64,000 bases of DNA from contig CBDCDC010000002.1 in NCBI GenBank assembly GCA_965215195.1, forward strand, positions 3,680,001 to 3,744,000. The letters run 5' to 3'. The notes under the pieces are model-generated. The model was not told the origin of the DNA and did not search any database. It worked only from the letters and a program-made list of their open reading frames with translations. Source of the DNA: Candidatus Latescibacterota bacterium. Lineage in GTDB: Bacteria > Latescibacterota > UBA2968 > UBA8231. Shown one piece after another: positions 1-64,000 of the stretch (its first letter is position 1; every line of letters starts with the position of its first letter). A program made the position numbers and the translations under genes.

Positions 1-1
1 G

Positions 2-1045
2 GCCGACGACGACCCGCCGGAGGCTGTCGATCATCATTTCTTCCCTCAGCGCATTGACCTGATCGCGCACCGCGGGTTCGCGGTCCATGCCACGACGCTT
101 GGCCTCCTCCACGACCAGTCGCTCCCGGGCCTTCGTGCGCAACCAGCTCTGAGGATCGCCCTCGGCCGCGGCCAAGTCGACGTCGGATGCCAAGAGCTGG
201 CCGCTCGCCCAAGTGCAGGGCGGGTCGGCCAGTGGCTCACAGACTAGGCCATGCGCCTTCGCCAAGCTGTCGGCGAAGGCCTCGAAGACGCGCGTCCGCT
301 CGCGTACGCGGAACTCCTCGAGCACAACATCCCAGCGGCTCGCAATGTCGGCGGGGCGGCGGTCGACGAGGCGAAACACGTGAACCCCGTAGCGGGAGAT
401 CAGCGGTTCCGGGTAGGTTTGACCAAGCTCCAGAGACAGCACTTGCTCCCTGACCTCCGGGAGCACTTGGGATACAGACATGTAGCTAAAGTAGCCCCCC
501 AAGCCCCCGGTCTCGTGGTGGATTGAACGTTCGACGGCGAGAACATCTAGCGGCTCTCCCGCAGCGAGAGCCTCGAGGACACTCCACGCATCGGCCTCAC
601 TCGCCAGCATCACGTGCTGGAGCAGCACCTCTTCGGTGAATCCCGCTTCGATGGCGAAGGTCTGGAGGCCCGACGTGTCGAGCCCCGCGTCGCCAGCGAC
701 CTCGTCGAACAGGGTGCGCCAGAGGAGTTTGCTCTGTTCCTGCTCAAGAGCAGCTGCGATTCTCGGTGCTGCGGCCAGCTTCCTGCGTTGTCCCTCCAGC
801 ACCAGAAGCTGTCTGTCTATCATCGCATCGAGTAGCTGACGTCTCGCGTCGAGACTGGCGGGATCTTTGCCGCGATGGGAAGAAGCGAGCAGCGTTGGCG
901 CCATCTTGCTGTATGCCTCAACATCGATCGTATCTCGGCCAATGATGGCGACGACGATGGGCTCTGGATCGTATTGTTCGGTCTGTTCGCAGGCCAGCAG
1001 TCCCGCGGTTAGCAAGATAACGGCGCGCGATAAGACGCTCATCAT
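2..1045 (-). CDS. PpiC/parvulin-type peptidyl-prolyl isomerase lipoprotein (PrsA/SurA-like foldase), partial, runs off window start
   Basis: Absent from the ORF track because there is no stop in the window. Translated by hand from ATG 1045, which overlaps the upstream stop as ATGA: MMSVLSRAVILLTAGLLAC (lipobox) ... LLDAMIDRQLLVLEG (SurA-N-like) ... VLLQHVMLASEADA ... LAVERSIHHETGGLGGYFSYM ... PEPLISRYGVHVFRLVDRR (rotamase signature). Confidence 0.8.
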   Translation of the reverse strand, partial: MMSVLSRAVILLTAGLLACEQTEQYDPEPIVVAIIGRDTIDVEAYSKMAPTLLASSHRGKDPASLDARRQLLDAMIDRQLLVLEGQRRKLAAAPRIAAALEQEQSKLLWRTLFDEVAGDAGLDTSGLQTFAIEAGFTEEVLLQHVMLASEADAWSVLEALAAGEPLDVLAVERSIHHETGGLGGYFSYMSVSQVLPEVREQVLSLELGQTYPEPLISRYGVHVFRLVDRRPADIASRWDVVLEEFRVRERTRVFEAFADSLAKAHGLVCEPLADPPCTWASGQLLASDVDLAAAEGDPQSWLRTKARERLVVEEAKRRGMDREPAVRDQVNALREEMMIDSLRRVVVG

Positions 1046-3720
1046 TGACCAGTTCCGAGACCCGCAAACACGTCCACGAAGATCATCGTATTCGTGTCGG
1101 CATGTTCTCCGCGAACGCTGCGTCGCGTCCACCGCATGCCGATGTTCGCGGTCAGCTCGTAGCCCAGATACGCCGCCTGATTGGAAAACTGCGAGGCCAG
1201 CGTTAGGCGACTGAAGTCGTCTTGGTAGTCGACGGCACCACCCTCAGGGCGGCTCTTCAGGTTATTGAAAAGCTCGTACTCGGTGCCAAGACCGAGAGTC
1301 AGCTTCGGAGAGATGCGATAGCTGACGAGGAAGAAGAAGAGTTCCGCAAGATCGCGCGTGTGGCGCTCGCGTGGGTTGGTCGGCGTACGGGAAGAGAACA
1401 CCTGCTTCCACTGAGGCCACAGGAGCACAGTCGGTGTTGCCCAGAATTGACGATCGGCCCGGTTGATCAGGCCCAAGAACCGCTCGTCCTGCGTTCCCTG
1501 CGCCGCATCCCCCTGCTGATTGTAGGCGTCGTACTTGAGCTTCGTCTGCGTCGTGACGAACGGATTCCAGTCAACCTGAAGGTAGAGGGTGTTGATGAAG
1601 GTATCCTGCGCGATCAATGGATCGCTAAAGTCCTGCAGCGCACCGGCAGAGAAGGCCGGCTGCACCCATTGGATGAGATGGTCGGGGATGTCGTCCTTGA
1701 CTTTGCGGACGAACTCCATTAGCTGGATCGACAGACTGCGCTGTGGATACTCCTTCTTCAGCGTCAGCAGACCGTATGTGGAGACCGCCCGGCGGTCGCT
1801 GGAGTGCTGTTCCATCTGCAAGCGCCCCAACATGAGGCGGCTTTTCGGCATCAGTTCGACACCAGCGTAGAAGTTGCATCCTTTGCTGTCCCGCTTGTAC
1901 GGGTAGTCCGGTTCGGTGTCGTTCTCGAAACGGTCGATGATTGTATTGTTGTTCATGTCCGTGCCGAAGAGGAATTCGGGCGAATCGACGTGGTAGCGGA
2001 AGAACGGCTCGCTGTAGTCGGGCTGGTTGTTCTGGTTCTGATTGAAGTCGGAGATAAAGTCTTGGTTCTCGTCGAGGCCCGGAAACACCTCCCGATCGGG
2101 GAATTGATTCTGGTTTGGAAACAGGGCACTCAGATTCGCGCTGCGGCGGATCCAGTCCGGGAAGCGATCTTGGTCGTCGTTATCATCGACGAGTTCGTAG
2201 AGGTAATTCTCCTCGTTCTCGTAATCGATGAAGCCCTGCGAGTCCGGGATGAACATAGACGTCGAGTACCCCGGCTCAACGCTGAAGAGCTCCCCGTAGC
2301 CGAAGAAGGGGTACGCGATCTGCGATGCCGTGGCGTAATAAGCCTCGGACTCGTCGTGAGCGAGGGCTTGGTTGCTGCGAATGGTCTGGTTGGGGAACCG
2401 TCGGTTGCGCCGATTGCTCACGTACTCAGATCGGAGATTGAAGCCCCCCACGTCGCTGATCGCCAAGTTTACCCCTCGCAGCTCGTTGCTCGAAGGGATC
2501 CCGTACTGAAAGCGGATGAATCGCTGGTTGGAGGCATCGGTGACGTTGCCCTGCGCTTGGGCGACGGGCAGGAAGGCGGGTTCCAGCGTCGCGTTGGTCT
2601 GCAGGTTCGAGGCGACTTCTACGAGGTAGTCGTTGGCTACGACCAGCCCCACCTCAATTCGCTCGATCTCGCGGAAATCGGTGATCTCCTCATCGGGACC
2701 CGGCCGAAAATCCGTCTCAATGTTATACGTCAGGGTGACCGTATTGGAGCCACTGGCCTCTAGCAGGCCTTCGCGCGCGACCCCCCCTTCGATGATCGGG
2801 TCGATCTCGGGATGCTCGACGCCGTCGATGAAGATCTGCTCGCGGAGCAGCAGGGCGCCGCCGACGCCATCCTCGGGTGAGTCGTCTGACAGTCGCACGA
2901 TGAGCCGCTGGACATTGCCCGCATTCAGGCGACCGCCGAGGACGCCACGCAGCGAATTTTCGTCGAGGGAGAGGGCCGAGTTCTGGTGAAAGGTCGTCAT
3001 ATACCTTCCACCCAATGTCGCGAAATCGCCGACGGCCACGCTTCCGTTCAGGCCAACGAGTTGCGTGAAGGTCGTTTGTCGCGCCGGTCCTTGGTCGACG
3101 GCCACGGCCACGCGCCCAGGCGAATCGGCCCGCGCCGCTAGGACGCTTACTTGGTATTTATCGGTCTGGAAGTCCCACTGCAAACCGTCGAAAAGGGGCT
3201 TGGAGAAGGTGAGCGGCGTCATCGTAGTGCGAATGCCCTCGCCGATGGTCAGAGCGGTGTGGAACTGCCCCTTGGCCCCGGAGACCACGATGAGGCGATT
3301 GAACCACTGGCTGAAGTTTGGATCTTTCCAGATTCCGCTACCGAAATCCCGCGGATACTCATTCGTGAAGTTGTAGATGTTCCAGCCCTTGGTGAAGTAA
3401 TTGCCGTAGAGGTCGTAGTAGCGGTCGCCTTCGAGCTCGGTTCGCACATAGCGCCGGTACTGGTCCCGAGCATAGTTGGTGTAAGCACTCCCCTGCCAGC
3501 CGTATAGGGAGTAGAGTGCCTGGGGCAGATACCACTTCCGCAACGTTGGAACCAGTGTCTCGGGACTGATTCGGGCCCCTTCCGTGATGTAGGGATTGAA
3601 CAGACCAACTTCGACAGCTCGGCCTGGCGTCACTTGCAACAGCAGGACGGCTATAATGGAGCCGACCCAGTTGCGCTTCACGTCTAGCCCTTCCGTTATC
3701 TTACCGCCACGTATTGTCAT
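1042..3720 (-). CDS. Large exported hypothetical protein, probable outer-membrane beta-barrel with Asp/Asn-rich Ca-binding-like loops
   Basis: 892-aa ORF. Likely start is GTG 3681, followed by a signal peptide (IIAVLLLQVTPGRA-VE). Contains DDNDDQDRFPD, DENQDFISD and DMNNNTIID motifs. The C-terminal third has alternating amphipathic strands ending MIFVDVFAGL. Confidence 0.65.
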   Translation of the reverse strand: MTIRGGKITEGLDVKRNWVGSIIAVLLLQVTPGRAVEVGLFNPYITEGARISPETLVPTLRKWYLPQALYSLYGWQGSAYTNYARDQYRRYVRTELEGDRYYDLYGNYFTKGWNIYNFTNEYPRDFGSGIWKDPNFSQWFNRLIVVSGAKGQFHTALTIGEGIRTTMTPLTFSKPLFDGLQWDFQTDKYQVSVLAARADSPGRVAVAVDQGPARQTTFTQLVGLNGSVAVGDFATLGGRYMTTFHQNSALSLDENSLRGVLGGRLNAGNVQRLIVRLSDDSPEDGVGGALLLREQIFIDGVEHPEIDPIIEGGVAREGLLEASGSNTVTLTYNIETDFRPGPDEEITDFREIERIEVGLVVANDYLVEVASNLQTNATLEPAFLPVAQAQGNVTDASNQRFIRFQYGIPSSNELRGVNLAISDVGGFNLRSEYVSNRRNRRFPNQTIRSNQALAHDESEAYYATASQIAYPFFGYGELFSVEPGYSTSMFIPDSQGFIDYENEENYLYELVDDNDDQDRFPDWIRRSANLSALFPNQNQFPDREVFPGLDENQDFISDFNQNQNNQPDYSEPFFRYHVDSPEFLFGTDMNNNTIIDRFENDTEPDYPYKRDSKGCNFYAGVELMPKSRLMLGRLQMEQHSSDRRAVSTYGLLTLKKEYPQRSLSIQLMEFVRKVKDDIPDHLIQWVQPAFSAGALQDFSDPLIAQDTFINTLYLQVDWNPFVTTQTKLKYDAYNQQGDAAQGTQDERFLGLINRADRQFWATPTVLLWPQWKQVFSSRTPTNPRERHTRDLAELFFFLVSYRISPKLTLGLGTEYELFNNLKSRPEGGAVDYQDDFSRLTLASQFSNQAAYLGYELTANIGMRWTRRSVRGEHADTNTMIFVDVFAGLGTGQ

Positions 3721-3733
3721 TGGATCAACTTTC

Positions 3734-6085
3734 CTAGTAGGCTACGCTCACCAGCAGGGTTTCGGCCTCCGGCCCTGCGTCTGCCGGCACCTCTACGCGG
3801 CAGACGTAGACCCCGGGTAGCGCAGGCCGCTCGTTCACCATTCCATCCCACACTAGCTCCTGCGTCTCCCCTCGCCGACCGGAGACGACCCGGAGCAGGT
3901 GCCCTGCCAAGTTGTAGAGCCGTAGCTCAGCAGCGACTCTGGTGCGAAACAGATCAAAGGTAATGCGCAAATTGTCGTTGATTGCGTCGCCGTTTGGCGT
4001 GATGACGCGGCTCGATACGACGAGATTGCGGATAGTACCTCCTGTGGCTACATCCGGTAGGAAGACGAAGAGGGCCTCTCGGTCGGTGCGATCGGACTCG
4101 CCATCGCCGTCGTCGTCGACGTCCGGTGGCCTCACCTCTTGCCGATTATCCGGTTGTGCCGAGTTGGCCACAGATGCGAGGAAGCGGGTGGGATTGCTCA
4201 GCGGCCGCGCCGTGAACAGCACCTCTACCGAGTCCCGCAGCACGCGTCCGGGCATAGCGACGACGAGCGTGTCCGCGGTGGACTCGACCGATCCCGTGCG
4301 CTCTTCCCCATCAATGCGCAGCGACACATTCCGCACTTGTCCTGGCACGGGCAGAATCACGCGATCGAAGCCTCGATCCCGCGCCGTAAAGATCGGTTGC
4401 AGCACGTAGCGAAAGTCCTGCCACTCACCGGCGATCGCCTCCCGTGGATAGATCGCGGCCTCAACGCCTTTTTGCACCAGTGCTTCGTCGAAGTGAAGAG
4501 TCACTGACTTGAGTACCGGAGTGATTTGGGGATCGTCGGTCTCCAGACTCACCCGCATTCGCAATAGCTGTCTAGGGGTGGGCGACCGAAAGGGCTGGCC
4601 CGACGAAAGGTGCGGCTCACTCCAACCACTCCAGTCCGCACCTTCCTTGGGCACTTCGACGATCTCACCCCGCACCACTTTGGGCAGCTTGTTGTACTGG
4701 GCCTCGGTGATCGGCTCACCGTTTTTCTTAAAGAAAAACTGCTCCACATCGAGTTCGTTGCCCGTTCGAGTCTGCACGGTGATTCGGGTCCCCGGCGGGG
4801 TGTCGGCATCCCACGAGATCCCGGTGATGCTCTTGGTCCCCCCGAGGTCGATGAAGTCGGATGTCAAGGCCGCTTGTGCCGGGTAGCCAGCGGAATAGAT
4901 GAATACTTCCAGCATGATATAGCCAACCCTTCTGTCCTCGACGTCCATGTGGTTCCAGAACAAATAGCGGCCGACCCGATCTTGTAGCTGGTGGTCGAAG
5001 ACATAGCGTCCCGGTGCTTGGCTGTTGTCGACCAGCGAAACGCGCGTGTAGTCAAAGGGGCTGCGGAATGGATCGTCCCGGGCAATCGGCGTTCCGTCCG
5101 TCATCTCCAGATTATAGCCGGTGTTGGTACCGCCGATTCCGAACGTCGTTCGCCCTAGATGATTGGGAGGCCACTGGTAGAACACGATCCGGCTGACGTG
5201 GAAGAGGGCACCCAGATCCCACTCGAACCACATCCCCCCATCCTGCCAGAAGCGATTGAGGTTATTTGCAATCAAGGGCCATGCATTGTCCACGGTTCCA
5301 TCGCGCAGCTCCTCCACTTTTGGGCGTCCCGAGCGGATCGTCCCCCCCCGCTCAAAGGTCGTCAACGCGATATTATCGCCGATCGCGGTTACCTCGATCT
5401 CGGCCAGCGCCGCGTTTTCCCCGACCTCGTGGGGAAGGAAGCGGATGTAGTGTACGGGCATGAAGTCCAGCGACTTGCCCGTCACCAGATTCTCGCCGGT
5501 CGCAATGTCCCCGAAATCTTCAATCGACAAGGGAATGACGATCTCGACCAACTCGTTGGGCTCGGTGGTCGTGAAAACGCGCTGGAACCGCCAGACATCT
5601 GCGGATGAAGACACCGTGGAACCTTCGCTGACAAAAACCGAGAAATCCCGGAAGGGGCGTACGCCGAGGGTATCCGGAAAGACCAAGCGGATCTCCTTCA
5701 TCAGGACGAGGCGGCCCAAGTCGATGTGTATCCACGCATTGTCGGGATCGGCACCGGCGTCGGGCTGCCACCACGTCTCGCGGTCGTTATCGGCGAGCAA
5801 CCGGGCGTCGCGGTTGTTCGACTGTGCCGTCAGCCCGCCGAAGACCTCGCCACTTTTGCGGGTGGGATGCGAAAACAGGGACATGTCATCCATCGGATCG
5901 GTGTCCGTTCCGTACCACCCCAGCTCAACCTGCCCGTCTGGCCGCAACTGAATGGCCCCAATCGGGCTCGTCCACTCCTGCCAATCGCTGCGACGATCGA
6001 AGCGAAATTCATCGGCCGCGGCGCGACTGGACAGCAGCCATGCGGCCATGGCGATGATGCACAAGCTCGTTTTTGCCATAGTCAT
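3734..6085 (-). CDS. Secreted discoidin/F5-8-like domain protein with C-terminal TPNGD/FlgD Ig-like domain
   Basis: Signal peptide; LADNDRETWWQ..WIHIDLGR and WFEWDLGA..VSRIVFY discoidin-like motifs; WSGWS; C-terminal ITPNGDAIND..LYNLAGHLLR..VWDG..PGVYVCRVEV. Confidence 0.75.
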   Translation of the reverse strand: MTMAKTSLCIIAMAAWLLSSRAAADEFRFDRRSDWQEWTSPIGAIQLRPDGQVELGWYGTDTDPMDDMSLFSHPTRKSGEVFGGLTAQSNNRDARLLADNDRETWWQPDAGADPDNAWIHIDLGRLVLMKEIRLVFPDTLGVRPFRDFSVFVSEGSTVSSSADVWRFQRVFTTTEPNELVEIVIPLSIEDFGDIATGENLVTGKSLDFMPVHYIRFLPHEVGENAALAEIEVTAIGDNIALTTFERGGTIRSGRPKVEELRDGTVDNAWPLIANNLNRFWQDGGMWFEWDLGALFHVSRIVFYQWPPNHLGRTTFGIGGTNTGYNLEMTDGTPIARDDPFRSPFDYTRVSLVDNSQAPGRYVFDHQLQDRVGRYLFWNHMDVEDRRVGYIMLEVFIYSAGYPAQAALTSDFIDLGGTKSITGISWDADTPPGTRITVQTRTGNELDVEQFFFKKNGEPITEAQYNKLPKVVRGEIVEVPKEGADWSGWSEPHLSSGQPFRSPTPRQLLRMRVSLETDDPQITPVLKSVTLHFDEALVQKGVEAAIYPREAIAGEWQDFRYVLQPIFTARDRGFDRVILPVPGQVRNVSLRIDGEERTGSVESTADTLVVAMPGRVLRDSVEVLFTARPLSNPTRFLASVANSAQPDNRQEVRPPDVDDDGDGESDRTDREALFVFLPDVATGGTIRNLVVSSRVITPNGDAINDNLRITFDLFRTRVAAELRLYNLAGHLLRVVSGRRGETQELVWDGMVNERPALPGVYVCRVEVPADAGPEAETLLVSVAY

Positions 6086-6094
6086 CGCAAACTC

Positions 6095-8164
6095 CTAGTA
6101 GACGACGGGAACTGTCAGCAGTCGCCGTGCAGTCTCCCTTTGGGTATTTACCTCGACCAACAGCAGATACAGGCCTGGAGGGACTAGGTTGCGGTCATCG
6201 TCGAGACCATCCCAAGACACCTGCTGGGCCGATCGGCCCCGATCCTCAGCGGCCAAAATCGCAATATAGCGTCCGGCGACATCGTAGACCTTTACTGTCA
6301 CGTCTGCTTCGTCCACGAAGAGGACACTGAACTCGACTCGGATCTCGTCGTTCACCCGGTCCCCATTCGGGGTCAGGGCCGACTGCATCAGGCGGACCCC
6401 ATCGAGAACGGTCGTCCTCGCATCGCGCGAGAAGACCTGCAGACTGTTGGTGGAGACATCGTCCCTCGCGTTCCCCCCGTTCACCGACTGGGGCAGGTTG
6501 TCGCTGGCAGAGTCGAGGACCTCCCCGGCGAAGATCGTGGAAGAGGTAAAGAGAGAGGTCTCGAGGTCAATGCGGACGGGGCTATCATTGTTGCGCGACA
6601 CTCGGTTGGAGGTGAAGAAGATAAAAAGCTCACCGTCGGTGGCGATCCCATCCCCGGGCCACACGCTGTCGGGAGCCACCGAAACGAGGTCCGCATCGCC
6701 CATCCTCAGCCCCTCGAAACGAGTGCCAAAGGGGACCGTCAGCCGCACGGCATCAAATCCCTGTGAATCGCTGGCGAAGTCGGCCGCGATGTCGAAGTAT
6801 AGCTGACGGCGCTCTCCAATGGGGAATTCCGCCGGCTGGGCCTCAGGCGTCAGATCCGTCGGGGCCGCATCCGCCAAGGAGACCTCGCCGACGAGCGACG
6901 AGGCGAGCAATGGGGAAACTTCGAACTGGAGTGAATCGAGACGACCGATGGACAGCACATCGTCGGTCAGGAACGTCGCCCGGAACTGCAAATACTGTCG
7001 GCCGTCTGGGGATCGGTTCAACTGATTAGGGGAGCGATAGGGTGAAGACCACGGGGACCAGTTGGTCTCGTCGTCGAGGATGACACTGCGCTGATTGGGA
7101 TAGCGGACGGAGAGACTCTCCCGTCGGGGCAGGGAAGCTCGCTGCCATTCCGACGCTGTTACCTCCTTGTCGCGCCCGAAATCGTCTACGATGTAGTAGG
7201 ACCGGGGCGTGTCGTCGGTGCCGGAGCGCGTCTCCAAGAGCAGTCGGGCGACGCCTTCGGGGTCTTCGACGAGCGCGTCCGCTTCCCGGTCTCGTCGAAG
7301 CGAGCGGAAGGAGTAGGTGATCTCGCCGAAGTTGACGGGCTCATCGAGTGGAATGGCGGTGGAAACGTAATGTACGTGCGTCGGAACGCCCTCGCCGTAG
7401 ACCTGAAACTCGGCCATGCTGTAGAACTGGTCCGCCAAACTCAGATCGAGTCGGATGAATCTGGCCGGCTGCAGCGGAAAGCTGACATCGACTTGGCTTC
7501 TCGTATTGGACTTGGTTTCCTCGATGACGGTGGCGAGCGTCCGCTTGGGAATCGGCTCGGAGCCTTCGAGGAGAAATTCCTCGGCCTCGTTCTGTATTGA
7601 CAGACGATACGCCTGCGGCGACCCCTGCTTGTTGGGGATGCCGCGCTTATCGACACCCGATTGCCGAGGAAAAAATAGGATCCGGTTGATCGGCGTCTCT
7701 AAGACTAGATCGAAGGTCCAAATTTCTTCCTGCAGGCGCAGGATCTGGTTGAAGGTACTTATCGGCCCGTCTCCGACTAGCTGACGCAGTGAGATCGCTG
7801 TTTCGGGATCGCCGTCGATGATCACAGCCTCCTCGCGGCTGTAACCACCGTGCCAGAAACGCGGGTCAACGCCGGCTTTGAAACCAAAGGCCTTGCCTGT
7901 TGTCTGTCCCTCTGCCCAAGAGAGGCCGAATATATTGGCGAAGACCCCGGGGCCGACCATGATGTTCTCCCATGGCCGCAGCTCTCTGGGCTGCAATGCG
8001 CCCGGAGCGGTCGTGTCATCGAGGGCGACGGCCTCCTGACGCACTTGGGACCACGAGAAATCCCCTGCCACCCCGCCGATCTGCACGACGCGGGGCTGAC
8101 CGTAGGCCGCAACTGCTGGCGCGACCAGCAGGATCATTGCGGTAAGCATCATTCGCGTGTGCAT
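6095..8164 (-). CDS. Secreted discoidin-like protein with C-terminal TPNGD/FlgD Ig-like domain (paralogue)
   Basis: Signal peptide; IIDGDPET..FDL..INRILFFPR..ARFIRLDL..AEFQVYG; WSPWS; LTPNGDRVND..YDVAGR..WDGLD..PPGLYLLLVEV. Confidence 0.75.
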   Translation of the reverse strand: MHTRMMLTAMILLVAPAVAAYGQPRVVQIGGVAGDFSWSQVRQEAVALDDTTAPGALQPRELRPWENIMVGPGVFANIFGLSWAEGQTTGKAFGFKAGVDPRFWHGGYSREEAVIIDGDPETAISLRQLVGDGPISTFNQILRLQEEIWTFDLVLETPINRILFFPRQSGVDKRGIPNKQGSPQAYRLSIQNEAEEFLLEGSEPIPKRTLATVIEETKSNTRSQVDVSFPLQPARFIRLDLSLADQFYSMAEFQVYGEGVPTHVHYVSTAIPLDEPVNFGEITYSFRSLRRDREADALVEDPEGVARLLLETRSGTDDTPRSYYIVDDFGRDKEVTASEWQRASLPRRESLSVRYPNQRSVILDDETNWSPWSSPYRSPNQLNRSPDGRQYLQFRATFLTDDVLSIGRLDSLQFEVSPLLASSLVGEVSLADAAPTDLTPEAQPAEFPIGERRQLYFDIAADFASDSQGFDAVRLTVPFGTRFEGLRMGDADLVSVAPDSVWPGDGIATDGELFIFFTSNRVSRNNDSPVRIDLETSLFTSSTIFAGEVLDSASDNLPQSVNGGNARDDVSTNSLQVFSRDARTTVLDGVRLMQSALTPNGDRVNDEIRVEFSVLFVDEADVTVKVYDVAGRYIAILAAEDRGRSAQQVSWDGLDDDRNLVPPGLYLLLVEVNTQRETARRLLTVPVVY

Positions 8165-8177
8165 AAATACTTCCTTG

Positions 8178-10046
8178 TTAGTAGGACACCGCCACTATCC
8201 GCAGACGCTCAAACGTTTCGGTCTGTGTTTCGACGCGCAGGCGGACGATGTAGTGCCCCGGAGGCAGTTTGTGGGCCTCGGTCCATGTGGTTAGGTAGCT
8301 GCCTGCCGCCTGATCCTCTTGCAGGAGAGTGTGAATGAGCCGACCCGATAGGTCGTGCATCGAGACGCGTACTTGCGCTGGTTCGATGAGGAATACGAGG
8401 TCGTACTGCACTGTTAGGTCGTCGTTTAGCTCGTCTCCATTCGGGGTCACAACCCCGGCATCCAGATCGAATCGGCCGAGCGGGGCACCGAGAGAACCGA
8501 AGACGACGACGGAATTCGTGCCGAGCAGATTGGTGGCATCACCGGGAGCAACCCGCTGCGGAACTGCGCCGGCTGAATCCAAGAGCCAACCCTCGAACAG
8601 GGTTGTGTACCGCAAGGGCGTTGCTGTAAACCGCACAAAGAGCGTGGCGTTGCTCTCGGCCGTGATTCGGCGGCTCGGAAAGAAGAAAGACATGCCGCTG
8701 TCAGCGAAAACGATGCTGTCGACGGCCACTTCCTCTCGGTCCTCGCCGATCAACACCGATTCCAACTGAGCCGTGCCCGGCGTTGCGATGCGCAAGCCAT
8801 CGAACCCCTCGTCGCCGGACAGATCCGCAGCCAAGGCGTACTCGAAGGTCGCCGGCTGCCCCGTAGCGACGGTGGCCACACCTGCCTGCGGGAAGGGATC
8901 GCCGCTGCGCACGACCTCGGCTCGCGTCCTCTGGGCAAGGGGTGCCGAGTGGGTGAACTCTAGTGCATCTATGCGGATTACGTCGGTCGCAGTGCCCTCG
9001 AAGAAGAATCTGAACTGGAAGAAGGGCCTCGGCATCGGCAGAAAATCGAGGCTAATCTCGTAGGAACCCGTCGAATCAATTGTCACCGGATTTGACCACG
9101 CACTCCAGTTTGCGGCATCGTATCTCGTCGTGCGCTCGCGGTCGATGAGGTTCTGGTACGCCTCCTCTGAGATCTCCGTCTCACTGCCGGTTTCGAGATC
9201 GATCTGGAAATAGGACTCGGGAGAGGTGTCGTTGCCCGCCCGCACCTGGAACACCGCCTGCACCGGATCGTCCGCAGCCGCGTCGGGCTCGGTGGATACG
9301 CGGGTCGAGTGGACCGTTAGGCGACCAAAGTTGCGCACACCTCCTCCAGCGAAGTCAATGAAGTTGGAGACGTACTGAGCACGGGGCACAAACCCCCGGC
9401 CAAACACCTCAATCTCGGCGATGTCAAAGGGGTTCGGTTCCAGCGTTTCCAAGCGGATGTACCTGACGAGCTGGCGTGGAAACTCGGCCTCCGTCCGAAC
9501 CTCGTTGGAAATCTCGACCCGTGCCAAGGTCTCGTAGATCGGCCGCTCGTCTGCTCCAAAAGAGCGCCCGTCGCTAACCTTGACCTCGTAAGCCCGCAGG
9601 AAGGCGGTGCTATCTGTCGGGTTGGGAAAAAAGGCAATCCGTTCGACGGGAAACGAGGCACCTAAATCGAAGACGAAGATCCGGCCGTCCTGAGACTGGC
9701 CAGGAATCTGAAACCGCTCCCCAGTGGATGTGTTTGGGTTGCCGTCGACGAGAACGTTATTCGGCTGACCGTCGGCAACGCGCGCCCACACCCGTGCCCC
9801 GCCCTCGGGGATGAACTCGTCCGGGCCCGTTCCAACATCTGTCCAGCGAACAGTGGCGACGATGTTCTCGTCGGCTGTGAAGCCGGCCGGTAGCAGCAAA
9901 TCGGCCGCGACCTGCGCCCCCGCAGCCACTAGCTCCACGCTCTGCCAAGTGTCGCCGCCCCGTCCGATGCGCACGGTCTCGATCTGGCCGCCCGCATCAA
10001 TGCTCAGGAGAAACGTCAGGACAAGCGGGATGGCTGTCAGGAGCAC
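8178..10046 (-). CDS. Secreted discoidin-like protein with C-terminal TPNGD/FlgD Ig-like domain (paralogue)
   Basis: Signal peptide; LVDGNPNTS..FDLGASFPVERIAFFP..VRYIRL..IAEIEVFG; WSAWS; VTPNGDELND..HDLSGRLI..PPGHYIVRLRV. Confidence 0.75.
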   Translation of the reverse strand: MLLTAIPLVLTFLLSIDAGGQIETVRIGRGGDTWQSVELVAAGAQVAADLLLPAGFTADENIVATVRWTDVGTGPDEFIPEGGARVWARVADGQPNNVLVDGNPNTSTGERFQIPGQSQDGRIFVFDLGASFPVERIAFFPNPTDSTAFLRAYEVKVSDGRSFGADERPIYETLARVEISNEVRTEAEFPRQLVRYIRLETLEPNPFDIAEIEVFGRGFVPRAQYVSNFIDFAGGGVRNFGRLTVHSTRVSTEPDAAADDPVQAVFQVRAGNDTSPESYFQIDLETGSETEISEEAYQNLIDRERTTRYDAANWSAWSNPVTIDSTGSYEISLDFLPMPRPFFQFRFFFEGTATDVIRIDALEFTHSAPLAQRTRAEVVRSGDPFPQAGVATVATGQPATFEYALAADLSGDEGFDGLRIATPGTAQLESVLIGEDREEVAVDSIVFADSGMSFFFPSRRITAESNATLFVRFTATPLRYTTLFEGWLLDSAGAVPQRVAPGDATNLLGTNSVVVFGSLGAPLGRFDLDAGVVTPNGDELNDDLTVQYDLVFLIEPAQVRVSMHDLSGRLIHTLLQEDQAAGSYLTTWTEAHKLPPGHYIVRLRVETQTETFERLRIVAVSY

Positions 10047-10047
10047 G

Positions 10048-10770
10048 TCAGCGCACCGAAACGGTAGCGGGTGGCCGGTATCCCTTGAAGACGTCGCGTT
10101 GGAACCCGTAGGTCAGATCTACGGTCTCCACCGGCTCATCAGCGTAGTTGAAACGAACGGCAACGTCGTTGACGTGGACGGCCAACTCGGCCACGTCCGG
10201 GGGCATGGGTGGAAATACGATAAAGCCTTCGTACTCTTGGCCGCTGAAGATCATCTCGTCGGCATACATGTGGAGACGCAGCAGATCTTCACGCTCGCGC
10301 ATGCGCACATAGTAGTTCCCGGCCCAAGCCAACGCATACGCTCGGTAGTACTCACTGATTTCGAGGAATGTCAGGGGCTTGTAGAAACGCTCGCTGGCGG
10401 ATCGCAACTCAATTCTAGACGGATCGATCTTGACCTTCGGATACGCATAGTTTTTGATCCGCAGAAGGAATACGGTAAATCGCTGGGGCGTAAATGACTC
10501 TCCTGGGGGGGTCCAATCGCCGAATGTAAAGGGGTTAGTGGAGCGTGCTCCGTTGGCCGACTTTGTGGCGAAACTGCGGTTGAGCTCCGCGTCCGTCATG
10601 GGTCGCAGCGCGATATCGAGCCTCTCGAAGACGTAGGCCACCGATCCATCGTCGTGGACCACCATGTGTTCGCCTTGCTCGGACTTGGGCTTGGGCTGGA
10701 GAGGCCCCGGGAAGTAGCGCCCACAGCCGGACACAATCAGAATCAGCAGGCAGCTACAAATCGCTCTCAA
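10048..10770 (-). CDS. Hypothetical lipoprotein
   Basis: 240-aa ORF with a lipobox (LILIVSGC) and a beta-rich body; tightly coupled to the downstream gene. Confidence 0.75.
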   Translation of the reverse strand: MRAICSCLLILIVSGCGRYFPGPLQPKPKSEQGEHMVVHDDGSVAYVFERLDIALRPMTDAELNRSFATKSANGARSTNPFTFGDWTPPGESFTPQRFTVFLLRIKNYAYPKVKIDPSRIELRSASERFYKPLTFLEISEYYRAYALAWAGNYYVRMREREDLLRLHMYADEMIFSGQEYEGFIVFPPMPPDVAELAVHVNDVAVRFNYADEPVETVDLTYGFQRDVFKGYRPPATVSVR

Positions 10771-10800
10771 AACGATCTCTCCGCGCAGTGCAGTTTAGAT

Positions 10801-10833
10801 AAAATAAGGAGGGAGGACCGTCCTCCCTCCTTA
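10801..10833 (-). terminator. Rho-independent terminator or stabilising hairpin inside the operon
   Basis: Perfect 13-bp inverted repeat TAAGGAGGGAGGA-ccg-TCCTCCCTCCTTA, followed by TTTT on the minus strand, about 30 nt after the stop at 10866. Confidence 0.75.
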
Positions 10834-10865
10834 GATGGAACAAGAGCTGTGGAGCGTTTCCCTAC

Positions 10866-11759
10866 TTACCGCATCAGGGCTTTCACCGCACCCCAGCTAC
10901 TCCCCTCGACGGCTGTGGCGAACTCACCGGTGCTTAGCAAGGTAAATTCGGAGGAGAATTCCGAGCTATGGGCACCGCCGTTTTGGATGTGCGTCGTGAT
11001 TTGGTGCGTTCGGCCTCCACTGTCCGCCTCATTGAGGCTCAGTGACATGCCGATCGTCTGGCCTGCTTCAAATATCCAGCGGACGCTTGCGTCGCGGCCA
11101 TCTGGCTGGTACGGATCGTAGGCCTCCATGCGAACTTCGTAGTTCACCGTCACGTCAGCGGCCAAGTGCCCGGCACCCGCTGGCGAGACCACGACGGCCC
11201 CCTCAACAGCACCCGACTCGGGACCCCACTGCATCTCCGCAGGCTGGTTCCAGCGCAGGAAGGACACGAGGGGGTAACCTCCGGGACGGGCGTAGTGGAA
11301 GGTCCACTGCTGGTGTCCGGTGCGGAGGGCGTCAGCCGCCTCGTTCCACACGCCGTGGTCGGGATCCAGAATGAGCTCGAGATCGTCGTCATGCCAACCA
11401 TCGTTTGGCTCGGTGACATCGGCGTTCAGCGTGTCGTCGACGACGCGCGTGAATACGTAGAGCCGATTGTCCGGCTCCGGTGTCCAGCCGACGTGGTGAG
11501 CGATGTCGAGGTCGCTGCGCGCTGGAAACTCACCCTCGCCGATCACGTCGCACAGTTGGTCGCGACCGATGATGAAGTCCGGATCGTACCAGGCCCAGTC
11601 GCTGTCGTCGCCATCGGGGTTCATGGATTCTGGGTTTGGCACCTGCAGGGCAAAATAGCCGATACCGTTGCAGTTTTCGTATGCCGCTACCGGAGCCGCG
11701 AAACCTGCCAGCAGCACAGTGCCGAGGACTAGTGTGCTGAGAACTGCTTTCTTGTGCAT
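10866..11759 (-). CDS. Secreted CBM9/DOMON-like sugar-binding-fold protein with TAVExxSWGxxKA C-terminal tail
   Basis: Signal peptide AAPVAA-YE; DGDDSDW..GW..RLYVFTRVVDD..DDLELILDPD..YEVR..GQTIGMSLSLNEAD pattern; ends TAVEGSSWGAVKALMR; SD GAGGAG. Confidence 0.7.
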   Translation of the reverse strand: MHKKAVLSTLVLGTVLLAGFAAPVAAYENCNGIGYFALQVPNPESMNPDGDDSDWAWYDPDFIIGRDQLCDVIGEGEFPARSDLDIAHHVGWTPEPDNRLYVFTRVVDDTLNADVTEPNDGWHDDDLELILDPDHGVWNEAADALRTGHQQWTFHYARPGGYPLVSFLRWNQPAEMQWGPESGAVEGAVVVSPAGAGHLAADVTVNYEVRMEAYDPYQPDGRDASVRWIFEAGQTIGMSLSLNEADSGGRTHQITTHIQNGGAHSSEFSSEFTLLSTGEFATAVEGSSWGAVKALMR

Positions 11760-11884
11760 GAGATCTCCTCTCGTTCATGTCTTCACTTCACCCTTTGGCC
11801 GAAGGAAGACGGTAGATTGGCGCGGAAAAATGAACATCTACGCCGCTTGTGAATCAACCTATTATACAGGTTAGCGAAGGCAGT

Positions 11885-11913
11885 AATCTATGACGCGAGA
11901 GCAAAAATTTCAA
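11885..11913 (-). promoter_or_regulatory. Sigma70-type promoter of the 1-11.8 kb operon
   Basis: Minus strand TTGAAA-17 nt-TAGATT in the AT-rich divergent intergenic region. Confidence 0.5.
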
Positions 11914-12174
11914 GACCTTTTTTGACTGGTGAGTCAGTAAGGTGCAAGGCGTACCTAAAAACAATAACATCTTTTATAAACAACTATTTGTCGTTTCTTC
12001 TATTGGAAGCCACTGGAGGTGAAAGGGCCTATCGCATCGCGGCTCCGCAGTCGCAATTGATACGACCAAATTTAACCTCTACACGCGCTTGACTGCGTCT
12101 TTGAAAGGTGAGTAACTTGAATCTCCGCTTGGATTCGGAGTATCGACGCTCCACGGATTAACTTATGATGTACT

Positions 12175-13890
12175 GTGATGCACAGCAGCGATCCAAATGC
12201 ACAGACAAAGACGAGTCGATATCGTCGATGGATCCGTCGGGTGCTGCGAGTTGCTTTGGTGGCAGCACCCGTTTTGTCGGGCTGCAGCGACGATAGAAAA
12301 TCGGCTCTTACCCTCCCTCGATTCAGCGAGGTCGCGGCCGAGTCCGGGATCGAATTCCGCCACTTCAATGGTGCTGCCGGGTCCTACTACTATCCCGAAA
12401 CCCATGGCTCGGGTGCGGCATTTGCCGACTTCAACGGCGACGGCTTTCCCGATCTCTACGTCGTGAACAGCGCTGCTATCCACGGCGTACTCACCGCTCA
12501 TCTGCCTGCCAATGCCCTATTCGCGAATCAGACCGACGGGACCTTCGTCGATAGAGCAGCGGAGGCAGGGGTCGCCGACACGAGCTTTGGCATGGGGGTC
12601 GGCGTTGGGGACATCGACAACGACGGCCACGCCGATCTCTACGTCGCGAACTGGGGTGCCAATCGGCTCTACCGAAACTTGGGCCATGGCCGCTTTGCGG
12701 ACGTGACCGAACGGTCGGGAACCGGCGATCTGCGGGTATCGACGAGCACGGCCTTCGCCGACATCGATCTCGACAGTGATTTGGATCTGTATGTCGCCAA
12801 CGACGTGCGGATTGTCGGAGACGATCTCCCAGAGTGCTACCGCGGACTGATTCGGATCTACTGTGGCCCCGGTGCCTACCCCGGCGATTCCGGGTCTCTG
12901 TTCCGCAACGACGGCGACCTCCGTTTCACAGATATCACCGACTCAATGGGTGTCTGGAGCGAAGAAGGTCGGCAGCTAGGCGTGGCCTTCGCCGACTACG
13001 ACGATGACGGCGACCCCGATCTCTATGTCGCCAATGACCACGAGCCAAACTTCCTGTTCCGCAACGACGGGTCCCGATTCGCCGAGGTCGGTGTCTCCGC
13101 TGGCGTCGCCACGAGCCCCGATGGTGCCGCGGAAGCGGGCATGGGCACCGATTGGTCCGACTACGATCGCGACGGTCGCCTCGACCTAGGCGTGTGCAAT
13201 TTCCAGTGGGAGCCCTGCCGGCTGCTGCACAATGCCGGGGCGGGTCAATTCGCAGACCACACCGCGCAGAGCGGACTGGGAGGGCCGACCTATCAAACCC
13301 TCACCTTCGGGGCAGATTTCATCGATGTCGACAACGACGGATACCCCGATCTGTTCCTCGCCAACGGCCACGTTGAGCCCAACATCGAGATTCTCGACAG
13401 CGCCGGCCCGCGCTATGCGCAGCACGACCAGCTCTTCCTGAACAATCGCGACGGCACATTCACCGACGTGACCGCGGCGAGCGGTCTGACGGCGTTCTCC
13501 GCGGGCGTGGGGCGAGGCTCAGCCGCGGCCGACTACGACAACGACGGCGATGTCGACCTGTTCGTGTCAAACAACAACCAACGCCCGCACCTTCTCAGAA
13601 ACGACGGTGGAAACCGAGCCAACTGGATTTCAGTCGAGGTACAAGGTACGCGGAGCAATCGCAGTGGAATCGGCGCGCGCGTCACCGTGTTCTCCGCTGA
13701 TCTACAGCAGATGGCCGAGGTACGGGGGGGTAGCAGCTACCTGTCGCACAACGATCTGCGACTGCACTTCGGCCTTGGTCGCAGGACAACGGTGGACCGC
13801 ATCTTAGTTCGTTGGCCATCGGGTGGATTGCAGACTGTGGGCCCCGTGCCGGCAAGGCGCTTTGTGCGAATCGTAGAAGGCGAGCTGTGA
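12175..13890 (+). CDS. CRTAC1 family (FG-GAP/VCBS repeats plus ASPIC/UnbV) protein
   Basis: Repeated ADFNGDGFPDLYVVN and GDIDNDGHADLYVAN motifs; C-terminal SNRSGIGARV..GSSYLS..LHFGLG..VRWPSG; possible lipobox VLSGC. Confidence 0.92.
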   Translation: MMHSSDPNAQTKTSRYRRWIRRVLRVALVAAPVLSGCSDDRKSALTLPRFSEVAAESGIEFRHFNGAAGSYYYPETHGSGAAFADFNGDGFPDLYVVNSAAIHGVLTAHLPANALFANQTDGTFVDRAAEAGVADTSFGMGVGVGDIDNDGHADLYVANWGANRLYRNLGHGRFADVTERSGTGDLRVSTSTAFADIDLDSDLDLYVANDVRIVGDDLPECYRGLIRIYCGPGAYPGDSGSLFRNDGDLRFTDITDSMGVWSEEGRQLGVAFADYDDDGDPDLYVANDHEPNFLFRNDGSRFAEVGVSAGVATSPDGAAEAGMGTDWSDYDRDGRLDLGVCNFQWEPCRLLHNAGAGQFADHTAQSGLGGPTYQTLTFGADFIDVDNDGYPDLFLANGHVEPNIEILDSAGPRYAQHDQLFLNNRDGTFTDVTAASGLTAFSAGVGRGSAAADYDNDGDVDLFVSNNNQRPHLLRNDGGNRANWISVEVQGTRSNRSGIGARVTVFSADLQQMAEVRGGSSYLSHNDLRLHFGLGRRTTVDRILVRWPSGGLQTVGPVPARRFVRIVEGEL

Positions 13891-15431
13891 GAGCACGTGC
13901 GTGGTTCCTTGCCTTAATGGCTCTCGTCGGGTGCGAAAGCCAACGCCCTGCTGCGGACGCGCCGCCCACAGCGGACGAGTTGGGGCGGTTGCGGCTAACG
14001 CATGAAAAGCGACTGCGCGAACGCCCCGGCGATCTCGAGACCCGGGTGTTGCTTGCCCGCGTACTGCTCGACTTGGGTCACCTCGATCAATCAATGGATC
14101 AGTTCCAAATGGTTCTTCGCTCGGATAGTCTGCACGTGGGGGCCCTGATGGGTCTCAGCGAGGTTCTAGCTCGGATCCGCGATCACGCGATGGCTCTCTC
14201 CTTGGCGAAGCGGGCTGTCGCGGCCAAGCGCAATGCGGAGACTTTGGAGAGGCTAGCGGTGGCGTGGCTGGAGGTCGGACAGCTCGCGAACGCCCAGTTT
14301 GCGCTCGCCGAAGCGATCGCGCTGGATCCGGCCCGCCCGACGCTTCACAAGTTGATGGGGGTGCTACTGGCCGCTCAAGGTGATGTAGCGGCAGCGCAGA
14401 CTTCGCTGGAGCGAGCGGTGGAACTGGATCCCACATCGCACGAGGCCAGCTTCGCATTGGGCGTTCTCCAGTGCGAGCGCCTACGTAGCTGTGCGGAAGG
14501 TTTGCACCTCCTCCAGCGAGCCATCGCCTTGGCACCGGACAGCGTCCGATACGAGGTAGCGGCAGGCCGCGCCCTCCTGCAGGTAGGACGGACCCGCGAG
14601 GCCCTACAGGCATTCTCCACAGCGGTCGATCTCGACCCCTCTTCGGTGGAGGCGCACGTCGGTCTGGGCGTGTCCCGAGCCAAGCTAAAAATGTACGTCG
14701 AAGCGGCCACCGCTCTTGAGAGGGCACTCGAACTCGACCCGGTGCATCCCGATGTCCGTCTTCAGTTGGCTTCCGCGTACCGCCATCTGGGTCGTACCCG
14801 GGACGCCGAAGAGCAGGACGCCGCCCATCGGAGAATCGAACCGCACGTGGCTAAAATCGAAAGCCTGCGTGCGCTGGCCCAGCGAGGCCGCAATCCCAAT
14901 GCACACTTCGACCTCGCTCGTCTCTACGCCCGCCTCGGTCACGACGCGGGAACCGTAAAACACCTGCGCGACGGCTTGTCCCTCCAGCCGGACAACGCCC
15001 GAGCTTGGCAGAACCTCGGCAATGCCCACGTCCGCTTGGGTCGTCCCGGCGAGGCGATCTCGGCGTACCGCCAAGCCCTGAACCTCGAGCCGGACTATGG
15101 CTTGGCGTGGTACAACTTAGGTACGGCCTACGCTACCAGAGGCTACATCAACCTAAGTCGCGAGGCGTACGAACGGGCTTTGGAGTTGTCCGAGCATTCG
15201 GCGGATGTTTTCATCGCGCTGGGGAACCTCGAATTGCAACAAGGCGATGCCCATGCAGCGGCCGAGCGCTACGAACAGGCGCTGGCCCAAGATCCCGATC
15301 TGCCATCGGCACAGCGGGGTCTCGTGCTCGCGTACCGGCAGGCCGGTGACTGGGCAGCGGCAGCTCAAGCCATCGCAACATTCAGGAACAAGGCGTCTCC
15401 GCCCTCTCCGCCACCGATGAAGGGCCCCTAG
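13887..15431 (+). CDS. Tetratricopeptide repeat lipoprotein
   Basis: GTG start overlapping the upstream TGA; LMALVGC lipobox; many TPR units (AWQNLGNAHVRLGRPGEAISAYRQALNLEPD). Confidence 0.9.
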   Translation: MRARAWFLALMALVGCESQRPAADAPPTADELGRLRLTHEKRLRERPGDLETRVLLARVLLDLGHLDQSMDQFQMVLRSDSLHVGALMGLSEVLARIRDHAMALSLAKRAVAAKRNAETLERLAVAWLEVGQLANAQFALAEAIALDPARPTLHKLMGVLLAAQGDVAAAQTSLERAVELDPTSHEASFALGVLQCERLRSCAEGLHLLQRAIALAPDSVRYEVAAGRALLQVGRTREALQAFSTAVDLDPSSVEAHVGLGVSRAKLKMYVEAATALERALELDPVHPDVRLQLASAYRHLGRTRDAEEQDAAHRRIEPHVAKIESLRALAQRGRNPNAHFDLARLYARLGHDAGTVKHLRDGLSLQPDNARAWQNLGNAHVRLGRPGEAISAYRQALNLEPDYGLAWYNLGTAYATRGYINLSREAYERALELSEHSADVFIALGNLELQQGDAHAAAERYEQALAQDPDLPSAQRGLVLAYRQAGDWAAAAQAIATFRNKASPPSPPPMKGP

Positions 15432-15436
15432 ATCAA

Positions 15437-16798
15437 ATGATGACTCAACCCCGCATCCTTCCCCTCCTAGTCCCCCTGATTCTGGTGCTGTCGGCGAGTT
15501 CCTCAGGCGCAGCCACATCGCTTGTCGTCGACTACGTCGCCATCCCTCAGATCGACTACGAACCGGCGATCTACTACGATGATGGAGACCCCCTGCCGCA
15601 TCTGGCTTTCGAGCGCATCGACTGGACGCGCATCGTCGCCAAGCGGCACAGACGCGTGGTATTAGAGTCCAACTATGTGCGCGTGGAGGTGCTGCCGGAG
15701 ATGGGACGGGTGTACTCCCTTATCGACAAGCGGACCGGGCACGACGCGCTGTGGAAGAACGACATCGTGCGCCCCGGCGGGGCGAACAACCCCACTGGCT
15801 GGTGGCTCTGGATCGGCGGGATCGAGTATACGCTTCCAGGCTACGAGCACGGCACGACCTTCGCGCTGCCTTGGACGTGGAAAATTTTGGAAGATTGCCC
15901 AGAACGGGTATCTATGTCGATGGCAACCACGGAGCCGCTGACGGGCCTGACCCAGAGAATCAGGCTGACGGTCCATCAAGGCTCGGCCGCGATGGAGGCC
16001 CAGATCCGCCTCCACAATCCAGGAGCCGATACCGTTCAGTTCGCCCACTGGATCAATCCCATGTGGGCCCCTGGAGGCGAGAACGAGCTGACCGACAACA
16101 CCGAGTTCATCATCCCCACCGCGCGCATCCTGATCGCTGACCGCTGGCAGAAAAACCTAGGACCGAGTCCACAGGTCTGGAGCGCGAGCCCGCTGCGCTA
16201 CCTCCGCGGGTGGAAGGCCGGGGATATCATGGCCGACGGATTGACGGCCGGCTATTACAGCGCCTACTCCCACGACGCCGAAGAGGGCGTGGTCCGAGTC
16301 TTCGATCCCGTCCTCAACCCCGGTGTCGACGTATGGACCTACGGCTTCCATCCGACGGGGATTCCCATGGGATCTGGCCAGCCCAACAAGGGCTATGTCG
16401 AGATGTGGGGTGGCACGTCGGTGCTTTTTCCCGATGAGACACGGCCCCTCCCACCCGGAGGCTCGCTTGCGTGGACAGAGTGGATGTATAGCTACCGGGA
16501 AACGAAGGGGATGAGTGCGGCATCGCAGATCGGCGCGATTCGCGGCAGCCTAGACGACGGGTTGCTGGACATCGCCCTTTCGCCCGCTCTCGAGGTGCCC
16601 AATGTCGCCATCGAAGTGTCGGTGGGTGGTGAAGTGACCGTTCGAGACTCGGCCTCGCTGACTCCGGCGAGGGTCCTGCACCGCTCCTACCCGATTGAGG
16701 CCGCGGAACCACCGGACGATCTCGCCGTCGAGGTGCGACAAGGGGCCCTTCAGCTCCTGTGGTTTCCGATTACAGGGGAGAATCGGCGTCTCAAATAA
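15437..16798 (+). CDS. DUF5107-like (galactose-mutarotase-like) exported protein
   Basis: VVLESNYVRVEVLPEMGRVYSLIDKRTG..N.IVRP..WLWIGGIEY..YVEMWGG motifs; signal peptide. Confidence 0.75.
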   Translation: MMTQPRILPLLVPLILVLSASSSGAATSLVVDYVAIPQIDYEPAIYYDDGDPLPHLAFERIDWTRIVAKRHRRVVLESNYVRVEVLPEMGRVYSLIDKRTGHDALWKNDIVRPGGANNPTGWWLWIGGIEYTLPGYEHGTTFALPWTWKILEDCPERVSMSMATTEPLTGLTQRIRLTVHQGSAAMEAQIRLHNPGADTVQFAHWINPMWAPGGENELTDNTEFIIPTARILIADRWQKNLGPSPQVWSASPLRYLRGWKAGDIMADGLTAGYYSAYSHDAEEGVVRVFDPVLNPGVDVWTYGFHPTGIPMGSGQPNKGYVEMWGGTSVLFPDETRPLPPGGSLAWTEWMYSYRETKGMSAASQIGAIRGSLDDGLLDIALSPALEVPNVAIEVSVGGEVTVRDSASLTPARVLHRSYPIEAAEPPDDLAVEVRQGALQLLWFPITGENRRLK

Positions 16799-16891
16799 CT
16801 TTTTTACAACGACCTGCCCCCTTCTCTTACTGTCTGATCACTGACTCGGCGGCGGCCCTTTGTTATCTACCCCTTGCGATGGAAGCGATGT

Positions 16892-16928
16892 TTGCACTCA
16901 GGGGTCATTTTCCTTACTTTCAAGTAAG
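16892..16928 (+). promoter_or_regulatory. TA operon promoter with palindromic operator
   Basis: TTGCAC-17-TACTTT, overlapped by the palindrome CTTACTT-TC-AAGTAAG (16913-16928). This layout is typical of antitoxin autorepression. Confidence 0.6.
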
Positions 16929-16957
16929 AAATAAACATTCAACAAGAGGATCATAGC

Positions 16958-17212
16958 ATGGCAACAGCAACGCTGACAAGCAAGGGGCAAGTCACAATTC
17001 CCAAAACCGTTCGCGAGGCTCTTCAACTCCGTGAAGGCGATAAAGTCGATTTTATGCTTACGGAAAATGGTGAAGCGCTCCTAACACCTATAGTTAAAAA
17101 AATAAAAGTAGATGAAATTTTCGGGAAGTTATATAAATCTAGCCGAAAGCCTGTTTCGGTTCCCCAAATGAAGTCTGAAATTAAGCAAAAAATGAAGGCA
17201 CGTTTTAAGTGA
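16958..17212 (+). CDS. AbrB/MazE/SpoVT family antitoxin
   Basis: ATLTSKGQVTIPKTVREALQLREGDKVDF signature. Confidence 0.93.
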   Translation: MATATLTSKGQVTIPKTVREALQLREGDKVDFMLTENGEALLTPIVKKIKVDEIFGKLYKSSRKPVSVPQMKSEIKQKMKARFK

Positions 17213-17607
17213 AAGCATTAGACACAAATGTGCTTGTTCGCTTTCTCGTACGGGATGACAAAAAACAAGCAGAAATTGTGTACAGGCTTTTTAAGCGAGC
17301 AGAAGGCAAAAACGACTCCTTTTTTGTTCCTTTGCTCGTCGTGCTCGAAACCATCTGGGTATTGGAATCTGCATATGAAATTCCACGAGAAGAAATCCGC
17401 ACGTCTCTTCAGGAACTTCTTCTCATGCCTATTTTGATATTTGAGGCCCAATCTGCTCTGCAAAGTACTCTCTCATCTGCTCAGACAAACAAAATAGATC
17501 TTGCGGATTTGTTAATTGCACACTCAGCAAAATTTTCAAATTGTGATAGTGTTCTCACTTTTGATAAAAAAGCATCTAAATTCACGCTGTTTGAGCAGTT
17601 AAGGTAG
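17209..17607 (+). CDS. vapC: VapC/PIN-domain toxin
   Basis: LDTNVLVRFL..LETIWVL..DLADLLIA..LTFDKK; GTGA overlap with the antitoxin gene. Confidence 0.92.
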   Translation: MKALDTNVLVRFLVRDDKKQAEIVYRLFKRAEGKNDSFFVPLLVVLETIWVLESAYEIPREEIRTSLQELLLMPILIFEAQSALQSTLSSAQTNKIDLADLLIAHSAKFSNCDSVLTFDKKASKFTLFEQLR

Positions 17608-17707
17608 TCCACATATTATGGTGTCCGACAGCGCGAGGATGGATATATACACGCCGCTGTCGAAATGCTGCCACCCAACCCTTTAATCATGCGGAGAACC
17701 TCACCTC

Positions 17708-18535
17708 ATGTACAATCTCAACGGCAAGGTCGCCCTCGTCACCGGCGCGGGCGGCGAACGCGGCATTGGCCGCGCCATCTGCCAGCGCCTCGCACGCGAA
17801 GGCTGCGACCTCGTGGTCAATGACTTGCGCGCCCAGCCTTATAGCGCGTCTAGCTGGGGCGGCCTGCCCGCCCTCGTCGCCGAAGTCGAAGCGGCCGGGC
17901 GGCAGGCCCTCGCGGTGGAGGCCGACGTGTCCAACGCCGCCCAAGTCGAGGGCATGGTACAAGACGCGCTCGCCCGCTTTGGCCGCATCGACCTGCTGGT
18001 CAACAACGCCGGCTCGCGCCCCGGGCCAGACCGCGTCCCAGTCGTCGATCTAAGCGAAGCCGCCTGGGACCAAGTGCAAAGCGTCAACGTCAAGGGCACC
18101 TTTCTCTGCTCGCGCGCCGTGGCCCGGCACCTGATCGACCGCGGCGACGGCGGCAAGATCATCAACATGTCCTCTACGGCCGGCCGCCAAGGATTGCCGC
18201 GCTACGCCGCGTACTGCGCGTCCAAATTCGCCATCATCGGCCTTACCCAATCCCTCGCCGGCGAGCTCGCCCCCCACCGGATCAACGTCAACGCCGTCTG
18301 CCCGGGCAATACCCTCACCGAGCGCACCCACTACATCGCTGCGGGCCTCGCCGAGCGCGACGAGCCAGACGCCCACACCACGGCCGCCCTAGTCCACGAC
18401 CTCGAAGCGCAAACGCCCTTGGGCCGCGTGGGCACGCCCGAGGACGTGGCCCGCGCCGTGGCCTTTCTCGCCTCGGACGAAGCCGAGTACCTCACGGGCG
18501 TGTCGCTGTTGGTGGCTGGCGGCTTTCAGATGTGA
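17708..18535 (+). CDS. Short-chain dehydrogenase/reductase (SDR)
   Basis: TGAGGERGIG, NNAG and YCASK motifs. Confidence 0.95.
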   Translation: MYNLNGKVALVTGAGGERGIGRAICQRLAREGCDLVVNDLRAQPYSASSWGGLPALVAEVEAAGRQALAVEADVSNAAQVEGMVQDALARFGRIDLLVNNAGSRPGPDRVPVVDLSEAAWDQVQSVNVKGTFLCSRAVARHLIDRGDGGKIINMSSTAGRQGLPRYAAYCASKFAIIGLTQSLAGELAPHRINVNAVCPGNTLTERTHYIAAGLAERDEPDAHTTAALVHDLEAQTPLGRVGTPEDVARAVAFLASDEAEYLTGVSLLVAGGFQM

Positions 18536-18547
18536 AATCGGGCTCGT

Positions 18548-19426
18548 TTACTCCTTGACACTGCCTAGCATAATCCCGCGCACGAAGTACTTCTGCACGA
18601 ATGGATAGACCAAAAGCATCGGCAGGATGGTGACGACCACGGTCGCCGCCTTGATCGTCTCGGGCGTGAACTCAGTGATGTTTGGATCAACCAATCCCTG
18701 CTCGATCAACTCGACGCTGTTTTCGATGACGATCCGCTGTAAAAAGGTCTGCAACACCTGATTTTCGTCCGACGCGATATAGAGCATGGCGTCGAACCAG
18801 TGGTTCCAGTGCGCCACCGCCGTCCACAACCCAATCGTCGCCAGCACGGGCTTGGAGAGAGGCACGTATATTCTAAAGAGGATATTGAACTCGCTGGCCC
18901 CGTCGATCTTGGCGGACTCGGCCAGACTTTCGGGAATGGCTTGAAAGAAATTCTTGACCACGATGATGTTAAACGCCGTCAGCATCTGCGGCAGCACCAG
19001 CGCCCAGATTGAGTCAATCAGACCGAGGTTCTTGACCAGCAGGTAGTTGGGCACAATGCCACCGCTAAAGAGCATGGTGAAGAGCACCAAGAACAGCAGC
19101 GGGCTGCGGTGCGGCATTTCGCGCCGCGCCAGCGGATAGGCCGTCAGGCAAGTAAAAAAGAGGGTCAGGGCCGTGCCCAAGGCCGTGCGCAGGATCGAGT
19201 TGGTGAACCCGGTGACGATCTCGGGATTGGACAGCACCATGCGGTACGAGGTCAGGGAAACGTCCCGCGGGTAGAGGTGCAAGCTGGCGCGCATGGCCTC
19301 GGCCGCGCTGCTCAACGACATCGAAATAGTGTACGCGAACGGATAGAGCGCCATCAGCCCGACTAAGCCCAACAGCGTCAGGTTAAAGACGTTGAACACC
19401 TTCTCGCCTCGCGTGCGGCTTACCAT
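18548..19426 (-). CDS. Carbohydrate ABC transporter permease (LplC/YtcP-like)
   Basis: ESAKIDGASEF EAA loop; LFSGGIVPNYLLV; YPFVQKYFVRGIMLGSVKE. Confidence 0.93.
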   Translation of the reverse strand: MVSRTRGEKVFNVFNLTLLGLVGLMALYPFAYTISMSLSSAAEAMRASLHLYPRDVSLTSYRMVLSNPEIVTGFTNSILRTALGTALTLFFTCLTAYPLARREMPHRSPLLFLVLFTMLFSGGIVPNYLLVKNLGLIDSIWALVLPQMLTAFNIIVVKNFFQAIPESLAESAKIDGASEFNILFRIYVPLSKPVLATIGLWTAVAHWNHWFDAMLYIASDENQVLQTFLQRIVIENSVELIEQGLVDPNITEFTPETIKAATVVVTILPMLLVYPFVQKYFVRGIMLGSVKE

Positions 19427-20325
19427 ATTCCCTGCTCCCCTCGGCTGAGCCGCCGGGCCAGCGAGTTGGCCAACACCACCATCAACAAGCCGACCACGGC
19501 CTTAAAAAGCCCGGCCCCGGTCGCCAGCCCAAAGTCCATCAGCACGATCCGCCGCAAAACGTAGGTGTCGATGATGTCGGCCGCGTCGTACACCATGGGA
19601 TTGTACATGTTGTAAATCTGGTCGAAACCAGCATTGAGCACATGGCCGAGATTGAGGATGAAAAGCGTGATAATCGTCGGCACCAGCCCCGGGATCGTAA
19701 CGTGCAAGGTCTGCTTCCAGCGCCCGGCCCCATCAACGACAGCCGCCTCGTACAGGTCGGGAGAAATCCCGGCTAGTGCCGCCAAGTAGATCACCGCCCC
19801 ATAGCCGGCCGCCTGCCAGATCCCGGTGGCGATGACCACCGCGATAAACCAGAAATCGTCGGTGAGGAACTCAATGGCCGAAACGCCGAAGATCTGGGCG
19901 AGCTGATTGGCCGGCCCGTTCTGCGAGAAAATCATTAGGAAGATGCCGCCTAGGATGACCCACGAGAGGAAATAGGGGATATAGGTCACCGTCTGCACGG
20001 TGCGCTTGTACCAAGAGACGCGGATCTCGTTGAGCATCAGCGCCAGCGCGATCGGCGCGAAGAAGCCGAACAGCAAGCGCAAGAAACTGATGGTGATCGT
20101 ATTGCGCAGGGCATTGGGAAAGTCGGCCCCGCCAAAGAGGCGGGAGAAATTCTCCAACCCGCTCCACTCGCTGCCTAAGATGCCGGCACTCAGGCGAAAT
20201 TCCTTAAAGGCGAGCACCAGCCCGAACATGGGCAGGTAATTGAAGACGAGGAAAAAGGCCAGCCCCGGGGCCACCAGTAGCAACAGCCCCTTGTGCTTGC
20301 GGTACTGCGTCAGTACTTCGCTCAT
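19420..20325 (-). CDS. Carbohydrate ABC transporter permease (LplB/YteP-like)
   Basis: FNYLPMFGLVLAFK; IPYFLSWVI; LYEAAVVDGAGRWKQ; start taken as ATG 20325. Confidence 0.93.
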   Translation of the reverse strand: MSEVLTQYRKHKGLLLLVAPGLAFFLVFNYLPMFGLVLAFKEFRLSAGILGSEWSGLENFSRLFGGADFPNALRNTITISFLRLLFGFFAPIALALMLNEIRVSWYKRTVQTVTYIPYFLSWVILGGIFLMIFSQNGPANQLAQIFGVSAIEFLTDDFWFIAVVIATGIWQAAGYGAVIYLAALAGISPDLYEAAVVDGAGRWKQTLHVTIPGLVPTIITLFILNLGHVLNAGFDQIYNMYNPMVYDAADIIDTYVLRRIVLMDFGLATGAGLFKAVVGLLMVVLANSLARRLSRGEQGIW

Positions 20326-20554
20326 GGTATCCTCATTGACCAAACAGGGCTTGACATCCTAGGCACCTTTTTTAGGGAACCAAGGCAAACGAACGGTTGG
20401 CTCTTTTTGGCGTCGCCAATGTGGACAACCGCACCGGCGACACCAGCGTATGGGTAGCGTATGTCTTGGTTCATATGTAAACTCTTTGGTGCCCACCTAG
20501 TTAGAAAGGTCGGCACTTTCGCATATAATCCCCTTTCTTTACTTCACCTGCGCC

Positions 20555-21427
20555 ATGCAAAACTCAACCGCCTCAGCCTTGCTCTGCGGCCCAGCCGCGC
20601 TCCTCTACCTAGTCTTTTTCGCACTGCCGACCCTGCTCGGGTTTGCCTACGGCCTGACCGACTGGTCTGGCTGGACCAAAGACCCGCGCTTTATCGGCTT
20701 GGACAACTTCCGCGAGTTGCTCGACGACGACCGCTTCTTTGCCGCTTTGCGCTTCACGCTCTTTGAAACGGCCATGATCGTGGTTGGCTACACCGCGCTG
20801 TCGCTAATTTTAGCCGTGCTGCTAGACCGCATGCAGGTCATGCGCGGCCTAGTGCGCGGGCTGTTTTTCTACCCGTTTATCCTCAGCATTCTCGTCAGCG
20901 CCCTGCTCTTCCAGTATCTGGCCAACTACCGCACCGGCGCCATAAACACCTTGCTGCGCACCTTTGGCTTCGACGCGCTGGCCCAAGACTGGATGGGCGA
21001 CCCGGCGCTGGTGCCCTACTTCATCCTCGCCTTGGTCCTCTGGCACGGCCTCGGCTTCTACACGACCATCTTCCTCGCCGGGCTACAGACCATCCCCAAC
21101 GAACTCTACGAGGCCGCGCAGATCGACGGGGCCGGACCTGTGGCGACCTTCTACCGCGTCCAAGTCCCGGTGCTCATGCCGATGATTAAGACCAACTCGG
21201 TCATTGCCCTAATCACCGGCATCAACCTCTTCCCGCAGATTTTGGTCACCACCCAAGGCGGCCCTGGCTACCGCACGTTTACGGCTGGCTACTACATCTA
21301 CTGGCTCGGCACGGAAAACGACCGCCAGGGCTATGCTTCGGCCATCGCCTTCGTCGTCTTCGCCTTCTTGGTCTTGGTCGCCGCCCTGCAAGTCGCCTTT
21401 TTCCAGCGCCGCGAGACCGACCTGTGA
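20555..21427 (+). CDS. Sugar ABC transporter permease (MalF/UgpA-like)
   Basis: FIGLDNF; LAGLQTIPNELYEAAQIDGA; TQGGPG. Confidence 0.93.
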   Translation: MQNSTASALLCGPAALLYLVFFALPTLLGFAYGLTDWSGWTKDPRFIGLDNFRELLDDDRFFAALRFTLFETAMIVVGYTALSLILAVLLDRMQVMRGLVRGLFFYPFILSILVSALLFQYLANYRTGAINTLLRTFGFDALAQDWMGDPALVPYFILALVLWHGLGFYTTIFLAGLQTIPNELYEAAQIDGAGPVATFYRVQVPVLMPMIKTNSVIALITGINLFPQILVTTQGGPGYRTFTAGYYIYWLGTENDRQGYASAIAFVVFAFLVLVAALQVAFFQRRETDL

Positions 21428-22242
21428 AGCGCCGCCGGCCCCTCTTTGAGATCGGGATGCTGCTCTTAGGGCTGCTCTACGTGTCGCCCTGTTTGCTGGC
21501 GCTGCTCAATTCCTTCAAGACCTTGCCGGAAATCGTCCGCTCGCCCGTGGCACTGCCCGCGGCACCGACCCTCGAAAACTACCACTACATCTTCACCGGC
21601 ATCAACCTCGCCGCGCCGATGTTCAACAGCCTGCTGATGTGCGTTGCGGTCATTGCCACGCTCATCGTCGTCTCCTCCATGGCCGCGTACTCCCTCACGC
21701 GCCGCCGCATGCGCACGGGCAGCTTCTGGCGCATCTTCTTCCTAGCCGGGCTCACCGTGCCGTTCCAGATTCTCATGTTGCCGCTTTTGCGCCAGTTCAA
21801 CTACCTCGGCATCGGCTACACGTACTTTGCCCTCTGGCTGCACTACGTGTCCTACGGCCTGCCATTGTGCCTGTTCATTTACAGCGGCTTTATGCGCTCC
21901 ATCCCCCGCGACCTCGAAGAAGCCGCCCTGATCGATGGCTGTACGCCCTTGGGCACCTTCTGGCGCGTGATTTTCCCACTGCTAACTCCCTGCACGGTGA
22001 CGATCATCATCTTTTGGGGCCTCTTCACTTGGAACGACTTCCCGCACGCCTTCATCCTCATGGGCACCAACAAGGGCGAACTGGCCTTTGTGCAGCTATG
22101 GCGCTTTCTCTCGGACAAGTACGTCAAGAACTGGAACTACATCTTCGCCGGCGTCGTGGTCTTGTCGCTACCCGTCACCATACTCTATCTTGCCATGCAG
22201 CGCCGCTTCGTCAAAGGACTGACCGCTGGTTCCACACGCTGA
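21424..22242 (+). CDS. Sugar ABC transporter permease (MalG/UgpE-like)
   Basis: IPRDLEEAALIDGC; WNDF; QRRFVKGLTAG. Confidence 0.93.
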   Translation: MKRRRPLFEIGMLLLGLLYVSPCLLALLNSFKTLPEIVRSPVALPAAPTLENYHYIFTGINLAAPMFNSLLMCVAVIATLIVVSSMAAYSLTRRRMRTGSFWRIFFLAGLTVPFQILMLPLLRQFNYLGIGYTYFALWLHYVSYGLPLCLFIYSGFMRSIPRDLEEAALIDGCTPLGTFWRVIFPLLTPCTVTIIIFWGLFTWNDFPHAFILMGTNKGELAFVQLWRFLSDKYVKNWNYIFAGVVVLSLPVTILYLAMQRRFVKGLTAGSTR

Positions 22243-22254
22243 GGACTCCGCCCC

Positions 22255-23556
22255 ATGCCCCTCGCCAAACTCGCAACTTTTGCCCTTGCCGCCCTCCTCG
22301 CTTTTGGGGCCTGCGCTGGCCAAGAAGACGCCCGCGTCGTGCGCGTCACCCGCAATATCGGCGGCCGACCCGGCTTCCAAGTCCACTGGGACATCTGGAA
22401 GGCCACCTTTGAGCGCCAAAACCCCGGCTGGACCCTCGAGCTGATCGACTTGGGCAACGAGGACGCCGGCGCGTACTACCGCCGCGCCATTGCCACCGGC
22501 GACCTGCCCCACGTGGTAATGACCCTCGACTACACCAAATTCTTGGCCAACGGCGGCCACCTGCTCCCCATTCCCCGCGCGCTCTACGACCGAGTAGGGC
22601 AAAACTTGCCGCCGTTGCACAACAGCCAGTACTACACGGCTCAAGTAGGCCGCCAGATCACCGGCATCGCCGTCAACAAGCGCATCTGGACCGAGGCCGG
22701 CATTGCCGAGCCGCCGCAGACTTGGGACGCCTTTATCGCCGCCTTGCACGAGATAAAAGCCGCCGGGTACAAGCCGCTCGTCTATGGGGGCCGCGAGTGG
22801 TCGGCCGGGGTGCCCCTCTCCTACGCGATCCAGACCAACCTCTACGACCCGACCCGCCCAGCCGACGCGCCCTCCTGGACCGTGCGCCGCGACCGCGGCG
22901 AGATCGCCTTTGCCACGGACCCGCTGATGCGCACCATCATGGCAAACATGATCGCGCTTCTCGACAACTTCGTGGAGAAAGGCTCGCTGAGCGACGGGTA
23001 CAACGAGGAGCAGCGCGACTTCTTCAACGAGCACGCCGCCACTTGGATGATGGGCTGCTGGATGAGCGGCGATGTTGAGCCGCTACAGGTCGACTTTGAA
23101 ATCGAGTACTGGCCCATTCCCTCCATGACCGGCCACCAGCCCCTCTTCATCAACACCTCCAACCAGCAGCGCGGGTGGGCCATGACCTCCAGCGCCCAAG
23201 GCCCGTACTACGACAAAGCCCTCGCCGTGCTCCATGCGTACTACCACCCGGAGGTCTATCAGGCGTACCTCAACGCCGAGGGCATGCTGCTCAACGCCAC
23301 TCAAATCAAAGGCGTCAATGGCCCGAAAAGCACCCATGGGCCGACCCAGCGCCTCTTTGAGCGCATGCACACCAATCTCGACCACTGGGGCTGGACGCCC
23401 GGCTACTTCATCTCCATTGAGGACTATCCCCCCACCGGCTTCGTCCTCACCTTGGCCCGCATCATGCAGGAAATCCAAGCCGGCAACCGCGACGTGGACG
23501 CGCTGCTCAAAATGCTCGACGACGACTGGGAGGCCGGGCGCAAGGGCAACAAGTGA
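22255..23556 (+). CDS. ABC transporter substrate-binding lipoprotein (family 1, sugar)
   Basis: Lipobox FGAC; FERQNPG; NKRIWTEAGIAEPPQTWDAF. Confidence 0.88.
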   Translation: MPLAKLATFALAALLAFGACAGQEDARVVRVTRNIGGRPGFQVHWDIWKATFERQNPGWTLELIDLGNEDAGAYYRRAIATGDLPHVVMTLDYTKFLANGGHLLPIPRALYDRVGQNLPPLHNSQYYTAQVGRQITGIAVNKRIWTEAGIAEPPQTWDAFIAALHEIKAAGYKPLVYGGREWSAGVPLSYAIQTNLYDPTRPADAPSWTVRRDRGEIAFATDPLMRTIMANMIALLDNFVEKGSLSDGYNEEQRDFFNEHAATWMMGCWMSGDVEPLQVDFEIEYWPIPSMTGHQPLFINTSNQQRGWAMTSSAQGPYYDKALAVLHAYYHPEVYQAYLNAEGMLLNATQIKGVNGPKSTHGPTQRLFERMHTNLDHWGWTPGYFISIEDYPPTGFVLTLARIMQEIQAGNRDVDALLKMLDDDWEAGRKGNK

Positions 23557-25451
23557 TGCGCCCCGCCCTCGAATGGACGCTGGCCATGGCCCTGTGCGTT
23601 GGCCACAACTTCATCGGGGTGCGCAGCTACATCCTGCTCGACCACTACTCGGGCTACGCCGACCACTTCAACACGGTCGGCGTGATCTTCGCCCTGTTCT
23701 GGGTCGCGCTTACCGCCTTGCTGCTCGCGCTGCTGCGGCCCTTCCTGCGGCTGCCGACTTCGACTTTCGCCCTCATCTACGCCGCGCTAATGGTGGCTAC
23801 GGTCCTGCCGACCATGGGTTTTGGCGGCTATTTCATCCCCCTGCTCGCCGGCGTCTTCTACTACGCCACCCCGGAAAATAACTGGCGCGAACTGCTGTGG
23901 GATCACATCCCCGACTGGGCCGCCCCGCGCGACTTGGAGATGATCCGCAACCTCTTCGAGGGGGCCCCAGCAGGTGCGCCGCTGCCGTGGGATGCTTGGC
24001 TCGGCCCGTGTATTTTCTGGGGCCTCTTCATGGTCGCCTTCTTCTTGGTCAGCTTCTCGCTCATCGCCCTGCTCCACCACCAGTGGGTGCGCGGCGAGCG
24101 CTTGGTCTATCCCTTGGCCGTAGTGCCGACGGCCATGGTCGAAAGCGTGGAAAACCCGGGCCAAAGCCTCTTTAAGAACCCCCTGTTCTGGGCCGGGTTT
24201 TTCATCGCTTGGAGCATCCCGACCGTCAACATGCTCGACCAAGTGTTCGACTTTGAGACCATCCACAACTTCGGCATCCCGTCCACGCGCATCTTTTTGC
24301 GCCGCATCGGCATCTCCTACGGGATCAACGTCAACTTCCTCGTCGTCGGCTTGGGCTACTTGCTCAACCTCAATGTGCTCTTGAGCGTGTGGCTCTTCCA
24401 CATCCTCGTCTATCTCGAACACGGCCTGTTGGGCTTTTTTGGGGTTGTGGTCAACCTCCCGGCCCAGCCACACCAGCAGGTCTCAGTGCTGATGTCGCAT
24501 CAGCAGATGGGGGCGCTCGTCTTTCTGCTCGTCTCGTCGCTGTGGATGTCGCGCAACTTTCTCAAAGACCAGTGGCGCGCTATCGCCAGCGGCGCAAGAG
24601 GCCCAGACACGCACCTGCCCTCGCCGCGCACCTCGGCGCTGATGGGAGTCGCCGGGCTGAGCTATATGGCGTACTTCCTCCACGCCACCGGCCTTTCCCT
24701 CGGCTGGAGTCTGGCCTTGCTGCTGGTCGCGCTGTTGGTCTTTTTGGGCACGGCGCGCTTGCTGGTGCAGACCGGCTTGGGGCGGTTGCGCGCACCCCAT
24801 TCCATCCCGCCGCTCTTTACCAATGTGTTCGGCACGGCCTATTTCGGCGCTAAGGGACTTACCGCCATGGGGCTCAACATGGTGTGGGCCGCGGACGTGC
24901 AATTGTTCTTCATGGGCACGATGGCCCACGCCTTTAAGGTCTGCGAGGAGGTCAAGGAAAAGATCAGCGCCCGCAAGCTGCTGTTCTTCCTCACCTCGGC
25001 CCTCGTCGTCAGCGCGGTTACCACCATCGCGGTCTATATATGGCTGGGCTATCAGCACGGCATGATGCACGGCTTCCGCTGGTACTACATTGCCTCGCCC
25101 CTGAGCAAGTGGGGTTGGGTCGCCAAAACGGTCAACAACCCGCACCCGCCCCAGCATCTGACCACCCTGTTTACCGGCATCGGCGCTGGGCTCGCCGGGC
25201 TGCTTTCCTTTGCCCAGCACCGCCTCGCCGGCTGGCCCCTGCACCCGGTGGGGCTAGCTGTGGCCCTGACCAATACCGTGCGCGGCGATTGGTTTGGGAT
25301 GTTCCTCGCTTGGCTCGTTAAGTCGATTCTGATTAGCTACGGCGGGGTCATTCTATACCGGAAAGTGCGGCCGCTCTTTTTGGGGTTTATCGTGGGGGCT
25401 TGCGTCGGCGTGGGCGGAGCGTCGCTGGTCTATTCGTTCTACTACTTCTAA
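23553..25451 (+). CDS. DUF6785/DUF6784-like polytopic membrane protein (putative transporter)
   Basis: About 16 hydrophobic segments; YYATPENNW, PWDAWLGP, QWVRGERLVYPL, WPLHPVG and YRKVRPLFLG motifs. Confidence 0.7.
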   Translation: MMRPALEWTLAMALCVGHNFIGVRSYILLDHYSGYADHFNTVGVIFALFWVALTALLLALLRPFLRLPTSTFALIYAALMVATVLPTMGFGGYFIPLLAGVFYYATPENNWRELLWDHIPDWAAPRDLEMIRNLFEGAPAGAPLPWDAWLGPCIFWGLFMVAFFLVSFSLIALLHHQWVRGERLVYPLAVVPTAMVESVENPGQSLFKNPLFWAGFFIAWSIPTVNMLDQVFDFETIHNFGIPSTRIFLRRIGISYGINVNFLVVGLGYLLNLNVLLSVWLFHILVYLEHGLLGFFGVVVNLPAQPHQQVSVLMSHQQMGALVFLLVSSLWMSRNFLKDQWRAIASGARGPDTHLPSPRTSALMGVAGLSYMAYFLHATGLSLGWSLALLLVALLVFLGTARLLVQTGLGRLRAPHSIPPLFTNVFGTAYFGAKGLTAMGLNMVWAADVQLFFMGTMAHAFKVCEEVKEKISARKLLFFLTSALVVSAVTTIAVYIWLGYQHGMMHGFRWYYIASPLSKWGWVAKTVNNPHPPQHLTTLFTGIGAGLAGLLSFAQHRLAGWPLHPVGLAVALTNTVRGDWFGMFLAWLVKSILISYGGVILYRKVRPLFLGFIVGACVGVGGASLVYSFYYF

Positions 25452-25642
25452 CCGCGCACCTGCTTGACCCGGCCGACTTCGCCCGTCTCCAAGCGCACCT
25501 TAATCCCGTGCGGATGTGTCGCCGACTTGGTCAGAATATCCCGCACCACGCCCTCGGTCAGCCGACCCGTGCGCTGATCCTGCTTCTGCACAATGGCAAC
25601 GCGCATCCCGCGCGCTATATCGGCCCGTCTCGTTCCGTTCAC
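25448..25642 (-). CDS. YwbE family (DUF2196) small protein
   Basis: VAIVQKQDQRTGRLTEGVVRDILTKSATHPHGIKVRLETGEVGRV; GTG 25642 overlaps the upstream TGA. Confidence 0.9.
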   Translation of the reverse strand: MNGTRRADIARGMRVAIVQKQDQRTGRLTEGVVRDILTKSATHPHGIKVRLETGEVGRVKQVRG

Positions 25643-27456
25643 ACCCGATCCAACCACACTGGACTCAACCACGCCCGGTGCCCGTCCTTCTGCCGCAGCC
25701 GCAAATAGTAATAGGACCACGCGCCCGCTGGCGCAGGCAATTCGGCCCCGTCGATCTCCACGTCCCAAGCATTGGGTGCGTCCTGCCAGACGCACTGCCC
25801 GTTGGCCATGATCTCCACCCGCTCAATCGGCGCAGTCCCGTGCAGGCTGGCCGAGAAATGCACCTTTTCGCCCTCGGCCAACGCGCCCTCCGCGCCCGAG
25901 CGCACGCCGTTGACCGCATAGTCGCAGACGATTGGCACGCCCGAAGTCGCGTAGGTCCAGCGCTGGTCCATGGCCTGCCACACGGCCTCGCGGGTCAATT
26001 CCGTCGCCCGGAAACAGGTCATCCCCACGTAGCCTCCCGGTTTTTGCGTCGGATACCCTTGGTGGTTGTCGGTCCCGGCGACAAACCCCAAGCGCCAGCC
26101 TTGGGCAAAGGCATCCTGCACCGCAGCACCCAACCCCCCTAAGCGAATACCCCAGTACTCGTCGGGCGCGTCGGCTTCAAAATTGCCCCGGCCTTGGACG
26201 ATTTCCACCAGTCTGGCCCGCTTGTTGGGGAACTCCCAGTGGTATTGCGACCAGTAAAACGTCTTGCCCATGACCGCGCGGTGCTTGCCGTATTCAATGG
26301 GTTGTCCGCAGTTGGGGTGGTGCGGCACCATGACCACGTCTTTGTCCCAAACCACTTCCGAAGGGCAAAGCTCCGGTTTCCAGTGCCAAGTGCCGCCATC
26401 GACCTCCGGGGTGCGCAGATAGAGGTTGGCGTGCCCGTAGGCATTGGAGCTTTCCCACGCCGGGATCGTCACAAAGCGGCCCGGCTCGTAAAATGCTTCA
26501 TTGACCGCCAAGCACTCGGCCCAGCCGGGGCCGATCGGGGCGTGGTCGGTCATCGCGATCACGTCGAGGTTGAGAAAGTCGCGGGCATAGGCGTAGGCCG
26601 CGTGCGGTTCGCGGTCGCCATCCACTGAAAGCCGCGTGTGGAAGTGGATGCCGCCGAAGTAGTGGCCGCGCTCGCCGATCGCTTGCGCCGGACCGCTCTG
26701 CGCTGCTAAACCGCGCTCTGCATCGCGCACTGCAATGCGGACGGGACCGTCGGCCGGCACTTCAATACCCTCGACCACGCCCCGGCCGTCGGCACCAATT
26801 TCCACTTCATCGGGCAGCCCCGCGACCGCTCCGTCGGCCTGCACAGTCACCGTCCCCCGGTAGCTCGGTATTGGATTGAGATGATCGTCCGTCGCGAAAA
26901 CCACGACCCGGCGCTTTCCCTGTGCATCCGCTGCCGCAGACACGCGCCCTTCCAGCCGCGTCAGGGGGCCGGGGGCATTGAGCAGCGGAATCGGGTCGCC
27001 CACCTTCTCGAAAACTTCGGCTGCGGGTCGCCGCACCCGCACTTGCAGGGCCCCGCTTATATCCGCGTGTGGCGACGGCACCGCACCAAAGGGAAAGACC
27101 AGCCGCGCCCCTGCGCTTAGCGACTTAGTGACCTGAATGGTACACAAGTAGAGTTCGTTGATCGGCCTTCCCACCAACCCACCGCCGGCCGGCCCATCGC
27201 CGCCCCGCGTCATATCGGTCCAGTCGCGGGGCAGCCCGTGTCCGAGCACCACCACGCCCTCGCCCCCTTCGACAAAAGGGTCTGCAAGCGTCCACTGGCG
27301 AGAATAGGAATGGAACGCGCTGATCGAAACCCGTACATCGGCTCCAGCTTCTAGGCCCGCCGGACAAGTGACGAACAGCCGCAAGGGTTTGCGCTGCTGG
27401 TCCGTGGCGACGAATTCCGTCTGTCCTTCGTAGTGTACCTCTAATTGTTCGTACAT
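25639..27456 (-). CDS. DUF3604 / PHP-like metallohydrolase
   Basis: HFHTRLSVDG, MTDHA, YGHAN, PHHP, GFVAGTDNH and RAWLSPVW motifs. Confidence 0.8.
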   Translation of the reverse strand: MYEQLEVHYEGQTEFVATDQQRKPLRLFVTCPAGLEAGADVRVSISAFHSYSRQWTLADPFVEGGEGVVVLGHGLPRDWTDMTRGGDGPAGGGLVGRPINELYLCTIQVTKSLSAGARLVFPFGAVPSPHADISGALQVRVRRPAAEVFEKVGDPIPLLNAPGPLTRLEGRVSAAADAQGKRRVVVFATDDHLNPIPSYRGTVTVQADGAVAGLPDEVEIGADGRGVVEGIEVPADGPVRIAVRDAERGLAAQSGPAQAIGERGHYFGGIHFHTRLSVDGDREPHAAYAYARDFLNLDVIAMTDHAPIGPGWAECLAVNEAFYEPGRFVTIPAWESSNAYGHANLYLRTPEVDGGTWHWKPELCPSEVVWDKDVVMVPHHPNCGQPIEYGKHRAVMGKTFYWSQYHWEFPNKRARLVEIVQGRGNFEADAPDEYWGIRLGGLGAAVQDAFAQGWRLGFVAGTDNHQGYPTQKPGGYVGMTCFRATELTREAVWQAMDQRWTYATSGVPIVCDYAVNGVRSGAEGALAEGEKVHFSASLHGTAPIERVEIMANGQCVWQDAPNAWDVEIDGAELPAPAGAWSYYYLRLRQKDGHRAWLSPVWLDRV

Positions 27457-27479
27457 GTTACCTCCTCGATTCTTGTTGA

Positions 27480-28160
27480 TCAGGATACCATACCTTCAAG
27501 TTGATGGAATAGACCGTCGATCTCGTCGATGACAATCAATTCTGCTGTGGCATTCCATTCGATCTCTCGCGCATAATACCACCGGGCTTGTACAGGCCGC
27601 ATACCAACTTCTGCAGCCCCCTGCAGTTCGTCAAATCCTCCATCTCCGACGAACGCGGTTTTGCTTGGCGAAATGCCGAGACGCTCGCAGGCCAAATTGT
27701 AAATTTCAGGATCGGGCTTCACATAGCCTATTTGACATGAAAAGACAGCATCATCCACTACATTGCGGAGCGGGCACTCTGGCCAACTGATTACCTCGTC
27801 TGGAGTAGCATTGCTAACAATCCCAATCGTCCAGCCATTTGAACGAAGCCGCGAAAGTACATGCAGCATTTCAGCTTCTACTCCGAGCAGGTATTCCCGC
27901 TTGCGCCGCAGTCGATCGCGGCTGATTTCTTCAACAGTCGCACTTTCAACGGAAGCTCCCAGCGAGTTGCACAATGCCGACAACATTTCCCGATAGGTAG
28001 CAAACTTGCCCGTCATCCGATCTCTAGCACTATCCTTCCACCACGCTCGCACATCATCCAAACTCAACCCCAGTTTATCGACAAACGCCTGTTCAGAGGG
28101 ACGATCTGCATACTTCTGCGTCACGAGCGTTTCAAACAAATCGAATAGAACCGCTTTCAC
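27480..28160 (-). CDS. HAD-superfamily hydrolase (subfamily IA)
   Basis: KAVLFDLFETL, IVSNA, KPDPEIY, FVGDG. Probable start is GTG 28160; the ORF extends in frame to 28226. Confidence 0.88.
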   Translation of the reverse strand: MKAVLFDLFETLVTQKYADRPSEQAFVDKLGLSLDDVRAWWKDSARDRMTGKFATYREMLSALCNSLGASVESATVEEISRDRLRRKREYLLGVEAEMLHVLSRLRSNGWTIGIVSNATPDEVISWPECPLRNVVDDAVFSCQIGYVKPDPEIYNLACERLGISPSKTAFVGDGGFDELQGAAEVGMRPVQARWYYAREIEWNATAELIVIDEIDGLFHQLEGMVS

Positions 28161-28226
28161 GGCGTTCTCTCCCCGTTCCACGAGCATTCCAGCAGCGACG
28201 ATATGTTTTGGCGGATTTAAGTGCAT

Positions 28227-29093
28227 TTATCCGTACCAACGGGCACTTATATAGCGGGCCACCCCGTCCTCTTCATTGGTATCAATGATCCCAGTAGCTT
28301 GTTCCTTAAGAGCGGGGATGGCATTGGCCACGGCTAGGGCCTCGTCAGCCATCTTGAACATGTCCAAGTCGTTTACTTCGTCGCCAAAAACGATCACGCG
28401 GCGGTCTTCCATTTTTTGCATGCGCTTGAGACTCAGGATGCCCTGCTCTTTGGTGGCGCGAGCATCGTGGATGGTCAGCCAGTGCCACTTAGGCGAGTAC
28501 TGATTCTCGTAGCAATGGGTCTGAACCCGTTTGGCATGTCGTTGGTTGATCGCCTCATCCAATTTCTCCAGCTCTGGTCCCGGGCCGATAACGGTGAGAC
28601 AAACCACTTGGTCGCCGAGGCCGCGTTGCAAGTCGGCTAAATAGCACAGGCGCGGATCTTGGTGGAGCTGCCTATTCCGCAGATACCAAGCCATGCCGTC
28701 GTTGGTGATGTCGCAGTAGTAGAGACGATCGGCAGTGCCGTCGTAGGTCGAGATGAAGGGGATGTAACCAGCGTCGGTTATCTGTTGCCACAGCTCAGGC
28801 AGAATGTCGCCGGGCAGGTCGTGGATCAGGTAGTGTTGGCCGCTGGCCAGATCGGAAACAAAGGCACCGTTGAATTCGACCACCGGCAAGCGCAGAGGTA
28901 CATCGGCCAGCAAGTGGCGCATGGAAGCTATGCTGCGGGCGCTGGCTACCGTGAAGAGCAACCCCTGGTCCAACAGCGCGTTGAGGGTATCCCTGCTGTA
29001 CTGAGATAGCGAAGTATCGTCGCGCAGTAGAGTGCCGTCCAAATCGGAAATGTATAGGGGAGAGCCAGCATTAGCTTTCACAGTGAGATTCAC
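28227..29093 (-). CDS. Cof-type HAD-IIB hydrolase
   Basis: SDLDGTLL, VASAR, FNGA, FGDEVNDLDMF, NEEDGVA. Confidence 0.92.
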   Translation of the reverse strand: MNLTVKANAGSPLYISDLDGTLLRDDTSLSQYSRDTLNALLDQGLLFTVASARSIASMRHLLADVPLRLPVVEFNGAFVSDLASGQHYLIHDLPGDILPELWQQITDAGYIPFISTYDGTADRLYYCDITNDGMAWYLRNRQLHQDPRLCYLADLQRGLGDQVVCLTVIGPGPELEKLDEAINQRHAKRVQTHCYENQYSPKWHWLTIHDARATKEQGILSLKRMQKMEDRRVIVFGDEVNDLDMFKMADEALAVANAIPALKEQATGIIDTNEEDGVARYISARWYG

Positions 29094-29156
29094 ACCTCCA
29101 AGCTGATCAGAATAACGGTAGGCAAAATCAATAACTTATTACACTAGCAGGCGGTA

Positions 29157-30596
29157 CTAGGCGTAATTCGCCGCGTTCCACGCCCCCACCAAAAACGCCG
29201 TGCGATACTGCCGCGTCGAGATCAGCCAATGGCACAGGCGTTTCTCGCACTGCGCGACGATCTCTCGGTACGCCGGCTCGCCGTACAAATTGCGGGCCTC
29301 GTGCGGATCGGCCTCCAAGTCGTAGAGCTCGCCGCAGTCGGCCCCGAAATCCTCCGGCTGATAGTGGACATAGCGCCACTTGCCCCAGCGCAGCGCCTTG
29401 CTGTGCCGATGCTCGGTGACCGCCACCTCGTGTACGGGATTAGTGCCGCCCTGCAAAAGCTCGCTGATATCCGCCCCGTCCATGCCCTCCATTGCCGGCA
29501 GACCGCACAATTCCATAAACGTCGGAGCCAAATCGACATTTTCCACCAGCGCATTGCAAACCCGGCCCACAGCCGCAACGCCCGGCACTCGCCAGAGCAT
29601 CGGCACCCGACACACGGCCTCTGAGCATATCCCGGGGGCCTTTTCCTGAATGCCAAAAGCAGTGCTGTACGCGCCGTGGTCGGAATTATAGACGACGATT
29701 GTATCTTCGGCCAAGCCGCGTTCGTCGAGGTAATCCAGAAGACGACCAATGCAGTAGTCAACCTGCGTCACGCAGCCCAGATAGCCGCGCCAGATGTTGC
29801 GCGCCCCCTCCTCCGGCGACCATGCCTCCCCCTCCCAAGCCCGCTGGAACCGCGCGTGCATGTCGCGGAAGTGCGGCGGGCGTCCCGACGGATCTTGGTA
29901 GTAGGTCTCCGGCAACGCGATGTCGTCTGCATACATATCCCAGAACTTCTGATCCGGCGTATAGGGCGCGTGCGGTCGCGGCAACGAGACCTGCATACAG
30001 AAAGGGTCTCCCGCGCAGCTATCCATAAATTCAATCGCCCGATCCACGCACCAGCTCTCGACATTGTACTTTAGCGGCAGGTCCGATGGCCGGGCGCGGA
30101 ACTGGTTTTGGGGCAGGCCAACCGGGTGGCGGGCTGGGTAGCCGGTGATGCGGAAGTTGTCGTTTTGCTCCAACAAACCGGCACCCGCCAGAAACGTTTG
30201 ATACGGCGACAGACCACCCGCGGCCGGCACCGGGGTTGAGGTGCCAGACATCCAGTAGTCAACGTGGTGCAAAAGCCAATCGCGCGGCTGGTTGGGCACG
30301 TGCGTCTTGCCGATCACCGCCGTCTTGTACCCGTGCTTCTTAAAATGCCCGAGAAAACTCTGCATCCCCTCTGGACGCGGCCCGCCCAAACCGAAGAAGC
30401 CGTGGTTGTGGCAGTACTGTCCCGTGTAGATACTCATGCGGCTCGGAGTGCAGATCGGATTCTGGGTGTACGCCCCTGAAAAGCGCATACCTTCGCTGGC
30501 CAGCCGATCCATGTTGGGCGTGAGTGCCTGCGCGTGGCCTTCGCAGCCCATGCAGGCCGCTTGGTGCTGGTCGGAGAGGATGTGCAGTACATTCAT
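29157..30596 (-). CDS. Formylglycine-dependent sulfatase (choline-sulfatase-like)
   Basis: SDQH, CTPSRMSIYTG (CxPxR), GKTH, PHAPY, SDHG, ELYDLEADPHE. Confidence 0.93.
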   Translation of the reverse strand: MNVLHILSDQHQAACMGCEGHAQALTPNMDRLASEGMRFSGAYTQNPICTPSRMSIYTGQYCHNHGFFGLGGPRPEGMQSFLGHFKKHGYKTAVIGKTHVPNQPRDWLLHHVDYWMSGTSTPVPAAGGLSPYQTFLAGAGLLEQNDNFRITGYPARHPVGLPQNQFRARPSDLPLKYNVESWCVDRAIEFMDSCAGDPFCMQVSLPRPHAPYTPDQKFWDMYADDIALPETYYQDPSGRPPHFRDMHARFQRAWEGEAWSPEEGARNIWRGYLGCVTQVDYCIGRLLDYLDERGLAEDTIVVYNSDHGAYSTAFGIQEKAPGICSEAVCRVPMLWRVPGVAAVGRVCNALVENVDLAPTFMELCGLPAMEGMDGADISELLQGGTNPVHEVAVTEHRHSKALRWGKWRYVHYQPEDFGADCGELYDLEADPHEARNLYGEPAYREIVAQCEKRLCHWLISTRQYRTAFLVGAWNAANYA

Positions 30597-30642
30597 AGAA
30601 AAGCTCTTCTTTGCGAGGGTGGGAGGCAATTCCTAATTCCTA

Positions 30643-30909
30643 AATGCCGCCATCCGCATCGGTCCGTGGAAACTAGTCTGCGAAACCAGTGGCCAAGGCG
30701 GTTGGGATCTCTACAACATGAAAGAATTCAACGATTTAGCGGAGCGGAAAAGCGAGAGTTGCAGAAGTGGAAAAGCGCTACCGCGAATGGGCAGAGCGCG
30801 CCGATGTCCTGCCTTGGCCCATCAGCCCTGGCGCGTGGAAATTCCCCGGTATGCAGCGGGCCGGCACCTTCTACATGCGAGACCGGCACGGCCATAAGAT
30901 AGCGGCGGT
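30643..30909 (+). pseudogene. C-terminal remnant of an arylsulfatase, frameshifted
   Basis: NAAIRIGPWKLV..WDLYNMKEFNDLAE, then a frame change to RVAEVEKRYREWAERADVLPW. No start codon or N-terminal part. Confidence 0.7.
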
Positions 30910-30950
30910 TGGCTCCAAGCCGATGTCCAAGAATCATGGCGGCTCTCTCG

Positions 30951-32513
30951 TCAGTGCAACAGCGTCAGCTTGTGCGTCTCGATAGCCCCATCGACCGAAA
31001 GCACCAACAGATACGTGCCCGACGCTTGGAACTGGCCAGTCTCGTCGCGCCCATCCCAGACGAATTGGTAGGAACCCGCCGGACGCCGTGCTTCTGTGGC
31101 CAGCACCCGCACTTGTTGCCCCAGTTCATTGTAGATACGCACCGCTACGGATGCCGAGTGTTCCAAGTCGAAGGCGACGGTGACGGCGGCATTGAACGGA
31201 TTGGGATACAGGCGCAGGGAGGGCAACGCTTCTTCAGCAAGGCTCGCCGACGCCTGCGCCTCGACGGCCTCGACGGCTGTGGGCACTCCCCGCTCGCTGA
31301 CCCCACAGATGCGGCGCAACTGCGAAAACTCTCCCCCGCCCCAATAGATGCTCCGAAAAGACTCCAGCATCAAGACTAGAAGATCGCCTTCGGGCGTCAG
31401 CAGCAGGCGAAAAGGCCACCAAATCGGGGCCTCCAAGGCCGGACCGCCGTCGCCGATATGGTCTTGGCAGCGATGCTCCGACAACCGCTTTCCAGCGACC
31501 ACCCGTTTCTCAACAGCCGCACAGCCTCGAACAGAAAAGTAATCTCGTCCGTTGCCAGCGATGGTTTCGATGATGCCGGCCGGCCGGACCCGATGAATGC
31601 GGTGGAAATTAAAATTGGCAATATACAGGGCACCCTGTTCGTCAATCACTAGGTCCGCTGGGAAGTGGAAGGGGGCTTCAGTCGCCGGTCGTCCTTCGGC
31701 CCCAAAGTAATACCGGCCGCCTTCCACGACGAGGCTATCCGGGTCCCTCCCCGAACCGGCCACGACGTCAATGACACCGTCGGCCGACCGGCGAAAGACC
31801 TGATTGCCCCGCGTAAAATACAGCCTCCCTTGCTCATCCATGATCAAGGCCGTTACCGACTCGGCTTTCACTAGCGTAGAGACCATCCCTTGCCCATCAA
31901 TGCGCCGGATCCCCCCGGTGCCGGCAACCAACAGGTGGCCTTCAAGATCGAACACCAGCGAACCGATGTAGCCAAACTGCGCCTCTTTCGCTGGACCGCC
32001 ATCGCCATCGGAGCCATATTCGCCGGTTCCGGCAAAGGTGACCACCTGCCCATCGGCGTCCAGACGTGCGATGCGCGACAGCCTCCGTCTTCCTCCATCG
32101 GACCACGCCCAGTTGACATGATCGACAAAGTAGAGCCGCCCTTGCCGGTCAAAGGCCATCGCGCCCGGCGCAATGCGGGCCTCTAGGGCCGCGATGCTGT
32201 CTTGTAAGACATTGTCCCTTCGTTCCTTGCGGGTCTGCGGCACCCCGACGATGCGGGTGGCCGTGCCATTGGCTTCGAGGCGGTAGATCAGCGAGGCGTC
32301 GGCCACATAGACGCGCCCCGCCGAGTCTAACGCCAAGCCAAAGGGGAGATAGCTCTTATGGTCGCCAAAGGCGGCCAAGTAATCGCCGTCGGGAGCGGTC
32401 ACGGTAGTGACGGTGCCCGGCGCTCCACACGGCGGCAGTGCCCACAGAGGCAGCCCTAGAGACAGCAGCCCCAATACGGCGATGAGCACCCCAAGCCGAT
32501 GCCTAGCAAGCAT
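30951..32513 (-). CDS. Secreted NHL-repeat (teneurin-like beta-propeller) protein with T9SS-A/FlgD-like C-terminal domain, copy 1
   Basis: Signal peptide; ALDSAGRVYVAD, FAGTGEYGSDGDGGPA, IETIAGNG; YPNPFNA..IYNELGQQVRVL..WDGRD..ASGTYL..KLTLLH. Confidence 0.88.
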   Translation of the reverse strand: MLARHRLGVLIAVLGLLSLGLPLWALPPCGAPGTVTTVTAPDGDYLAAFGDHKSYLPFGLALDSAGRVYVADASLIYRLEANGTATRIVGVPQTRKERRDNVLQDSIAALEARIAPGAMAFDRQGRLYFVDHVNWAWSDGGRRRLSRIARLDADGQVVTFAGTGEYGSDGDGGPAKEAQFGYIGSLVFDLEGHLLVAGTGGIRRIDGQGMVSTLVKAESVTALIMDEQGRLYFTRGNQVFRRSADGVIDVVAGSGRDPDSLVVEGGRYYFGAEGRPATEAPFHFPADLVIDEQGALYIANFNFHRIHRVRPAGIIETIAGNGRDYFSVRGCAAVEKRVVAGKRLSEHRCQDHIGDGGPALEAPIWWPFRLLLTPEGDLLVLMLESFRSIYWGGGEFSQLRRICGVSERGVPTAVEAVEAQASASLAEEALPSLRLYPNPFNAAVTVAFDLEHSASVAVRIYNELGQQVRVLATEARRPAGSYQFVWDGRDETGQFQASGTYLLVLSVDGAIETHKLTLLH

Positions 32514-32526
32514 GGTGGCCCTCCCG

Positions 32527-34248
32527 TCAGTGTAGCAGCGTCAGCTTGTGCGTCTCGATAGCCCCATCGACCGAGAGCACCAGCAGATACGTGCCCGACG
32601 CTTGGAATTGGCCAGTCTCGTCGCGCCCATCCCAGACGAATTGGTAGGAACCCGCCGGACGCAGAGCCTCCGCGGCCAGCACCTGCACTTGCTGTCCCAA
32701 TTCATTGTAGATACGCACCGCTACGGATGCCGAATGCGCCAAGCGGAAGGCGACGGTGACGGCGGCATTGAACGGGTTGGGATACAGACGCAGGGAAGGC
32801 AACGCTTCTTCCGAGACGCTCGCCTCGGGGGCTTCCTCAACCGCCTCGACGGCTGTGGGCACTCCCCGCTCGCTGACCCCACAGATGCGGCGCAAATGCG
32901 AAAAGGCCCCTCCTGCCCACATAAAGCCCCCCGTCGACATCGCGACTAACAGATCGCCTTGGGGCGTCAGCAGCAGGAGATAAGGCCACCCGATCGGGGC
33001 CTCCAGGGCCGGACCGCCATCGCCAATGTGGTCGCGGCAAACAGGCCACTCCCACTCCTTGTCAGCCACCACCCGCTTGTCGGCGGCCAAACAGCCTGGC
33101 GACCTCCTGAAGTCCAGTCCGTTGCCAGCGATGGTTTCGAGGAGGCCGTCGGACCGGACGCGATGGATGCGGTGGAAATTGTTATTGGCAATATACAACG
33201 TACCCTCGGAGTCGATGGCTAGGTCTGTAGGAAAGTAGAGAGGAGCTTCGGTCGCCGGTCCGCCATTGGCGACAAAGTACCCGCCTAAGCGTTCTTCCGA
33301 TTCCCACTCCCCTTCCAACGCGGCGTTGCGCATGGCCCTACGGTCGTCCCGATTAAAAGGGTCGCCCCAATCCGACCCGGCCACGTGTTCGATCGCGCCA
33401 TCGGCAGGGCGGCGGAAGACCTGAGTTAGCGTCCTAAAATACAGTCTGCCTTGGCCATCTATAGACAGGGCTCCTACCCAAGGTGCCTCCACTAGTGTGG
33501 AGACGACCCCTTGGGCATCAATGCGCCGAATCCCTCCATAGCCCGAAAATAGCAGACGGCCCTTCTGATCGAACACCAGCGAATTTATGGCACCGAACTC
33601 GAACGGACCGGCAAAGGTGACTACCTGCCCATCTGTCTCCAAGCGTGCGATGCGTGCCTTCGCCTTCTCTTGGCCGGCAACCGAAAATATCTGCCACCCG
33701 TTGACATAATCGACAAAGTAGAGCCGCCCTTGCGGGTCAAAGGCCATCGCGCCCGGCGCAATGCGGGCATCCAGCGCCGCGACAGTGTCTGCCAAGACAT
33801 TGAAACGCTGCAACAGCGGGGGCCGATGCGTCGTTGTTTCATCGTATCCGAGGGGATGGCTGGCGTAGTCATAGTCGTCCTCGCTGTACGAGATATGATA
33901 CTGGGGTACGCCGACGATGCGCGTAGCCGTGCCATCGGCTTCGAGCCGGTAGATGATCGTCTGGTCGGCTACGTAGATGCGCCCTTGGGGGCCTATGGCC
34001 AACGCCTGCGGATAGTAGCTGTGGTACTCCGGCGCGGCGACCTTGTCGGCCGGGCCCCCTACGGTTTCGTACTGTATCGGCGGGTAGATCGTGTAATCGC
34101 TGAAGGCGGCGAGGTAGTCGCTGTCGGGGGCGGTCACGGTGGTGATGGTGCCCGGCGTACCACACGGCGGCAGCGCCCACAGAGGCAACCTCAGAGACGC
34201 TACCCCCAACACGGCCAAGACAGCATAGAGCCGATGCCTAAAAACCAT
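32527..34248 (-). CDS. Secreted NHL-repeat protein with T9SS-A/FlgD-like C-terminal domain, copy 2
   Basis: Same architecture as copy 1; start MVFRHRL at 34248 after SD GGGAGG. Confidence 0.88.
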   Translation of the reverse strand: MVFRHRLYAVLAVLGVASLRLPLWALPPCGTPGTITTVTAPDSDYLAAFSDYTIYPPIQYETVGGPADKVAAPEYHSYYPQALAIGPQGRIYVADQTIIYRLEADGTATRIVGVPQYHISYSEDDYDYASHPLGYDETTTHRPPLLQRFNVLADTVAALDARIAPGAMAFDPQGRLYFVDYVNGWQIFSVAGQEKAKARIARLETDGQVVTFAGPFEFGAINSLVFDQKGRLLFSGYGGIRRIDAQGVVSTLVEAPWVGALSIDGQGRLYFRTLTQVFRRPADGAIEHVAGSDWGDPFNRDDRRAMRNAALEGEWESEERLGGYFVANGGPATEAPLYFPTDLAIDSEGTLYIANNNFHRIHRVRSDGLLETIAGNGLDFRRSPGCLAADKRVVADKEWEWPVCRDHIGDGGPALEAPIGWPYLLLLTPQGDLLVAMSTGGFMWAGGAFSHLRRICGVSERGVPTAVEAVEEAPEASVSEEALPSLRLYPNPFNAAVTVAFRLAHSASVAVRIYNELGQQVQVLAAEALRPAGSYQFVWDGRDETGQFQASGTYLLVLSVDGAIETHKLTLLH

Positions 34249-34262
34249 GGCGGCCCCTCCCA

Positions 34263-35912
34263 TCAGTGCAACAGCGTCAGCTTGTGCGTCTCGATAGCCC
34301 CATCGACCAAAAATACCAGCAGATACGTGCCCGACGCTTGGAACTGGCCAGTCTCGTCGCGCCCATCCCAGACGAATTGGTAGGAACCCGCCGGACGCCG
34401 TTCCTCTGCGGCCAACACTCGCACCTGCTGCCCCAGCTCATTACAGATACGCACCGCTACGGACGCCGAATGCGCCAAGTCGAAGGCGACGGTGACGGCG
34501 GCATTGAAAGGATTGGGATACAGGCGCAGAGCAGGAAACGCTTCTTCAGCAAGGCTCGCCGACGCCTGCGTCTCAACCGCCTCGACGGCTGTGGGCACTC
34601 CCCGCTCGCTGACCCCACAGATGCGGCGCAAATGCGAAAACACCCCTCCGGTCCACCCCATAATACTCTCCACCGGCATCGTGACTAACAGATCGCCCGC
34701 AGGCGTCAGCAGCAGACGCTCAGGATGCCAGATCGGAGCCTCCAGCGCCGGACCGCCATCGCCAATGTGGTCGCGGCAGTGTTCTGCCACCTCCTTCGGA
34801 GCGTTATTACAGCCTAGTGAAAAACTAGAATCCAGTCCGTTGCCAGCGATGGTTTCGATGAGGCCGTCGGGACCCACCCGATGAATGCGGTGGAAATAGT
34901 AATTGGCAATATACAAGCTGCCCTGTGCGTCGATCGCGAGGCTGGCTGGGAAGTCTAAAACGGCTTCGGTCGCCGGTCGGCCTTCGGCCCCAAAGCGCCG
35001 ACGCCATTTGCCGTCGAACTCCTCGCCGACGAACCTATCCTCCCCCGAACCGGCCACGTGCTCAATCCCCCCATCGGCTGTGCGGCGGAAGACCTGATTA
35101 TCCATCGTAAAATACAGCCCCCCTTGCCCATCCATGACCAAGGCCCATATCTGGTCTGCTTCTACCAGCGGGGAGATGATGCCTTGCCCATCAATGCGCC
35201 GAATACCCCCATCGCCAGCGACTAGCAGGTGGCCTTCCCGATCGAACACTAGCGAACCGGTGTAGCCAAACGGGGCTGGACCGGCAAAGGTGACCACCTG
35301 CCCATCGGCGTCCAAGCGTGCGATGCGCACCAGCGTCGGCAATCGTTCTTCGGTCCGCCTCCGGTTGACATAATCGACAAAGTAGAGCCGGCCGTGCCGG
35401 TCAAAGGCCATCGCGCCCGGCGCAATGCGGGCATCCAATGCCGCGACGGTGTCCGCCAAGACATTGAAACGCTGCAACACAGGGGGCTGAGAAGTATGCA
35501 GCTCATCGTATCCGAGGGGATGGCTGGCGTAGTCATAGTCGTCCTCGTTATGAAAAATGCTATACTGGGGTACGCCGACGATGCGGGTGGCGGTGCCATC
35601 GGCTTCGAGGCGGTAGATGATCGTCTGGTCAGCCACATAGATGCGCCCTTGGGGGTCTAAGGCCAACGCCTGCGGATAGTAGCTGCGGTACTCCGGCGCG
35701 GAGACCAAGTCGATAAGGCCAAGTACAGTTCCGTACTCTACCGGCGGGTGGATTGTGTAATCGCTGAAGGCGGCCAAGTAATCGCCGTCAAGAGCGGTCA
35801 CGGTGGTGATGGTGCCTGGCGCACCACACGGCGGCAGTGCCCAAAGAGGCAACCTCAGAGACGCTACTCCCAACATGGCCAAGACAGCATAGAGCCGATG
35901 CCTAAAAACCAT
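34263..35912 (-). CDS. Secreted NHL-repeat protein with T9SS-A/FlgD-like C-terminal domain, copy 3
   Basis: Same architecture; true start MVFRHRL at 35912. The ORF-track extension to 36020 reads through the upstream stub out of frame. Confidence 0.88.
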   Translation of the reverse strand: MVFRHRLYAVLAMLGVASLRLPLWALPPCGAPGTITTVTALDGDYLAAFSDYTIHPPVEYGTVLGLIDLVSAPEYRSYYPQALALDPQGRIYVADQTIIYRLEADGTATRIVGVPQYSIFHNEDDYDYASHPLGYDELHTSQPPVLQRFNVLADTVAALDARIAPGAMAFDRHGRLYFVDYVNRRRTEERLPTLVRIARLDADGQVVTFAGPAPFGYTGSLVFDREGHLLVAGDGGIRRIDGQGIISPLVEADQIWALVMDGQGGLYFTMDNQVFRRTADGGIEHVAGSGEDRFVGEEFDGKWRRRFGAEGRPATEAVLDFPASLAIDAQGSLYIANYYFHRIHRVGPDGLIETIAGNGLDSSFSLGCNNAPKEVAEHCRDHIGDGGPALEAPIWHPERLLLTPAGDLLVTMPVESIMGWTGGVFSHLRRICGVSERGVPTAVEAVETQASASLAEEAFPALRLYPNPFNAAVTVAFDLAHSASVAVRICNELGQQVRVLAAEERRPAGSYQFVWDGRDETGQFQASGTYLLVFLVDGAIETHKLTLLH

Positions 35913-35926
35913 GGCGACCCCTCTCC

Positions 35927-36031
35927 TCAGTGCAGCAGCGTCAGCTTGTGCGTCTCGGTAGCCCCATCGACCGAGAGCACCAACAGATACGTGCCCGACG
36001 CTTGGAACTGCCCGTCCCATCGGTAATACAT
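35927..36031 (-). pseudogene. 34-aa collapsed copy of the NHL gene (start plus end of the C-terminal domain only)
   Basis: SD GAGGAGG, then MYYRWDGQFQASGTYLLVLSVDGATETHKLTLLH*; near-identical to the 3' ends of the three intact copies. Confidence 0.75.
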
Positions 36032-36193
36032 AGCACGACCTCCTCGTCGATTAAAACCGCCGGTCAGACCAGCGGTCGTAGATGGGCATTTCTCTGGTGC
36101 GATTAAGCCGCTGGACTCAAGCGCACAGAGGCTTGTTGCGGCGGATTAACATAAATCCTCAAGCGATTTATAGCCACTGGTTCTCGTCCAAGT

Positions 36194-37864
36194 TCACCGG
36201 CCCGCCGCCGACCGCCGGACCCCCACCTTCCTGTAAATCTCCGCGCGCACCTCGTAGATTTCCCGCGCCTCTCGGAGCATCTCCGCCCCGCCCCGCTCCA
36301 TCCATTCGGCCACAAAAGCGTCGAAATAGTCGAGGTCGCGCTCGCCGCGCACGATTTCGGCGTAGGCCGTCATCTGCAAATTGCGCAAATCGCGCAAATG
36401 CTTGATCGACGAGGGCACCACGTCCGGCTTGCCGAACAGGCCGGCCTGCGCCCACTCCGGGTGCTGATAGCGCTCGCGGTGTTGCAACATGGCCGTCGGC
36501 AGGTACTTGTCGGCAATGGCGGGCCGGACCCCGCAGGGCGAGAAAAAGCCGCCCGGGCCATCGACGTTCAACGTGGTCAGATGCTTGAGGGCGACGTTGC
36601 GGTCGTCGTAGGGCGGCAGATGGTACAGGCCGCGCTCAGGGTCGAAGTCCCAATGCACGCCCCGCTGGCCCATCCGCACCTCGACAAAGAGCGTTTCCTC
36701 AACAGCTAGCGCCTCGAAAATTTTGAGCATCCGCACGACCTTTTCAGGCGCTGCGGCCACCTGCTTGCCGAAGACAAAGACGTGGGCAGCCGTGCTCCAC
36801 ACCCGCCCCCCGCGGAGGCCTTCGGGGCCGGCCGGGAACGGCCCGACCACCACCTCGGCACCCGGCTGCAACTCGGCAATGACCGATACCAACGAGGCCT
36901 TGTTGTACGCGTCAAAGCTGCCGTAGCTGCCGTAGCCGAAGAGATAACCCGTCTTGCCACTGACGAATTTTTGGTAGGGCATTGGGCTGCTCTTGATTTG
37001 GCCGATCGCAAAGTCCGGGTCAATCAGCCCGTCGGCGTACCACTTGCGCAAAAAGCCCAGTATCTCTTTGACCTCGGGCCGAGTCCCGCCCCACACGACC
37101 TCGCCGTCGTCCAGCATCCAGCCGTGCGGCACGATCCCGTAGGCCCCGAAGACCTCGCCAAAGACATTGAACCAAGCCTGCGCGTTGGGACACATGCCGT
37201 AGGTGTCTCGTATCCCATTGCCATCCGGGTCCTCGTGGCGAAACTTCCACAGGGCCGCGTACATCTCGTCGAGCGTTGCCGGCACTTTGTCGATGCCGAC
37301 GTTGCGCAGCCAGTCCATCCGCCAGATTCCCGGCACTGGATAGCCGAGGCTACTGCCCCAAGTGGGGATGCCGTAGTTGGCCCCCTTCCAGTAGGCGTAG
37401 AGCCAAGCCGAGGGCGCGTACTGGTTGAGATAGCGCACGTAGTTGGGCGCGTGTTTTTGGATGACCTCGTAGGGAATGGGCAACGCATAGCCGTGGTGGG
37501 CGTCCTTTTGCACCACGACCGGATCGCCGGCGTAGAACAAATCGGGCACATTGCCGCCGGCAAAGACCAGCGGCCGACGCCGCATATAGGCGAAATGGCT
37601 GGTGAACAGGGGCTTGAATTCGACGTTGAACCGCGCTTCGAGCCGCTTTTCGATCCAAGTCCCCTCGCGTGCGGTGGGATGGCGCGGGATGCTCATCCAA
37701 GAGATCTCGAGCCGCTCGGCCGGGTCATCGACGACCGCATCCCAGTCGATACTCAGCTCGGCCTCTGTCGCCTGTATCCTCCGCGCTTGCCGCTCGGCGA
37801 GGGCATACACAGCGCTGATGCCGGCGAAAAACGCCAACAGGGCGAGAATTTTTCTCCGCGTCAT
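36194..37864 (-). CDS. Extracellular solute-binding protein (LplA/YtcQ-like)
   Basis: WRMDWLRNVGIDKVPATLDEMY..FRHEDPDGNGIRDTYG; WYADGLIDPDF; FDAFVAEWMERGG. Confidence 0.88.
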   Translation of the reverse strand: MTRRKILALLAFFAGISAVYALAERQARRIQATEAELSIDWDAVVDDPAERLEISWMSIPRHPTAREGTWIEKRLEARFNVEFKPLFTSHFAYMRRRPLVFAGGNVPDLFYAGDPVVVQKDAHHGYALPIPYEVIQKHAPNYVRYLNQYAPSAWLYAYWKGANYGIPTWGSSLGYPVPGIWRMDWLRNVGIDKVPATLDEMYAALWKFRHEDPDGNGIRDTYGMCPNAQAWFNVFGEVFGAYGIVPHGWMLDDGEVVWGGTRPEVKEILGFLRKWYADGLIDPDFAIGQIKSSPMPYQKFVSGKTGYLFGYGSYGSFDAYNKASLVSVIAELQPGAEVVVGPFPAGPEGLRGGRVWSTAAHVFVFGKQVAAAPEKVVRMLKIFEALAVEETLFVEVRMGQRGVHWDFDPERGLYHLPPYDDRNVALKHLTTLNVDGPGGFFSPCGVRPAIADKYLPTAMLQHRERYQHPEWAQAGLFGKPDVVPSSIKHLRDLRNLQMTAYAEIVRGERDLDYFDAFVAEWMERGGAEMLREAREIYEVRAEIYRKVGVRRSAAGR

Positions 37865-37872
37865 GGCACCCT

Positions 37873-37913
37873 AAAAAAACAAGGGAGGCAGATCGAAAGC
37901 GATCTACCTCCCC
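37873..37913 (-). terminator. Rho-independent terminator
   Basis: Minus strand GGGAGGTAGATCG-CTTT-CGATCTGCCTCCC followed by TTGTTTTTTT, downstream of the stop at 37942. Confidence 0.85.
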
Positions 37914-37941
37914 AAGTTAAATCCGAAAACTACCGGGCCAG

Positions 37942-38880
37942 CTACTGCATGTACGAAGCCTTGATGTGGCCCCAGCTATCGTTTTCGACAGCGGTCGGCA
38001 AAAGCTCCGGCTGCGCCGGCAGCAGGATGAAGTCGGTGATGCACTTGCCGTCGCCATTGCCGCAGCGCTGACCGCCCATGCGCCAAGCGGCGAAGCGACG
38101 GTCGGTATCGTTGTCGGTGCCCACATCGTTGTCGATGATCGAGATGCCCAGACCGATGATGTCGTTTTCGCTGAAGGCGTGTTGGACGCTGTTTTCGGGC
38201 GATGCGTGGTCGAAATCGTCCCAGCCCACGGTCCACCACTCGGCTTGGAAGGTCGCCTCAGTGGCGTGTGCGCCGTTGAGATTGAAGGATTCGCCGCAGC
38301 ACGAATAAGGCTCGACATCGTGCCAAGTGGCGCTAGAGGCCCAAAGCCAGTTCCAGCCAATCGGCTCCAGCGGCGGCCAGCGGTAGTGGCTCATCTGGTT
38401 GAGGCGACCCCGGTTGCGCAGCACTTCCTCCTCGGTGTCGAAATCGTCGGTGCCAAACCACGAGACATCGCCGCCGTGGTTGGCGTCGAGGTTGATCTCA
38501 AAGCTGTCGTCGCCACCAGCGCCGCCCACACCACCGCCATCGCGATCCCACAGATCGTCGAAGCGGTCAAAGACGAAGTAGAGGCGGTCCAGCTCGTCGT
38601 TCCAGCCCGAGGTCCAGCGGAAGTTTAGATCGGCGGTATTGACCTCGGCCCCAACCTCGCCGGCCACTACCGCGTGCAGGAGTTCGCCGTTGAACTCGCT
38701 GAACGGCGTGAGCCACAAATTGTCGGGCACTACGTCCCACTCGGAAATATCGCCGTCCATTACCGGCAGATGCGACGTAGGCCACTGCCAGACGCCCAAA
38801 ATCAGCCCTTCGGGCACGTGCCCGAAAGAAGCCGTACTCAGCCCCAAAAGCGCTACGGCCAGCGTCAATCGTTTCCTCAT
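37942..38880 (-). CDS. Secreted CBM9/DOMON-like protein with TAVExxSWGxIKA tail (distant paralogue of 10866-11759)
   Basis: Start MRKRLTLAV at 38880 after SD AAGGAG; PVMDGDISEW..GWNDELDRLYF..DDSFEINLDANH..IIGLGISIIDND; ends TAVENDSWGHIKASYMQ. Confidence 0.72.
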   Translation of the reverse strand: MRKRLTLAVALLGLSTASFGHVPEGLILGVWQWPTSHLPVMDGDISEWDVVPDNLWLTPFSEFNGELLHAVVAGEVGAEVNTADLNFRWTSGWNDELDRLYFVFDRFDDLWDRDGGGVGGAGGDDSFEINLDANHGGDVSWFGTDDFDTEEEVLRNRGRLNQMSHYRWPPLEPIGWNWLWASSATWHDVEPYSCCGESFNLNGAHATEATFQAEWWTVGWDDFDHASPENSVQHAFSENDIIGLGISIIDNDVGTDNDTDRRFAAWRMGGQRCGNGDGKCITDFILLPAQPELLPTAVENDSWGHIKASYMQ

Positions 38881-39145
38881 AGTTTGTCTCCTTCTCTTAG
38901 GTGGGGGTTGCTTCGATAAAATTCTCGCGCCGATATTCAAAGAACGGTTAGACTGATATAGCGATTCTCTGCTCCGTTCATTGGGCGCGACCACCGCGAC
39001 GGGCTTATCGGCGCGGGTCGAAGGAGCCGTCAGCCCCTATCGGGTCCCGCGTTTTCTGTCTCGCGCCGACTAGGATGGGCACCCCTCTGGCAGCCGGTCA
39101 AGCCGCTGATGCGCGCGATCGCAACCGGACGATGGGGTGCTTATT
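38881..39145 (-). ncRNA. Candidate structured 5' leader (unassigned cis-regulatory RNA)
   Basis: About 260 nt between the predicted promoter and the ATG. Contains the helices GCACCCC/GGGGTGC, CCGGT/ACCGG, TCGGCGCG/CGCGCCGA and GAACGG/CCGTTC, plus an alternative 10-bp helix. Confidence 0.4.
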
Positions 39146-39150
39146 GGTAG

Positions 39151-39179
39151 AGGATACCCATCCTCTTCCGCGATGTCAA
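39151..39179 (-). promoter_or_regulatory. Sigma70-type promoter
   Basis: Minus strand TTGACA-17 nt-TATCCT. Confidence 0.6.
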
Positions 39180-39553
39180 GATCCGGGGGGTCAAGCGCAA
39201 CCGTTGGGTTGCGAACCATGAACAGAGGCGGGCGATGGTGTGCGGGTGCGACCAGAAGCCAATACCCTTTACTTTTGTTGGCAGACGCAATCGAAGACAA
39301 CGACCGCTACATGGGCGCAAACAGCAAGACCCGTTTGAGGGGAGTGCGTTAGACTAAATCCTGCTGTCGCGCCTCTTCACCCTGCCTTTAGGCGCGATAA
39401 AGCTCGCGTACGCGGGTAAGGACACCGGGCGGGGCCGCAAGCGGCAGATGCTGCGTAACATCAGTTAAAAATAAACAGCGGCTCAAGTGCGAAAAAGGAG
39501 GACGAGAGTTGACGACGCTTGTCGCGTCATGGCTCATTAGGATAAGGTCTGAG

Positions 39554-40405
39554 ATGGACGCGGTGGCAGTCATTGGCTCGGCGACGATGGACCGCGTGGT
39601 CCAAGGCGGCGCGAGTGTGTATAAGCGCGGAGGGGTGGTCGCGTATGCTGGACTGACCTTTGCCGAGTTGGGCGTGGAGACGCGGGTGTTGACCAATATC
39701 GCCGAAGCGGACCGGGCGATGCTGGCGGTGTTGCAGCAGCGGGGTATTGCAGTCTATGTGGGCCAGAGCGCGGCGACGACCTGTTTTGTCAACTACGTCG
39801 ATGGCGACGCACGGCGGCAGGAGTTGCTCGCTTGCGCCGCGCCGATTGCCGCAGCCCAGCTCGGGCCGGTGCTCGCCGGCGTGAAGCACGTGCATTTGGG
39901 GCCGCTGCATCCGCATGATCTGGCCGAGGATCTGCTAGCGGCGATGGACGGCGTGGTGAGCTTGGACCTCCAAGGCTATGTGCGGCGGATTGAGGGGACG
40001 CAGGTGTACCGGGGGGTTGCTAAAAGTCTGTATGCCGCCCTACAACGAGCGGCCTATGTCAAAGCTGGCAACGATGAATTAGAACTCGTGCTCGCCGACT
40101 GCGGCCTGACGCTGGACCAATTGATGCGCGATTGCTCGGTAGCAGAGTGGGTCGTCACCGAAGGCTCGCACGGCGGCTGGATCGCCAGTCGGCAGGGGAA
40201 GCGGACGAAGTTTGCGTCGGCTCCAGTGGCGACGGTAGCTGACCCAACCGGGGCCGGGGACGTGTTTTTCGCCGCGTATATCGCGCATCGCCTACATCGA
40301 GGGGCAGGGATTGCTATGGCCGCTCAACGCGCTGCTGCGTTGGCTGCGCACCATGTGGAGGGGGGTTTTATCGACGCGGCGACGTTGCGTTTGAAGAGAG
40401 GTTGA
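39554..40405 (+). CDS. PfkB/ribokinase family carbohydrate kinase
   Basis: IGSATMD..GGVVAYAG; VVTEGSHG; DPTGAGDVF. Confidence 0.88.
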   Translation: MDAVAVIGSATMDRVVQGGASVYKRGGVVAYAGLTFAELGVETRVLTNIAEADRAMLAVLQQRGIAVYVGQSAATTCFVNYVDGDARRQELLACAAPIAAAQLGPVLAGVKHVHLGPLHPHDLAEDLLAAMDGVVSLDLQGYVRRIEGTQVYRGVAKSLYAALQRAAYVKAGNDELELVLADCGLTLDQLMRDCSVAEWVVTEGSHGGWIASRQGKRTKFASAPVATVADPTGAGDVFFAAYIAHRLHRGAGIAMAAQRAAALAAHHVEGGFIDAATLRLKRG

Positions 40406-40485
40406 ACGGGCCCTACTGCTTGGACCCTTGCCGTCAAATGTATAAGGGCCGGAAGTGGTTGACAGGTCGCCTCGTCATTATGAGT

Positions 40486-41319
40486 TCAGCACTCGGCGCC
40501 GCGAACCTCGCCGCCGAAGTGCTGCATGCGCTCCTCGGTGTCAATCTGACCGGTGCTGGCGGGTCGGTAGTGTAGCTGCAGGGCGCGGCGCATTTTTTGC
40601 GAGGGGTTGGTCGGGCTGCCGTGGTGGGTCATGCCGTGCCAGAGCAGGCAACCGCCCGGGGCGAGAGGCACGACGACGTCGCGCTCGGTCTGGACGTCGG
40701 TGTCGCAGATTTGCCAATCGCGGCGTTTGAAGTGATCGACCGGACCCTCGCAGTGCGTACCGGGGATGATGTGCAGGCAGCCGTTATCCGCACTGGCGCG
40801 GTCGAGGGCGATCCAGACGCCGATGATGGTGGTGCCCAAGGGATAGTTGAAGTACGCGCAGTCTTGGTGCCAAGGTTTTTCCCGGCCCCTAGGCGGCTTG
40901 AGCAAGGCCATCTCCTGAAAGAGAACGGGCGCAGCGCCCATCAGGCGGGCGAGGACGTCTAAGAGACCCGGGTCGGCGGCCAGCGGCTGAAAGCGCACGT
41001 CCCAATCGACGAATTTCATAAGTTTGCGCACCGCTCCACGCCGCGCTGCGCCCGTCAGCTTTTGGCCCTGCGCGGAGGTTTCAAACTGGACGCCGCGAAA
41101 TTCGGGTTGCTTGCCGTCAATCAGGTCGTACACCGCGTCGCCAGCATCGGCGACTTGGGCGGGCGAAAACGCCTCTGCAATCACGAGGTAGCCCTGCTGG
41201 TGGAAGAAGGCTAGCTGTTCGGGGCCGATGTCGGCGAAGCGGGCGACCTGCTGGGCCTCGGTGTCGTAGCGGTAGAGATCGGAGGCGTAGTCGTCGATGA
41301 TGGGTTGGGCACTGGTCAT
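40486..41319 (-). CDS. Phytanoyl-CoA dioxygenase (PhyH) family Fe(II)/2OG dioxygenase
   Basis: FFHQQGYLVI; KPWHQD; VWIALD..DNGCLHIIPGTH; THHGS..RRALQLHY. Confidence 0.92.
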   Translation of the reverse strand: MTSAQPIIDDYASDLYRYDTEAQQVARFADIGPEQLAFFHQQGYLVIAEAFSPAQVADAGDAVYDLIDGKQPEFRGVQFETSAQGQKLTGAARRGAVRKLMKFVDWDVRFQPLAADPGLLDVLARLMGAAPVLFQEMALLKPPRGREKPWHQDCAYFNYPLGTTIIGVWIALDRASADNGCLHIIPGTHCEGPVDHFKRRDWQICDTDVQTERDVVVPLAPGGCLLWHGMTHHGSPTNPSQKMRRALQLHYRPASTGQIDTEERMQHFGGEVRGAEC

Positions 41320-41549
41320 GTCTGTTCAGCCTCTTCTCCGTTGCTCGCCGACTGGTCCCGGACCAAAATTGCCATGGGAATTAGGACGCAGTAGCCGACC
41401 ACTAGGAGCACCGGCGCGAGGGTGAGGGAGAAGAAGCCCTCGGCCGGCGGGATGCGCAAAAACACATAGCCGAGCAAGATCACGGCTAAGCCGGCTGCGG
41501 CCAAGGTCCAGTTTTTGCGCGTAAAAGGCAGATCGCCGAGTTGGGCCAT
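41316..41549 (-). CDS. Small two-TM membrane protein (DUF3098-like)
   Basis: FTRKNW..GLAVILLGY..SLTLAPVLLVVGY..IPMAIL. Confidence 0.7.
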   Translation of the reverse strand: MAQLGDLPFTRKNWTLAAAGLAVILLGYVFLRIPPAEGFFSLTLAPVLLVVGYCVLIPMAILVRDQSASNGEEAEQT

Positions 41550-41551
41550 GA

Positions 41552-41905
41552 CTACCGCGCCCGTTTTTCGCGGATGCGGGCGGCGCGTCCTTTGCGACCG
41601 CGCAGGTAAAATAGGCGGGCGCGGCGCACCCGGCCCTCGCGCATGCGCTCGATCTTGGCGATGCGCGGCGAGTGCAGGGGAAAGATGCGCTCGATGGCGA
41701 TGCCCTGAGAGATCTTGCGCACGGTAAAGGTCTCTTGGATGCCGCTGCCTTTGCGCTGGATGACGGTCCCTTCAAAGAGTTGGGTGCGCTCCTTGTCGCC
41801 CTCGATGACCCGCACGTGGATGCGCACAGTATCGCCAGCGCCGAATTCGGGAAGATCGGTTTTGAGTTGGTCCGAGGTCAGCTCGCGCAGGATACTTGAG
41901 TCCAT
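41552..41905 (-). CDS. rplS: 50S ribosomal protein L19
   Basis: [54 protein letters not shown]; start ATG 41905. Confidence 0.97.
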
Positions 41906-41921
41906 TGTATCACCTTGTTTG

Positions 41922-42662
41922 TTACGGGGCTTCTTCCAGCCCTTGCTCGTGCCAAGTGGCGATGAGCTGTTGTTCGTCGTCGTCGAGTTCGATCTGTTGC
42001 AGCAAGTCGGGCCGGCGCGCAAACGTGCGCCGCAGGGCTTGGCGTCGCCGCCAATGTTCGATGCGCTGGTGATCGCCCGAAAGCAGGGCCTCGGGGACGC
42101 GCTGGCCGCGAAATTCAACCGGCCGAGTGTACCAAGGGCAATCGAGTACGACCTCTTGGAACGAGTCGTCCAAGGCCGAAGAGAAGTTGCCCAAAACGTT
42201 GGGTATGAGCCGCACCACCGCGTCGATGAGCACGAGGGCGGCCGGCTCGCCGCCGGTGAGCACGTAGTCCCCGATCGAGATTTCTTGGTCGATAAGCCCG
42301 GTGCGGATGCGCTCATCTACTCCTTTGTAATGCCCGCACAACAGCACCAACCGCTCCGCGAGCGCCAGCTCGACGGCGAGGGCTTGGTTGAGCGGCTGGC
42401 CGTCGGCTGTCAGGTAAACGCAGCGACCAGCCGCTAGGCCCCGATCCTGCCAAAGCTGGTACACGGGCTCGGGCTTGAGGACCATGCCGCCGCCGCCACC
42501 GTAAGGCGCGTCATCTACGGTGCGGTGTCTGTCGGTCGCACAATCGCGCGGGTCGTGGGTCTCGATGGCCAACAGGCCCCGGGCGATTGCGCGGGCCATC
42601 ATGCTAGTCGCCAACGGCGAGGCGAAAAAATCCGGAAAGAGGGTTACGATGTCTATTTTCAT
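41922..42662 (-). CDS. trmD: tRNA (guanine-N1)-methyltransferase
   Basis: [18 protein letters not shown]; [10 protein letters not shown]; [11 protein letters not shown]. Confidence 0.97.
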
Positions 42663-43168
42663 GGCTCGAATAGCTCTTCAACGCCCCGCACGACGACCCG
42701 ACCCGGGGCGATTTCCACGACAAAGTCGCCGACAGCCGGCACGAGGGCTTCGCCTTGGGCGCCGCGGACTACGTAGGCGTCTGTGCTCGGCATGGATAGG
42801 ACCTCGACGATGCGGCCCAATGGCTGCCCCTCTGAATTGACGACCGCGCAATCTACTATATCGTCGATGTAGTGCGTACCTTCCGGCAGGGGATCGCGCT
42901 GATCTGGAGCGATGGTGACATAGCCTCCGACCAGCATTGAACGCGCCTGTTCGGGTGCGTCAATGCCAGCGAATTTGAGCAACAAGCTCTTGGCATCTGT
43001 GCGCCAGCGCTCGAGTTCGAGCGGCATATCGGGTCGGCCCGCGCATTGGAGGACGACGGTTCGCAACTCGCTGAAGCGCTCGACGCGGTGCGTCAGGGCC
43101 TCGGCCCGGACTTCGCCGCGCACTCCCCACGGGCGGGAGATATAGGCTACGGCGACGCGCCCGGCCAT
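42659..43168 (-). CDS. rimM: 16S rRNA processing protein
   Basis: PWGVRGEV..LLKFAGID..GRIVEVL..ALVPAV; lies between rpsP and trmD. Confidence 0.93.
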   Translation of the reverse strand: MAGRVAVAYISRPWGVRGEVRAEALTHRVERFSELRTVVLQCAGRPDMPLELERWRTDAKSLLLKFAGIDAPEQARSMLVGGYVTIAPDQRDPLPEGTHYIDDIVDCAVVNSEGQPLGRIVEVLSMPSTDAYVVRGAQGEALVPAVGDFVVEIAPGRVVVRGVEELFEP

Positions 43169-43180
43169 GCGGCTGTCCCT

Positions 43181-43567
43181 CTATGCTTGCTCTTGCGCGG
43201 CTGATTCGGGTGGTGCAGCGGCCTCTTGCGCGGCCGGTTTGGCTGGCGCCGCCGCCGCTTGCTTGCGTCGGCGCTTGGGCTTGTCGCGGGTGAGGGCGTC
43301 GTCGCGCACCCGGCCCTCCCCACCCTTCCAACGGGCCAATACCCCTTGGCTGTGGAAGAGGTCGGCGACGGTCTCGCTCATCTGCGCACCTTTGTCGAGC
43401 CACTCTATGGCGCGCTCTACGTCGATTTTGACGCTGGCGTGCAAGGGATCGTAGAAACCCACCTCTGCGAGGGCGCGGCCGTTGCGGGCGACGCTGACGT
43501 GGGTGGCGACGATCCGGTAATAAGGCTGTTTGCGTTTGCCTATTCTCTTAAGGCGAAGTTTGACCAA
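43181..43567 (-). CDS. rpsP: 30S ribosomal protein S16 with C-terminal extension
   Basis: VKLRLKRIGKRKQPYYRIVA..VGFYDP..WLDKGAQMSETV. Confidence 0.96.
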   Translation of the reverse strand: MVKLRLKRIGKRKQPYYRIVATHVSVARNGRALAEVGFYDPLHASVKIDVERAIEWLDKGAQMSETVADLFHSQGVLARWKGGEGRVRDDALTRDKPKRRRKQAAAAPAKPAAQEAAAPPESAAQEQA

Positions 43568-43586
43568 TGCTATTCTCCTTGGATGC

Positions 43587-44915
43587 CTAGCCCATAAAGG
43601 GCATTCTCATTTTTGAGCGGCCGCCTTTGGCGCGGCCCATCTGCCGCATCATTTTCTGCATCATTTGAAATTGCTTGACTAGCTGGTTCACGTCTTGGAC
43701 GGTCGTGCCGCTGCCGCGGGCGATGCGCTTGCGCCGGCTGCCATTGAGAATTTTGGGTTGGGTCCGCTCTTGGGGAGTCATGGAGTTGATGATGGCCTCG
43801 ACTTGGGAGAACGCGCTTTCGTCGAGCTCCATGTCCTTGGCGGCCTTGCCGCCTCCGGGAATCATGCCCATGAGCTGGTCGAGAGGCCCCATGCGGCGGA
43901 CAGCTTGCAACTGCGAGAGAAAATCCTCAAAGGTGAAAGAGGCCCGGCGGAGCTTTTCTTCTAGCTGTTTGGCCCGGTCGCGCTCCATGGCCTGCTCGGC
44001 TCTTTCCACGAGCGAGAGAATGTCGCCCATCCCGAGGATGCGCGAGGCCATGCGGTCGGGGTGAAAAGACTCTAGGTCTTCGATTTTCTCGCCGGTGCCG
44101 ACGAATTTGATCGGCCGGCCAGTGACGGCGCGGATCGACAGGGCGGCCCCGCCGCGAGCGTCGCTGTCGAGCTTGGTCAGGGCACAGCCGGTAAACGCGA
44201 GGCGCTGGTTAAAGCGGGTGGCTGTCTCTACGGCGTCTTGGCCCTGCATGCTGTCGGCGATAAAGAGGATCTCGTGCGGCTGGACCGCCTGCTGGATGCG
44301 ATCCAGCTCGTCCATCATCTCCTCGTCGATGCTCAGGCGACCCGCCGTGTCTATGAGCGCGACGCTGCGGTGGGTCTGGCGTGCTTGGTCGATGCCGCGG
44401 CGGCAGATGGCGACTGGATCGACGCCCGCGGGCTGGCTGAAGACGGGCACGTCGATAGAGGCTCCCAGCGATTGGAGCTGGGCCACGGCGGCCGGGCGAT
44501 ACACGTCGGCGGCGATCAGCAGTGGGGGCCGGCCCCGTTCCTTGAACTGGCGGGCCAGCTTGGCGGCCATAGTCGTCTTGCCGCCGCCTTGCAGGCCAAC
44601 GAGCATGACGACGGTGGGGGGGTGCTCGGCGAGGTTGGGTGGGCTGTGGCTGCCCCCCAGCAGGGCAACGAGCTCGCTATGGACGACTTTAACTAGCTGC
44701 TGCCCCGGGGTCAGGCTCTTGAGGACGTCTTGGCCGAGGGCCTGCTTTTTGACCCGCTGAATGAAATCCTTGGCGACCTTGAAGTTGACGTCGGCTTCGA
44801 GCAGAGAGCGGCGGATCTGGCGCAGGGTATCGTCGATGTTGCGCTCGGTGATGCGCCCCTGCCCGCGAAGCGAGCGGAAGAGGTCGTCAAAGCGTTCGCT
44901 GAGTCGGTCAAACAT
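43587..44915 (-). CDS. ffh: Signal recognition particle protein
   Basis: MFDRLSERF; LLEADVN; GLQGGGKTT; DTAGRL; TKLDSDARGGAALS; Met-rich M domain. Confidence 0.97.
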   Translation of the reverse strand: MFDRLSERFDDLFRSLRGQGRITERNIDDTLRQIRRSLLEADVNFKVAKDFIQRVKKQALGQDVLKSLTPGQQLVKVVHSELVALLGGSHSPPNLAEHPPTVVMLVGLQGGGKTTMAAKLARQFKERGRPPLLIAADVYRPAAVAQLQSLGASIDVPVFSQPAGVDPVAICRRGIDQARQTHRSVALIDTAGRLSIDEEMMDELDRIQQAVQPHEILFIADSMQGQDAVETATRFNQRLAFTGCALTKLDSDARGGAALSIRAVTGRPIKFVGTGEKIEDLESFHPDRMASRILGMGDILSLVERAEQAMERDRAKQLEEKLRRASFTFEDFLSQLQAVRRMGPLDQLMGMIPGGGKAAKDMELDESAFSQVEAIINSMTPQERTQPKILNGSRRKRIARGSGTTVQDVNQLVKQFQMMQKMMRQMGRAKGGRSKMRMPFMG

Positions 44916-44994
44916 AAGCCGCTGCGTCGAGAAGTGGAATGCGACAAAAAGGTTAGAATATAGGTCAATATATATATATGGCAACAGAGGTAGG

Positions 44995-45645
44995 TCAGCC
45001 GCGCAGGTCGGCGATGACGCGGGCTGGGTCTTGAGCACCGAAGACGGCTGAACCAGCCACTAGGCACCGGGCACCGGCTCGGCGGCAGGCGGCCGCGTTG
45101 CCGGGATGGACCCCGCCGTCAATGCCGACGGGTACGTCTAACCCACAGCGCTCGATTTCCGCGCACAGGTCGCGGATTTTGTCGAGGGCTGCGGGCTGAA
45201 AGGTCTGGCCGCCAAACCCCGGCTCCACGGACATGACCAAGGCCGAATCGAGCGCGTTGAGGTAAGGGTAAAGGGCGGAGACAGGCGTACTTGGATTGAC
45301 CGCGAGGCCACACTGGCAACCGTGCTGGCGGATGGCGTCGAACACGGCCCGCAGGTCGGACGCGATTTCCACGTGGACGACGAGGGAGTCTGCGCCCGCT
45401 TCTTTGAAGGGGCCGATAAAGGGCAAAGGATCTTGCAACATCAGGTGCGTGTTGAGTTCGAGGCGGGTGGTTTGGCGCACGGCTGCGACGACCGGCAGCC
45501 CAAAGCTGAGGTTGGGGACGAAGTGCCCGTCCATTACGTCGAGATGGAGAAAATCAGCTCCTCCGCGCTCGACGCGGCCGATGTCCTCGGCTAGGCGGGC
45601 GAAGTCGGCCGCCAAGAGGGAAGGGCCGATGCGCGTGGCGTTCAT
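44995..45645 (-). CDS. rpe: Ribulose-phosphate 3-epimerase
   Basis: PSLLAADF; HLDVMDGHFVPNLSFG; MSVEPGFGGQ; IDGG. Confidence 0.97.
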   Translation of the reverse strand: MNATRIGPSLLAADFARLAEDIGRVERGGADFLHLDVMDGHFVPNLSFGLPVVAAVRQTTRLELNTHLMLQDPLPFIGPFKEAGADSLVVHVEIASDLRAVFDAIRQHGCQCGLAVNPSTPVSALYPYLNALDSALVMSVEPGFGGQTFQPAALDKIRDLCAEIERCGLDVPVGIDGGVHPGNAAACRRAGARCLVAGSAVFGAQDPARVIADLRG

Positions 45646-46415
45646 GGCTCCTCCCAGTTGTCGAAGGCATCCGGCTCCGGGGGTGGTGCTGCAGCACTCA
45701 CGACGAGGTCGATGCGGCTGTGGCGCGGGATGCGCTGCTCGCGCATAGGTGCTTGCGCCAAGACAGTGCCGACGGGTTTTTGCGCGTCAATGCGCTTGGC
45801 GATGTGGCCGATGCGCATTTCGTATTTGCGCAAGGTATCTCCCACGGCTTTGATGGACAGGCCGATTAGATCCGGGACGCGCTTGAGGGCCGCGAGCGGG
45901 CCGTTGCTAACCTGTAGGTCAACCGAACTGCCGAGAGCGAGCTGAGTGCCGGGTGGGGGCGACTGCTCGACGACCGCGCCCTCGGGGAGGGCATCTGAGG
46001 AGCGGTAGAGGATTTGGCCGATCTTTAGCTGGTTGCCCTCTAGCTGCAAACGCGCCTCGCGCAGGCTAACGCGGCGCACGTCGGGAACCTCGTAGTAGCG
46101 CGGCCCTTTGCTCACGGTCAAGACAATGCGCCGCCCCTTTTTGACCCCTTGCCCAGCACTTGGATTTTGCTCGACGACCGCGTCGGCGGGGATGGTCTCG
46201 TGGTGCAGCGAATCGCCGATGGTCATCTTCAAGCCCTCTGCCCCGAGGCGGGCGGATGCTGCGGCCGCGAAAAGGCCCTGGAGATCGGGTACTTGGACGC
46301 TGGGCGTGTCAACTAAGTACGGCATGATGATCGCGTCGAGTAGGACGAGGGCGATAACGCCAGCGAGGAGTGCGGCCGCCGCGAGCAGGCCCAATTGGCG
46401 GAGGATGTTTTTCAC
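45642..46415 (-). CDS. Membrane-anchored triple PASTA-domain protein
   Basis: N-terminal TM, then three VPDL/VPDV..Q.P..G..L.VS units; GTG 46415 overlaps the rsmB stop. Confidence 0.9.
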   Translation of the reverse strand: MKNILRQLGLLAAAALLAGVIALVLLDAIIMPYLVDTPSVQVPDLQGLFAAAASARLGAEGLKMTIGDSLHHETIPADAVVEQNPSAGQGVKKGRRIVLTVSKGPRYYEVPDVRRVSLREARLQLEGNQLKIGQILYRSSDALPEGAVVEQSPPPGTQLALGSSVDLQVSNGPLAALKRVPDLIGLSIKAVGDTLRKYEMRIGHIAKRIDAQKPVGTVLAQAPMREQRIPRHSRIDLVVSAAAPPPEPDAFDNWEEP

Positions 46416-47761
46416 GATGTGCAACGCTTTATCCGCCGATCCGCAGGGGCGGTGCCTTTGCGGATGCGCACGGCAAAACTGCCGTCGCCGGCGTGTTGGC
46501 CCGGTATGGTCAGTACGTAGCGGCCGGCCCAAGGCTGGGCGGGAAAGTGGGCATCGGCGCGCTCCAGCCGAGCGGTCGGGGTCTGCTTTAAGAAGCGCTC
46601 GACAATGGCTTCGTTTTCCTCCTCTTCCAAGCTACAGGTGCTGTACACCAAGACGCCGCCGGGTCGCAGGTGCTCGTAAGCGCGTTGGATGAGCACCTGT
46701 TGCCGTGCGGTCAATGCTGCAAATTCGGCTGGCTTGCGGCGCCAGCGGGCGTCCGGTCGCCGCCCGAGTACGCCGGTGGCACTGCAGGGCACATCGGCGA
46801 GAACGCGGTCGAAGGCACCGCACCCGGGGGTCGTGCCGTCGCGAGCTATCGGGCGGATGGTGCGCAGGCGCAGGCGCCGGGCGTTTTCGCACACCCGATT
46901 TAGCCTCGGCAGCGAAATGTCGGCGGCTACGACCCAGCCGCGGTCGGCCATGGCCATGGCAGCTTGCACGGCCTTGCCGCCGGGGGCGCTGCACAGGTCG
47001 AGGAGGTGCTCGCCCGGCTGGGGGTCGAGCAGGGCCACGGCCAAGCCGGCGTTGGGGTCTTGAACCTGAAACTGTCCCTGCTGGTAGGCGCGCGAGGCAA
47101 AGAGGTCCGCGCCATTTGCCGCTCGATAAAAACCCGGCCTTGACCCGACCGGAACTAGGTCGAGTTCGGCGGCTAGTTCGCGGCTGGTGCGCAGCGGATT
47201 GAGGTAGATGTTGAGTGCGGCGGGCTGGTTGTTGGCCACGAGCAAAGGCTCGACGATTTCGCGGCCCCAGCGGCCGACCCAGCGCTCGACCAACCACTCG
47301 GGGTGGGAGTGATACACCGCTAGGTAGCGCGTCGGATTTTGCCGCTGATCGGGATAGCGAACCCGTGCGCGCTGCCGCAGCAAGTTGCGGAGCACGGCGT
47401 TGACCAGTGAGGCGATGCCTTGGTGCGTCAAGTGCTTGGCCAGCTCGACCGAGGTATGGACGGCCGCGGACTGGGGTACGCGGTTGAGCCAGAAGAGCTG
47501 ATAGGTGCCGAGGCGCAGGATGTGGCGGGCCCAAGGCGAGAGTTGGGCGATCGGGCGCGCACAGCAGGTGGCGATGATCCAATCGAGCCGCTTCTGCCAG
47601 CGCACCGCACCAAGGACTAGCTGGCGGGCGAAGCGCACGTCGCGGTTGGTCGGCAAGCGGGCGTCAAGGGCTTGTAGCAGGTCGTCGAAAGGCTGGACTT
47701 GTCGCTCTAGGTCGCGGAGCAGGCGCACAGCCGCAAGGCGGGCTAGGTCGGGGGGGCGCAC
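46412..47761 (-). CDS. rsmB: 16S rRNA m5C967 methyltransferase RsmB/Sun
   Basis: NusB-like N-terminus; SHPEWL; VQD; DLCSAPGGK; DVPCSATG; YSTCS. Confidence 0.95.
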   Translation of the reverse strand: MRPPDLARLAAVRLLRDLERQVQPFDDLLQALDARLPTNRDVRFARQLVLGAVRWQKRLDWIIATCCARPIAQLSPWARHILRLGTYQLFWLNRVPQSAAVHTSVELAKHLTHQGIASLVNAVLRNLLRQRARVRYPDQRQNPTRYLAVYHSHPEWLVERWVGRWGREIVEPLLVANNQPAALNIYLNPLRTSRELAAELDLVPVGSRPGFYRAANGADLFASRAYQQGQFQVQDPNAGLAVALLDPQPGEHLLDLCSAPGGKAVQAAMAMADRGWVVAADISLPRLNRVCENARRLRLRTIRPIARDGTTPGCGAFDRVLADVPCSATGVLGRRPDARWRRKPAEFAALTARQQVLIQRAYEHLRPGGVLVYSTCSLEEEENEAIVERFLKQTPTARLERADAHFPAQPWAGRYVLTIPGQHAGDGSFAVRIRKGTAPADRRIKRCTS

Positions 47762-47764
47762 GGC

Positions 47765-48973
47765 TCAGCGCAAGAGGAGCATGGGGCGGTGCAGGTCTGC
47801 CGAATCCGTCCGCAGGCGGTAGATGTAGAGGCCGCTGGCTGCCGGTGCGCCGGTTGCCGACTGGCTATCCCAGTGGACCACGTGCCGTCCCGGGGGCGTA
47901 CTCGCCGCAAAGGGCGTGGCCACCTTTTGACCCACTAAGTTGAAGATGTCGATTTGGGCAAAGCGAGGTGCCCCTGCGGGGATGGTAAAAGGAATAGCAG
48001 TGCCGGCGTTAAAGGGATTGGGGTAGTTCGGCGCGAGGAAGAGTTCGTGCGGCAAAGCGAAGCCGGACGGCTCTGAGATGGACGTGGCAACGCCCTCCCA
48101 CTCTACTTGGCTTTCAGCGCACGAGCCTTCGGCGCAGGTCTCGAAGACGAGCGTGGTAGCCTGTTCGGCGTCGAAGAGCAGGTAGGTCTGGCCGCGCTCG
48201 TCGCTGGTGGTCGTCACCTGCTGAGAAGCGTCGGCCGAGATGCGGACGGCCTCGCCGTTGACCAACGCGTACGCCGGGCCTGCTCCAGAGTTGGTAATGT
48301 CCCAAGTAAAGGCCGCGCCAGCGCGGAAGTGCCCAGCCTGCAACAGGCGCGCCGACACGCGGATTTCGCCGGCGCTGCCATCGGCTACGCCGCCAGTGCC
48401 GGTCGCGGAAGGGGAGAGGGTTTGCCCGGCCGAGCGGAAGAAGATGCCCTCTGGCAAAGCCTGCCCCTCGGCATCGCAGTAATTGCGCAAAAACGCGACT
48501 TGGGGGCGGATGTTGTCGCGCTCGTTAAAAGAAGGCCCGAGCGACACCACGTCGAGGTAGATGTCTATGGGCGTGCTGGGGCGGATGGAGTCGGCCAAGG
48601 TGAACGCCATGTTCGCGAGATGGCCCTCGCCCGCTATCTCTGCGCCGCCGAGGGTCGCGATGCCCCATTGGGCGGTCTGGCCTTTTATTTGCGGTGGTCC
48701 TGGGGCGACAAAGGAATTGGCCCTCGCCGTCTCGCCTAGCGCACCCGCGATCGCGGCGATGGCGTCGGCCGGCTCCCAGCTAAACTCGAATTTGACTTGG
48801 CGCACGCCGCTCATGTTGCGCGCCGAGACGCTGAACTCCACGGTGCTATTGGCTGCAAGCCCACAGAAGGGACCTTCTTCGCCGATGAGGATTTCGGCGT
48901 CTGCGTTGGGGCCGGCGTCTGCGAGACAAGGCAACGCGGCGATGCCGAGGAAGGCTATATACCAGAGAAACAT
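47765..48973 (-). CDS. Secreted protein with cohesin/Ig-like N-domain and T9SS-A/FlgD-like C-terminal domain
   Basis: Signal peptide; LAPNYPNPFNAGTAIPF..IFNLVGQKVA..WDSQ..ASGLYIYRL..MLLLR. Confidence 0.8.
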   Translation of the reverse strand: MFLWYIAFLGIAALPCLADAGPNADAEILIGEEGPFCGLAANSTVEFSVSARNMSGVRQVKFEFSWEPADAIAAIAGALGETARANSFVAPGPPQIKGQTAQWGIATLGGAEIAGEGHLANMAFTLADSIRPSTPIDIYLDVVSLGPSFNERDNIRPQVAFLRNYCDAEGQALPEGIFFRSAGQTLSPSATGTGGVADGSAGEIRVSARLLQAGHFRAGAAFTWDITNSGAGPAYALVNGEAVRISADASQQVTTTSDERGQTYLLFDAEQATTLVFETCAEGSCAESQVEWEGVATSISEPSGFALPHELFLAPNYPNPFNAGTAIPFTIPAGAPRFAQIDIFNLVGQKVATPFAASTPPGRHVVHWDSQSATGAPAASGLYIYRLRTDSADLHRPMLLLR

Positions 48974-49100
48974 GCACTTTTCCCAAGAGATTAAGTTCAA
49001 AAAATACAGCGGATAAATGTACGCAACACCAATGTCTAGGCAAGCGCGTCAGCTCTGCCCTCTGCCTTGACCGAGTTTTGCCGCGTTTTATTATTGTCTG

Positions 49101-49195
49101 AGTGGTCAGTGATTAGCCCCTGCCCTCCACCTAGAAGCGGGCCGGTCACTAACCACTGTTCACTAACCACTAACCACTGCTCACTAACCACTAAC
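49101..49195. repeat. Heptamer tandem repeat (CACTAAC/CACTGYT)x7 with an inverted partial arm
   Basis: 49147-49195 reads CACTAAC CACTGTT CACTAAC CACTAAC CACTGCT CACTAAC CACTAAC. 49101-49116 (AGTGGTCAGTGATTAG) is the complementary orientation. Confidence 0.85.
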
Positions 49196-49199
49196 ACCT

Positions 49200-50879
49200 A
49201 TGCGCCGTTATCCGGTCTGGCATGTCGTCCGCGACGATCCGTACGATAGCTTAATTGATGCCCTGCTCGCCGGCCGCGGTCTGACCCGCGCCGAGCTGCA
49301 AGTCGGTCCCGAATCCTTGCATCCGCCCGAGCAAATGCAGGACATGCCAGCGGCGGTTGCGCGCCTAGAACGCGCCGTGCACACCCGCGAGAAGATAGTC
49401 GTGTACGGCGACTACGACGTCGATGGGGTTTGCAGCACCACAGTGCTCATGGATTTTCTCGAGCGCGTGGGGGCCGACTGCGACTGCCTCTTGCCCGATC
49501 GCCACAAGGACGGATACGGGCTCAAGCCGCCCGGGGTCGAGCGCGCCATAGCAAAGGGCGCATCTGTCATCGTCACGGTTGACAATGGCATTTCGGCCTA
49601 TGAGGCCCTAGCGCTGGCCGAGGCGCACGGCGTGGAGGTCGTCGTAGTCGATCACCACCAGCAGCTCGCCGAACTGCCGCGCGCCCTCGCCATCGTCAAC
49701 CCCAATCGCCGCGATTGTGCGTATCCCTTCAAGGACTTGGCCGGCGTCGGCGTCACCTTCAAGCTAGTGCAGGCTCTCAGCGAAGCTTTTCTCTGCGGCG
49801 AGGAGCGCCGCCGCTATCTCAACGAATTGCTCGACCTCGTGGCTTTGGGGACGGTGGCCGATCTCGTGCCCGTGCTGGGAGAGAATCGCCTGTTCATCCA
49901 GCGCGGCCTGCAGATTCTCCAGCGCACCAAGCGCCTCGGGCTGGGCGCGCTCAAGAGGGTGGCCAGCTACCGAGACCAGCCCCTCGATGCGGCTAGCTTG
50001 GGTTTTCGCTTGGGGCCGCGGATCAATGTCGCCGGCCGCTTGAAGACGCCCGATATAGCACTGCGGCTCTTGCGCTCCAAAAGCGAAGGCGAGGCCGCGC
50101 AGTTGGCCGACGAGCTCAACCGGCTCAACTCCCAGCGGCAGGTCTGGCAGCGCGATGGCATACGGGAAGTCGAGGAACAGGTCGGCGCGGAGGAGGACGT
50201 GGAGGACCGCATCATCGTGGTGCTAGGGGAGTGGAATGTGGGGATCGTCGGCCTGTTGGCCAGCAAGTTGTGCGAAAAATACGCCCGCCCGGCTGTCGTG
50301 TGTACCCAAGGCGGCGACCACGGCCTTTACGTAGGATCGGCTCGCAGCATCCCGTGCTACGACATCAGCGAGGGGATCCACGCCTGTGAAGAGCACTTGC
50401 AGACGCATGGCGGCCATCCGGCGGCCGCGGGTTTTTCGCTCGCAGCCAACGCCTTTGAGGGCTTTCGCCTCGCCCTGATCGGGCACGCCAACGCCCACAT
50501 TAGCGCCGAGGCCCTGCAACCTGTCTTGGACATCGACCTGATGCTCAAGCCGGCCGATTTGACGCTGGACACGGTGGAGCAGCTCGCCGCGCTAGAGCCT
50601 TTTGGCAACGGACATCGGCGTCCGGTTTTTGCCCTAGAGGACTGCCGGGTCGTTTGGGCGCGGCAAATTGGCACCGACGGCCGCCACTTTAAGGCCGAAT
50701 TGGAGGTGGGGGGCCGGCGCTGTACTGCGCTGTGGTGGAACCAAGAAGGACTCGCGGAAAAGGTGCGGCCGGGCGACCGGCTAAGCGCGGCTTTCGAGCT
50801 GGAAGCAGACACTTATACCGGCAACGGTGCCGTGCAGATGGTTATCAAGGATTTGCACTTGCGAGAGCCGGGGGCCTAG
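49200..50879 (+). CDS. recJ: Single-stranded-DNA-specific exonuclease RecJ
   Basis: YGDYDVDG, TVDNG, DHH, LGTVAD, GPRINVAGR, GSARS, GGHPAAAG, LEPFGNG. Confidence 0.96.
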   Translation: MRRYPVWHVVRDDPYDSLIDALLAGRGLTRAELQVGPESLHPPEQMQDMPAAVARLERAVHTREKIVVYGDYDVDGVCSTTVLMDFLERVGADCDCLLPDRHKDGYGLKPPGVERAIAKGASVIVTVDNGISAYEALALAEAHGVEVVVVDHHQQLAELPRALAIVNPNRRDCAYPFKDLAGVGVTFKLVQALSEAFLCGEERRRYLNELLDLVALGTVADLVPVLGENRLFIQRGLQILQRTKRLGLGALKRVASYRDQPLDAASLGFRLGPRINVAGRLKTPDIALRLLRSKSEGEAAQLADELNRLNSQRQVWQRDGIREVEEQVGAEEDVEDRIIVVLGEWNVGIVGLLASKLCEKYARPAVVCTQGGDHGLYVGSARSIPCYDISEGIHACEEHLQTHGGHPAAAGFSLAANAFEGFRLALIGHANAHISAEALQPVLDIDLMLKPADLTLDTVEQLAALEPFGNGHRRPVFALEDCRVVWARQIGTDGRHFKAELEVGGRRCTALWWNQEGLAEKVRPGDRLSAAFELEADTYTGNGAVQMVIKDLHLREPGA

Positions 50880-50922
50880 GGGTTTAGAGGGACGGTTTTC
50901 TGCGGAATTGGAGAATGCGAAC

Positions 50923-52131
50923 GTGATAAGTTCCCAATACACCAAGGAGTTGTGCATCCGGGACAGCGACGCCAAAATCGTCCTGTTGGTCGTCGATGGC
51001 TTGGGCGGGTTGCCCCATCCGGCGACTGGCAAGTCCGAGCTGGAGACGGCCCGGCTGCCCAACTTAGACGCCCTAGCTAAGGGAGGCACCTGCGGCCTAA
51101 TTTCGCCTTTGGGAGCAGGCTTTACCCCGGGCAGCGGCCCAGCCCACTTAGCCCTCTTTGGCTACGATCCTTGGCAGAACCAAATCGGTCGCGGTGCCCT
51201 TTCGGCCCTCGGCTTGGGGCTGGACTTCGCCCGCGGCGACGTGGCGGCGCGCCTCAATTTTTGCACGGTGGATGCTGCGGGCCGGGTGTGCGACCGCCGC
51301 GCCGGCCGCATCCCCACGGAAAAAGGCCGCCAGCTTTGCGAAGTGCTAAGAGCGATCACAGTGCCCGAGGTGGAGGTGCAGGTCGCGGCCGAGATGGAGT
51401 ACCGCGCCGGCGTGGTGTTTTGCGGCGCGGACTTGGGCGACCAAGTCTCGGATTCGGATCCGCAGGTGACGGGCGTGCCGCCCAAGCCCCTGACGGCGCT
51501 CGCGCCGGGTTCCGAACGCACGGTCGAAGTGGCCAGTGCTTTTCTGAAGCAAGCCGCCGCATTACTCGCTGACGAGCATCCGGCCAACATGGTGCTGCTG
51601 CGGGGATTTGGTCGCTATCCAGAGCTGGTGTCCATGGACGAGGCGTACGGGCTGAAAGCACTGGGCATTGCCGGGTATCCCATGTACCGCGGCGTGGCCG
51701 GGGCCGTGGGCATGGATGTCGAAGAGGTCGGCTGGGACCTCGCGTCCGAGTTCGCCTTGCTCAAAGGCCGCTACGCGGACTACGACTTTTTCTACGTCCA
51801 CGTAAAGAAGACCGACAGCGCGGGCGAGGACGGCGATTTCGCCTTGAAGGTGCGGCTGCTAGAGGAGTTAGATACCTACATTCCGCGGTTGCTCGCGCTG
51901 CAGCCCGAGGTGCTCATCGTCACCGGCGACCACTCAACTCCTGCGATTATGCGCAGCCACAGTTGGCACCCCGTGCCCACGGCTATAGCCAGCCCGTGGG
52001 CGTTGGCCGACGCGGCCGATGAATTTTCCGAACGCGGTTGCAGCGCCGGCAGCCTCGGAGTCGCGCCGGCGACCAGCTTGATGGCGCTCGCGTTGGCCCA
52101 CGCGCGCCGGCTCGACAAGTTCGGTGCTTGA
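50923..52131 (+). CDS. apgM: 2,3-bisphosphoglycerate-independent phosphoglycerate mutase (ApgM type)
   Basis: VVDGLGG; PGSGPAHLALFGYDP; DRRAGRI; HVKKTDSAGEDG; TGDHSTP..HSWHPVP. Confidence 0.92.
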   Translation: MISSQYTKELCIRDSDAKIVLLVVDGLGGLPHPATGKSELETARLPNLDALAKGGTCGLISPLGAGFTPGSGPAHLALFGYDPWQNQIGRGALSALGLGLDFARGDVAARLNFCTVDAAGRVCDRRAGRIPTEKGRQLCEVLRAITVPEVEVQVAAEMEYRAGVVFCGADLGDQVSDSDPQVTGVPPKPLTALAPGSERTVEVASAFLKQAAALLADEHPANMVLLRGFGRYPELVSMDEAYGLKALGIAGYPMYRGVAGAVGMDVEEVGWDLASEFALLKGRYADYDFFYVHVKKTDSAGEDGDFALKVRLLEELDTYIPRLLALQPEVLIVTGDHSTPAIMRSHSWHPVPTAIASPWALADAADEFSERGCSAGSLGVAPATSLMALALAHARRLDKFGA

Positions 52132-52981
52132 GATGATCACTCCCCTGCGCATTGCCCACCGCGGCGCATCCGGTCCGGGGCTAGCGCCCGAGAACACGTT
52201 GGCCGCTTGCGAAAAGGCCCTCCAGATCGGCGTCGATATCCTCGAAATCGACGTCCACGCCACCCGCGACGGCCAGATCGTGGTCTTGCACGACGCAGCG
52301 CTGGACCGGACGACCAACGGCACCGGGTTGGTCGCCGACCTCTTGGGCGAGGAAGTGCGCCAATTCGACGCTGGCCGCTGGTTTAGTGCTGATTTTGCCG
52401 GCGAGCGCGTACCCCTGCTCGAAGACGTGCTCGACTTAGCGCGCCACCAAGCCCTCGTGCTGATAGAGATCAAGGCCGACGGCATGGCCGAGCGCATCCT
52501 GCAGGTGATTGAGGCGGCGAATGCGGCGGAGCGCGTCGTAGTGCAAGCGTTCAATCCGCAAACCGTCCAGCGGCTCAACTTGCTTGCCCCGACCCTGCCT
52601 ACGGCCCTGTTGGTCGGCCAGTTGCCGACCACGCCATCGCGGGTACGCGCGCGCCGCCTCGTGCGCCAAGTGCTGCAAGTGGGGGCCAACGCGCTGGCGA
52701 TGTGGTACGCGGCGCTGACCCCGCCCTTCCTCGAAGAGATGCGCCAGCGGGGCATTGCGGTCTGGGCTTGGACCGTTGACGAGGATATTGCCATGCGCGA
52801 CTTGGCGATGATGGGGGTACAAGGGATCATCACCAATCAGCCAGACCGGCTCAATCAAGTGCTCGACGAACTGGTCGCCGACGGGCACCTGCGGCCGCCT
52901 TTGGGCCAGCGCGTCAAGCGCAGCCGCTGGGGCCGCCGCCGCCAATTGCGCAAGCTCCAAGCCGCCAAGCGGGGTCGCTGA
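52124..52981 (+). CDS. Glycerophosphodiester phosphodiesterase
   Basis: IAHRGASG..PENTLAA; EIDVHATRDG..HD; IEIK; WTVD; IITNQP. Confidence 0.94.
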   Translation: MLEMITPLRIAHRGASGPGLAPENTLAACEKALQIGVDILEIDVHATRDGQIVVLHDAALDRTTNGTGLVADLLGEEVRQFDAGRWFSADFAGERVPLLEDVLDLARHQALVLIEIKADGMAERILQVIEAANAAERVVVQAFNPQTVQRLNLLAPTLPTALLVGQLPTTPSRVRARRLVRQVLQVGANALAMWYAALTPPFLEEMRQRGIAVWAWTVDEDIAMRDLAMMGVQGIITNQPDRLNQVLDELVADGHLRPPLGQRVKRSRWGRRRQLRKLQAAKRGR

Positions 52982-53000
52982 GAAATTAGGGGAGTCGCAG

Positions 53001-53192
53001 ATGCTCTACACCTTGTTGGCCGTACTGCTGCTGGTCGCCGTGGTGCTGAAGTACTGGCAGCCCTTTGGCCAGCGGTGCCCTCAGTGCCAAGCCCGCCGCG
53101 AGGATGCGGAATACCCCTTGTGTCCAAATTGCGGGTGGATCTACGAAGTGCCCGGGGAAGAGCCGGACGACGAAGAAAAGGCGAAATTCTGA
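53001..53192 (+). CDS. Small membrane-anchored zinc-ribbon protein
   Basis: SD GGGGAG; TM helix; CPQC..CPNCG. Confidence 0.7.
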   Translation: MLYTLLAVLLLVAVVLKYWQPFGQRCPQCQARREDAEYPLCPNCGWIYEVPGEEPDDEEKAKF

Positions 53193-53226
53193 AGGACGCA
53201 GAGCCGCGCTGGTTGGGCCGTTAGGT

Positions 53227-53286
53227 CCTAGGATGGAGGGCGTCTCGCCCTCCACCATGCGAGGGCAAGATGCCCTCGCACCCAAG
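53227..53286. repeat. REP-like inverted doublet (REPIN-like)
   Basis: CCTAGGATGGAGGGCGTCTCGCCCTCC and GCGAGGGCAAGATGCCCTCGCACCCAAG. Each is a hairpin, and the two are imperfect inverted copies of one another. Confidence 0.65.
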
Positions 53287-53309
53287 CCATCCCGCGTCCT
53301 GATTTGCGC

Positions 53310-53339
53310 TTGACAATTCCCTGTACTTCCCTTTAGATT
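53310..53339 (+). promoter_or_regulatory. Sigma70-type promoter of the DUF4398-LDT cluster
   Basis: TTGACA-18-TAGATT, about 50 nt upstream of ATG 53390. Confidence 0.5.
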
Positions 53340-53389
53340 GTCTCTAATTATAGGGAAGCGCAGAACGTTCAAACTCAGGAAGGTGGACC

Positions 53390-54013
53390 ATGGAAATGCG
53401 GGCAATATCGCTATTTGTCGCCGTTGCGGTTTTGGCGGGCTGTGACGACCCCCCCACAGCCGAGCTAGAAACGGCCAAGCAAGCCCTTGACGCGGCCCGG
53501 GACGTCGGTGCCGAGCGCTTTGCCTCCGATGAGTACTCGGCCGCGCAGCGTGCGTACAGCGAAGCCGAAGCAACGACCAACAGCGAAGCCGAGCGCTTTT
53601 TCCTCCTCAAGGACTTTGAGCAGGCGCGAGCGCAAATCGCCGATGCTAAGACCAAAGCCATGCGGGCAGAGACGTCGGCACAAGCCGAAAAGAAACGCCA
53701 GAGGGAGTCGGCCGAAGCCGCGATTGCCGCCGCCCGCGACGCGGTCAGTGCCGCATATACCAGCCTAGAGGAAGCGCCGTCCGGCAAAGGCACGGAAGCC
53801 GATATTGAGGAATTGCGCGCCGAGTTGAGCACGGCCGAAGCCGATTTAGACGCGGCCGAAGCTGCGCTGAACAGCGAGAATTTCTCCGGTGCCGAGTCCC
53901 TCGCCGAAAACGCGGATCAGAAGGCTACCGAGGTCGCCGACGGCGTGATGGTGGCCGTGGATAAATACCACGAGTTGGTCGAAAAGATGCGCCCTTGGTA
54001 CGAGCGCATCTGA
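53390..54013 (+). CDS. DUF4398-like helical lipoprotein
   Basis: VLAGC lipobox; PPTAELETAKQALDAAR..GAERFASDEY; Ala-rich coiled coil. Confidence 0.8.
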   Translation: MEMRAISLFVAVAVLAGCDDPPTAELETAKQALDAARDVGAERFASDEYSAAQRAYSEAEATTNSEAERFFLLKDFEQARAQIADAKTKAMRAETSAQAEKKRQRESAEAAIAAARDAVSAAYTSLEEAPSGKGTEADIEELRAELSTAEADLDAAEAALNSENFSGAESLAENADQKATEVADGVMVAVDKYHELVEKMRPWYERI

Positions 54014-54023
54014 GCGTACGCCA

Positions 54024-54617
54024 TTGCAAGCCCCAACCACAGGCGGCCGGGAGTTGCTCCCGGCCGCCTTGTTTTTTTTCCTGTGGCTGTGGGGGCCGCC
54101 CGCCGCGTCTGCATCCGCGCTCGCGTTAGAACACCAGCAACTGGTGCAAGCTGTTGAGCACCACGACCTAGCTACTCCCTACATCGTCATCAATACCCAA
54201 GACAATCTAATCCTGCTCCGCGAGGGGGAGCAGGTGTTGCGCCAAGCTGCTTGTGCAACGGGCAGCGGCCGCAAGCTCGAAGGCACTAAGCGGTGGCATC
54301 GCTGGACTTTCGACACCCCCAAGGGCCGCTTCGCCATCCGCCGCAAAGTCGCCGACCCCCTGTGGACCCGGCCGACTTGGTTCTTCGTCGAAAGCGACGA
54401 GGAGATTCCCATTTTCGCCGAGGACCCGCGGCGGTTCCAGCGCGGGGTCTTGGGCGCGTACGCATTGTACTTCCTCGAGGATTTTATGATTCACGGGACG
54501 CTCTTTGAAATCAACTTGGGCAAGAGCATAACCCACGGCTGCGTACGGGTGGGCAACGAGGATCTGGAGTACCTGTACGAAGCCGTCGAAATCGGCTGGC
54601 CGGTCTTTATCTACTAA
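54024..54617 (+). CDS. L,D-transpeptidase (YkuD family)
   Basis: ATGSG..FDTPKGRF..P.W..G.LG.YAL..IHGT..THGCVR..LYEAVEIGWPVFIY. Confidence 0.92.
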   Translation: MQAPTTGGRELLPAALFFFLWLWGPPAASASALALEHQQLVQAVEHHDLATPYIVINTQDNLILLREGEQVLRQAACATGSGRKLEGTKRWHRWTFDTPKGRFAIRRKVADPLWTRPTWFFVESDEEIPIFAEDPRRFQRGVLGAYALYFLEDFMIHGTLFEINLGKSITHGCVRVGNEDLEYLYEAVEIGWPVFIY

Positions 54618-55135
54618 TGAAGCTCCTATCGTTGTTTTGGGCCGTTGCGTACGGCGCGAGCGCGGCGTCGGCTGCGGACTTGGCCTATGTCAACGCCGCG
54701 CTAAGGGCTTGGTTGCAGGCTATAGAAGCGGACGCGCCGTACTTGCTGGTAGATCGGGGCGCGGGCGCACTGCGGCTGATGCACGGGAAGGCACTTTTGC
54801 GGCGTGCTCCGCTCGCGGCCGACTCCCTTGGAGCGCGGCCGCCGGTGCAATCCTCGCTCGAGGCCCGGTTGCGCCGCTATCGACCCAGCAGCCCTTGGCG
54901 CGGCTTGGTGCCCAGCCCTTTCGACTGGGAACAGAATTTGGTCGCCGATGCCGCGGTTACCAGCGCCCTGTATTTTGCGAGCGGACTGCTGATCTACGCC
55001 CGACCGGCGTGGCACCGCCCAGACGCCATGGATCTGCAAATCGGGGCCGCTGATTTGCGCGCGCTGTACAATGCCTGCGGTCCAGGTACCGCGCTCGTCG
55101 TCCTGCCCGCCAATTGGAGAGAGGGGCCGCAGTAG
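54617..55135 (+). CDS. Exported protein, degenerate YkuD-like fold lacking catalytic His/Cys
   Basis: YLLVDRGAGALRLMHGKALLR and ALYFASGLLIY..LQIGAADLRALYNACGPGTALVVLP parallel the neighbouring LDT. Confidence 0.55.
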   Translation: MKLLSLFWAVAYGASAASAADLAYVNAALRAWLQAIEADAPYLLVDRGAGALRLMHGKALLRRAPLAADSLGARPPVQSSLEARLRRYRPSSPWRGLVPSPFDWEQNLVADAAVTSALYFASGLLIYARPAWHRPDAMDLQIGAADLRALYNACGPGTALVVLPANWREGPQ

Positions 55136-56418
55136 TGTTGCACTTTGGCGCGGCGGTCGTCGACATCACGCCGCCGGTCGGCATCCCAATGGGCGGGTAC
55201 TGGGGGCGGCGATCCGGGGCCACGCACATCCGCGACCGCCTCATGGCCAAGGCCCTCGTCTGCGGCCGCGATTCGGCGCGGGTTGCCCTTGTTGCCGTCG
55301 ATTTGGTGGGCTTGGACGCAGCCGTCGTGCGGGTGGTTCGGGAGCGGGTACGGTGCGCCACTGGCATCGAAGGCGCGGCCATCATGGTCTGCGCCTCCCA
55401 CACGCACGCCGGCCCGCTGACCTTCCCCTTCCGGGGCATGGGCCGCATCGACAGCCGCTACTTGCAGCAGGTCGCAGACGCCGTGCTCGAGGTGGTGGTA
55501 GCGGCGGCCGCCGACAGCCGACCGGGTCGCTTGTACTGTGCGCGTCCCGAGGTACAGATAGGCATCAACCGCCGCGAACCGCACCCGCAGGGCACGCGGA
55601 TCGGGCAAAATCCCGCTGGTCCGGTCGTGCCCTACGCATACGTACTGCGCTTTGTCGCTGCCGATGGCACCGGGGTCACGCTCTTCAGCTACGCCTGTCA
55701 TCCGGTGGTCTTGGGCCACGACAACCTCCAGATCAGCAGCGACTTTGCCGGTGCGGCGGTGCGCCATATCGAGGAGCAGACCGGCGATAAAGCACTCTTT
55801 ATCAACGGTGCCTGCGGCGATGTCAACCCGCGGATAACCGGCGGATCGTCTGCCGACGTCGAGGCGTTGGGGCAGGAGTTGGGTCGGGCCGTGCTGGCGG
55901 GGCGGGATGCGGCCGCGCCTTTGGAGGTTTCAGCGATAAGCTGGGCGCACGAGCGGTTGGACTTGCCGCTGCGGCCCCTGCGGCCGCGCTGGCGCGCTGA
56001 GGCCGAGAAACTCAAATGGCATCTGCGGGCGCGTTTGGCGCGGGGTGGCGAGGCTCCCAAAGCCCAGCTCGAATGGGCTGCGGCCATGCGCGAATGGGTG
56101 CGGGCTGGCGCGGGGCGCGTTCGGGTCCAGCCCTTTGAGATGCAGGCGTTGGCCTTCGGCGAACTGGTGCTCTTGGGCGTGGAAGGCGAGCTTTTTGCCC
56201 GCTATCAGCTCGACTTGGAGGCCGCGCATGGGCTAGCTGTCTTGTGTGGCTTTGCCAATGGCTGCATTGGCTACGTGCCCACGGCTGACGAGTACGCGCG
56301 CGGCGGCTACGAGATCGACCAAGCCTATAAATTTTATCCGAGTGTGCAGATGATCGCGCCGGCGAGCGAGTCGCTGATACGGCAGCGGGCCGCGGCGTTG
56401 ATAGCAAAGGTGCGCTAG
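55135..56418 (+). CDS. Neutral/alkaline ceramidase-like (Ceramidase_alk) hydrolase
   Basis: DITPP..MGGY..D.LMAKAL; ASHTHAGP; NRR; YACHP; SSDF.G; GACGDVNP; GYVPT..Y..GGYE. Confidence 0.88.
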   Translation: MLHFGAAVVDITPPVGIPMGGYWGRRSGATHIRDRLMAKALVCGRDSARVALVAVDLVGLDAAVVRVVRERVRCATGIEGAAIMVCASHTHAGPLTFPFRGMGRIDSRYLQQVADAVLEVVVAAAADSRPGRLYCARPEVQIGINRREPHPQGTRIGQNPAGPVVPYAYVLRFVAADGTGVTLFSYACHPVVLGHDNLQISSDFAGAAVRHIEEQTGDKALFINGACGDVNPRITGGSSADVEALGQELGRAVLAGRDAAAPLEVSAISWAHERLDLPLRPLRPRWRAEAEKLKWHLRARLARGGEAPKAQLEWAAAMREWVRAGAGRVRVQPFEMQALAFGELVLLGVEGELFARYQLDLEAAHGLAVLCGFANGCIGYVPTADEYARGGYEIDQAYKFYPSVQMIAPASESLIRQRAAALIAKVR

Positions 56419-56436
56419 CGTACAACAGGAGGAGTT

Positions 56437-57111
56437 ATGCGCGATCTAGAGGTGCTCTACGATCAAGTTCCGGCCACGCGGTGCGCTGGTACGGGCGATT
56501 GCTGCTGGCTCACGGACGAGGAGTTCGACAACTACTACGCCACCATGTTTCCGCTCTATCGGGCCGAATACTCCTACATCGTCGCTTATGTGGAGCGGCA
56601 CTTTTCCCCTCAGCGCCGCCAGGCATTGCTGAGCTTTACCGAGGAGCGGCCGCGGCGCTGCCCCTTTCTCGGGGCGGACCATGGCTGTACCATCTATCCG
56701 GTGCGCCCGCTGATCTGCCGCACGTACGGGGCGATGAATTCGGTCTCAATCGCCCGCCAAGCCCTCGCGCATCAGGGCGCTCTGCCGTCGGCGCAAATTC
56801 GCGCCTTTGTGCGGCGCGAGGCCGGCATGGTGTGTCCGCGGGTAGCGGTGCTGGAGCCGGAAAAGGTCGCGCGGCACGCCCGCATGCTCATCGAGGGGAC
56901 GTACGACCGCGAATTGGCGCGGCTCAGCACTGGGGTGGAGCTAGCGGACGCGGAGCGCAAACAGCTTTTCCAACGGCTCACTGGCCGGCAAGAGTGGCCG
57001 CTGCGCTGGTCTTGGGGGGGCTTTAATGCGCTGCGCTTTGCGCCGTTGGCGTGGCTGCGCCAGCACTGGGCCGCATATTGGAAAAAGGCCGAGCTAATCG
57101 ATGGTAAATGA
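56437..57111 (+). CDS. YkgJ family cysteine-cluster (CxxCxxCC) protein
   Basis: CAGTGDCC; CPFL..CTIYPVRPLICRTYG. Confidence 0.85.
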   Translation: MRDLEVLYDQVPATRCAGTGDCCWLTDEEFDNYYATMFPLYRAEYSYIVAYVERHFSPQRRQALLSFTEERPRRCPFLGADHGCTIYPVRPLICRTYGAMNSVSIARQALAHQGALPSAQIRAFVRREAGMVCPRVAVLEPEKVARHARMLIEGTYDRELARLSTGVELADAERKQLFQRLTGRQEWPLRWSWGGFNALRFAPLAWLRQHWAAYWKKAELIDGK

Positions 57112-57143
57112 CGCCAGCATTGGCGTCGCAAGGAGAGTGCATC

Positions 57144-58301
57144 ATGCAGCAATACCGAGTCGCTATTTTGGGCTGCCGCAGCCGGGGCACGGCCGCGGCC
57201 CGCGCCTATCATCAGCATCCCCGCACCGAGGTCGTGGCCCTGTGCGACCTCGTGCCCGAGCGGCGGACGACTCTCGGCGACGAGCTGGGGGTTGCGGCCC
57301 GCTACGACGACCTCGACCGGATGATCGAGGCCGAGGCCCCGGACATCGTCGCCATTCCCACGGGCACCGAATTCCACTATCCGCTGGCTATGCAGGTGCT
57401 GGAGCACGGAGTCCACATCGACATTGAAAAGCCGCTCTGCACGACCTTGGCCGCGGCCGACGCGGTTTTAGCCAAAGCCGCGGAGCAAGGGGTGCAAGTG
57501 GCCGTGCATCACCAAGGCCGCAGCGGCGGCGCGCTGCAAGCGGTCAAAGCGGCGATTGCCGAGGGCCGGATCGGCGACTTGCGCTATGTGCAGGGCAGCG
57601 GCAAGGGTTACTACGGAGGCTACGGCCTAATGAATATCGCTACGCACTCGCTCAATGCCATGCTCGGAGTGGCCGGGCCGGTGCGGAGCGTCCAAGCCGT
57701 GGCCCTGACTGATGGCCGCCCGATCACTCCCGAGGATGTGGTGCCGTCGCCGAGCGGCATGGGCTATATCGCCGGCGAGCACGTGACCGCAGCCCTCGCC
57801 TTTGCGCGTGGAATTTCGGCCACCCTCTTGCAGCACCGCTTCCCCAAGGTGGATTCAACGGCCTATATGATCGAAATCTACGGCACCGAAGGTCGGCTCT
57901 ATTGGAAGAGCGGTGCCCCGTGGTTTTTGTCCACGCCGCACTTTGCCCCCGGTCGAGCCGAATGGCAGCCGCTCGCTCCCTTAGTGCCCGAACACTACGA
58001 CCCGGCGGGTCCGGCTGCGGTGGAGGACTACCAGTTCGCCGACGAGTACGTGCAGGCACTTGATGGGGGCCGTGCGCACGAGTGCTCGGGCGAGGCCGGC
58101 CGCCACGTGCTGGAGATATTGATGGGTATTTTCGAGTCGGGGGTACGCGGTCGGCGCGTCGATCTGCCGCAAGTAGAACGCGACCACCCGCTCTTGCGCT
58201 GGCGCGAGGAGGCGGGCTTGGGCCTGCCCAGCCCCATGCCGCGCCCGTATGTGGAGTGGCTCGCGGCCGAAGACCGCCGCTTGGGCCGAAGCGCGAGTTA
58301 G
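57144..58301 (+). CDS. Gfo/Idh/MocA family oxidoreductase
   Basis: VAILGCRSRG; VVALCD; IEKP; GRIGDL; IYGTEG. Confidence 0.9.
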   Translation: MQQYRVAILGCRSRGTAAARAYHQHPRTEVVALCDLVPERRTTLGDELGVAARYDDLDRMIEAEAPDIVAIPTGTEFHYPLAMQVLEHGVHIDIEKPLCTTLAAADAVLAKAAEQGVQVAVHHQGRSGGALQAVKAAIAEGRIGDLRYVQGSGKGYYGGYGLMNIATHSLNAMLGVAGPVRSVQAVALTDGRPITPEDVVPSPSGMGYIAGEHVTAALAFARGISATLLQHRFPKVDSTAYMIEIYGTEGRLYWKSGAPWFLSTPHFAPGRAEWQPLAPLVPEHYDPAGPAAVEDYQFADEYVQALDGGRAHECSGEAGRHVLEILMGIFESGVRGRRVDLPQVERDHPLLRWREEAGLGLPSPMPRPYVEWLAAEDRRLGRSAS

Positions 58302-58428
58302 CTGATAAGGGCCTGCATAAAGCCGCCCCGCAGCCTAAGCACCGGCGAACGATACTTCCGCCACAATCTATACAACCGGCTCCATGCCGCTCATAATGGA
58401 TAGCTGATGGCCTCTTCGTTGCCGCCTG

Positions 58429-59883
58429 TCAGCCCGCCAATTTTTGCAGCAGGCCCCAACCGCTGACGGCGGCCGAGGCGATCAGCACCAAAGTCGAGAG
58501 CACCGCGCCGCTGAGGACCCATGCGCGGGTGCGGTAGGAGGCGGGCAGCTTGAAGTTGAGATAGATGGCCGCGACCATCATTATGGCAATGGCCAAGTTG
58601 GCGATGAGGAAGCCGGCGATCTGGGTCAGGATGTCAAAGGGGATGTTGTTCCACACGATGAGCATGGTGGTGGCGAAGATGTAGAGGCAAATGACGCGCT
58701 TGATCGCTTGGTACTCCCAAGTGCGGTTGGGCCAGCGGGCCGCGAGAAACTCTTGGGCCACGCGGGCGTAGATTTCGGGCAGGGCTTGCAGGGTGCCCCA
58801 CAGCGCGGCGAGGATGCAGACGTAGTAAATCCACACTAAGCTCGGATGAATCTGACGCCAGACGTGGGCTTGGTGCGTCAGCAGGTTCCAGCCCTCGAAG
58901 CGGGTTTCGAGCGGGAAGAGCACGGTCGCCCCGGAAATCATAAAGGCCCCGGTGACGACAAAGAGGACCAGCGCCCCCAACGCCACATCCCAGCGCAGCG
59001 GCGACACGCGTTGCCGCAGGTGGTGGATTTGCTGGGGGTCGTCGGGTAGGTAGTTGATGGCCTCGCTGCGAGCGGCGCGGGCGCGGATGGCCTCGATATC
59101 TTGGTGGCCAGTCAGCCCCCACTTGTGCAGGCCAATCCAGTTGGCGTAGGCGATATAGCCAATGACCGAGCCGCCGACGTAGCCAAAGGTGGTGCCCAGC
59201 GCCAGCAGTGGATGCGCGACTGTGTCCGCGGGTGCCCAGTCTGGGAAGGGCGGCAGGTCGCCAAAGCGGAAGGTTCCCAAGATCGCCGCGCCCAAGTCTG
59301 GACGCACGATGAGGGTCCCGGCGATGGTCCCCGTGACTAGGATCGCGCAGATGACGAGTTGTTGCTTTTCGAGGCGTTCAAAGGACAGGCGGATGCCAAA
59401 GAACAGGGCCAAGGCAATAAAGGCCGAGGTTATGGCGTTTTCCCAGAAGACTTCTTCCTCGCCGGCCGGCAGGAGGTCGCGCAGCAAGAAGTGAAAGAGG
59501 TCGCCGCAGGGCTTGGACACGGGCACCCAAGCTAGGGGTGCGCCGATCATCTCAAAGAGCAGAATGGTCAACAGCAGCCACCCGCGCGGACCGGGCAGGC
59601 GCACGAGGCGGTGGCCGATCAGTTCGCCGCTGACAGCCGTGTAGCGGCCGATCAGATAAGTGAAGAAGACGCCCTTGACCAAGCAACTGAGCAAGACCAT
59701 CCACAACAAGCCATAGCCGGCCCAAGCACCGGCCCGCACCACGACGATGGTCTCGCCCGCACCAATGGCGACCGAGGCGACGATGGCCGCCGGGCCAAAG
59801 ACGGAGAGCATACCTAAGAGTTTCCTCAGCGACCAAGACTGGGCAAAGACGCCTTCGGGCGGCGGGATTTCTACTTTGTTCAT
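58429..59883 (-). CDS. Nramp/YcsG-like secondary transporter
   Basis: FGPAAIVASVAIGAGE..GAWAGYGLLW..GRYTAVSGE; about 11 TM segments. Confidence 0.8.
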   Translation of the reverse strand: MNKVEIPPPEGVFAQSWSLRKLLGMLSVFGPAAIVASVAIGAGETIVVVRAGAWAGYGLLWMVLLSCLVKGVFFTYLIGRYTAVSGELIGHRLVRLPGPRGWLLLTILLFEMIGAPLAWVPVSKPCGDLFHFLLRDLLPAGEEEVFWENAITSAFIALALFFGIRLSFERLEKQQLVICAILVTGTIAGTLIVRPDLGAAILGTFRFGDLPPFPDWAPADTVAHPLLALGTTFGYVGGSVIGYIAYANWIGLHKWGLTGHQDIEAIRARAARSEAINYLPDDPQQIHHLRQRVSPLRWDVALGALVLFVVTGAFMISGATVLFPLETRFEGWNLLTHQAHVWRQIHPSLVWIYYVCILAALWGTLQALPEIYARVAQEFLAARWPNRTWEYQAIKRVICLYIFATTMLIVWNNIPFDILTQIAGFLIANLAIAIMMVAAIYLNFKLPASYRTRAWVLSGAVLSTLVLIASAAVSGWGLLQKLAG

Positions 59884-59889
59884 TAGTAG

Positions 59890-61077
59890 TCAACTTTGCT
59901 GTGGAGGATTGCCGAGGTCGGGTACGGGGAGGAGGGTTCCCCCTTGGAGGGCGGACTCGTGGGCGACGAGGCCGGGGAGCATGTAGCGCGCCGCGTCCCA
60001 AGCGTTGTTGGGTGGAAGCTGGCCGCTGGCGCAGGCTGTGACAAAGTCATCGACGAGGAACTGATGTGCGCCCGCGTGGCCGTTGGGTAGGCCGGCGAAC
60101 TCGCACGGCAGGCGCTCGACCGGGTGAACGGCCGATGCGCCGAGGTGGGTGCCGTCGGCCGCGGTGACTTTGTCCATGGGGTCGTCGGGCAGGCGCGGCT
60201 GGCCGGTACAGGCTAGGAGCGGATCGAGGTTTTCTTGTTGGGCGTGGTCCTTGGTCAGCCAACGGGCACCGCTGGCGGATTGCTCGAAGCAGCCTTCGGT
60301 GCCTTGGAAAGTCATTTGCACGCAGCCGGGGTGGCCGATGCGGCGGAATTCGTTGATGCGGCAGGTGCTGCCGTCGGACATCTTGTACAGGGCGCTCTGG
60401 TTGCTGAAGGGGTTTTGCCAGTCGTTGTGCTGGTAGATGCCGTCGGCGTGCTTGTCGCGGAAGCCTTGGCAGGACACGTGCGTCATGCGGGCACCTGTAA
60501 CCGAGATGATTTGGCTCGTCGAATGGGTCGGGTAATACATCGGCGGAATGCCGGCGGTCTCGCGCCAGTTTTCTCGGCCGCGCCAGCGGGCCACGTCGTA
60601 GAGGCCGTGATCCCAGTCGTGGTAGTACTCGGCTTGGCCATAGACGATCTGGCCAAAAGCACCGCGGGCATGCTGCTGGCGGCAGTAGAGTACACCGGGA
60701 TAGTAATAGCTGGTCTCCCCGAGCATGTACACCTTGCCACTGCGCGCCGCGGCCGCGACTAGGGACTCGATTTCAGAGACGCTGATGCCGGGGGGGACGG
60801 CTGAGTACACGTGTTTGCCGGCCTCTAGTACTTGGACGGCTTGGGGGCCGTGAAGCCAGTTTTGAGTGAAGAGGCAGATCGCGTCCATTGATGAGTAGCA
60901 GAGGAGGTCGAGCGAGGGGCAGGTGTCGGGTAGCTGGTGTTTGGCGGCGTTGAGTGCCAGCTTCTCGCCATCCAAATCACACAGTACTACTTGGGCGACT
61001 AGGGGATGCGCTTTGAAGAGGGGAATAAAGCTCTGGGCGAAAGCGCCCGTGCCGACGATGCCGATGCGTAAACTCAT
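59890..61077 (-). CDS. Gfo/Idh/MocA family oxidoreductase
   Basis: RIGIVGTG; GKHVYSAVP; YMLGET; PPMYYPTHS; GHAGAHQFLVDDF. Confidence 0.9.
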   Translation of the reverse strand: MSLRIGIVGTGAFAQSFIPLFKAHPLVAQVVLCDLDGEKLALNAAKHQLPDTCPSLDLLCYSSMDAICLFTQNWLHGPQAVQVLEAGKHVYSAVPPGISVSEIESLVAAAARSGKVYMLGETSYYYPGVLYCRQQHARGAFGQIVYGQAEYYHDWDHGLYDVARWRGRENWRETAGIPPMYYPTHSTSQIISVTGARMTHVSCQGFRDKHADGIYQHNDWQNPFSNQSALYKMSDGSTCRINEFRRIGHPGCVQMTFQGTEGCFEQSASGARWLTKDHAQQENLDPLLACTGQPRLPDDPMDKVTAADGTHLGASAVHPVERLPCEFAGLPNGHAGAHQFLVDDFVTACASGQLPPNNAWDAARYMLPGLVAHESALQGGTLLPVPDLGNPPQQS

Positions 61078-61143
61078 GGGGAGGCAAGGTACGGCGGGCC
61101 GATAGGCCGCGCAATAGAACCTGTAATTGGCGGGCACTATTCG

Positions 61144-62232
61144 CTATTCTATGGCGCGCACTTCGTCGGACCAATCCCGCCAGATGTCGCCGTTGGTATT
61201 GTCCACGACCAGTGGGTCGGGGAGGGATGCCGGCGTTTTGAGGAAACCGTAGATGGTCGCTTGGCGGATGACGTCGGTAGATACATTCTGCCCGGCCATG
61301 TGCAAAATTTTGGTGTGCCACAAAACCACTGTGCCGGCGGGGCCGTGGCAATCGACGGGCTGGGTATCGACCTTGATGCGTTGAATGACCGGGTCGTTGT
61401 AGCCGCCGGCCTTGCGTTCCGGCAAGTGTTTGTCCGTGTGCTTTTCGCCGGCGAGGAAGGCCTGCCACTGCTCGCGCCAGATCCGGCTGTGGCTGCCCGG
61501 CCACACTGTGAAGCCGCCGGAGTTGGGCGGCAGATCGTCGATGTAAGCCGACATTTGCAGCCGCCAGCGGCCGTAGCAGGCACCGTCGGAGTGGGCGCTG
61601 CGGTATTCGGGGTTAGGAGACGGGCTGTTGGGCAGAGTGCAATACAAGCCGCGCGTCCCTTGCCCGTTGAGCCACACCGGCCCGGTTTTGGGCAGGCGCA
61701 GGGCTTCCTCGGTGGTGAAGGATCCTTTCTCTGGCCACTTCTCGATCTCTTTGCCCAAGTGGCTGGCCAGCCCTCCCACTGCGTCGTCGCACATGAAGCA
61801 CGGACCCGTCGTGATGCCAGCGTCATCTTCCCCAGCGGGCCACACCACCGTGCCCGCGCCGAGCAATTGCTCGGCGACTTGCCACAAGGCTCGGGGGGCC
61901 AAGTCGAGCATGAATTGTTCGGCGCCGTTGCGGACATAGAAGCGGTGGCCGCTGCCGGCGAAATAGGGGTCGCCGCCGATCTCGGGCCGTTGCGCGTTTA
62001 GCTCGGCGCTTTCTTCGTCGGTGAGCGGCCCCCAAGTAGAGGGATTGTCCCGCTTCATGCGGGGCAGGTGGGTTGCAATCACGGCCCACATTTCGTCCCT
62101 CGCTCGGCGGCAGAGTTCGGGGTTGAGCACGGCGGGGAGCACGAGGAAGCCGTCGCGCTTGAACTGGGCGATCTGGCCCGCCGTCAGGAGCGGGACTTGC
62201 TTCACACTTGGGTTGGTTGGCGTTGGTTGCAT
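61144..62232 (-). CDS. PhyH family Fe(II)/2OG dioxygenase
   Basis: QFKRDGFLVL; AHSDG (HxD); GGFTVWPGSH; GTVVLWH..LHMAG. Confidence 0.85.
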   Translation of the reverse strand: MQPTPTNPSVKQVPLLTAGQIAQFKRDGFLVLPAVLNPELCRRARDEMWAVIATHLPRMKRDNPSTWGPLTDEESAELNAQRPEIGGDPYFAGSGHRFYVRNGAEQFMLDLAPRALWQVAEQLLGAGTVVWPAGEDDAGITTGPCFMCDDAVGGLASHLGKEIEKWPEKGSFTTEEALRLPKTGPVWLNGQGTRGLYCTLPNSPSPNPEYRSAHSDGACYGRWRLQMSAYIDDLPPNSGGFTVWPGSHSRIWREQWQAFLAGEKHTDKHLPERKAGGYNDPVIQRIKVDTQPVDCHGPAGTVVLWHTKILHMAGQNVSTDVIRQATIYGFLKTPASLPDPLVVDNTNGDIWRDWSDEVRAIE

Positions 62233-62484
62233 TTTCCTTTTCTTATTGGACCGGCAGTTAGGGGCTGAGGTGTAGGCGTTACAAAGGGTCTTTTAGGGGG
62301 TTTGGGCAAGCGGCCCGCCGGTCGGCCTCTCGCGCCGTGGAGCACCGGACCCTTGGGTCCTTCAGTCGAGGTCCATGCTTCCCTTGTTTTCAGATATAAA
62401 AATAAGAATGGGCCTAATTAGCGTTCATGCTGGAATGCGCTAATAACATAACTCGACTGTGAAGCCGCAAACACTCATGTCGGC

Positions 62485-63645
62485 TTATGGTAATTCGGTC
62501 CCCTCGCCGAGAATGGCAAGATATTGGTCATAACCGAAAAGCCGATTCCGCTTCTTGCCCGTCAATTCGCGCACCACTCCGACCCGTTCGAGTATCTGTA
62601 TTCCAGCGGTAACCGCGGGGACCGACAGTTCCGTGCGCTTGGCAAGTTCTTGGATCGATGCAATCGGGTGCTCCTGCAAAGCCCGATGGACGCGCAACGC
62701 CGACCCCGCCGCACGACCTGTCTGTTGTATCTTTGCCTGATCTTCCTGAAATAGAGCGAGCAACCGCTGTGCGGTAGAGACGGCTCCCTCCGCGGTCTGG
62801 GTCACGCCATCGAGAAAGAACGCGAGCCACGCTTCCCAGTCCCCGTTTTTTCGCACAGCATTGAGGAGTTCGTAATAGCTCTCTCGGTGCTGTTTGAAGT
62901 AGAGGCTTAAGTACAGCAATGGCTCGCGCAGCACTCGGTCGTGACACAGCAGGAACGCGATCAGCAAGCGGCCGACTCGTCCATTGCCGTCGAGAAAGGG
63001 ATGGATAGTCTCGAATTGGACGTGGGCGAGTCCCGCCCGTAGGAGTGAGGGCATTCCGCAAGCCTCGGTATGGAGAAATCGCTCCAAATCCGACATACAC
63101 TCTGCAACGGCGTGTGCCGGCGCGGACACAAAGTGCGCCGTTCCGGGCCGGCTGCCGCCAATCCAGTTTTGTGAGCGCCGGAATTCACCTGGGGTTTTGT
63201 CGCTGCCGCGGCCCCGTGCGAGTAACTCGGCGTGGAGCTCGCGGATGAGGCGATTGCAGAGCGGGAACCCCTCGCGTATCCGGCTCAATCCGTGTTCTAG
63301 TGCCGCCACATAATTCGAGACCTCGACGACATCGTCGAGGGGGGTCCCTGGCATCTCCTCTAGTTCAAACAACAGAAGATCCGATAGTGAGGACTGGGTA
63401 CCCTCGATCTGGGAGGACAGCACAGCCTCTTTGCGGACATAGGTATAAAGGAACAGGTGAGTGTCGGGCAGCAACACGGAGAGACTGTCCAACCGGCCTA
63501 GCGCCAGCAATGCTTTCTCTAGGGGATCCTGAAGAACTACCAGATCCAGCGCAGGCGTGGGCGGAAGCGGCGCAGGTACGAAAGCCCGCACTGTCTCATC
63601 GCCAACGATCGTGGTTTCGTATCGGCCGGTTTCGCCGCGTCTCAC
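62485..63645 (-). CDS. Fic family protein (DUF4172 + Fic + HTH)
   Basis: KEAVLSSQIEGTQ; PGEFRRSQNWIG; HVQFETIHPFLDGNGRVGR. Confidence 0.95.
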   Translation of the reverse strand: MRRGETGRYETTIVGDETVRAFVPAPLPPTPALDLVVLQDPLEKALLALGRLDSLSVLLPDTHLFLYTYVRKEAVLSSQIEGTQSSLSDLLLFELEEMPGTPLDDVVEVSNYVAALEHGLSRIREGFPLCNRLIRELHAELLARGRGSDKTPGEFRRSQNWIGGSRPGTAHFVSAPAHAVAECMSDLERFLHTEACGMPSLLRAGLAHVQFETIHPFLDGNGRVGRLLIAFLLCHDRVLREPLLYLSLYFKQHRESYYELLNAVRKNGDWEAWLAFFLDGVTQTAEGAVSTAQRLLALFQEDQAKIQQTGRAAGSALRVHRALQEHPIASIQELAKRTELSVPAVTAGIQILERVGVVRELTGKKRNRLFGYDQYLAILGEGTELP

Positions 63646-63785
63646 GGAGAGGTTTCCTTATTAAGCACAACGTAATAAGCCGTATTGTTATTAACATTTA
63701 ACACTAAAGTCTTAATAAGAACTGTCGAACGCAAGGGATGAGCGTCAGTAATAGTGCAGGCTATCCATGCTCCCTTAGCTGAGGC

Positions 63786-64000
63786 TCAAACGCCACCAGC
63801 GTCGGTGAGCAAGCCGATGGCAGCCGCGAGCCGGTCCTTGTCTTTGACCTTTGAGCGCAACGCAGTCGCCAACGGCGTCTGGCCCTTGTCGTCTTTGGCG
63901 TTCACTTCGGCCCCGCGGTCGAGCAGCAAGGCGACGATGCGGTCGAATCCCGCTTTGGCGGCACAGTGCAACGCCGTCTGGCCCTTGTGGTTCCTGACAT
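63786..64000 (-). CDS. Ankyrin repeat protein, C-terminal part (5' end outside window)
   Basis: VRNHKGQTALHCAAKAG..LLLDRGAEVNAKDDKGQTPL. Confidence 0.9.
   Translation of the reverse strand, partial: VRNHKGQTALHCAAKAGFDRIVALLLDRGAEVNAKDDKGQTPLATALRSKVKDKDRLAAAIGLLTDAGGV

Follow-up and report, generated by a model that had tools for sequence, protein, structure and literature searches.

Chaperone-usher pilus operons place the major subunit first, carry an internal stem-loop and encode their own outer-membrane protein and folding helper, and E. coli fimbrial operons occur as several co-diversifying copies per genome. BAM combines BamA-B-D-E with SurA, and the E. coli gene order is lptD followed by surA. 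Passages in PMC9143113 describe PorP-like proteins as 14-stranded FadL-type barrels, 10 of which occur in F. johnsoniae and are regarded as being specific to cognate type B cargo. SlpA is presented in sections of PMC9388160 as a 30-stranded barrel with pore insertions stabilised by Asp metal sites that may anchor the S-layer. In the T9SS translocon, according to excerpts of PMC10994853, a SprA of 36 strands comes with a PPIase subunit and has SprE and SkpA as binding partners.

The window, which is the whole 64,000-nucleotide stretch of Candidatus Latescibacterota DNA analysed, contains one copy of an ancient, modular, repeatedly duplicated Latescibacterota cell-envelope cassette that is apparently undescribed so far. 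Its features are:

12175..13890, plus strand: FG-GAP/ASPIC-UnbV beta-propeller lipoprotein (Pfam), lipobox VLSGC, divergently transcribed
13812..15431, plus strand: TPR lipoprotein (Pfam), lipobox LVGC
11885..11913, minus strand: promoter-like site TTGAAA-17-TAGATT, from a consensus scan
11760-11884, minus strand: 5' leader of ~125 nt, holding the palindrome AACCTGTATAATAGGTT at 11872..11856
10866-11759, minus strand: g1, 297-aa secreted CBM9-like protein with a PF06452 match
10805..10833, minus strand: stem-loop between g1 and g2, 13 perfect pairs and loop CGG, then TTTTAT
10048-10770, minus strand: g2, 240-aa lipoprotein with a TTG start, lipobox VSGC, Cys16
8178-10046, minus strand: g3, 622 aa, secreted, with a discoidin domain and, at the C-terminus, a T9SS-like Ig domain (CTD; TPNGD motif)
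6095-8164, minus strand: g4, 689-aa g3 paralogue with CTD
3734-6085, minus strand: g5, 783-aa paralogue that has a further discoidin domain at the N-terminus, and a CTD
1042-3720, minus strand: g6, 892 aa, exported, member of a new family
2..1045, minus strand: g7, SurA/PrsA-like lipoprotein parvulin PPIase, lipobox LLAC, cut by the window start

The original prediction of a co-oriented, tightly spaced run of exported-protein genes is confirmed: the promoter-like site, g1, hairpin, g2, g3-g5, g6 and g7 all lie on the minus strand within 2-11913, with spacers of 1, 13, 9 and 13 nt at the junctions from g2 to g6. The g7 ATG overlaps the g6 stop as ATGA, which implies translational coupling. In every protein, the N-terminus holds the only hydrophobic segment (judged by eye in g5 and g6, where it is below threshold), and the cassette products are all predicted to be exported, four of them as lipoproteins. 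Purifying selection acts on all six genes g1-g6 (dN/dS 0.055-0.20 against three orthologous loci; 0.055-0.10 for g1 and 0.08-0.10 for g6). The g7 orthologue in locus L002 has 564 aa and two parvulin domains, and g7 is weakly similar to E. coli SurA. The predicted extent of 2-11913 covers part of the set, which continues past 11913 with the FG-GAP/ASPIC and TPR lipoproteins (12175-15431); both are conserved cassette members, and the true start of the TPR lipoprotein is probably downstream of the listed ORF start.

A genome-collection scan confirms 576 relatives of g6. The best 80 loci come from 36 assemblies labelled Latescibacterota or ‘Gemmatimonad’, with up to 5 copies per genome, and none of the 80 has a Poribacteria label. 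Gene-neighbourhood conservation, proposed earlier as a check, is evident: the full g1-g6 order recurs in 30 of the 53 loci with complete flanks and is rearranged or shortened in the other 23, while the FG-GAP/ASPIC lipoprotein occurs in 37/53 and the TPR lipoprotein in 47/53, counts that are not independent because many loci are from closely related genomes. Pairwise distances of g1, g2 and g3 track those of g6 (r 0.97-0.99; 52/80 loci), as do those of the PPIase (r 0.98), TPR (r 0.95) and FG-GAP (r 0.89) proteins. Nearest neighbours share a g6 cluster in 49/49 cases for each of g1, g2 and g3, and share a cluster for TPR (55/57) and FG-GAP/ASPIC (44/46). g1-g7 and the two divergent lipoproteins travel and diversify together. 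One genome's copies are maximally dispersed across seven clades of a quick ML tree, with 100% support. Between cassette types, the window g6 is 45-55% (~47%) and g2 41-55% identical to their counterparts, the FG-GAP/ASPIC lipoprotein ~47%, and g1 and g3-g5 24-41%. The idea of one dedicated system is upheld by these co-inherited exported proteins with their own large outer-membrane-type protein and their own foldase.

Members of the g6 family have a constant length (~880 aa) and invariant Asp/Asn-rich motifs. The 648 homologues are all labelled ‘hypothetical’, representatives at E<=1e-3 number 950, g6 itself matches nothing in Pfam or NCBIfam, and none of 30 members tested matches a family. g2 has 282 homologues, none named, no Pfam, NCBIfam or PDB match, weak Atlas leads (DUF4352 and LssY_C) and, in an alignment of homologues, invariant residues immediately after the lipid Cys (CGRYFxGP). 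The earlier statement that no named system matches is borne out, as HMM library and PDB sequence searches place neither core protein in a described family. g6 has a signal-like N-terminus, no further hydrophobic helix and beta-type alternation over its whole length, with an Atlas lead of DUF6029 at 0.89. From weak leads, among them DUF6029 and the sub-threshold SlpA_C matches of distant relatives, we propose that g6 may be a large outer-membrane barrel and the core of the complex. Against this, its C-terminus (...VFAGLGTGQ) is without the terminal aromatic residue that a different outer-membrane protein from a related locus carries.

The prediction of three discoidin-like paralogues with CTDs survives for the paralogy (29, 25 and 25% identity, g3 vs g4 being 29%) and for all three CTDs; F5/8 type C domains are detected in g3 (F5_F8_type_C, E 1.2e-6) and g5 (F5_F8_type_C_2, 27.8 bits) only. 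Such domains occur in 7/7 g5-type proteins from other cassette types. The CTDs match CHU_C, FlgD_ig or Por_Secre_tail models weakly: TIGR04183 in g3 (23.9 bits, cut-off 23), CHU_C (27.0 bits, cut-off 27) and FlgD_ig (E 4.2e-5) in g4, and CHU_C (E 8.6e-5) in g5. CTD alignment scores average 181 for the same position in different cassettes (n=118) versus 148 for different positions in the same cassette (n=26), which suggests that g3, g4 and g5 occupy distinct places and that their CTDs are position-specific, not cassette-specific. The g4 CTD is also 32-34% identical to those from three NHL proteins that other parts of the window encode. Because they resemble those of unrelated NHL proteins and are position-specific rather than cassette-specific, the CTDs probably serve a genome-wide pathway.

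The promoter-like site alone is not significant, since 2 such sites are found in the region against 3.4 expected; among orthologous loci, 6 retain CTTGAA and the -10 region. Comparison of the promoter/leader region with Rfam yields no family match. g1 begins with an ATG and a strong Shine-Dalgarno site. Its CBM9_1 (PF06452) score is marginal (23.5 bits, cut-off 23.4), most of 107 g1 homologues carry PF06452, and the best PDB match has E 0.026. The C-terminus (...SSWGAVKALMR) belongs to a conserved tail, TAVE-xx-[ST]W[GA]x[IVL]K, found in 104/107 homologues and 60/64 locus copies. The stem-loop that follows g1 (dG -23.3 kcal/mol, z -3.55; 0/200 shuffles fold as well) is kept in 10/10 orthologues, two of which (L002 and L033) have a compensatory paired A>G/T>C stem change. 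Of the g1-g2 spacers, 25/47 hold stems of 9 bp or more versus 0.17 in shuffles, and 8 different stem sequences are seen; the hairpin that the original prediction placed behind the first gene is a conserved design feature. We propose that it acts as a 3' stabiliser or partial terminator and so keeps the ratio of g1 to the rest high, and that g1 is an abundant binding subunit. Elsewhere in the window, a second g1-like gene that bears the tail (37942-38994) also precedes a 14-bp hairpin and U-run.

The cluster that this second gene opens also encodes a sulfatase, a sugar-type solute-binding protein and three CTD proteins. A polytopic DUF6785/6784 protein gene in the window overlaps, and is co-oriented with, an ABC sugar-type binding protein gene, and one cassette type has a DUF6785/6784 gene that separates g6 from g3 and shares their strand. 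Of the 53 loci, 16 have ABC permeases within 10 kb, a co-occurrence that may be background because ABC genes are dense in the genome. The core cassette has no recognisable glycoside hydrolase or lyase. Its multi-copy nature and its occasional presence in one operon with a sugar-ABC-linked membrane protein speak for nutritional glycan capture no less than for adhesion. Sugar binding is also favoured by the CBM9_1 matches of g1 and most of its homologues and by the F5/8 type C domains of g3, g5 and the g5-type relatives.

Our leading reading, which we put forward tentatively, as possible rather than probable, is that the cassette encodes a modular complex that would capture glycans on the surface, at the outer membrane. 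Sec would take all parts over the inner membrane, and the SurA-like parvulin and TPR lipoprotein would chaperone them in the periplasm. Partnered by lipoprotein g2, g6 would fold into a large outer-membrane barrel stabilised by Ca2+. The discoidin paralogues g3, g4 and g5, none redundant with another, would surface via their CTDs and remain at g6 in three separate positions, while the stem-loop would yield an excess of g1, the tethered tail of which would dock to a conserved site. CBM9-like and discoidin domains would bind polysaccharide, fragments of which would pass inward to ABC importers, and several cassette types per genome could provide different specificities. Such an import role would be without a known energy source because no match to a plug or TonB-dependent receptor is seen and the TonB-box-like SPETLVPT is not conserved across the family.

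A pure display or adhesion organelle is the next reading, although we consider it unlikely. g6 would be an usher-like or PorP/SprF-like anchor, g1 a major subunit polymerising via its tail and g3-g5 minor or tip adhesins, with no import. The first-placed major subunit and internal hairpin, the cassette's own chaperones, the absence of enzyme and transporter from the core, and several co-diversifying copies per genome like E. coli fimbrial operons are consistent with this. The cognate outer-membrane protein is also encoded right after the CTD proteins, as with sprB and adjacent sprF in passages of PMC9143113. However, g6 matches neither Usher nor PorP_SprF models and a PapD-like chaperone is absent. 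Since g6 is a relative of neither ushers nor PorP/SprF, the two parallels drawn in the original prediction are analogies of logic only. The tail motif is identical across all cassette types and also occurs on non-g1 proteins, so it cannot encode cassette-specific polymerisation, and the links to solute-binding, ABC and DUF6785 genes also argue against display alone.

An envelope-structural module, with g6 as an abundant SlpA/OmpM-like scaffold and g1 and g3-g5 as a coat or S-layer-like lattice on it, is improbable. Sub-threshold SlpA_C matches occur in 7/33 distant g6 relatives (best E 2e-7), g3-g5 have Ig-like domains, and the invariant Asp/Asn-rich g6 motifs recall the SlpA Asp metal sites reported in sections of PMC9388160. 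However, all of these matches are below the curated cut-off, none is in g6's own cassette subfamily, PDB profile searches do not recover SlpA, neither an SLH domain nor a coiled coil is found in g6, and four to five different cassettes per genome would be odd for one coat. Equally improbable is a machine dedicated to biogenesis or translocation, comparable to BAM, Slam or the T9SS translocon, whose task would be the export or insertion of clients of its own (the CTD proteins and FG-GAP/ASPIC lipoprotein), with ligand-binding domains being incidental. Its accessory set of beta-propeller, TPR and small lipoproteins and SurA-like parvulin, with a large outer-membrane protein, mirrors BamA-B-D-E with SurA, and g6 precedes g7 as lptD precedes surA in E. 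coli. The set also mirrors SprA with its PPIase subunit, as portrayed in excerpts of PMC10994853. Against this, no match to POTRA, Omp85, LptD or a Slam barrel is seen (hhalign of g6 with LptD yields a probability of 0.08%), and 4-5 diverged copies, each co-diversifying with particular cargo, are unexpected for a general machine. Chance adjacency of unrelated exported-protein genes is barely conceivable, being contradicted by conserved order, co-diversification and tight or overlapping junctions in an arrangement whose recurrence across many genomes puts it far outside what chance would give.

Among known systems, LptD-SurA and BAM resemble the cassette in that a SurA-like parvulin gene comes after one for a large outer-membrane protein (with an ATGA overlap in the case of g6-g7) and in having TPR and beta-propeller lipoproteins as accessories, but g6 has no sequence relation to LptD or Omp85/POTRA and the cassette is multi-copy. 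SlpA/OmpM share weak similarity of the barrel domain with distant g6 relatives, and Asp-rich putative metal sites with g6; the matches are below threshold, and g6 differs in its lack of an SLH or coiled-coil tether and in gene context. Chaperone-usher operons likewise have the first-placed subunit (here g1), internal stem-loop, own outer-membrane-type protein and periplasmic helper, and several co-diversifying operons; the cassette, however, has no usher, PapD-like chaperone or pilin match, its helper is a parvulin, and its subunits are multi-domain proteins of 300-780 aa. Like the SusC/SusD loci (utilisomes) of Bacteroidota, the cassettes are multi-copy, have a more conserved core (g6/g2) and more variable carbohydrate-binding-type g1 and g3-g5, and have sugar ABC/solute-binding genes nearby in part of the loci. 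Unlike them, the cassette has no TonB-dependent receptor, plug or SusD match and no carbohydrate-active enzymes in its core, and its binding proteins would be held by CTDs and the tail, not by lipid. A PPIase and TPR lipoprotein beside a proposed big barrel recall the T9SS translocon as outlined in excerpts of PMC10994853. T9SS type B/PorP-SprF pairs likewise have Ig-like-CTD cargo (TPNGD/CHU_C-type) encoded directly upstream of a cognate outer-membrane protein and several cargo-anchor pairs per genome. Unlike PorP/SprF, g6 is ~880 aa long without a PorP_SprF match and, unlike T9SS type B in Bacteroidota, the cassette belongs to another phylum, has three apparently position-specific CTD paralogues per anchor and adds a new-family lipoprotein and a tail-bearing CBM9-like protein.

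The cassette consists of seven genes (g1–g7) at positions 2–11913, with two further lipoprotein genes lying beyond them, outside the coordinates of the original prediction:

10866–11759, minus: g1, 297 aa, CBM9-like protein with a conserved C-terminal tail
10048–10770, minus: g2, 240 aa, lipoprotein with lipobox VSGC and a TTG start
8178–10046, minus: g3, 622 aa, discoidin domain and C-terminal domain (CTD)
6095–8164, minus: g4, 689 aa, g3 paralogue with CTD
3734–6085, minus: g5, 783 aa, extra N-terminal discoidin domain and CTD
1042–3720, minus: g6, 892 aa, no family match
from 1045 and running off the window, minus: g7, 348 aa seen, parvulin lipoprotein with lipobox LLAC
12175–15431, divergent from g1–g7: FG-GAP/ASPIC-UnbV and TPR lipoprotein genes

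Spacers within the run measure 1 nt (g2–g3), 13 nt (g3–g4), 9 nt (g4–g5) and 13 nt (g5–g6), the g7 start codon and g6 stop codon overlap as ATGA, and the sole sizeable gap separates g1 from g2. Each product has one hydrophobic segment, which is N-terminal (judged by eye for g5 and g6), and no other. Compared with three orthologous loci, dN/dS is 0.055–0.20 across all six complete genes and is lowest in g1 and g6. The seven-gene, co-oriented, closely packed run of exported proteins that had been predicted is borne out by its open reading frames, junctions and N-terminal segments and, because the hairpin, domains and dN/dS were also found, this first observation is confirmed. Core proteins lack enzyme matches. 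Pfam and NCBIfam place parvulin domains in g7 and F5/8 type C domains in g3 and g5; g3, g4 and g5 are paralogous (29, 25 and 25% identity). The Pfam match of g1 to CBM9_1 (PF06452) is marginal at 23.5 bits against a cut-off of 23.4, precomputed annotation assigns PF06452 to most g1 homologues, and the best PDB match is a beta-xylanase chain (E 0.026). Sequence marginally identifies g1 as a CBM9-like domain protein with predicted sugar binding.

A TTGAAA-17-TAGATT element lies upstream of g1 (11913..11885, minus). Promoter-like sites are no commoner than chance in this region (two found by consensus scan versus 3.4 expected), so the site by itself proves nothing. CTTGAA and the -10 region are nevertheless kept across six orthologous loci. 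Translation signals are AGGAG with ATG for g1 and a conserved TTG start for g2. The perfect hairpin predicted after the first gene is present in the g1–g2 gap as a 13-bp stem closed by a CGG loop, with TTTTAT after it (10833..10805), with dG of -23.3 kcal/mol and z of -3.55; folding was equally good in 0 of 200 shuffles. The stem recurs in relatives. Perfect stems of at least 9 bp occur in 25 of 47 g1–g2 spacers and of at least 11 bp in 23 of 47, compared with a mean of 0.17 and a maximum of 2 such stems in shuffled spacers. Eight distinct stem sequences occur among different cassette types (diverged copies of the cassette), and all ten orthologues keep the stem with a variable loop, two of them through a paired A>G/T>C change. 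The stem-loop is maintained by function rather than sequence, and is a clear example of such an element. Orthologous divergent promoter regions also share a conserved block of ~40 nt, TTCAAGTTACTCACC...CAAAGAC...GTCAAGCGCGTG, upstream of the -35 element (about 12085–12125 in the window), and the g1 leader has a conserved palindrome, AACCTGTATAATAGGTT (11856–11872); both are possible regulator sites. An Rfam search of the whole window and of the leader/hairpin region gave nothing above threshold.

Homologues of g6 number 648 at E<=1e-3 among 8000 candidates scored. The best 120 are mostly 868–893 aa long (three are shorter or partial), all names given to them read 'hypothetical protein', and Pfam domains are absent throughout. 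A scan with one genome per species yielded 576 confirmed relatives, and the best 80 loci were analysed; these come from 36 assemblies, with up to five loci on one chromosome, and 64 carry Latescibacter* titles and 16 Gemmatimonad* titles. A check of neighbourhood conservation had been proposed across Latescibacterota, Gemmatimonadota and Poribacteria: gene order is conserved among these loci, and no Poribacteria occur among the best 80 of 576. Arrangements were counted in the 53 of these 80 loci that have full 10-kb flanks, and the counts are not independent because many genomes are closely related. The colinear order g1-g2-g3-g4-g5-g6 occurs in 30 of 53, that order, interrupted by additional genes between g3 and g4 and cut at the left end, in 7, a short form g1-g2-g3-g6 in 9, and other rearrangements in 2; the remaining five are divergent, with g2, g4 and g1 on one strand and g6, DUF6785/6784, g3 and g5 on the other. 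The TPR lipoprotein is found in 47/53 loci, the FG-GAP/ASPIC-UnbV beta-propeller lipoprotein in 37/53 and parvulin in 29/53 by BLAST (more by Pfam), and all three belong to the cassette. A protein search of the plasmid collection with g6 gave no match.

Cassette components have diverged together. For the 52 of 80 loci with near-complete g1, g2, g3 and g6, pairwise distances follow those of g6 (r 0.99 for g1, 0.97 for g2 and 0.99 for g3), and the nearest neighbour falls within the same one of eight g6 clusters in 49/49 cases for each. Corresponding values are r 0.98 and 49/49 for the parvulin (PPIase), 0.95 and 55/57 for the TPR lipoprotein, and 0.89 and 44/46 for the FG-GAP lipoprotein. A quick maximum-likelihood g6 tree of the window copy and 38 loci from 11 genomes with at least two retained loci resolves into seven clades, each with 100% SH-aLRT support, a long stem and at most one copy per genome, and genome labels change 33 times on it versus a possible minimum of 10; the cassette types are, therefore, old paralogues. 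Identity between g6 clusters is ~47% for both g6 and the FG-GAP lipoprotein, 28% for the TPR lipoprotein and 24% for the PPIase. Window proteins share 45–55% (g6), 41–55% (g2) and 24–41% (g1 and g3–g5) identity with counterparts in other cassette types. The FG-GAP/ASPIC-UnbV lipoprotein (12175–13890) is as conserved as g6 between cassette types and has SDD after its lipid Cys. In Bacteroidota, SDD in this position would suggest surface export. This lipoprotein could be an unrecognised enzyme or the true partner of g6.

No Pfam, NCBIfam, PADLOC or PDB sequence match was found for g6 or g2, in agreement with the prediction that the set matches no named system, and PDB sequence and profile searches were also empty for both proteins and for distant g6 relatives. 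The g6 superfamily contains 950 representative clusters at E<=1e-3, a number that falls to 669 at E<=1e-10 and to 306 at E<=1e-30; full-length relatives of 860–1057 aa align over 784 columns with an hhalign probability of 100%. Labels of distant relatives include Ignavibacteria and Bacteroidota, and none of these relatives occurs in the flanks of retrieved loci. Of 33 distant relatives, 7 match SlpA_C (the barrel domain of SlpA, an S-layer/outer-membrane protein of Deinococcus) at 16.8–30.2 bits, under the cut-off of 35; among 30 cassette-subfamily members none does. The SlpA barrel has 30 strands, and Asp metal sites hold its pore insertions (PMC9388160). The nearest named Atlas cluster to g6 is DUF6029, 'TonB-dependent receptor-like barrel' (0.89), which is a lead only. 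Invariant g6 motifs are DDNDDQDRFPDW, FPGxDENxDxxSDFNQNxNxxPDY and GxDMNNNxIDRFE, the last of which presumably fits an EF-hand-type DxNxNxxxDxxE loop. Hydrophobic alternation in 48 segments fits an all-beta protein and is unspecific for a membrane barrel, mean-field DCA of 275 g6 sequences (Neff about 145) gives similar antiparallel and parallel ladder maxima (21.7 versus 17.6), and the g6 C-terminus has no terminal aromatic residue, unlike that of an Omp85-like neighbour in a related locus, which ends in ...RAGFLF. We consider g6 a putative and quite probable large outer-membrane barrel. The g2 lipoprotein has invariant residues immediately following its lipid Cys and weak leads to Ig-like lipoprotein families. 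In three relative loci (L040 at 12975–15821, L038 and L042), an outer-membrane-type protein of ~900–950 aa that ends in ...RAGFLF follows g6; it is outside the conserved core.

The C-terminal tail of g1 is tethered and conserved; it reads [TS]AVE-xx-[ST]W[GA]x[IVL]K followed by 2–12 residues, and it occurs in 104/107 homologues and 60/64 locus copies. Nine non-g1 ORFs of the loci also have it, several of them between g3 and g4 in one cassette type; tail-bearing ORFs of ~170–320 aa have this position in loci L005, L007, L009, L014 and L069. The scanned example (L009, 2684–3598) is a PD40/TolB-like beta-propeller, so the tail is a portable signal that is not confined to the CBM9-like family. Because the motif is invariant across cassette types, its receptor should be a conserved component. 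No literature mention of the motif was found under several spellings, and the tail represents a new, testable C-terminal signal. A second cluster (30951–38994, minus strand) follows the same plan without g6 or g2:

37942–38994, minus: second g1-like gene, 350 aa, same tail, 25% identical to g1, followed by a 14-bp hairpin and U-run
36194–37864, minus: SBP_bac_1-like protein, sugar-type solute-binding, 556 aa
30951–36020, minus: three NHL-repeat paralogues with FlgD_ig/type A CTDs

The NHL-repeat proteins have PTAVEAVE directly before the CTD. Downstream of this cluster are a sulfatase, two HAD hydrolases and DUF3604.

The C-termini of g3–g5 match CHU_C, FlgD_ig or Por_Secre_tail weakly. CHU_C scores are 27.0 bits for g4 (cut-off 27), 23.0 for g5 and 17.3 for g3; the T9SS type B model TIGR04131 gives 19–20 bits for window CTDs versus a cut-off of 35, and g3 passes the type A model TIGR04183 (23.9 versus 23). 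CTDs were found in 20/23 relatives, where they reach 38.7 bits (CHU_C) and 44.8 bits (FlgD_ig). The CTD of g4 is 32–34% identical to those of the unrelated NHL proteins in the window, one of which passes the type A model at 33.6 bits. PDB sequence and profile searches with g3 and g5 gave no match. Each of g3, g4 and g5 holds a fixed cassette position, and CTD alignment scores average 181 for the same position in different cassettes (n=118), 148 for different positions in the same cassette (n=26) and 146 for different positions in different cassettes (n=234); the three CTD paralogues are non-redundant. A 411-aa protein among housekeeping genes (47765–49000, minus) also has a weak C-terminal FlgD_ig/CHU_C domain and no other family match.

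Our tentative reading, which we rate at a little under even, is that the cassette encodes a predicted complex for glycan capture at the surface, built around an outer-membrane core of g6 and g2. CBM9-like and discoidin domains speak for glycan capture linked to nutrition. So does the cluster headed by the second tail-bearing gene, which includes a sugar-type solute-binding protein and three CTD proteins as well as a sulfatase and phosphatases. DUF6785/6784, a polytopic membrane protein, lies between g6 and g3 on the same strand in five full-flank loci (e.g., L049, 12515–14455); at 20555–25451 (plus) in the window, two ABC permeases and a solute-binding protein precede a DUF6785/6784 gene that overlaps the latter by 4 nt. 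This family may connect cassettes with sugar import at the inner membrane. In 16/53 loci there are ABC permeases no more than 10 kb away, although ABC genes are dense in the genome generally, and this background argues against an import channel, as do the absence of a plug or TonB element in g6 and of enzymes in the core. A rival reading is a pure display organelle, which has in its favour pilus-like operon logic and an outer-membrane gene placed after CTD cargo, as in PorP/SprF (PMC9143113). A more elaborate version of glycan capture, which we regard as unlikely in its entirety, would have g6 and g2 form a giant translocon or anchor of a new class in the outer membrane, assembling a hetero-oligomeric surface organelle that binds glycans. 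Three fixed-position CTD subunits and an excess of the tail-docked CBM9-like subunit would make up this organelle, and the cassette's own SurA-like, TPR and beta-propeller lipoproteins would help in its assembly. The pathway would belong to the FCB group and be distinct from T9SS, chaperone-usher and SusCD systems, with TAVE-xx-SWGxIK as a new C-terminal sorting/docking signal.

Latescibacterota are uncultured bacteria of wide distribution that are predicted to degrade polymers (PMC4454575). No description of the gene set was found in full-text literature, mostly outside subscription journals, and searches for Latescibacter with 'type IX secretion' or T9SS, and for UnbV with SusD, found no literature. 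Among the titles and abstracts listed, none combining Latescibacter with discoidin, CBM9, FlgD or C-terminal sorting describes it. In the 2015 Latescibacter SAG paper (PMC4454575), 'discoidin' and 'cellulosom' have 0 occurrences, and its outer-membrane and secretion passages contain no such gene set. As an envelope cassette of ten genes, present in several copies and under strong constraint, the set is a concrete candidate for the apparatus that handles polymers at the outer membrane in Latescibacterota. Both core proteins are outside described families, and all 950 representative clusters of the g6 superfamily are unnamed.

Among known systems, BAM with SurA offers a parallel to the parvulin, TPR and propeller lipoproteins of the cassette; g6 has no POTRA or Omp85 match. 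The same three components recall the SprA-PPI-SprE translocon (PMC10994853), and no T9SS core genes (SprA, PorV, GldKLMN) were seen in the 64-kb window. The PorP/SprF anchor is a 14-stranded FadL-family barrel (PMC9143113), whereas g6 is far longer (~880 aa) and has no PorP_SprF or T9SS NCBIfam match. For SusC/SusD loci, neither g6 nor g2 matches Plug, TonB_dep_Rec or SusD, the window as a whole gives no match to SusC or SusD, and a TonB-box-like motif near the mature g6 N-terminus (SPETLVPT) is unconserved: some subfamilies have another sequence in its place, and distant relatives lack it. The window cassette contains no carbohydrate-active enzymes; a sulfatase (5/53 loci) or PL4 lyase (1/6 annotated loci) occurs occasionally near cassettes. 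As to chaperone-usher pili, g6 and 29 relatives match no Pfam family, Usher included, even at E<=10, and the helper is a parvulin, with no PapD-like chaperone among window genes or six representative loci. In E. coli, lptD precedes surA as g6 precedes parvulin gene g7, but g6 is unrelated to LptD, with no Pfam match and an hhalign probability of 0.08% for the g6 family alignment. For SlpA/OmpM tethers, which have an N-terminal SLH domain and coiled coil, g6 gives no SLH match. The logic of the cassette resembles that of known outer-membrane display and uptake modules, and its core proteins are, as judged from sequence, outside known families.
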